Shown here: piece by piece, positions 1 to 17,795 of the stretch | Layout of the letters: every line of letters begins with the position of its first letter | How positions within the stretch are numbered: the stretch's first letter is position 1 | From: Promethearchaeia archaeon | GTDB taxonomy: Archaea; Asgardarchaeota; Lokiarchaeia; Sigyniarchaeales; SOKP01 | Assembly (NCBI GenBank): GCA_046497275.1 | Contig: JAWOFX010000179.1 | Location: forward strand, 1 to 17,795 | Direction: 5' to 3' | DNA: 17,795 nucleotides | Notes under the pieces: generated by a model | Databases searched by the model: none | Told to the model about the DNA's origin: nothing | Seen by the model: the letters and a program-made list of their open reading frames with translations, nothing else | Made by a program: the position numbers and the translations under genes

Positions 1-18
1 AATATAAAATATAAAAAA
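1..18 (-). terminator. Oligo-T tract directly after the SRP RNA 3' end (probable archaeal terminator)
   Basis: The minus strand reads ...GGGTCGGG-TTTTTTATATTTTATATT immediately after the closing helix of the SRP RNA. Confidence 0.55.
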
Positions 19-319
19 CCCGACCCTCGATTCACATCCATTTGTTACGATCAGATATTATTACACTCCACACCCGATTCCCAAAGCGTGAAGGACACAA
101 CTTACGACTGCTCCATCCCTGGCCTGGCCGGGTTCGTTATTATGAGATTATACCATCCCTACAGATAGTACCTCCCTGCCTTCCACCATTGGGGCGAATG
201 CTTCGACGTGAAATAATATTGTGCAACAAATATTCAGTGAATCTCAGGCCGGACAATTCCGCTTTTGAGTATTTTGCGGTCCACCCAGCATAGGGGCTTC
301 AGAAAGGCCCAAGCTTCCC
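19..319 (-). ncRNA. ffs: Signal recognition particle RNA (archaeal 7S / large SRP RNA), ~300 nt
   Basis: GC-richer island. The minus strand has helix 8 with the SRP54-binding motif CCGGC-CAGG-CCA-GGGA-UGG-AGCA-GUCG (105-131) and helix 6 GUACUAUCU-GUAG-GGAUGGUAU with a GNAR tetraloop (144-174). Long-range pairing CCGGCCUGAGAUUCAC / GUGAAUCGAGGGUCGG closes helix 5. Two Alu-like hairpins lie at the 5' end (GGGC..GCCC, CCGC..GCGG). Ends are approximate. Confidence 0.93.
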
Positions 320-340
320 ATATGAATTAATGATATGTGA

Positions 341-357
341 AATAAAAATTTTTAGCT
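341..357 (-). promoter_or_regulatory. Putative BRE/TATA for the SRP RNA
   Basis: The minus strand reads GCTAAAAATTTTTATT about 22-38 nt upstream of the inferred 5' end at 319. Confidence 0.45.
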
Positions 358-440
358 TTCATTACTATTCTTGGCTAAGATGAGAAATTTCTATATTTTT
401 TTGATATTGTAAACATTTAAATTAATTCGCTGAAGAATCT

Positions 441-480
441 TAGAAAATATTGAATCTACTTGTTTTGACTAAATATTTTG
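441..480. repeat. Copy 1 of a ~40-bp intergenic element (core TGACTAAATATTT at 466-478)
   Basis: Hand alignment to 2906-2948 gives 34 of 44 matching columns, including an identical 13-mer. Confidence 0.6.
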
Positions 481-499
481 GAAAGAAAAATTATTTATA
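481..499 (+). promoter_or_regulatory. Putative BRE + TATA box for the TPP-enzyme gene
   Basis: Purine-rich GAAAGAAAAA followed by TTATTTATA. A GGAGAG SD-like sequence lies at 539-544 before the ATG at 554. Confidence 0.45.
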
Positions 500-553
500 G
501 TATACAAAAGAAAACTTATAATTAGGAATTCTTTTTTAGGAGAGATTGAAGAT

Positions 554-2263
554 ATGGATGAAGAAAATCAGCTAATAAATGGAGGAGATGTATTAATAAA
601 ATGCCTTTTGGAAGAAAATGTGAGATATATGTTTGGAATTCCAGGAGGTCAATTCTTGAACATGTATGATGCAATTTATCGATGGGGAAAAGAAAAGGGA
701 ATTGAAACGGTTTTATTCAGACATGAGCAAGCTGCAGCTCATGCAGCGGATGCATATTCACGAATAATTAATAAAATAGGTGTTTGCTTTGGAACTGTGG
801 GTCCCGGCGCACTTCATCTGATTCCTGGTGTGGGATGTGCGTGGGCAGATAATATACCTATGATAGCTATTGTCCCTCAAGTTGACTCTAAGTTTCAAGA
901 TCGTTTTATGCTCCAAGGAAATTTAGATCAAATCTCTTTGTTTAAACCTATCACTAAATATCAAAAAACAATACGTAATATTGAAGAAATTCCTGAAGTA
1001 GTACAAAAAGCTTTTCGAGAAGCCACTTCTGGTCGTCCAAGACCTGTACTCATAGAGATTTATGTTGATGCTTTTAAACAAGAAATTGAAAATGAAAGAA
1101 TTCAAATTCTAGCCCGAAATCAGTATAGAGCATTATCAAAACCAGGAATAGAAGATTCTTCCATAAAAAAGTCTTTAGAATTGCTCCTTAATGCTAAAAA
1201 ACCCTTGATTATCTCAGGCGGGGGACTAATGAGGGCAGAAGCTTGGGAGGAATTAAAAAAATTCGCAGAATACTTAAAAATTCCAGTAATAACATCAATG
1301 CGAGGTATCGGAACGATATCCAATGATAGTAGTTGTTTCTTAGGGTCAACTCTTGCAAATACTCCTATTCAATTAATAACTAATACAGATGTAATTTTAG
1401 CTCTTGGTTGTAAATTCTCCTATACAATGGGTTATGGAATTGAACCTTTCTGGAGAAACAGTCAAAAACTAATACAAGTAGATATCGATCCAACCATAAT
1501 TGGGCGACAAAAGCCAATTGAACTAGGAATAGTGGGAGATTGCAAAGTATTTTTGAGAAAAATTCTTGAAGAGCTCCAAAAAGTAAATCCGATTGAAAAA
1601 AGACCATGGTTAGAAGACCTTATTCAAATGAAGATGAAAAGTAATGAAAAATTAAGGAAAAAAACATATAAAGAAGAATCTCCGATATCTACAAGAAGAA
1701 TGGTTAGAGAAGTATATGAATTCATGGATGAGGATGCAATTCTTATTATAGACGGAGGAGAAATCGAAGCTTTTGCCCTAGAACAAATAGATTTATATAA
1801 ACCCAGAAAACCACTTTCTACTTTGATTGCCACAGGTATGGGACACTTAGGGGTATCAATCCCTTATGGTATCGGAGCTAAGCTAGCAGAACCAGATAAA
1901 CAAGTCATTTCTCTAACTGGTGATGGTTCATTTATGTTCAATGTCCAAGATTTAGAAACTGCGGTTCGATTAAACTTAGATAACCTAATATTTGTAGTTG
2001 CTAATAATAATTCTTGGGGTTCTATGAAATCATTGCAAAAACTTTCATTAAAAAAGAGATATATTGATGTAGATTTTAAAGGATTCAACCATGCCAAGTG
2101 TGCGGAAGGCTTTGAATGCTATGGAGAAATGGTTGAAGACCCGGATGATCTTAAAGATGCTCTCAAACGAGCGAAAGATTCAAAAAAACCAGGTGTTATA
2201 GATGTAGTAAATAAATGGGAAACGAGTGATACAACAAAATTATTAAATTCTGTGAGCCTATAA
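554..2263 (+). CDS. Thiamine diphosphate-dependent enzyme, acetolactate synthase-like superfamily (IlvB/HACL/benzaldehyde lyase-like), 569 aa
   Basis: N-terminal FGIPGG and RHEQAAAHAADAY (cofactor-activating Glu), central IISGGG domain, and C-terminal TPP motif GDGSF...NNNSWG. Confidence 0.9.
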   Translation: MDEENQLINGGDVLIKCLLEENVRYMFGIPGGQFLNMYDAIYRWGKEKGIETVLFRHEQAAAHAADAYSRIINKIGVCFGTVGPGALHLIPGVGCAWADNIPMIAIVPQVDSKFQDRFMLQGNLDQISLFKPITKYQKTIRNIEEIPEVVQKAFREATSGRPRPVLIEIYVDAFKQEIENERIQILARNQYRALSKPGIEDSSIKKSLELLLNAKKPLIISGGGLMRAEAWEELKKFAEYLKIPVITSMRGIGTISNDSSCFLGSTLANTPIQLITNTDVILALGCKFSYTMGYGIEPFWRNSQKLIQVDIDPTIIGRQKPIELGIVGDCKVFLRKILEELQKVNPIEKRPWLEDLIQMKMKSNEKLRKKTYKEESPISTRRMVREVYEFMDEDAILIIDGGEIEAFALEQIDLYKPRKPLSTLIATGMGHLGVSIPYGIGAKLAEPDKQVISLTGDGSFMFNVQDLETAVRLNLDNLIFVVANNNSWGSMKSLQKLSLKKRYIDVDFKGFNHAKCAEGFECYGEMVEDPDDLKDALKRAKDSKKPGVIDVVNKWETSDTTKLLNSVSL

Positions 2264-2303
2264 ATTCTTTATGAAAAACCAAAGAATCATAATGAAAGTT
2301 ATC

Positions 2304-2906
2304 CTATTTTTTTAATCGAAAGCGCAATAATCTGTCTTTATCCTCTTCAGCATAATCAATTCCAATTCTTTTTAGTGATTCGATCCTATTTTTATCAACT
2401 GATTCTCCTTTTGTATAATATAACTTGGGATCAGAACTACATGAGTCTGTTCCATTAAATTTTTGTTTTGTTATATCGAAAGCCATACAAAGTTTCCCCG
2501 GACCATCAACTAAATTCTTGTAATTTTTACCTATTTTAATTTGCCTATTTTTTTTCATCAAATCAATTCCTTCTACTGGATAGACCTCTCGGATAAGTAC
2601 TGCACAGGGTATCCCCTTCTCCTCCGTGACTACATTCAAGCAATGATACATCCCATAGATTAAATATATATAATGTGTTCCAGGAATTTTGTACATAATT
2701 TTGGTTCTTTCTGTCTTTTTATAATTATAAGAATGACACCCTTTATCATTAGGACCTAAATAAGCTTCAACTTCCGTAATTTTACCGATCATCTTACCAT
2801 TTTCTGTCTCTCGAACGATGTATCGGCCGATAAGATCTTTTGCTACTTGCTCAGTATTCCTCTTGAAAAAATTTCTAGAAAGTCTTTGTAAATTTTTTGC
2901 ATTCAT
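2304..2906 (-). CDS. mpg: 3-methyladenine DNA glycosylase (MPG/AAG family), 200 aa
   Basis: Motifs ITEVEAYLG, YIYLIYGMYHCLNVV, AVLIR, GPGKL and RIGI are characteristic of the MPG family. Confidence 0.93.
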   Translation of the reverse strand: MNAKNLQRLSRNFFKRNTEQVAKDLIGRYIVRETENGKMIGKITEVEAYLGPNDKGCHSYNYKKTERTKIMYKIPGTHYIYLIYGMYHCLNVVTEEKGIPCAVLIREVYPVEGIDLMKKNRQIKIGKNYKNLVDGPGKLCMAFDITKQKFNGTDSCSSDPKLYYTKGESVDKNRIESLKRIGIDYAEEDKDRLLRFRLKK

Positions 2907-2948
2907 AGAATCATATTGAATAATCTATTTATCTGACTAAATATTTAG
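2906..2948. repeat. Copy 2 of the ~40-bp intergenic element; overlaps the perfect 14-bp palindrome ACTAAATATTTAGT (2936-2949)
   Basis: Read directly from the sequence in the 85-bp divergent mpg/URO-D intergenic region. Confidence 0.6.
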
Positions 2949-2991
2949 TATAGAATAAAATAATAATTTTTATAATAGCTTGATTAATAAA

Positions 2992-4077
2992 ATGAATGCA
3001 CCAGAAAGAGTATTAACCACGATAGATCATAAAGAACCGGATAAAATCCCTGCTTGGGAAAGTGCTTTTACTAATAATACAATATCTAAATATTATGGAA
3101 TTGATCCGAAAAAAAAAGGATATAAATATGAATATGAGTTATTCCGCCGTATTGGTATAGATATTTGCGTATCAGCAGTATCTCTTTTTCCTCGAAAAAT
3201 GTTAAAAAGAGGAAAGGGATTTATTGATGAATATGGAAGAATAATGCGTTTTGAATATTATGAAAAAGATGGAACTGAAATAACGGGATATATTGGAGGT
3301 CATTTTAAAAGTTTTGAGGATTATGAAAGTTGGGAGAAACCTGATCCTCATTTACCGACTCGTTTGAGATCCTTTGAATTAGGCAGAGAAATTCAAAAAG
3401 AAATGAACAATGAAATTTTTTCCGTTCCCGCTACTGGGGCTTTAATGGAGTGTACCTGGGAGGGATTTGGATTAGAAACGTTTTCGAGAATTTTAAGCAA
3501 ACCAAAACAAGCAAAAAAGGTTTTTGATGATAGAGGTGAGTTCACATTAGAATTAGTTAAAATATTAGCCGAAAATGATGCTAAATTAGTTATCCTTTGG
3601 GACGATTATGGGTTTAAAAATGGATTATTTATGAGTCCTCGTTTATATCGAAAGTATGTATTCCCATGGATAAACCGAATTTGTGAAGCCGCACATAAGC
3701 GAGATTGTAAGATTTTATTACATTCAGATGGAGATTTGATGGAAATTTTTGAAGACATCGTTAAAAGTGGAGCAGATGTTATTAATCCTCTTGAACCTAC
3801 GACTGCGAATCCCGAATATGATATCTTTAAATTAAACGAGAAATACGGAGATAAAATTACTTTCTGCGGTAATGTTAGCCCAATAATGTTAGCAATGGGA
3901 AAAATTTCTGATATAGAACGATACTCTAAAAAATTAATTCGTGAAATTGCGCCTGGAGGAGGATATATTTTTAGTTCAGGTCATTCCATAAATCCAGCCG
4001 TCACGATTGATAGATTTGAAGCTATGCAAAATGTAAGAAGAAAATATGGAAAGTATCCGATAGAAGTCCCAGATTAA
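2992..4077 (+). CDS. Uroporphyrinogen decarboxylase (URO-D)/MtaA-CmuA family protein, function unknown
   Basis: N-terminal ERVLTTIDHKEPDKIP, WDDYG, LHSDG, INPLEP, FCGNV and APGGGYIFSSGHSI are typical of the URO-D-like TIM barrel. ATG at 2992 is preferred over TTG at 2980. Confidence 0.85.
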   Translation: MNAPERVLTTIDHKEPDKIPAWESAFTNNTISKYYGIDPKKKGYKYEYELFRRIGIDICVSAVSLFPRKMLKRGKGFIDEYGRIMRFEYYEKDGTEITGYIGGHFKSFEDYESWEKPDPHLPTRLRSFELGREIQKEMNNEIFSVPATGALMECTWEGFGLETFSRILSKPKQAKKVFDDRGEFTLELVKILAENDAKLVILWDDYGFKNGLFMSPRLYRKYVFPWINRICEAAHKRDCKILLHSDGDLMEIFEDIVKSGADVINPLEPTTANPEYDIFKLNEKYGDKITFCGNVSPIMLAMGKISDIERYSKKLIREIAPGGGYIFSSGHSINPAVTIDRFEAMQNVRRKYGKYPIEVPD

Positions 4078-4092
4078 TCTCAAAATTATACT

Positions 4093-4935
4093 TTACTTAG
4101 AATTTATTTTTTTTAGTTCATTCTTGAGGAATGATTCTAGTTTATCATTACATGCAACTAAAGGATATTTCAAATCCATTGAGAGAGATTGATTTAATTT
4201 ATCACCTTTGATAGTAAAGATATGACCACCTGCTTCTTTTATAATTAAATAACTGGCAGCCATATCAACAAGTCTCGTCCCTCTTCTAAAATCCATATAT
4301 CCGTCAATACTACCCTTAGCTAACAAGCAGAAACTTAATGCAATACTGCCCATCACACGTACACGATACAATTTTTTAAGAATGGGATGATATTTTCTAA
4401 TATTCTTTCGTAAACTCCATAAGTGAAAATCAATTTCAAAAATTAATTGATCTGAAAGAGACTTAGTTGAAACGGTTATTCTTTTATCGTTTAGAAAAGT
4501 ACCTCGGTTTTTCTCTGCCCAATATAAATCCTTAGTGGTGAGATCTAATATAACTGCCATCTTTATATCCTCTAATTTGGAACCTTCAGCATAAGCGATA
4601 GAGACACTAAAATATGGAATCCCGCGACTACAATTTGTAGATCCGTCAATTGGATCAACAATTAATTTTTTTTTGGATTTTTCGATATTTTCTTGATTTC
4701 CTATAAATTTTTCTCCCGTTTCTTCGCTAATTAGTAATATTTCTATTCCATTTTTTTCTAAATGATCGATGATAGTTTTTTCTGCCGCGACATCAATCTC
4801 CATAGAAACATCCCCACCAGCTCCTTTCTTAAGTTTTTTAGCTCCTTCTTCAGTGCCAATTAAGGGGGAAATTTCTTGGTACACTATCAAGGATAATTCC
4901 TTCAAAAAACTAATATCAATTTCTCTTGAGACCAT
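4093..4935 (-). CDS. suhB: Inositol monophosphatase / archaeal bifunctional FBPase-IMPase
   Basis: GAGGDVSMEIDVAAE, ISEE, VDPIDGSTN, RVMGSIAL and LVDMAAS. ATG at 4935 is preferred over the track start at 4980. Confidence 0.9.
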   Translation of the reverse strand: MVSREIDISFLKELSLIVYQEISPLIGTEEGAKKLKKGAGGDVSMEIDVAAEKTIIDHLEKNGIEILLISEETGEKFIGNQENIEKSKKKLIVDPIDGSTNCSRGIPYFSVSIAYAEGSKLEDIKMAVILDLTTKDLYWAEKNRGTFLNDKRITVSTKSLSDQLIFEIDFHLWSLRKNIRKYHPILKKLYRVRVMGSIALSFCLLAKGSIDGYMDFRRGTRLVDMAASYLIIKEAGGHIFTIKGDKLNQSLSMDLKYPLVACNDKLESFLKNELKKINSK

Positions 4936-5177
4936 AGTTAAATAATATGAGTGGATAATTTCCTTGCTGATAAACTGCAATGAAATGCTCGAAACTCAAT
5001 CTCTCGGAATCTATATTAGGTATTATAATTTTATCATCGTTTAAAACTTTTGTAAATGGGGTTCGTTTAGCCTTTCTGAATTAATAATTTTATTCTATTA
5101 TAATTTTGATTTTAATCTCAGCAATTTTCAATTAACATACTATTAAAATCAATTTGCATTATAATCAAATGTAAATT

Positions 5178-6566
5178 ATGTCTAATCTCGATTTCTTTTT
5201 TAATCCTAAATCTGTAGCGATTATCGGAGCTTCTGATACTATTAGATTTGGATTTACTACTACTAAATATCTTTTAAATTCAAAATTCAAGACATATCCA
5301 GTTCACTTAAATAAAGAAGAAATATTATGTCATAGAGCTTATAAAAATGTTAAAGATATTCCCGATGATATTGAGTTAGCAATATTATTAATAGGTAGTG
5401 AATACGTCCCACAAGCTATTAGAGATTGTATAGATAAAGGAGTGAAGGGGATAATTATAGAATCAGCTGGATTTGCAGAAACAGGAGTTAAAAAATATAT
5501 AGAGTTACAAGAGAATGTAAAGGATATGATTAAAGACTCCAAAATTCGAATAATTGGTCCTAACTGTGTTGGTGTCACAGATTTTCATAATAAATTTAGT
5601 ACTGCAGATGTAGAATTTAAGCGGGAAAAAGCGGGGGATATCTCAATTATCGCTCAGTCAGGAGTACTTGGTAATGTATTTATAGATTGGGGTAGCTCAC
5701 AATCTATCGGATTCGCTAAATCTATTACATTAGGTAATAAAATCGATGTAGATGAGGTAGATGTTCTTGACTATTTAAATAAGGATGATCACACTAAGAT
5801 AATTACGCTATATTTAGAAGGAACAAATAGGGGGAAAGAATTTGTTGATGTTTTAGGAAGAATGACTAAGCCCGTCTTGATTCTTAAGAATGGTCGAACA
5901 GAAATAGGTTCAAGAGCTGTTATAAGTCATACTAGCTCAATTGCGGGAAATGATAAAATCTATGATGCTGTTTTCAAACAAAATCCCATGGTTTTTAGAG
6001 TTTATGATTTCTATGAAATGTTTAACATAGCACATATTTTTGCTTCTCAACCAATAATAAAAGGCAAGAAGATTGCTATTATAACGGCTTCTGGTAGTTT
6101 AGGAATTTTAGCATGTGATGAATTAGTAGATAAAGGGTTATCACTTGCTGAATTAAAGGAAGAAACTAGGCAAAAAATTAAGAAGATCATACCGGATTAT
6201 GTTTCAATTGGTGGAACAATTGATTTGGGACCCTCAATGTTTCTTACTTTAAGCGACAGTCTTAAGGCAATATATAAGGACGAAAATGTTGATGCATTAC
6301 TCTTTATTTTTGCTATACCCAGATGGCCTTTAGAAAAATTCAATTTCACCTTCTCTCCACATTTTAGACTAATGAAACAATTATCGAAAAAATACCATAA
6401 ACCCATTATTTGTGTTTGTTTTGGATCTCGTTGGGTTTTTGAATATATAAATAATAATGCTTTTAAATTTGGGATCCCTGTTGTTGATAGAATAGAACAT
6501 GCTGTGAATGCGTTTAAAATGATGTATGAATATGAGATAAATGTTATTTCAAAAAAAATGGAATGA
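5178..6566 (+). CDS. NDP-forming acyl-CoA synthetase (acetate-CoA ligase) alpha subunit, CoA-binding, 462 aa
   Basis: FFNPKSVAIIGAS, ESAGFAE, RIIGPNCVG, AQSG, LGNKIDV, LYLEG and SHTSSIAG (phospho-His). No ATP-grasp domain. Confidence 0.88.
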   Translation: MSNLDFFFNPKSVAIIGASDTIRFGFTTTKYLLNSKFKTYPVHLNKEEILCHRAYKNVKDIPDDIELAILLIGSEYVPQAIRDCIDKGVKGIIIESAGFAETGVKKYIELQENVKDMIKDSKIRIIGPNCVGVTDFHNKFSTADVEFKREKAGDISIIAQSGVLGNVFIDWGSSQSIGFAKSITLGNKIDVDEVDVLDYLNKDDHTKIITLYLEGTNRGKEFVDVLGRMTKPVLILKNGRTEIGSRAVISHTSSIAGNDKIYDAVFKQNPMVFRVYDFYEMFNIAHIFASQPIIKGKKIAIITASGSLGILACDELVDKGLSLAELKEETRQKIKKIIPDYVSIGGTIDLGPSMFLTLSDSLKAIYKDENVDALLFIFAIPRWPLEKFNFTFSPHFRLMKQLSKKYHKPIICVCFGSRWVFEYINNNAFKFGIPVVDRIEHAVNAFKMMYEYEINVISKKME

Positions 6567-6615
6567 GGTTGTTTTATTAAAAATAATTATAATAAAATCA
6601 ATAATTAAGTTTTAT

Positions 6616-7854
6616 TTATTGAAATTCTTCTTCTTTTTTCACAATTTGCCTCAATTTTTCAGCATCGGTTTTTACAACTTCGATAAAACTATTCTCAAAA
6701 ACTAGCTTTGGACCACGTTTAAGCTCCATCCTACTATAGACTTTATCTATATTTTGAGAACTCAACCAATCCGAGACAAGGATACCTTTTCGCTTTTCTT
6801 TTTCGGCAAATTTATTTGTTAATACCTCTAATTTAGATAATTTTTGCTCCTCTAACTCTATTAATGCAAAATATGGTGCCTCTCCATACTTTTCATGTAT
6901 TTTTGATTCAAGTCCATTGTTATTTTCAAGCGGAATTGCCACTTTAGAGGTTTTCTTTTCTTGAGTGCGAGTGGTAATAACTATTTTGAAAATTTCGGGA
7001 AACTTATCCATAATTTCATTTGAAAGCTTTTTCTTTAATAAATCAACTTTAGAAAGTTCCATGTCCTTACTCAATTTTATATCAACTTCAAGAAAAATAT
7101 AACGCCCATATGCTCTGATTTCTATATTATCAATATCTTTAACTTTTGGGAAATTTTCAATAAGCTCAATTAATTCCGTTCTTTTCTCAAATTCTATTAC
7201 AGCGTCTAATAAAGTTTTAGTAGAGGTGAGAAATATATCATAACCTCCCTTAATAATAAAAAGAGCTATAACTAAACCAAATATAGAATCTAAAACAAAA
7301 ATTCCATAATACGCAGCAATAAAACCTATTAGTACAGTTGATGAGATAAAATTATCTAATAACTTTTCACTTGTCTCCGATTTAATTATTTCTGATCCTG
7401 ATTTTTTCTCTATCAATTTCAAATATATCGTAGTAGAAATAGAAATTAATAGTGAGATTCCCATTATGATTATTATAAACGGGGAAACTATTATGGTTTT
7501 TATTGAACCAGAAAAGAAATTTAAAATTTCACTAATAGATTCTCTGATTATTGTATAAGCAGTGAAAAAAATAAAGATTGAAATTACTAAGCTAATAATA
7601 TTTTCTAATCGATAATAACCATATGGAAACTTTTCGTTCGGTTTCTTGTTTACAAAAACAATTCCGATCAAAGATGCTATTACAATTATAATATCTGTTA
7701 AATTATCAAAAGCATCAGCTTGGAGCGCAAGGCTGTTTGTGAGCAGTCCAAATAATAATTTTAAAATAAATAGAGATAAATTAACCCCTAGTAAAAGAAA
7801 ATTAATAAAGATCGGTTTCTCATAGATTTTTAAATTATCTTCAGAATTTTCCAT
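6616..7854 (-). CDS. Cation diffusion facilitator (CDF) transporter with C-terminal NifB/NifX-like (FeMo-co biosynthesis family) domain
   Basis: SLALQADAFDNLTD (TM2), FPYGYYRLE, TM5 ...EKLLD, and a dimerisation domain (IRAYGRYIFLEVDI). It ends in a KVAIPLE...G..S.IHEKYGEAPYF domain. ATG at 7854 is preferred over GTG at 7866. Confidence 0.88.
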   Translation of the reverse strand: MENSEDNLKIYEKPIFINFLLLGVNLSLFILKLLFGLLTNSLALQADAFDNLTDIIIVIASLIGIVFVNKKPNEKFPYGYYRLENIISLVISIFIFFTAYTIIRESISEILNFFSGSIKTIIVSPFIIIIMGISLLISISTTIYLKLIEKKSGSEIIKSETSEKLLDNFISSTVLIGFIAAYYGIFVLDSIFGLVIALFIIKGGYDIFLTSTKTLLDAVIEFEKRTELIELIENFPKVKDIDNIEIRAYGRYIFLEVDIKLSKDMELSKVDLLKKKLSNEIMDKFPEIFKIVITTRTQEKKTSKVAIPLENNNGLESKIHEKYGEAPYFALIELEEQKLSKLEVLTNKFAEKEKRKGILVSDWLSSQNIDKVYSRMELKRGPKLVFENSFIEVVKTDAEKLRQIVKKEEEFQ

Positions 7855-7870
7855 AGATTTACACACACAC

Positions 7871-8587
7871 TCAAATTAAATTTTTTTCTATAATCCATTT
7901 CTCTACTTTAAAAAGCTGATAATTTTGGCGTTCTTGGACATTATAATTAGAATGAATGGTACTTTTTGGTATCCAAAACTCTTGTCCATTTTCTAAATCT
8001 ATCAATAGTGCTTTTTGGCTCTCAATTTTTATTTTCGCTCGAATCTCAACTAAATCAACTGAAACTCCATATTCCGTAGTTTCAACTACATGAAGGCCGT
8101 CTTGAGCATAAATTTGTTCAGAAAACACACGATATTCTTCTCGTTCATCTTTCTCCTTTTCTTCAAGTTTTTCCTTAAATGTACCGCTAGTTGCAAATTC
8201 AACTTTCTCTTTTGTTATATGGTCAAGAAGTAAAGTTAAAAACCTTGTACTTGGAAATCTAAACTTTTTTTCATAATCTCCAATCCTAAATACACAGACA
8301 TTTCTAGATTGATCCTCCCAACCCACATATATTTCTGTTTTATCATCTTGGAATACATGATATCCACGCCAATTTGCTAACCGTCTATTCAAGACTTCCA
8401 AAATACAAATGGTTTCTTCGATGCTTAATTTCACTGTTTTACCCTCTCCTTGAGAAGGTTTTTCCCAAATTCCCTCTTCTTTTCGCTTGATACATGTTAT
8501 AAATATATGTGGTAAATTTTTAGCGGGACTCTGGAAAATAACGCCAACCTCATGACCAAAAAAAGATTTATTATGTATATCAGTCAA
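7871..8587 (-). CDS. Hypothetical protein, 238 aa; possible Whirly/PC4-like nucleic-acid-binding N-terminal region plus a small C-terminal W-x-PKS domain
   Basis: Long open frame with a TTG start, probably co-transcribed with the CDF gene (16-bp gap to the ATG at 7854). The fold assignment is pattern-based only. Confidence 0.7.
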   Translation of the reverse strand: MTDIHNKSFFGHEVGVIFQSPAKNLPHIFITCIKRKEEGIWEKPSQGEGKTVKLSIEETICILEVLNRRLANWRGYHVFQDDKTEIYVGWEDQSRNVCVFRIGDYEKKFRFPSTRFLTLLLDHITKEKVEFATSGTFKEKLEEKEKDEREEYRVFSEQIYAQDGLHVVETTEYGVSVDLVEIRAKIKIESQKALLIDLENGQEFWIPKSTIHSNYNVQERQNYQLFKVEKWIIEKNLI

Positions 8588-8815
8588 TTTCTTAAAGTAA
8601 AATTATATGATTATTTAAATCCTTCTAATTATCTTATATACCAATAATAATTTAAGATCATTCAAAATTTTTTCAGACTTTTAGCAATTTCTATGAGAGA
8701 TTAAAAGATTATAAAAAAAACTATATATCTAAACGTAAATAATGATTTAGTATAAAACAAATTTTTCATATCTAAATTCCATTTATTTGGTAACTTTGAG
8801 AGGATTTTTCAAATA

Positions 8816-10150
8816 ATGACAAATTTATTTCTTCAAATTTTTGTGCTAATATGTTTTCTTGGTGTGGTTATTGTTCTTTTTTTTGAAGATAAGGATTATA
8901 TATACTTTACTTTCATCTTTATTGTGTTAGCCGGATTAGTAACTGCTATTTTTATTCCTGAAACACGTACTTTGGAATTTTATATCGAAAAAATTGAATG
9001 GGAAGTTATTTTTTTCTTAATTACTATGTTTACTATAGTCGAAATCCTTAAGGAAAATAAAGTATTTGATGAAATCGCTCGATTAGTGGTGGTTAAATAT
9101 CAAACAAATGTACGTAAAATGTTTTATGTTATATGTGTGATTTCTACATTATTAGCCACAATAGTTGAAGATTTGTCTGTCGCTATGATATTTGCGCCAA
9201 TCATCATCGTTGCGTGTCGAAAATTAAATATTAAACCTGCAGCATACTTACTTGGAATGACAATTTGCATAAATATTGCGGCGACTTTAACTCCATTTGG
9301 TTCTGCTCAAAATATCCTAATTACAAATGAATTTGATTTGGACATATTATGGTTTATTATTAATTTAGGCCCTTATTTTGTCATATCATTACTATCTACT
9401 CTTTTATTGTTAGATAAGTTTTCTTTGAAAAGAGATATTAATTTCTGTGCTACTCATACATGCCGACCTGAAGAAATTGAGGGGGATACATTATTAAATG
9501 AACCGAATATAAAAAAGCGGAAGTTTGCAATAAATCTAATAGGATTATTAATTTTTATTGTTTTACTTCTTATTGTTCCCGAAATTTACTTGGCAGGATT
9601 AATTGGTGCGCTAATATTCGTGTTAATAAATCCTATCAAAAATAAGGAAGGAAAGAAATCTTTATCCCTCTCAAAATATCTTTCCAATGTGGATTACAAA
9701 CTCATATACTTTTTTATAGCATTGTTTATTTTTGTGGGATTATTAGACGCAAATGGAACATTAATTATCATTGAAACGTTGATTTCGAATGTATCGGCTG
9801 AAAATGAGTTTATCTTGGCCATAATTATACTACTAAGCACTTCAATTTTAAGCGGTTTAATAGATAATACGCCCGTGACTATAATTTTCATTCCGATTGT
9901 AAGATTTTTATTTAAATTACCTGAATTTTATCTCGGTCCTCTTGTTGTCGCATTCATTCTGGGAATTAATCTGGGAGGAAACTTCTTACCACAAGGCTCA
10001 GCCGCAGATTTAGCAACTTTAGAAATCAGTAGAGATAATCAAGTTGAAGATATGTCTTATAAGCGACTATTTAAAGTAGGAGGATTATATGCGCTTTTTC
10101 ACGTTTTACTTGGGATTGGATATCTAGCAGTATTAGTGTTTCTTTTTTAA
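8816..10150 (+). CDS. Ion transporter (IT) superfamily permease, ArsB/NhaD/SLC13-like, 444 aa
   Basis: About 11-12 hydrophobic segments. Motifs IEWEVIFFLITM, AATLTPFGSAQN, LSGLIDNTP and NLGGNFLPQGSAA. Confidence 0.85.
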   Translation: MTNLFLQIFVLICFLGVVIVLFFEDKDYIYFTFIFIVLAGLVTAIFIPETRTLEFYIEKIEWEVIFFLITMFTIVEILKENKVFDEIARLVVVKYQTNVRKMFYVICVISTLLATIVEDLSVAMIFAPIIIVACRKLNIKPAAYLLGMTICINIAATLTPFGSAQNILITNEFDLDILWFIINLGPYFVISLLSTLLLLDKFSLKRDINFCATHTCRPEEIEGDTLLNEPNIKKRKFAINLIGLLIFIVLLLIVPEIYLAGLIGALIFVLINPIKNKEGKKSLSLSKYLSNVDYKLIYFFIALFIFVGLLDANGTLIIIETLISNVSAENEFILAIIILLSTSILSGLIDNTPVTIIFIPIVRFLFKLPEFYLGPLVVAFILGINLGGNFLPQGSAADLATLEISRDNQVEDMSYKRLFKVGGLYALFHVLLGIGYLAVLVFLF

Positions 10151-10196
10151 TCTAAAAAAAAAAATTATATGAGATTCTTATTTTCCCAAATACTAA

Positions 10197-10210
10197 TAGG
10201 ATTAATCCTA
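10197..10210. promoter_or_regulatory. Perfect 14-bp palindrome TAGGATTAATCCTA, candidate operator for the DUF3604 gene
   Basis: Read directly. It lies 14 bp upstream of the ATG at 10225 and ~26 bp downstream of an A11-TTATAT BRE/TATA-like element (10154-10170). Confidence 0.5.
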
Positions 10211-10224
10211 ACCTAATTTACAAT

Positions 10225-12555
10225 ATGATAGATTATTACTCTAAAGTAGAAAAATATGGATGTATTGATCTAAATCCTTCTAAAGAGCATATTGCTGGTA
10301 CTTTTGCCTCATTTGAGTTAATATATACCGCAGGTATTTATGGTATGGATGATCTGGGCGGATTAAAAATCTTATTTAGATATGCTTGTGACCAGAGTCC
10401 TCTTCAGATGAAGAAACCTAAAGCTGTGGGTTATACAACTGCGATTGCATCAAATGGAGCCGCAGTAGAATTATCATATTATTTAAGAGAAGGAGAACGA
10501 CCATGGTATAAAGTACTCAAGATTAGAATAGCTGGGAAGGGCTTAAAGGAGGGAGAAAAAATCATTATTAGAGTGGGAGATCAAAGGTTTGGATCTCCAG
10601 GAATTAGATTACAAACTTTCGTGGAACCAGAATTTGAATTCCGTACCTTAGTTGATGTGTTTTCTACTAATTTTTTTAAACCTATTAAAAGTCCTAAAAT
10701 TGCTCTTATCAGTGGAAAACCTACTAGATGGAAACTTATTTTACCAACATTACGTCGAGCAAAACAAACATTTACATTAAAAATACGTGCTGAAGATAAA
10801 TGGGGAAATCCCTCCAATCAAATAAATGGCAGATTTATTCTTAAATCAAATACTAAAATTGACGGATTACCATCCATTTTTAATTGGAAAATGGGAAATT
10901 ACTCGAAAATTATTGAAAATCTCTCAGTTGAACAAATAAAAAATAATGAATCCGTTATAAGAATTAAATTATTAGATGATACTAAAAATAATCTCACTAT
11001 TTCAAATCCCTTAGTGATTAAAAAAAACACTTCTCTTCTACATTTTTGGGGAGACATTCACGGTCAATCTCAGGAAACTATCGGGACGAATACAGCCCGA
11101 AGTTATTTTGAATTCGCTCGAGATTATGCATTTTTGGATGTTATAGGTCATCAAGCAAATGATTTCCAGATAACAATAAATTTATGGAAAAAAATCAATC
11201 GACTATCGGATGAGTTTAATCATCCAGGTAAGTTTATAACTCTTATTGGGTATGAATATTCCGCAAATACTTCGCTTGGCGGAGATAGAAATGTTTATTT
11301 TCTAGAACCACATCGACAGATTCATCGCTCTTCTCATGCATTAATTCAAGATAAAAGTGATCTTGATACTGATTGTCTCTCTGTCTCTGATTTATTTAGT
11401 GAACTTATTAAAGATAATCCAGATTATGAAAGATCTGTCTTAGTTATTGCCCATGCGGGGGGAAGATACGCAGATATTTTGAACTTTCATGATGGAAGAT
11501 TAGAAACTTCCATAGAGATTCATTCAGCTTGGGGCACATTTGAATGGCTTTTGTGGGATGCATTTGAGAAGAATTATAGAGTTGGAATTGTTGCTAATGG
11601 AGATGATCATAAAGGACGCCCAGGATCTGCATATCCTGGAATTTCTAAATTCGGGGCCTTAGGAGGACTGACATGTTTTTTAAGCGAGGATTTATCTCGA
11701 GAGGCTATTTTTAAAGCTCTCAAACGGCGACATCATTATGCAACAACTGGAGAGCGCATATTCCTAGATCTTATAGGGATTTTAAATTCTGATGGGGTTG
11801 TTTTTGAAAGAGATCCTGCTCTTTATCCTAATAAAACAGTAAATTTTGAAAAATCTAGAGAAACTCGCATGGGAGATATTGTTAAAATATTCAAAACAAA
11901 TAGTAAAACAGATTATAAGATCACTCTTAAAATTAATATAGAAGGGAGATCACCCATAGAAAGAATAGAAATTTTCAATGGAAATAAATTAATAGAAACT
12001 ATTAAGCCATTTTTGGGTAAGGAAAATAATAATAAAATAAATAATGAAGAATTTGAAAGAATAAGAATCTTATGGGAAGGAGCAGAATTTAGAGCACGTC
12101 GACGTAATGTAGAGTGGGTTGGTGCGGCTGAATTTGTCGAGAATACTATAAAAGAAATTAAATCGTTTAATTTCTGGAATGCCAGTGCTCCATTGCGTAG
12201 AGAGGGGCCAAATAAGGTATCTTGGAAGACTATGACATCTGGCAATTTTCAAGGATTTGATGTTATATTAACGGATAGAGAAAAGGGTGTCTTGAGGTTT
12301 AGATCATCTCAAATCAGTTTTGATTTGCTTATTTCTGAGATATCGATTCAAGAGAAAATATTTCAAGTCGGAGGATTGGGGAAAAGAGTACGTATATTTC
12401 GTCTTCCCAATATAAATAAGGAAGACTCTTGTTATTTGGAAAAACATTTTGAAATAGACCCTTTAAATAGAGAAGATGATCGTTTTTGGATCAAAATTAC
12501 ATTCGAAAATGGGCATCAAGCGTGGTCAAGCCCTATTTATATTATAAAAGAATAA
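10225..12555 (+). CDS. DUF3604-family PHP-like (amidohydrolase-fold) putative metallohydrolase, 776 aa
   Basis: WGDIHGQS, GHQAND, GYEYS, HAGGRYAD, EIHSAWG, NGDDHKGRPG, RRHHYATTG and C-terminal AWSSPIY. Confidence 0.75.
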   Translation: MIDYYSKVEKYGCIDLNPSKEHIAGTFASFELIYTAGIYGMDDLGGLKILFRYACDQSPLQMKKPKAVGYTTAIASNGAAVELSYYLREGERPWYKVLKIRIAGKGLKEGEKIIIRVGDQRFGSPGIRLQTFVEPEFEFRTLVDVFSTNFFKPIKSPKIALISGKPTRWKLILPTLRRAKQTFTLKIRAEDKWGNPSNQINGRFILKSNTKIDGLPSIFNWKMGNYSKIIENLSVEQIKNNESVIRIKLLDDTKNNLTISNPLVIKKNTSLLHFWGDIHGQSQETIGTNTARSYFEFARDYAFLDVIGHQANDFQITINLWKKINRLSDEFNHPGKFITLIGYEYSANTSLGGDRNVYFLEPHRQIHRSSHALIQDKSDLDTDCLSVSDLFSELIKDNPDYERSVLVIAHAGGRYADILNFHDGRLETSIEIHSAWGTFEWLLWDAFEKNYRVGIVANGDDHKGRPGSAYPGISKFGALGGLTCFLSEDLSREAIFKALKRRHHYATTGERIFLDLIGILNSDGVVFERDPALYPNKTVNFEKSRETRMGDIVKIFKTNSKTDYKITLKINIEGRSPIERIEIFNGNKLIETIKPFLGKENNNKINNEEFERIRILWEGAEFRARRRNVEWVGAAEFVENTIKEIKSFNFWNASAPLRREGPNKVSWKTMTSGNFQGFDVILTDREKGVLRFRSSQISFDLLISEISIQEKIFQVGGLGKRVRIFRLPNINKEDSCYLEKHFEIDPLNREDDRFWIKITFENGHQAWSSPIYIIKE

Positions 12556-12704
12556 TATTTGGTTTAGAAGGAATTGATTAATTAACCATAAATTTATATT
12601 TTTCCGTTACATATAGATTATACATCGAAATTAGTGTTTGAAATAATAATAAATAGGCGAATTTAAGTTTATTTTTAAATCACGGCAAATAGGTCTAATA
12701 TAAC

Positions 12705-14576
12705 ATGATTCCAAAACAAATGAGAGAGTTTTTATGGGAACACCTTCCCATCAGTGCTATTGAAAATCGGTTAGTCAAAGAACAAGGCAAATGTTATTTA
12801 GAGTTTGAAAGTAAAGATGAACATCTTCTTTCCCATATCGGGATAATTCGAGATAAATTAGGGCCTAATCTAGTTGTTTGCATGTGGGATGAAGAGTCAG
12901 AAATGGAAATTGGAGGTTATCTGATAGTTGATAATATCTCAATGGGAACACCTTCTATGGGGGGAATTAGAATGTTACCCGATCTGGTCCCCTCTGATAT
13001 TTATAATTTAGCAAGAGGAATGACATTAAAAAATTCTGCTGCAAACTTGGCATATGGAGGAGGTAAAGCAGGTATAGTCGCAAATAGAGAAATCTCTCCT
13101 CAAAAGCATAAAGAAATTATAAAGGGGTTTGCCCGATTAATTAAAAAATACCAGCATTTATATGTCCCAGGTCCTGATGTGGGAACAAATGATAAAGATA
13201 TGAAAACTATAGCGATAGAAAATGGCATAGATAGTACAGTATCAAAAACAGCAGATATGGGGGGAAATAGAATAGACGAATTAGGAGCCGCGGGAGGAGG
13301 AGTAGTAATCGCCCTCCAAACCCTTTTAGAAATCATGCCTCGATTAAGAGTATTGCCTCAATTCTCGAACCTTGAAATTCCCTCACAAGAGAATTTAGAT
13401 ATTATATTACAAGGATTTGGGGCTGTAGGTGCTCATGCAACACGCATTTTGAAAGAGAGAATACCTAAAGCGAAAGTTATCGGAATAAGTGATATTGAAG
13501 GATATTTACACAATAAAGATGGATTACCTGTCGAAGAATTATTTGATTTATGGACAGAAAAAACATTGGTGACAACAGAATATTTTAAATCTCATCTTAT
13601 TGATAAGGGTTATAAATTTCCTACTAAATTTTCAACAAACCCAGATAATTTATTACGAGAAGATGCTTTTTGTATGGTCCCAGCAGCGCCCGTATTCAAT
13701 TATCTTGGAGTAAGAAAATCAGAAAACTGTTCTATGACTGTGGAAAATATGGGAAAATGGCAATTAATTGTTGAAGGTGCTAACACCTATTCCCCAGATC
13801 CTAATAAAAAGGCTGGTAGAACTCGGATGGAACAGATTGTTTATCGTGAAAATGGTGTGATGATTGCTAATGATTATTTAGTAAACTCGGGGGGAGTTAT
13901 ATTCGCTGCTCAAGAACATATTATAAAAACACCCGATGAGCTACAAATACCAGAAGAGATGTTAGGGAATGAAGAGGCAGTTAATGATTGGTTAAATGAA
14001 CATGCCGAAGAATTCAAACTTTTATCCAAAAAACGTTTAGAAGCTGGAAGAGACGCGAGAGAAGGAGTAATCAGGCATAATATGATAGAATTAGTTGATA
14101 TGTTGACAGCTAACCAGGAACTTTTGCCGACTCCCGCAGCAGAAAGAATAAGTCTGAAACGTCTTGCCAAGAGTGAGCGTGAGAAAACTGCTGTGGACAT
14201 TATGGAAGACATTTCCATAATTGATATAGATAGCTCTATTCATGAAGCTGCATCCATGATAATAAAAGGTCCCAGTAATATGGTCGCTGTTCTCTCTGAT
14301 AAAAAATTGGTTGGTGTCATTACAGCATGGGATATAACTAAATCCATCGCAGATCGTAAATTTACATCAAAACTTGAGGAAATTATGACTAAAGATGTCA
14401 TTAGTGCCGCACCTAATCATGATCTTTTGTTGATAATTAGCAGATTAGAACAATATCAAATATCTGCAATGCCTGTTGTTGATAATTCCCAAGTTCTCGG
14501 TTATGTAAGTTCCGATCTAATAACTCAGCGGTATGTAGCCCGATTTATGCAAGATCAGGAATTTTTAAGATTATAA
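12705..14576 (+). CDS. Glu/Leu/Phe/Val-family amino-acid dehydrogenase fused to a C-terminal CBS pair, 623 aa
   Basis: MGGIRM, MTLK, YGGGK, PGPDVGT, GFGAVG Rossmann motif, EGAN and NSGGV. Two CBS repeats run from ~aa 495 (LVGVITAWD; ISAMPVVD). Confidence 0.9.
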   Translation: MIPKQMREFLWEHLPISAIENRLVKEQGKCYLEFESKDEHLLSHIGIIRDKLGPNLVVCMWDEESEMEIGGYLIVDNISMGTPSMGGIRMLPDLVPSDIYNLARGMTLKNSAANLAYGGGKAGIVANREISPQKHKEIIKGFARLIKKYQHLYVPGPDVGTNDKDMKTIAIENGIDSTVSKTADMGGNRIDELGAAGGGVVIALQTLLEIMPRLRVLPQFSNLEIPSQENLDIILQGFGAVGAHATRILKERIPKAKVIGISDIEGYLHNKDGLPVEELFDLWTEKTLVTTEYFKSHLIDKGYKFPTKFSTNPDNLLREDAFCMVPAAPVFNYLGVRKSENCSMTVENMGKWQLIVEGANTYSPDPNKKAGRTRMEQIVYRENGVMIANDYLVNSGGVIFAAQEHIIKTPDELQIPEEMLGNEEAVNDWLNEHAEEFKLLSKKRLEAGRDAREGVIRHNMIELVDMLTANQELLPTPAAERISLKRLAKSEREKTAVDIMEDISIIDIDSSIHEAASMIIKGPSNMVAVLSDKKLVGVITAWDITKSIADRKFTSKLEEIMTKDVISAAPNHDLLLIISRLEQYQISAMPVVDNSQVLGYVSSDLITQRYVARFMQDQEFLRL

Positions 14577-14593
14577 TTTTTTAATCTTTTTTT
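14577..14593 (+). terminator. T-rich tract after the dehydrogenase-CBS gene
   Basis: TTTTTTAATCTTTTTTT follows the TAA stop immediately. Confidence 0.4.
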
Positions 14594-14789
14594 AATGATC
14601 AATACCATAAAATAAGTTATTGATGCTTAAAGCACGATAATTCTAATTTTTTAAATTCTTAAAAATCTTTAGCACTCTTAGGAATTCCAATATATCAATT
14701 TAAGGAAAGAAAATAGATAATATTCGACTTAATTACTCTAAATATAAATGTAAAATTATAAAGCTTTTTTACTCATATTTAAGGAGAGG

Positions 14790-15095
14790 CTACATTAGTT
14801 CAATCTCGACTAGGACCGACTCGGGAATTTGAATCTTCATGATTAAATGCATGGACTTTTCGTTTGCTATTACCTCGAAGAGTCTTTTGTGGATCCGCAT
14901 CTCGAATTTAGCCCATGTAGCAGTTCCCTGACCCGAAGGAGATTTCCTGGTAGGGACTTCCAATCGTTTCGTCGGTAAAGGAATCGGTCCGTACTTCTTG
15001 ATGCCTTGTGTTTTACACACCGTTTCAATTTGCTCGCACACAGATTTAAGCGCTTCTAGGTTTATGGATGATAGTCGAATTCTCGCTTTTTGCAC
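14790..15095 (-). CDS. rpsJ: 30S ribosomal protein uS10 (archaeal type), 101 aa
   Basis: QKARIRLSS, GPIPLPTKRL, RKSP..G..TW..FEMRIHKRL and IQIPESVLVEIEL. GTG start with GGTG 7 nt upstream. Confidence 0.97.
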   Translation of the reverse strand: MQKARIRLSSINLEALKSVCEQIETVCKTQGIKKYGPIPLPTKRLEVPTRKSPSGQGTATWAKFEMRIHKRLFEVIANEKSMHLIMKIQIPESVLVEIELM

Positions 15096-15263
15096 GTTTC
15101 TGCACCAATGTATTTTTACTTAATATGAGTCATTTTAATTCATTCTATATAGCAATAAGTAATAACAATAATTATTATTCTTAAATAAATTTTTTTATAA
15201 TTCTCGATTACTCTAATGCCTTTCTAACATATTGGAAAAAAATATGAGGAAAAAGAAGATTTT

Positions 15264-16412
15264 TTGGATATATTTAAAAAACCTATGTTAAATTATTTAT
15301 ACATGATTTCGAATTTTTTAATATTATCCATCTCAATAACATTATTTATCCTTGTAGGAATCATTTTTCAAAAAAGCCGAAAATTTAAAACCGATATAAA
15401 GTATCTCATGTTCACCTTAATAAGCATTGCTATTGCCAATACGGCAGTAGGATTAAATTTTGATAATTCAATTCTTACATTGATAATGACAGCGTTCTTA
15501 CCATTAGGATTCTTATTTTTATTTTTTCATTATGAAGAAATTTCTCACCCAAGACCGAGATTAAGCGCATTAATAATCTTGTTTGGGTTATATATTCTTT
15601 TAATATCCTTCAAATTAATGATCCCTTTATATATGTGGCTAAATAATATCTCTTTTGATATTCCATATGTAGATTTAAGAGGATATAGTGATATGTTTAT
15701 CTACACTCTCTTTTGGATGTCTAATTTATTCCAGTCATTCATAATTTGTGGCGTCTTTCTTTTGGCTTTTTTAACGGTGATCAAGGTGCTTAAAGTAATT
15801 AAAATTAAGGCTATCATTATTGAATTAGTTGGTTTGATATTTTTAATCATTTATGGGTTGCTATACTTGATTCGAGATATCTTTTTCTATGAAACTGCTT
15901 ATGAGCTTTTAACCTCAATTGCTTTAGTATTCTCCTTAATAGGTCTCGTACTAATAATTTCCAATTTCATAGTCCATCCTGATTATCTCTATTTAATACC
16001 TTTTTCAATATTCAATTTCATGATTTTTAATGAGGGGGGGACTTCTTGTTATTTTAGGAAAGTGGAAGCATTGGATGAAGCTCAACCGCAAAAAAATATG
16101 GAACATTTAATGGCAGGAGCATTATCTGCAGTTTCGACAATGTTTAAGGAAGTTCTTGGAGCAGGAGCTAACATCCGTTATATAGATGCGGATGATTTCA
16201 TCATTTTAGTGACTTCTCTTCCGAAAAAAAAGGGCATTTTTGTAGTGATTTCTCGTGGAGAGGCTGCTCTCTTTAAGAAATCACTTATAAGATTTACTCG
16301 TAAATGGCCTATACAATTGTTAGATGAGATTAATGGAATGTTTGATTTAAATGAAATAAGTCCTAAAATTGATGAATTAATCAAAACTTCCTTTCCCTAT
16401 GTAGCTTTTTAA
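15264..16412 (+). CDS. Membrane protein with ~7 TM helices and a C-terminal longin-like domain
   Basis: Seven hydrophobic segments in aa ~10-240, then a soluble domain with a beta-beta-alpha-beta-beta-beta-alpha-alpha pattern (FMIFNEGG; LMAGALSAVSTMFKEV). The start could be TTG 15264 or ATG 15285. Confidence 0.7.
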   Translation: MDIFKKPMLNYLYMISNFLILSISITLFILVGIIFQKSRKFKTDIKYLMFTLISIAIANTAVGLNFDNSILTLIMTAFLPLGFLFLFFHYEEISHPRPRLSALIILFGLYILLISFKLMIPLYMWLNNISFDIPYVDLRGYSDMFIYTLFWMSNLFQSFIICGVFLLAFLTVIKVLKVIKIKAIIIELVGLIFLIIYGLLYLIRDIFFYETAYELLTSIALVFSLIGLVLIISNFIVHPDYLYLIPFSIFNFMIFNEGGTSCYFRKVEALDEAQPQKNMEHLMAGALSAVSTMFKEVLGAGANIRYIDADDFIILVTSLPKKKGIFVVISRGEAALFKKSLIRFTRKWPIQLLDEINGMFDLNEISPKIDELIKTSFPYVAF

Positions 16413-16420
16413 GCTATAAT

Positions 16421-17320
16421 TTAATAATAGGAATCGAGATTTACACCATATTTTTGATAATGGGCTTTTGTGAATTTCCAACTATTTTTATTATAATTTT
16501 TCAGAAATTCTTCATATTTTTGTGGTTCTCGCCCCTTTGTGGTCATACTTCGTAGGACTGCTTTATTATCATAGACATAAAGAAGATTATTTTTAATTCC
16601 TTCAATATATTTTTGGACTGCTTTCTCAGGAGACATTGCCTGACTTTGCATTTGTTTGAGAAGATCATCTGAAATCTCTTTTAATTTCTCTTCTCCTATG
16701 TCTTCTATAAGTTTCTCAGGGTATTTTACTTTACTTTTTAGATAGATATCTGTCTTTATATAGGATGGAATAATTACAGAGACATTAATATTAAAAATGC
16801 TAAGTTGCCCGAATAATGCTTCAGAAAGACCTACCACCGCAAATTTCGAATAAATATAAGGAGGAGGTTCCGTTAGACCTATAATTCCAGCTCCAGAAGC
16901 AACATTCACTATATACCCTTGTTGTCTTTCCATCAGATCTGGAAGAAATGTATGTATGGAATTGATTATTCCCCACAGATTTACATTTAATACTTTCTCC
17001 CAGTCCTCTAACGTGATTGCTAAGATATTTCCGCCGATGGCAATTCCAGCATTGTTAATTAATAAATCTAATTGATCGAATTTCGAGTAGAATTCTTTTT
17101 TTGCATTTTGATAATCTTTAATCTTGGTCACGTCGCACTTTATACCATATACATTAGCTTCTGAATCAGTTAGCTCTTTTATTACACTCTCTAAATTATG
17201 TAAGTCAATATCCACTAGAAAAAGATTCATTCCCTCTTTCGCAAGTATAGATGCAAATTCTCTTCCTATTCCATTTGCAGCTCCCGTAATAAAACAATTC
17301 CTATTTTTTAATTCTTTCAT
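16421..17320 (-). CDS. Classical short-chain dehydrogenase/reductase (SDR), probably NAD-preferring
   Basis: TGAANGIG, acidic VDID after beta-2, NNAG, NVASG and catalytic YIYSK. ATG at 17320, preceded by GAAGGT, is preferred over the track start at 17350. Confidence 0.92.
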   Translation of the reverse strand: MKELKNRNCFITGAANGIGREFASILAKEGMNLFLVDIDLHNLESVIKELTDSEANVYGIKCDVTKIKDYQNAKKEFYSKFDQLDLLINNAGIAIGGNILAITLEDWEKVLNVNLWGIINSIHTFLPDLMERQQGYIVNVASGAGIIGLTEPPPYIYSKFAVVGLSEALFGQLSIFNINVSVIIPSYIKTDIYLKSKVKYPEKLIEDIGEEKLKEISDDLLKQMQSQAMSPEKAVQKYIEGIKNNLLYVYDNKAVLRSMTTKGREPQKYEEFLKNYNKNSWKFTKAHYQKYGVNLDSYY

Positions 17321-17454
17321 AAAAAAACCTTCTAATAATAGATTATGCAAAATAATTGTTTATATAGATTTCGCGAGATTAATATATGAATATTATATTC
17401 ATAGAGGGATATTTAAATACTTGCGTTTACGATAACTATAAAATCAATAGCTTT

Positions 17455-17795
17455 TTAAAGGAGAAATTTATTTCCAAGATGAACATTTTCAAGATAATTT
17501 TGCGCCACTTCAAGACATTTATATGCTTGTTTTTTAGAAGTTATAGGTAAATCATACATTTGATAATCTGGATGGAAAACCAATAGAGAATAAGGAATTT
17601 TAGAATCAATTAAGCTTACAAATTTGGCAATTTTTTCGACCTCTTCATGATTAATATAACCTGGAACCAATAAAGTGCATCCACTCATCTCAGGTACACC
17701 ATTTCGTGTTCCGAAGTAATTTTCAGCTAAAAATTTGAAATTATCCAAGGTTCTTTTATTACTTACCCCACAAAGAGCATAATTAAGCTTCTCAT
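17455..17795 (-). CDS. Radical SAM protein, PFL-activase-like; C-terminal part only (the 5' end lies beyond the window)
   Basis: The frame stays open to the window edge (EKLNYALCGVSNKRTLDNF...). TLLVPGY, IPYSLLVFHPDY and ENVHLGN resemble the C-terminus of PflA-like radical SAM enzymes. The CxxxCxxC motif is not in the window. Confidence 0.7.
   Translation of the reverse strand, partial: EKLNYALCGVSNKRTLDNFKFLAENYFGTRNGVPEMSGCTLLVPGYINHEEVEKIAKFVSLIDSKIPYSLLVFHPDYQMYDLPITSKKQAYKCLEVAQNYLENVHLGNKFLL

Follow-up and report, generated by a model that had tools for sequence, protein, structure and literature searches.

The window examined here (the whole 17,795-nt stretch of Asgard archaeal DNA that was analyzed) carries a gene for a protein of the ELFV (Glu/Leu/Phe/Val) dehydrogenase superfamily. 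Databases label the protein a glutamate dehydrogenase (GDH), and yet the residues that would hold glutamate in its side-chain pocket are replaced. This raises the question of which amino acid, if not glutamate, such an enzyme would act on. The preferred answer, to which we give a probability of about three in four, is a candidate activity read from sequence: a catalytically active dehydrogenase under allosteric control, with a non-acidic amino acid as its substrate.

Gene extent and domain architecture

The first-pass annotation ended the gene at 13910, which truncates it; the open reading frame (ORF) continues to 14576 and so takes in the helical linker and, by Pfam, a CBS pair. The coding translation was taken from 12705-14573, the stop codon being TAA, and the start codon at 12705 is supported by homologs of 613–627 aa, which cover 97–100% of the query from residue 1. 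The features of the locus are as follows.

12556..12704, + strand: AT-rich intergenic spacer upstream of the dehydrogenase gene (sequence reading)
12669-12680, + strand: TATA-like TTTATTTTTAAA, about 25–36 nt before the ATG (sequence reading)
12705..14576, + strand: complete 623-aa ORF for the ELFV amino-acid dehydrogenase with its helical linker and CBS pair (ORF list)
12939..13214, + strand: substrate-binding domain, Pfam ELFV_dehydrog_N, aa 79-170 (E 7e-18)
12957-12959, 13029-13031, 13065-13067, 13170-13172 and 13176-13178, + strand: codons for M85, K109, K121, G156 and D158, respectively, in the ELFV_dehydrog_N domain
13374..13919, + strand: NAD(P)-binding domain, Pfam ELFV_dehydrog, aa 224-405 (E 4e-17)
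13413-13430, + strand: GFGAVG motif, aa 237-242, in the NAD(P)-binding domain
13896-13898 and 13905-13907, + strand: codons for V398 and A401, in the NAD(P)-binding domain
Inside the NAD(P)-binding domain, + strand: invariant Y333 and Y362, positions that discriminate the family from GDHs
13971..14180, + strand: GDH-fold C-terminal helices plus an extended helical linker, about aa 423-492 (AF2 model, by DSSP)
14181..14534, + strand: CBS pair (Bateman module), about aa 493-610 (Pfam CBS, two stretches)
14577..14600, + strand: T-rich runs immediately past the TAA stop (sequence reading)

Both PF02812 (65 bits against a gathering cut-off of 25.3) and PF00208 (63.3 bits against 23.4) passed their thresholds. 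The linker region resolves into helices at residues 423-432, 434-469 and 475-492 in the AF2 model, as assigned by DSSP. The spacer at 12556..12704 might hold a promoter serving the dehydrogenase gene alone, and the T-runs at 14577..14600 are a possible archaeal terminator; both suggestions are faint. A DUF3604 gene lies upstream in the window and the gene for ribosomal protein S10 lies downstream on the opposite strand. Taken with the TATA-like spacer and the T-runs, these neighbors make the dehydrogenase gene look like a transcription unit of its own.

The C-terminal module has tandem CBS motifs (Pfam CBS, two stretches, 54 bits), and in the AF2 model two beta-alpha-beta-beta-alpha units occupy residues 493-610. 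Its best match among solved structures is MJ0100 (PDB 3kpb; E 2e-15, ~41% identity over 100 residues), a protein that SAM and MTA bind and regulate (PMC13381585). The MJ0100 module (PDB 3kpb/3kpc) is attached to a different catalytic domain, that of an L-aspartate-semialdehyde sulfurtransferase. Within the window's own genome the closest CBS pair is that of an HcyBio+CBS protein, only 32% identical to the module of the dehydrogenase. These relatives hint at regulation linked to sulfur amino acids, but no more than that.

Fold, active site and conservation

The AF2 model of the 623-aa protein has a pLDDT of 92.2 and a pTM of 0.85, and displays the two-domain fold of solved GDHs. Residues 3-490 align over the whole length of hexameric GDHs of ~410 aa at 19–23% identity, with TM-scores (by target) of 0.66–0.74 and E-values down to 3e-25. 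The hexameric enzymes of Pyrobaculum islandicum (1v9l), Thermotoga maritima (1b26) and Arabidopsis (GDH1, 6yeh) share this fold with the window's protein, along with the catalytic Lys/Lys/Asp set and the glycine-rich NAD(P) motif. They differ in that the window's protein has Met85 and Ala401 in place of the equivalents of Lys89 and Ser380, carries ~80 extra loop residues, and continues into the C-terminal CBS pair. Dehydrogenases for leucine, valine and phenylalanine (1leh, 3vpx, 1c1d) have in common with it a hydrophobic residue at the Lys89 position, such as Leu40 of leucine dehydrogenase (LeuDH), and presumably also the use of a non-acidic substrate. In contrast to the window's protein, they are only ~350–365 aa long, lack the GDH N-terminal part and the CBS pair, have Val or Leu at the position of Ala401, and match mostly the N-domain (E 5e-15 or weaker). 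The best full-length matches are GDHs, and the protein does not have the short scaffold of the Leu/Val/Phe group.

Motif indexing placed S84-M85 (SMGGIR), K109 (MTLK), K121 (GGGK), G156 and D158 (VPGPD) and A401 (NSGGVIFA) exactly where the first-pass annotation had put them, and located V398 in the last of these motifs as well. The residue equivalences it had drawn were borne out by HMMER alignments to the solved GDHs 1v9l, 1bvu and 6yeh, in which M85 corresponds to the Lys of KGG, G156 to the Ala of PAPD and A401 to the Ser of GGVxxS; with Met85 opposite the KGG Lys, there is no Lys at the K89-equivalent position. The catalytic residues were likewise described correctly as intact, since K109, K121 and D158 align with those of GDHs and no complete family sequence departs from them. 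The same holds for the GxGxxG dinucleotide motif (GFGAVG, 237-242), which aligns with that of GDHs. Opposite the Arg that GDHs conserve in their GGSxGR loop, the alignments to solved GDHs place an invariant Asp191. An unbiased comparison with Lys-bearing relatives returned Ala401 again as a discriminating position, plus invariant Ser180, Tyr333 and Tyr362. Together with Asp191, these three residues may line the pocket and render it polar, or at least less purely hydrophobic.

Earlier claims about the reference enzymes agree with the literature: Lys89 and Ser380 of Clostridium symbiosum GDH bind the gamma-carboxylate and confer glutamate specificity, while Ala163, Val377 and Gly90/91 shape the pocket (bioRxiv 10.1101/2024.12.26.630402), and the LeuDH residues at the two polar positions are Leu40 and Val294 (PMC2723916). 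Some glutamate activity can persist in LeuDH-type enzymes (PMC12181280), so that glutamate turnover need not fall to zero when Lys89 is lost.

Conservation of the pocket was assessed in two sets of sequences. Among 120 close homologs the K89-equivalent is Met in 119 and Leu in one, Ala stands at the A401 position in all (120/120), and the PGPD motif was recovered in 119, the remaining sequence having failed the motif search pattern. The second set comprised 57 family proteins drawn from loci in metagenomes and genomes: at the K89-equivalent position 46 have Met, eight have Leu, and one each has Thr, Ile and a gap. None departs from Val398 and Ala401, and every complete row keeps Lys109, Lys121, Gly156 and Asp158. 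Distant CBS-fused representatives (40–52% identity) read Leu-Gly-Val-Ala. The pocket signature is family-wide, and is neither chance nor a sequencing error. Wang et al. (2001, Eur J Biochem 268:5791) converted a GDH into a methionine/norleucine dehydrogenase. The engineered enzyme is reported to be the triple mutant K89L/A163G/S380A of C. symbiosum GDH, and the Leu-Gly-Ala of distant, basal CBS-fused members is exactly the pattern of that mutant. Like the engineered enzyme, the window's protein places a hydrophobic residue, Gly and Ala in the pocket of a GDH-type scaffold; it differs in being natural and about 20–25% identical to GDHs, and in having insertions, a CBS pair and the invariant Asp191, Tyr333 and Tyr362. 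The nearest non-fused relatives read Ile/Leu-Gly-Val-Ala/Cys/Gly and match no NCBIfam equivalog. A hydrophobic-Gly-Ala pattern is also found in many unrelated, uncharacterized ELFV proteins of ~370 aa, and because it is so widespread it is not specific to methionine.

Identity between genera is ~67%, which indicates purifying selection. A phylogeny groups the CBS-fused proteins in a single, long-stemmed clade (SH-aLRT 100), with Lys-bearing proteins on a separate side of the tree (SH-aLRT 95).

The conclusion of the first-pass annotation that the protein is not a GDH is well supported. Both gamma-carboxylate ligands are replaced throughout the family, the Arg of GGSxGR has given way to an invariant Asp, and the protein falls far short of the NCBIfam GDH equivalog cut-offs (80.1 bits against a cut-off of 620 for GdhB; 75.7 against 750 for GdhA_Arch). 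Five ELFV paralogs were found in the window's genome, two of which are tandem, canonical GDHs with Lys/Ala/Ser; one further paralog, of 399 aa, is likewise without the Lys. The label "glutamate dehydrogenase" is very probably wrong for the CBS-fused family.

Gene distribution and neighborhood

In a survey of 301 genomes of the phylum, the GTDB family to which the window belongs was represented by 68 genomes, of which 52, spread over four genera, have the gene; it was found in none of the 233 genomes of 29 other families (0/233), including a 4.4-Mb single-contig genome of the sister family. As the gene is confined to one GTDB family, the NCBI labels Thor, Hod, Hermod and Loki attached to its homologs must be regarded as loose. 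Family clusters in the ESM Atlas are labeled mostly bacterial, Chloroflexota being the commonest phylum. In the family tree, which is unrooted, the Asgard clade is nested among metagenome-derived (bacterial) sequences, and this nesting suggests gene transfer between bacteria and one Asgard archaeal family. The first-pass annotation had suggested that such an enzyme would fit amino-acid fermentation in Lokiarchaeia, an idea that gains no specific support, given the presence of the gene in one GTDB family only and the lack of conserved fermentation-gene neighbors.

Among Asgard genomes the surroundings of the gene vary. The window's lineage has a CitMHS transporter gene upstream and the S10 gene downstream, and in the window itself the DUF3604 gene lies between CitMHS and the dehydrogenase. 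Two other genera (g2 and g5) have the gene between a Pterin_bind/DUF4346 gene and a block of cofG/H-like, RibD_C, amidohydrolase and GCHY-1 genes (three contigs). This arrangement was discounted as functional evidence: its carriers all belong to one GTDB family, and the window's lineage has other neighbors.

Outside the Asgard archaea, the gene is directly adjoined on the same strand, at 20 loci, by a gene for an uncharacterized 420-aa protein without a Pfam or NCBIfam match, here called U420. PanB (Pfam E 3e-100) lies within the U420-dehydrogenase block at nine loci, and the same blocks contain an Lrp/AsnC regulator at four loci and a GlmS-like gene at five. At one locus the gene order is rearranged and the PanB-U420-dehydrogenase trio is kept. 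Adjacency to U420 is found on five or more deep branches of the family tree and has been lost in the derived clade that holds the Asgard sequences. The block points towards 2-oxoisovalerate or pantoate chemistry. Searches at Rfam gathering scores found no riboswitches in the window or in eight operon loci. One 63%-identical member of the family shares its contig with a sigma-54 activator.

An ortholog of U420 (62% identical) is encoded elsewhere in the window's genome, where a DHDPS-Fae fusion gene follows it, and this pairing recurs in 11 of 12 related loci. U420 is present in 172 of the 301 genomes of the phylum, against 53 of 301 for the dehydrogenase gene; genera of the Asgard family that are without the dehydrogenase gene are likewise without U420. 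Its homologs number more than 8000, all annotated as "hypothetical". The predicted structure consists of a helical domain and a TIM barrel, for which fold searches returned only generic TIM barrels (Z up to 12.8) with no clear family, and a sequence profile search of the PDB gave no match. Two further ideas were considered and rejected. A substitution of PanB by DHDPS-Fae does not agree with the presence of PanB in 20 of 22 g2 and 25 of 28 g5 genomes, genera that also carry U420, and the 11 U420 loci with a confirmed DHDPS-Fae include PanB-positive g5 genomes. There is also no support for U420 as a ketopantoate reductase; the window's genome has an ApbA-type reductase gene, which adjoins that for phosphopantothenate synthetase.

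Candidate substrates and significance

The best description of the protein is a predicted L-amino-acid dehydrogenase, NAD(P)-dependent and of the ELFV superfamily, on the long scaffold typical of GDHs. It retains the catalytic set (two Lys, one for the alpha-carboxylate and one catalytic, the Asp and the glycine-rich dinucleotide motif), the glutamate gamma-carboxylate ligands having become Met/Leu and Ala, and the pocket Ala having become Gly. Since the gamma-carboxylate residues are replaced, it would interconvert a non-acidic 2-amino acid and its 2-oxo acid rather than act on glutamate. The domain layout, the GDH-like fold, the aligned pocket residues with their conservation across the family, and the divergence from the canonical GDHs of the genome are observed; catalysis, the loss of glutamate specificity and allosteric control are all predicted properties. 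The C-terminal CBS pair would most likely tune activity to an adenosyl ligand; SAM or MTA is the best guess, and comes from the ~41% identical relative only. Candidate substrates include methionine or another straight-chain amino acid, valine/2-oxoisovalerate, a pantoate-related acid, aromatic amino acids, homoserine and lysine.

That the protein is still a GDH paralog, or else a catalytically dead regulatory protein, seems very improbable. Its database annotation and the fact that its best solved relatives are GDHs would suit a GDH paralog, but both gamma-carboxylate ligands are lost, an Asp faces the GDH Arg and the genome already has canonical GDHs; a dead enzyme is at odds with catalytic residues that are all conserved under strong constraint. 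The first-pass annotation proposed a natural dehydrogenase for L-methionine or for straight-chain amino acids (norleucine/norvaline), to which gating by SAM or MTA via the CBS pair might be added. This reading draws on the Leu/Met-Gly-Ala at the three positions altered in the engineered methionine/norleucine dehydrogenase, matched exactly by basal members, and on a GDH-type scaffold that, with Val398 and Gly86/Gly87, could retain a narrow linear pocket. A CBS pair nearest to that of MJ0100, a SAM/MTA-regulated enzyme of homocysteine synthesis, favors it mildly, as does a weak MetE-like gene downstream in one lineage. However, the conserved partners are PanB and U420, with no conserved methionine-pathway neighbor, the hydrophobic-Gly-Ala pattern is common in uncharacterized ELFV proteins of ~370 aa, and 41% identity is insufficient for reading the ligand of a CBS pair. 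Gly at the Ala163 position is the state seen in phenylalanine dehydrogenase (PheDH), and favors bulky side chains in PheDH and valine dehydrogenase (ValDH), so that this residue competes with a methionine assignment. By analogy with the engineered enzyme, methionine is a possible substrate, though a rather doubtful one.

The conserved partners are better accommodated by a valine/2-oxoisovalerate or ketopantoate-related dehydrogenase that acts with PanB and U420 in a cofactor-related (pantoate) pathway, a tentative reading that is possible without being probable. It would account for the adjacency of U420 (20 loci), PanB (nine) and Lrp/AsnC (four) across at least five deep lineages, for the 62% identical U420 in the window's genome, and for the joint absence of U420 and the dehydrogenase from some genera of the Asgard family. 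Against it, PanB was not found in the window's genome, and the far wider occurrence of U420 in the phylum argues that U420 is independent of the dehydrogenase. As to valine itself, Gly156 and Ala401 widen the pocket relative to Ala113 and Val294 of LeuDH/ValDH, which suits a small side chain poorly, and the genome would not need a valine dehydrogenase because it has BCAT and IlvD. Another non-acidic substrate, either aromatic or with a side chain that ends in a polar or cationic group (homoserine/4-hydroxy-2-oxobutanoate, lysine/ornithine, tyrosine/phenylalanine), would give a role to the invariant Asp191 opposite the GDH Arg and to Tyr333, Tyr362 and Ser180, which set the family apart from its Lys-bearing relatives. 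The PheDH-like Gly at the Ala163 position agrees with an aromatic substrate, and the pairing of U420 with DHDPS-Fae in Asgard genomes suggests aldehyde plus 2-oxo-acid chemistry. The g2 and g5 genes also lie beside FO-synthase-like radical SAM and pterin genes, but Asgard synteny of this sort comes from a single family, in which the gene order may simply have been inherited. A polar, cationic or aromatic substrate is on balance unlikely. Overall, methionine or a straight chain is favored by the pocket analogy and the CBS relative, and 2-oxoisovalerate or a pantoate-related acid by the conserved operon, while the enlarged pocket together with the invariant Asp and Tyr residues would allow for aromatic, hydroxylated or basic substrates.

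Literature searches found no paper on an ELFV-CBS fusion, and none of relevance on a natural methionine dehydrogenase. Biocatalysis uses ELFV enzymes in the synthesis of non-canonical amino acids and as amine-dehydrogenase scaffolds; to that field, and to enzymology, a natural Leu/Met-Gly-Ala pocket on a GDH scaffold with a predicted, built-in allosteric sensor is of interest. The conserved pairing of the dehydrogenase with U420, a very large and unannotated TIM-barrel family, offers a concrete route to the function of the latter. It is conceivable, though distinctly unlikely, that the ELFV-CBS enzyme, U420 and PanB make up an undescribed three-enzyme route, and that one family of Lokiarchaeia acquired the dehydrogenase from bacteria. 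If true, this route would tie a C1-extended 2-oxo acid to an unusual amino acid, or else to the metabolism of methionine/homoserine, under SAM/MTA-type control. For the organisms that carry the gene, the mislabeling of the family as glutamate dehydrogenase would skew metabolic reconstructions of Asgard archaea as well as those of Chloroflexota and other sediment bacteria.

Neighbors of the dehydrogenase gene in the window

Two genes upstream of the 623-aa, GDH-like dehydrogenase with its C-terminal CBS pair (ELFV-CBS, 12705-14576) were compared with the related locus L015:
5178-6566, forward strand: ADP-forming acyl-CoA synthetase alpha-like protein (CoA_binding, Succ_CoA_lig and Ligase_CoA_2 domains)
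10225-12555, forward strand: DUF3604-containing protein, 776 aa

ADP-forming acyl-CoA synthetases are typical enzymes of fermentation; in L015 the synthetase gene is not kept beside the dehydrogenase. The DUF3604 gene sits between the gene for a CitMHS transporter and that for the dehydrogenase, and since it is absent from the corresponding place in L015 (85% identical), an insertion in the lineage of the window is suggested. An Rfam search of the whole window (1-17795) returned no family at its gathering score, and the same was true of region 9-323, a candidate SRP RNA.

Other ELFV paralogues of the same genome

Further family members are encoded on other contigs of the genome:
L004:1465-2661 (contig C43), reverse strand: second non-GDH ELFV paralogue, 399 aa
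L003:952-3492 (contig C167), forward strand: tandem pair of genes for canonical glutamate dehydrogenases of 421 aa and 416 aa

The 399-aa paralogue has Ala at the position of Lys89 and Gly at that of Ala163 (C. symbiosum GDH numbering), carries a divergent GE-ILAI motif, and groups with P0247 in a separate clade. Both tandem enzymes retain the Lys/Ala/Ser pocket, and a third, partial glutamate dehydrogenase copy is found on contig C50.

Gene neighborhoods of the orthologues

Two surroundings of the ELFV-CBS gene elsewhere are:
L011, L012 and L013, all from Asgard contigs (roughly positions 4800-15100 of each locus): conserved cofactor block around the orthologue
L090:10486-11550, forward strand: 355-aa protein whose gene follows ELFV-CBS immediately downstream, in a single lineage

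The cofactor block comprises DUF1464, Pterin_bind+DUF4346, two cofG/H-like radical SAM genes, RibD_C, an amidohydrolase and GCHY-1, the last of the MptA/FolE2 type. Ubiquitin-system-like genes (JAB, UQ_con and ThiF) adjoin this block. The 355-aa protein has no Pfam match, and weakly matches PRK00957 (E 2e-7), a model of the short, archaeal-type methionine synthase.

U420 and the DHDPS-Fae fusion

In the genome of the window, two adjacent genes lie on contig C44:
L178:3-1478, reverse strand: DHDPS-family aldolase domain fused to a formaldehyde-activating enzyme (Fae) domain
L178:1498-2778 (C44:122360-123637), reverse strand: U420, 426 aa

The fusion gene follows U420 downstream after 20 bp, a pairing kept in 11 of 12 related loci. 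As a replacement for PanB, the fusion was ruled out because both occur together in sister genera. U420 itself has no match in Pfam, NCBIfam or PDB sequences, and its more than 8000 homologues are all labelled "hypothetical"; the predicted architecture is a TIM barrel preceded by an N-terminal helical domain. U420 proteins of Asgard archaea and bacteria share 57-80% identity, the gene directly adjoins ELFV-CBS in 20 bacterial-type loci, and it is present in 172 of 301 Asgardarchaeota genomes.

Follow-up and report, generated by a model that had tools for sequence, protein, structure and literature searches.

A conserved MJ0100-like CBS pair, predicted to sense a ligand, on a non-glutamate ELFV amino-acid dehydrogenase of Asgard archaea and bacteria

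The window analysed here, the whole stretch of 17,795 nucleotides from a Promethearchaeia archaeon, encodes on its forward strand (12705..14576; ORF list, translation and Pfam) a 623-residue amino-acid dehydrogenase of the ELFV family that carries a CBS pair at its C-terminus and is referred to as P0001. Judged from its sequence, the protein is a conserved, non-glutamate member of the ELFV family, and its residues 495-623 are a genuine CBS pair (Bateman module) and a predicted ligand sensor. The nearest known relative of this pair is the SAM/MTA module of MJ0100, so the P0001 pair probably senses a metabolite of that kind, and a SAM/MTA-type ligand is our best guess, held at even chances. CBS pairs are common regulators, and a CBS-controlled amino-acid dehydrogenase is not described in searchable papers. 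No paper describing a dehydrogenase-CBS fusion was found in the searchable literature either, in line with the initial annotation of this DNA, which knew of no characterised example.

The protein is ordered as ELFV dehydrogenase core, helical linker and CBS pair, with all features on the forward strand, and its MIPK start is conserved across all aligned homologues. The core comprises an ELFV_dehydrog_N domain (residues 79-170, 12939..13214; Pfam E 7e-18) and the NAD(P)-binding ELFV_dehydrog domain (residues 224-405, 13374..13919; Pfam E 4e-17), followed by the core-to-CBS linker (residues 406-494, 13920..14186), which is kept in all family members at a mean identity of about 55-60% to homologues. 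Positions 14187-14576 of the window correspond to residues 495-623 and the stop codon. Pfam (PF00571) finds two CBS stretches here with a whole-protein E of 2.2e-14, the pair matches 438 CBS chains of known structure at E <= 0.001, and the AlphaFold2 model of the pair (pLDDT 88) contains the expected beta-alpha-beta-beta-alpha elements. CBS motif 1 (residues 495-553, 14187..14363) is modelled with beta1 at 504-507, alpha1 at 512-521, beta2 at 526-531, beta3 at 534-540 and alpha2 at 541-549, and CBS motif 2 (residues 556-612, 14370..14540; best Pfam stretch 558-603) with alpha1 at 574-584, beta2 at 588-593, beta3 at 596-602 and a long C-terminal helix from 603. A T-rich stretch read directly 3' of the TAA stop (14577..14597) is likely an archaeal terminator.

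Both Pfam domains that define the ELFV dehydrogenases (PF02812 and PF00208) are present with their characteristic residues. The N-terminal domain, aligned to 1v9l, holds TPSMGGIR, the alpha-carboxylate lysine K109, the catalytic K121 in YGGGKAG, and G156-P-D158 with the catalytic Asp; its key residues are 91-100% conserved among 81 family members, and K121, D158 and K109 are found in all of them (100%). The NAD(P)-binding domain carries QGFGAVG, with the Rossmann motif G237-F-G-A-V-G242, and NSGGVIFA. The residues that hold the gamma-carboxylate in glutamate dehydrogenase, Lys89 and Ser380 in Clostridium symbiosum numbering, are replaced by Met85 (within TPSMGGIR) and Ala401, at 91-100% across the family, and the NCBIfam glutamate dehydrogenase equivalogs score 40-80 bits against cut-offs of 536-750. 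The side-chain pocket reads M85/G156/A401, versus K89/A163/S380 in the C. symbiosum enzyme. The database name "glutamate dehydrogenase" is contradicted by these active-site residues, and Asgard reconstructions that count P0001 as a glutamate dehydrogenase may consequently be wrong.

A survey of the fusion, as the initial annotation had proposed, placed it in a single Asgard family and, among bacteria, in Desulfobacterota, Chloroflexota and others (55-64% identity), and every member of the dehydrogenase family seen carries the CBS pair. Asgard, Chloroflexota and Desulfobacterota members of the family keep 55-70% identity, and conservation of this order suggests that its role is an important one. 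Apparent fusions of CBS pairs to Na_sulph_symp, SRAP and Cpn60 fragments (P0128, P0135 and P0153) look like truncated or chimeric gene calls and were not counted.

The pair had initially been labelled MJ0100-type, and the analysis supports a pair of that kind, albeit in a clade of its own. The MJ0100 CBS pair is the top solved match by sequence (HMMER against the PDB, E 2.2e-15, about 41 of 100 aligned residues identical, well beyond chance) and by fold, the predicted structure superposing on 3kpc, 3kpb and 3kpd with an rmsd of 1.4-1.5 Å, compared with 2.8 Å for the next chain. The profile search and tree that had been suggested as a check point the same way: scored per pair, the family profile gives MJ0100 98 bits versus 62 for the next match, a margin of 36 bits, and the nearest paralogous CBS pair in the same genome is that of L-ASST. 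A tree was built from the 120 usable rows among the 150 best matches in 1.84 billion representative proteins. It groups the ELFV-linked pairs in one clade (support 99), sister (support 89) to the clade with all DUF39 (L-ASST) pairs and the MetX pair, and not inside it; the 72 other pairs fall outside both. As these rows are the best matches to the query, the nearness is partly built in. The MetX identity of the protein concerned, P0165, was confirmed. L-ASST (DUF39) and MetX are methionine-pathway enzymes. Within this sub-lineage SAM/MTA binding has, to our knowledge, been measured only for MJ0100, and we know of no ligand measurement for the MetX pair. An ESM Atlas structure search placed all CBS pairs at a TM of about 0.8 and so does not discriminate among them; the corresponding feature search returned generic CBS clusters only (0.87), a lead at most.

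The resemblance to MJ0100 is concentrated around one predicted site. The strings first quoted from the translation, LVGVITAWDITKSIA, LEEIMTKDVISA, QYQISAMPVVD and GYVSSDLIT, are all present in it, and those cited for MJ0100 (klvgiitswdiakala, ieeimtrnvita and kynisgvpvvd) match the PDB chain by HMMER. Where the ribose-binding motif G-h-h-(T/S)-x-x-(D/N) is expected in each repeat, the first has G537..T540..D543 and the second G599..S602..D604-L605. The former is the canonical ribose-binding motif G537-V-I-T540-A-W542-D543 (14313..14333), as it had been read at the outset; it follows the same pattern as GIITSWD of MJ0100, and its G, T, W and D do not vary among the 81 members (100%). The second element, LEEIMTKDVISA (residues 557-568, 14373..14408), spans the linker and beta1 of CBS2 and is near-identical to MJ0100 IEEIMTRNVITA, with M561, T562 and V565 conserved at 82-100%; the third, ISAMPVVD (residues 586-593, 14460..14483), is beta2 of CBS2, with I-S-A-M-P-V-V at 88-100% (81 members each). 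Following the general CBS architecture, LEEIMTKDVISA walls the CBS1-motif site, the sites being placed here by the layout of human CBS (PMC4276868) and not by MJ0100's own ligand contacts. Resemblance to MJ0100 is greatest in the three segments that wall this single site, where conservation is 88-100% between Asgard members and those as distant as Chloroflexota; the ligand-contact motif G-h-h-T-x-W-D, like the strands that partner it, is better conserved than the rest of the CBS pair (mean identity 46-56%). The predicted CBS1-motif site (GVITAWD, LEEIMTKDVISA and ISAMPVVD) is intact, nearly invariant and almost identical to that of MJ0100.

The predicted CBS2-motif site is degenerate. Its non-canonical motif G599-Y-V-S602-S-D604-L605 (14499..14519) has the Asp one residue before the canonical position, where Leu605 stands instead, so that the shifted Asp noted in the initial annotation proves to be family-wide. 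D604 is found at 94-100% and L605 at 93-94% in the family, and since D604-L605 occurs in 93-100% of the 81 members the early Asp is not a quirk of one sequence. Position 605 is Asp in 54% of pairs in the L-ASST/MetX clade and in 73% of the remaining CBS pairs, and human CBS needs the equivalent Asp538 in order to bind AdoMet at that site (PMC4276868). The signature T-x-W-D in CBS1 with I-S-A/G-x-P-V-V in CBS2 is present in P0001. Trp542, the sole Trp of the P0001 pair, occurs in 84% of the ELFV clade and 77% of the L-ASST/MetX clade, against Thr, Arg or Lys elsewhere, and position 588 is Ala in 88% and 77% of the two clades, respectively, but Arg in 47% of the others. Common to both clades and rare among the 72 other pairs, W542 and A588 are derived residues that the two share.

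The MJ0100 CBS pair binds SAM and MTA (titles of 3kpb-3kpd), and L-ASST is treated as SAM-regulated (PMC13381585, PMC4045070, PMC12068725). We propose that residues 495-623 would act as a built-in allosteric sensor of the non-glutamate dehydrogenase, the pair belonging, on this placement, to the same CBS sub-lineage as those on L-ASST (MJ0100/DUF39) and MetX. An intact MJ0100-like site together with a degenerate second one makes an uncharged or zwitterionic 5'-thioadenosyl metabolite (SAM, MTA or SAH) the likeliest ligand. The adenosyl ligand would sit in the intact site, between GVITAWD and residues 557-568 and 586-593; its binding would displace the CBS pair against the catalytic core, and this shift would adjust how amino acid and 2-oxoacid are interconverted. 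We infer the ligand and, if there is one, the allosteric effect with its sign, and the reading as a whole could equally well stand or fall. If the pair does bind SAM or MTA, the dehydrogenase would be the third enzyme type to carry this sub-lineage, after L-ASST and MetX, and SAM-type feedback would reach beyond methionine synthesis.

A generic sensor of energy charge, responding to AMP, ADP or ATP as in IMPDH, AMPK-gamma, MJ1225 or CBS-pyrophosphatase and tying amino-acid oxidation to the energy state, is unlikely but deserves serious weight. Adenine nucleotides are the ligands of most characterised CBS pairs, and the solved matches include chains of MJ1225, AcuB and IMPDH. D543 and T540, which bind ribose, are retained together with the basic K546 and K563, and retention of these two lysines, common to CBS pairs at large, leaves room for nucleotide ligands. 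However, nucleotide-sensing CBS pairs have basic side chains placed for the phosphates, and the positions that are often basic are non-basic here (Ala or Asp at 541, Trp542 and Ala588). Per-pair scores to nucleotide binders also reach at most 62 bits, compared with 98 for MJ0100, and the enzymes that carry the nearest clade belong to the methionine pathway.

The only conserved gene context of the fusion is bacterial and consists of panB and a TIM-barrel gene, here called c16. The same-strand order panB, c16, ELFV-CBS dehydrogenase occurs in 11 of 31 bacterial loci (Chloroflexota, Desulfobacterota and UASB270), flanked by CoaE, by a 3-hydroxyisobutyrate-dehydrogenase-like reductase or by aldo-keto reductases. 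The c16 product matched nothing by sequence in Pfam, NCBIfam or the PDB, and nothing in the ESM Atlas. Its model is confident (pLDDT 89), Foldseek returned only weak class II aldolase matches (TM 0.34), and VIA-align ranked TIM barrels with little between them (Z 11-12.5); on this model it is clearly a TIM-barrel fold of no known family. Within one Asgard family, c16 and the dehydrogenase have the same genus pattern. Neither panB nor CoaE, in the bacterial loci, shows an evident connection with SAM, which counts against a 5'-thioadenosyl sensor.

These operons suggest a link to 2-oxoacid or pantoate metabolism instead of a methionine switch. The enzyme might supply or aminate a branched or hydroxymethylated 2-oxoacid in a pantoate/CoA route, for example by turning valine into 2-oxoisovalerate for PanB, with the CBS pair reporting a route-relevant adenosyl metabolite. 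In one complete Anaerolineales genome the sole panB is the one within the panB-c16-dehydrogenase arrangement, panB-c16 pairs recur also where the dehydrogenase sits elsewhere, and Asgard c16 pairs with an aminotransferase or a DHDPS-Fae fusion. Against this, neither the window nor the Asgard loci show the panB/c16 link, c16 occurs in seven other Asgard families without the dehydrogenase and so is not its obligate partner, and we know of no reason for pantoate synthesis to be under SAM/MTA control; the account is an improbable one. In a more elaborate version, the dehydrogenase would carry out the amination or deamination in an undescribed route that also comprises a C1-adding 2-oxoacid enzyme and c16, its flux set by SAM/MTA through the MJ0100-like sensor so as to link methyl/C1 status to pantoate/CoA or hydroxy-amino-acid synthesis; this version seems doubtful indeed. 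The C1-adding enzyme of such a route would be PanB in bacteria and possibly the DHDPS-Fae fusion in Asgard archaea without PanB.

The initial annotation had raised a possible SAM-gated switch of methionine catabolism. On that reading the enzyme would be a methionine dehydrogenase, and SAM or MTA would turn on the deamination of methionine only when methionine and SAM are in excess. The MJ0100-like CBS pair is consistent with this, and so is the replacement of K89/A163/S380 by M85/G156/A401: the K89L/A163G/S380A pattern engineered in the C. symbiosum enzyme is one that has been read as a methionine/norleucine dehydrogenase signature. However, the pocket fits other uncharged side chains equally, CBS2 is without its canonical Asp, and no methionine-degradation genes adjoin the gene in the window, in the other Asgard loci or in the bacterial loci, where the context is panB and the TIM-barrel gene. 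The proposal lacks direct support and is decidedly unlikely. A purely structural role for the pair, in oligomer assembly or stability and with no small molecule bound, is the least probable case, as the G-h-h-T-x-W-D motif and the strands that partner it keep 88-100% conservation between domains of life, above the rest of the pair, even though blocked sites exist in some CBS pairs, such as S1 of human CBS (PMC4276868), and the second P0001 site is degenerate.

Compared with known dehydrogenases, P0001 shares its ELFV fold, catalytic Lys and Asp, and non-polar side-chain pocket with the leucine, valine and phenylalanine dehydrogenases and with the K89L/A163G/S380A variant of C. symbiosum glutamate dehydrogenase. 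Unlike all of these it has a CBS pair, and it differs further in an additional helical linker, some 90 residues long, and in low Pfam scores (63-65 bits), which mark a separate ELFV subfamily.

Among CBS-bearing enzymes, the closest counterpart is MJ0100, the L-aspartate semialdehyde sulfurtransferase (DUF39/HcyBio) of Methanocaldococcus jannaschii (3KPB, 3KPC, 3KPD), which likewise has a single C-terminal CBS pair on an enzyme and shares the motifs G-[VI]-I-T-x-W-D-I-x-K, EEIMT[KR]xVI[ST]A and Y-x-I-S-x-x-P-V-V-D. The catalytic partner differs, being DUF39 in MJ0100 and the ELFV dehydrogenase in P0001. So does beta2 of CBS1 (N-H-L-P-I-V-D versus N-M-V-A-V-L-S), and P0001 has S-S-D-L in CBS2 in place of T-S-E-D, by which the canonical Asp is lost. 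MetX-CBS proteins (homoserine O-acetyltransferase, for example P0165 of a Methanobacteriota cluster) carry a pair of the same sub-lineage, also fused C-terminally to a metabolic enzyme, but on a catalytic domain different from the ELFV domain. In human cystathionine beta-synthase a C-terminal Bateman module controls the catalytic core through an adenosyl ligand whose ribose is bound by G-h-h-T-x-x-D (PMC4276868). This protein is too dissimilar to appear among the solved-structure sequence matches of the P0001 pair, and its AdoMet site S2 uses the CBS2 motif, whereas the intact motif of P0001 is that of CBS1.

The gene at 12705..14576 (+) of the window encodes a member of a widely conserved family of amino-acid dehydrogenases with putative CBS regulation. 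In a window of about 31-35% G+C, the ORF list and translation give a protein of 623 residues whose MIPK N-terminal start is kept in homologues, with a TAA stop codon followed by runs of T. Pfam places ELFV_dehydrog_N at residues 79-170, ELFV_dehydrog at 224-405 and two CBS stretches in the protein; positions 14187-14576 encode residues 495-623 and the stop codon. Each of the 120 top-ranked homologues from a 5.8-billion-protein collection has the three-domain architecture, the CBS pair is present in every family member seen, and a scan of species-representative genomes gives at least 562 loci. A literature search over about 8.4 million texts returned no paper on a dehydrogenase-CBS fusion, in keeping with the initial annotation, which knew of no characterised one.

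Within the phylum, 32 of 201 sampled genomes carry the gene, all in one GTDB family (4 of 59 genera); the NCBI labels of these carriers (Loki-, Thor-, Hod- and Hermodarchaeota), which are labels of the MAGs, disagree with this single family. Among bacteria the gene occurs, at 55-64% identity, in Desulfobacterales, Desulfarculaceae, Anaerolineae, Entotheonella and bacterium UASB270, among others. When 81 full-length members are placed in a tree rooted on the most divergent one, a root that is not secure, the Asgard sequences group in a single clade with support 100 among bacterial branches. This placement is consistent with a single transfer from bacteria to the Asgard family.

The catalytic residues K121 and D158 are retained in the dehydrogenase, as is K109. 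Met85, Gly156 and Ala401 stand where glutamate dehydrogenase has Lys89, Ala163 and Ser380, and Met85 and Ala401 are kept at 91-100% across the family. Because of these pocket substitutions, and because the protein scores far under the cut-offs of the NCBIfam GDH models, the database name "glutamate dehydrogenase" is unlikely to be correct, and the substrate is probably an uncharged amino acid or 2-oxoacid.

In the window the dehydrogenase is neighboured by genes for a DUF3604 protein, a CitMHS transporter, ribosomal protein S10 and a membrane protein. The S10 gene (14790-15095, -) lies alone between the dehydrogenase and the divergent membrane-protein gene, with no translation-factor or ribosomal-protein gene adjoining it in the window. 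Other Asgard loci place RibD_C, an amidohydrolase, a pterin-binding DUF4346 protein or DUF1464 beside the dehydrogenase. A same-strand order panB, c16 (a protein of about 420 residues and no family), dehydrogenase is found in 11 of 31 bacterial loci from at least three phyla, flanked by CoaE, a 3-hydroxyisobutyrate-dehydrogenase-like reductase or aldo-keto reductases, and the only panB of one complete Anaerolineales genome sits in this arrangement, which is absent from the window itself. Three bacterial operons around the dehydrogenase (L066:1674-9966, L089:1240-9442 and L081:3223-7860) between them carry panB, dephospho-CoA kinase CoaE, a 3-hydroxyisobutyrate-dehydrogenase-like reductase and aldo-keto reductases, along with an aldehyde dehydrogenase and an Lrp/AsnC regulator, a pantoate/CoA theme. 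The initial annotation had proposed that an MJ0100-type CBS pair makes the dehydrogenase a SAM-gated methionine catabolic switch; an MJ0100-like classification of the CBS pair is supported, but the gene context suggests 2-oxoacid/C1 chemistry centred on pantoate rather than methionine degradation, and such a switch is one possibility among several and an improbable one.

No match to the c16 protein (for example L060:4544-5803, +) turned up in Pfam, NCBIfam, the PDB sequences or the Atlas. The confident model of c16 predicts a helical domain at the N-terminus and a TIM barrel, and structure comparison found no telling relative. Identity between Asgard and bacterial copies is 61-78%, with 61% for the copy in the archaeon's own genome (contig C44, 122360-123637, -; L096:6361-7638, -). 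It is not an obligate partner of the dehydrogenase. Pairs of panB and c16 also recur where the dehydrogenase is elsewhere. In bacteria c16 follows panB; in Asgard genomes it precedes either an aminotransferase (class I/II, in other Asgard families) or a fusion of a DHDPS-family aldolase (PF00701) to the formaldehyde-activating enzyme Fae (PF08714). In the own genome this 494-residue fusion (contig C44, L096:4854-6338, -) has c16 directly upstream across a 20-nt gap. No panB/PanB match was found in that genome (98.9% complete), where the fusion might replace PanB.

Residues 485-623 gave 2839 matches (E <= 0.001) among 1.84 billion representative proteins, and re-scoring per pair revealed a gap between scores of at least 53 bits, from CBS pairs on ELFV dehydrogenases, DUF39 proteins, one MetX (P0165; NCBIfam, 518 bits) and short proteins, and scores of at most 46 bits, from multi-CBS proteins. 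Three short proteins (P0128, P0135 and P0153) in which the CBS pair seems to be joined to a piece of a sulfate symporter, an SRAP peptidase or a chaperonin look like chimeric or truncated metagenome gene calls, not true architectures. The CBS-pair tree, built on 120 usable rows, unites the ELFV-linked pairs in a single clade (SH-aLRT 99). Its sister (support 89) takes in every one of the seven DUF39 pairs together with the MetX pair and stand-alone pairs; the remaining 72 lie across the root. Since the rows are the best matches to the query and few forks are resolved over 120 columns, "MJ0100-type" is a fair description only as a sub-lineage label, with the ELFV pairs placed as the sister group of the L-ASST clade and not as members.

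Likeness to MJ0100 is supported by sequence, profile and predicted fold. The MJ0100 CBS pair (3kpb/3kpc/3kpd) is the best match among all PDB sequences (E 2.2e-15), with about 41 of 100 aligned residues identical by hand count. The family profile gives MJ0100 98 bits per single CBS pair, MJ1225 62 bits and two others 54-57 bits, the higher totals of some entries being sums over several repeats. An AlphaFold2 model of residues 485-623 (22 family sequences, mean pLDDT 88) predicts two beta-alpha-beta-beta-alpha motifs with a long helix at the C-terminus. With this model Foldseek ranks the three MJ0100 entries on top, with TM by target of 0.88-0.90 and an rmsd of 1.4-1.5 Å, compared with 2.8 Å for the chain ranked next. 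In the own genome, whose homologues bear Promethearchaeota names, the CBS pair of the L-ASST (DUF39/HcyBio plus CBS) is the closest paralogue, at 34% identity. Just upstream of that L-ASST gene, and divergent from it, lies a gene for a 185-residue HTH and CBS-pair protein (contig C118, L001:748-1305, -), which may regulate it.

All CBS motifs quoted in the initial annotation are found in the translated protein, and the MJ0100 strings it gave match the deposited chain exactly. Repeat 1 is canonical (G537-V-I-T540-A-W-D543), and in repeat 2 (G599-Y-V-S-S-D604-L605) the Asp is, as had been noticed, shifted, standing one residue ahead of its canonical position. The shift is family-wide (D604 94-100%, L605 93-94%; n=81), while Asp occupies position 605 in 54% of the L-ASST/MetX clade and 73% of other CBS pairs. 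The second site looks degenerate, and four of its positions differ from the L-ASST clade: Leu for Asp at 605, Ile/Met for His at 526, Ala for Pro at 528 and Ser for Asp at 531.

The AdoMet site of human CBS is lined by the pre-CBS1 linker, a CBS1 strand and the CBS2 motif G-V-V-T-A-I-D, whose ribose-binding Asp538 is essential (PMC4276868). By analogy with this layout, the CBS1 motif (537-543) and residues 557-568 and 586-593 of the dehydrogenase would form one site. Trp542 and Ala588 are common to the ELFV and L-ASST/MetX clades, other pairs having mostly Thr/Arg/Lys at 542 and Arg at 588, which would fit a phosphate-free ligand. The prediction goes no finer than one site for SAM, MTA or a close analogue, and among candidate ligands a SAM/MTA-type molecule is the likeliest, with about an even chance of being right. 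Conservation in the three segments of this predicted site is 88-100% among archaeal and bacterial members, where the whole CBS pair averages 46-56% identity, and these segments are exactly the three that are near-identical to MJ0100.

Follow-up and report, generated by a model that had tools for sequence, protein, structure and literature searches.

A gene in the window, by which is meant the whole 17,795-nucleotide stretch of DNA that was analysed, encodes an integral membrane protein in which seven transmembrane (TM) helices, with an outside N-terminus and GPCR-like packing, are followed by a short, strongly conserved linker and a Sybindin-type longin domain in the cytoplasm. This 7TM-longin architecture, which carries no annotation, is real. 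The family to which it belongs is multi-copy, is present in most of the sampled Asgard genomes and has no Pfam or NCBIfam model, and the same type of longin domain is also membrane-proximal in at least two other receptor-like architectures of the same genome. In a combined reading, which we offer tentatively as one with a real chance of being correct, the protein would be a membrane sensor or docking site whose longin domain recruits or regulates a cytoplasmic partner, for which a small GTPase, or else a further longin or roadblock protein, is the likeliest candidate.

The frame is open over the whole interval given by the first-pass annotation, starting from a TTG (Table 1). In the alignments, all orthologues begin at the Met that corresponds to ATG 15303, which is residue 14 of the TTG frame; the coding sequence therefore most likely starts there, and the TTG start is probably an artefact of the ORF finder. 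Another in-frame ATG is found at 15285. Residue numbers throughout refer to the 375-residue form counted from M8. On one side, the gene is flanked by a ribosomal protein S10 gene in divergent orientation, and on the other by a short-chain dehydrogenase gene that converges on it. Pfam and NCBIfam have no family into which the protein falls, and a comparison with Pfam returned nothing at E≤0.1 for PF04099 (Sybindin) or PF19036 (Fuz_longin_1). The gene is real, since it has 33 close homologues at ≥57% identity and 143 cluster representatives at E≤1e-3; its close relatives are labelled by their sources as Lokiarchaeota or Promethearchaeota metagenome-assembled genomes (MAGs).

Table 1. Features of the 7TM-longin gene and its flanks, in positions of the window.
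Feature	Positions	Strand	Basis or remark
Ribosomal protein S10 gene	14790–15095	minus	Divergent flank
ORF of the first-pass annotation	15264–16412	+	TTG start, 382 aa plus stop
TATA-like A/T-rich box	15270–15281	+	~27 nt upstream of ATG 15303; read from sequence
Most likely CDS	15303–16412	+	ATG 15303, 369 aa, TAA 16410–16412
Seven-transmembrane domain	15303–15974	+	Hydropathy, AlphaFold2 helices, GPCR-fold matches; N-terminus outside
Inner end of TM3 and following loop (H-Y-E ... R-P-R)	15528–15560	+	Alignments, conservation scores
TM7-longin linker	15969–16007	+	Invariant Pro; conservation scores
Longin domain	16008–16409	+	AlphaFold2, VIA-align, Foldseek, weak sequence signals; Sybindin/TRAPPC1-like
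Short-chain dehydrogenase gene	16421–17350	minus	Convergent flank

Hydropathy places the TM spans at approximately residues 7–29, 41–59, 62–82, 93–119, 141–166, 176–196 and 205–228, and the AlphaFold2 model, built on 69 diverse relatives, contains seven long helices (pLDDT 92.3, pTM 0.88). The loops following TM1, TM3 and TM5 (residues 30–40, 83–92 and 167–175) all lie on one side and carry five, two and five Lys/Arg residues, making 12; the N-terminus and the remaining loops carry zero, zero, one and one, making two. By the positive-inside rule, this asymmetry puts the N-terminus outside and the C-terminal domain in the cytoplasm. Seven helices with an outside N-terminus and an inside longin domain had been proposed by the first-pass annotation, and both the count and the orientation were borne out; nothing in the number of helices or their topology placed the domain outside the cell. 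The outer loops of the membrane domain are short.

In an exhaustive structure comparison, the bundle is nearest to GPCR-fold structures (Z 14–15.5), with superpositions that span 200–220 residues at an rmsd of 3.4–4.5 Å; a Z of ~15 for a helical bundle is barely above the level that the comparison tool calls a common arrangement, and the tool cautions that helical bundles attain such values without common descent. The matches include two designed GPCR-like folds (Z 15.5 and 15.0), Ste2 (Z 14.5), class A receptors (~14), many receptors of classes A, B, C and T (Z 12–14), the GPCR-like domain of LYCHOS (Z 13.1) and the alkaline ceramidase ACER3 (Z 12.6). In helix number, N-out/C-in topology and helix packing, the bundle agrees with eukaryotic GPCRs. 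The GPCR class motifs, D/E-R-Y at the end of TM3 and N-P-x-x-Y in TM7, are absent in the target, whose TM3 ends in H-Y-E and TM7 in S-N-F, and no Pfam 7tm match was obtained for the target or for the 69-sequence alignment. Two further readings of the membrane part were rejected: TM7 contains no Lys, so there is no retinal Schiff-base Lys as in rhodopsins, and no His, so the zinc motif H-x-x-x-H of PAQR proteins and alkaline ceramidases is missing. H82 is the only TM His conserved across the family. As GPCR, rhodopsin and PAQR motifs are all lacking, the GPCR likeness of the modelled bundle appears to be one of shape, not of homology.

The longin domain comprises ~135 residues in the order β-β-α-β-β-β-α-α-α and ends in a nearly invariant F-P-Y. 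DSSP of the AlphaFold2 models assigns strands to residues 242–249, 254–259, 299–302, 305–311 and 317–323 and a helix to residues 272–291, with three helices (328–339, 343–350 and 355–369) after the last strand; the strand and helix segments that had earlier been picked out from the translation in longin order agree with this assignment. When folded alone by AlphaFold2, the domain reaches a pLDDT of 86. With VIA-align, its best match is the first longin domain of Ccz1 (Z 11.6; residues 3–139, 134/140 aligned), followed by TRAPPC1 (Z 10.9) and Bet5 (Z 10.6), and by AP mu/sigma, sedlin, synbindin, Fuzzy, BLOC-3, VAMP7 and Sec22 (Z 8.8–10.3, with 9–10 for AP mu/sigma). Matches to roadblock proteins and MglB are lower (Z 8.1–8.7) and take in residues 1–113 only. 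All of the best 50 structural matches belong to the longin or roadblock superfamily, and none of these 50 is a PAS or GAF domain. Foldseek returned 19 matches at E<1e-3, TRAPPC1 first, with TRAPP, Mon1-Ccz1, AP sigma and COPI zeta in the lead and a single Roadblock/LC7 chain (3kye_A) among them.

Both the order of strands and helices and the superposition, which takes in the C-terminal helices and a five-stranded sheet lying between helices, are those of a longin fold. Roadblock domains have the order α-β-β-α-β-β-β, with an N-terminal helix and no C-terminal helix pair. Assignment to Roadblock/LC7 (PF03259) was rejected, as the linker of the target enters β1 directly and three helices follow β5, whereas a roadblock domain starts with a helix. 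The longin call of the first-pass annotation is thus upheld by VIA-align and Foldseek alike, no PAS or GAF domain having emerged among the best 50 structural matches, and its eukaryotic-signature flavour is reflected in the identity of the best matches (TRAPPC1/Bet5, Ccz1/Mon1, Fuzzy, AP sigma/mu).

At the sequence level, neither the target nor its 69 relatives reach the Pfam gathering cut-off for Sybindin or Fuz_longin_1. PF04099 matches five of the 69 family members, all below threshold. With PF19036, the C-terminal domain of the target scores 12.2 bits where 26.1 are required (E 0.22), a protein of the same genome (C99:228-1028) gives E 0.023 and, in the 69-sequence alignment, one member matches under threshold (best E 1.4e-4). 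A profile of the domain searched against the PDB found yeast Trs23 (E 0.0022) and TRAPPC1 (E 0.09), in alignments that take in β1, the N-x-x-G turn, β2 and the first helix. These weak sequence signals point to a longin domain of the Sybindin (TRAPPC1/C4) type. GAP-type longins (FLCN, NPRL2, SMCR8) carry a Gly-Pro motif in the β1-β2 loop together with an arginine finger (PMC12290439); the Gly-Pro motif is absent from the target, whose loop reads N-E-G-G with an invariant Gly. The prediction of a homodimer of two longin copies (alignment A3) scored 0.10 against a mark of 0.42, a value that speaks neither for nor against dimerisation.

Most of the 143 cluster representatives are ~350–390 residues long and share the two-domain layout. 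Of the 201 Asgard genomes sampled, 167 contain matches to a family profile, mostly several copies each. The target's own orthogroup is narrow (3/201 genomes with the target protein itself as query). Named members, every one labelled hypothetical, stem from MAGs of Loki-, Thor-, Heimdall- and Hodarchaeota, and the ESM Atlas clusters of like shape are from Promethearchaeota. The same genome encodes five more full-length paralogues, at most ~25% identical. Two of them stand in tandem on C74; the others are C84, C8 and C105. Two more such pairs, L051/L059 and L057/L065, were seen in other genomes; the target gene is a singleton without a tandem partner. One locus with a divergent GTPase, L016, resembled an orthologue through its high score to the family profile; it was assigned to another subfamily, as its direct identity to the target is 25%.

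Conservation in the family is concentrated on the cytoplasmic side. Inner positions of the membrane domain score 0.38 and outer positions 0.28 (Mann-Whitney P 2e-8, with positions that are not independent), the longin domain scores 0.44, and the linker between TM7 and the longin domain, with its invariant Pro, is the most conserved segment of all (0.56). Besides the linker, the most conserved sites are the C-terminal F-P-Y and, where TM3 and TM6 end on the inner side, H-Y-E and a Glu, respectively; the only polar residues within the helices that are conserved throughout the family lie at the cytoplasmic ends. The H-Y-E ... R-P-R motif, the most conserved of the membrane domain throughout the family, is a candidate point of coupling to the longin domain. 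The combination of an inner face that is conserved and an outer face that varies, in a family of many copies, is typical of receptors and suggests a receptor-like mode of evolution.

The same longin type recurs elsewhere in the genome. Searching with the domain profile identified 20 ORFs, 12 of which are membrane proteins; in these 12 the longin domain adjoins the last or the first TM helix. Besides the 7TM-longin group, three architectures are seen: large proteins in which an N-terminal signal or anchor and an extended outer portion precede a single TM helix and the longin domain (C98, 1434 aa; C109, 920 aa; C59, 775 aa; and C167), approximately ten TM helices with the longin domain at the end (C112), and a longin domain followed by four to five TM helices (C59:13732). 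As it is always next to the membrane, on what is inferred to be the cytoplasmic side, the domain behaves as a common juxtamembrane module.

The architecture suggests how the protein might work. What the variable outer half senses would be a small ligand or the state of the membrane, and the inner face, the linker and the longin domain would relay this signal or simply keep a cytoplasmic partner near the membrane. The longin domain would thereby recruit or regulate that partner at the cell membrane. In eukaryotes, TRAPP-like longins serve to dock small GTPases and to switch them, and longin-based platforms as a rule bind the GTPase in the form of a dimer of longin or roadblock domains. A GTPase, longin or roadblock protein is the likeliest class of partner because nearly all characterised longins of the matching type engage such proteins; the partner could accordingly be one of the ~55–60 Ras-superfamily GTPases of the genome or another longin/roadblock protein, held in a manner similar to that in which the longin pairs of TRAPP or Mon1-Ccz1 hold Rab GTPases. 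The protein might act as an exchange factor, as a plain anchor or in another role.

A more specific proposal, that of a sensor passing an extracellular signal to a small GTPase by analogy with a GPCR/GEF, had been made in the first-pass annotation, and nothing beyond the fold supports it. The genome contains 54 Ras-superfamily genes by the Pfam Ras model and 60 such ORFs by an HMM built from those. None is on the 17.8-kb contig, no GTPase gene lies beside the orthologues (57–72% identity), whose neighbourhoods are unrelated, and no conserved gene neighbour was found among them; one close relative alone repeats the divergent S10 gene and an upstream DUF3604 gene. Near the longin-type ORFs of the genome, GTPase genes are not enriched (3/20 within 3 kb against a random expectation of 2.3, P = 0.40), and of 30 family loci in other genomes, two lie within 1.5 kb of a GTPase gene. 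The only close case is paralogue C84, which follows a Ras-like GTPase gene of its own strand after 187 bp; this adjacency is absent in 23 related loci. Gene order therefore gives no support to a GTPase link. In a cultured Lokiarchaeon, small GTPase genes are generally not in operons with longin/roadblock genes, and Asgard GTPases are without prenylation signals (Tran et al. 2024, PMC10933270); because such genes are generally not in operons, the missing linkage is not unexpected and is weak evidence against coupling.

Several known systems resemble parts of the protein. TRAPPC1/Bet5 and TRAPPC4/Trs23 (PF04099) share the fold and the order of elements across the whole domain (Foldseek E 5e-5, TM ~0.58), as well as the β1-turn-β2 pattern of a hydrophobic strand, N-x-x-G and then Y. 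The TRAPP subunits, however, are soluble, form a heterodimer flanked by Bet3-type subunits and work within a Rab exchange factor, whereas the target longin is fused to a 7TM domain and falls below the Pfam cut-off. The tri-longin Rab exchange factors (Mon1-Ccz1, Fuzzy-Inturned/CPLANE and BLOC-3) provide the best structural match, namely Ccz1; they are soluble, contain three longins and reach the membrane via lipids and other proteins, while the target has a single longin and its own membrane anchor. LYCHOS/GPR155 is a seven-helix sensor that signals to GATOR1, a longin-containing GTPase regulator for the Rag GTPases. The logic of a sensor acting on a longin regulator equals that proposed for the target, and the LYCHOS domain is among the structural matches of the bundle, a likeness of shape; in the LYCHOS system, sensor and longins are separate polypeptides and the longins are GAP-type with an arginine finger. 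Soluble Asgard longin/roadblock proteins (PMC10933270; PDB 8yqg, 9jue, 7yh1) come from the same superfamily and phylum, and the C-terminal domain matches the Lokiarchaeal longin 8yqg with Z 8.0 and Asgard roadblocks with Z 8.2–8.7. Those described are soluble or GTPase-fused, unlike the target.

Prokaryotic sensors of the HisKA_7TM type normally precede histidine kinases. The target resembles HisKA_7TM (PF16927) and 7TMR-DISM proteins in having seven helices, short loops and a cytoplasmic output module directly after them, and it could be such a sensor whose output has been swapped for a longin adaptor that feeds two-component or other non-GTPase signalling. Language-model features of residues 1–236 fall with HisKA_7TM clusters (score 0.84, a lead only), one source annotates an orthologue fragment as 'signal transduction histidine kinase', and hhalign, run with the 7TM alignment on HisKA_7TM domains of Lokiarchaeia, gives a probability of 56% over 52 collinear columns (TM2-TM3), compared with 2% for reversed controls. 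Fusions of longin and two-component domains are also numerous in Asgard archaea (Liu et al., bioRxiv 10.1101/2020.10.19.343400). The hhalign match is limited to two helices, however, and PF16927 is matched at E≤0.05 by none of the 69 aligned members. The output of the target is a longin, not a kinase, cyclase or phosphatase, and no kinase, receiver or other two-component domain is found in the protein or conserved beside its gene. We regard this origin and wiring as rather unlikely, if the strongest of the alternatives.

A role in trafficking or membrane remodelling, in which the longin domain, acting as in longin SNAREs, the small subunits of AP and COPI or SR-alpha, would call in coat proteins, ESCRT or the fusion machinery at the cell membrane or at protrusions of it, appears improbable. 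The longins of AP sigma/mu, COPI zeta/delta, Sec22, VAMP7 and SR-alpha do match the C-terminal domain (Z 7.5–10.3), and longin domains are frequent in ESCRT-linked multidomain proteins of Asgard archaea (PMC11188069), but the best structural matches are longins of the GEF type. The 7TM-longin protein has neither a SNARE motif nor a coiled coil, its order with the 7TM domain first and the longin last is the opposite of that in longin SNAREs, and its gene has no conserved neighbour of the ESCRT or coat kind. That the seven-helix part is instead an enzyme, transporter or light sensor (PAQR/ceramidase-like or a rhodopsin), with a longin that merely regulates it, is very improbable: ACER3 is among the structural matches, but the zinc-motif His and the Schiff-base Lys are both missing from TM7, no rhodopsin occurs within the best 50 structural matches and the conserved polar residues of the helices are confined to the cytoplasmic ends.

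Longin expansion and domain shuffling are well documented in Asgard archaea. In the literature searched, no paper on a 7TM-longin fusion was found; a 2026 preprint names '7TM proteins' among earlier-reported Asgard families and gives no details. In Asgard genomes, Ras-superfamily GTPases number in the dozens and longin/roadblock proteins are plentiful. These GTPases are without the lipid anchors by which their eukaryotic counterparts sit on membranes, and what they bind and do has yet to be established (PMC10933270). A membrane sensor or docking site for such partners, the reading favoured above, would offer a testable route for bringing GTPase switches to the cell membrane, or for controlling them from there, and bears on the origin of seven-helix receptors and of longin-based GTPase regulation. 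In a bolder version, which we consider doubtful, the family would be a large and diversifying class of Asgard receptors in which a GPCR-shaped sensor is combined with a TRAPP-type longin that captures or activates lipid-free GTPases at the membrane; the longin would serve as the common juxtamembrane output shared by several receptor architectures, and the single polypeptide would be a forerunner of the eukaryotic logic from receptor to longin regulator to GTPase. If the longin binds something else, the family still is an unannotated major class of Asgard membrane proteins.

In metatranscriptomes, read-sized contigs identical to positions 15816–16435 were found at low depth in four salt-lake runs from two studies, with no cover over the 5′ half of the gene. 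DNA carry-over is another possible source of these contigs, which are compatible with expression and only a hint of it. Upstream of the likely start codon, the TATA-like box could fit a leaderless transcript; the surroundings are very AT-rich, the G+C content of the window being ~26–36%.

The Sybindin-like longin domain at the C-terminus of the target protein also abuts a membrane anchor, lying either behind or in front of it, in several other receptor-like architectures of the same genome (G000), some of them with a very large extracellular portion. In this Lokiarchaeon the domain thus seems to serve as a shared juxtamembrane output module.

Longin-plus-anchor proteins and longin-like matches, by contig and position
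Feature	Coordinates	Genome
longin-plus-anchor protein	C98:55-4356	G000
longin-plus-anchor protein	C109:6274-9033	G000
longin-plus-anchor protein	C59:25461-27785	G000
longin-plus-anchor protein	C167:36592-37680	G000
longin-plus-anchor protein	C112:12134-14416	G000
longin-plus-anchor protein	C59:13732-14535	G000
longin-like match	C173:7173-7448	G000
longin-like match	C173:10088-10378	G000
longin-like match	C173:12146-12463	G000

A 7TM-longin paralogue with 25% identity to the target (C84:2197-4131; L002/L045) shares its strand with a Ras-like GTPase gene and begins 187 bp downstream of it; this pairing is absent from 23 related loci of other genomes. 7TM-longin genes also form same-strand tandem pairs, one in G000 (C74:3-2252; L011) and others at L051/L059 and L057/L065. 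In the profile search of the genome, consecutive ORFs of ∼640–660 aa within C173:5598-13223 contain three longin-like matches, the last directly followed by a Ras-like GTPase gene (C173:12708-13196).

The S10 ribosomal protein gene (window 14790-15095, divergent) and the upstream DUF3604 gene (10225-12555) also adjoin the orthologue L085 in GCA_014730125.1 and are not found beside more distant orthologues. Elsewhere in the window (6616-7866, minus strand), a cation-efflux (CDF) transporter is an unusual fusion, in which the zinc-transporter dimerisation domain is followed at the C-terminus by a dinitrogenase FeMo-cofactor-binding-like domain (PF02579).

The only two other sampled genomes with the target orthogroup hold the orthologues of 15303-16412 at L017 (G183:C24) and L019 (G165:C56), each with one in-frame TGA. 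The two sites differ and both are conserved positions, namely Arg32, encoded by CGA in the window, in one gene and the invariant Gly278 in the other; outside the TGA codon, 60–75% identity is kept without a frameshift. Recent decay, MAG consensus error or read-through could account for these codons.

Five database entries of the orthogroup (P0003, P0015, P0017, P0024 and P0025) are 334–335 aa long, start at Met42 and miss TM1. In one case that was checked, L084, the upstream frame is open, so that the Met42 start is a gene-calling artefact. The short form at L085 results from a TGA at codon 32, and at L086 the region upstream has diverged.
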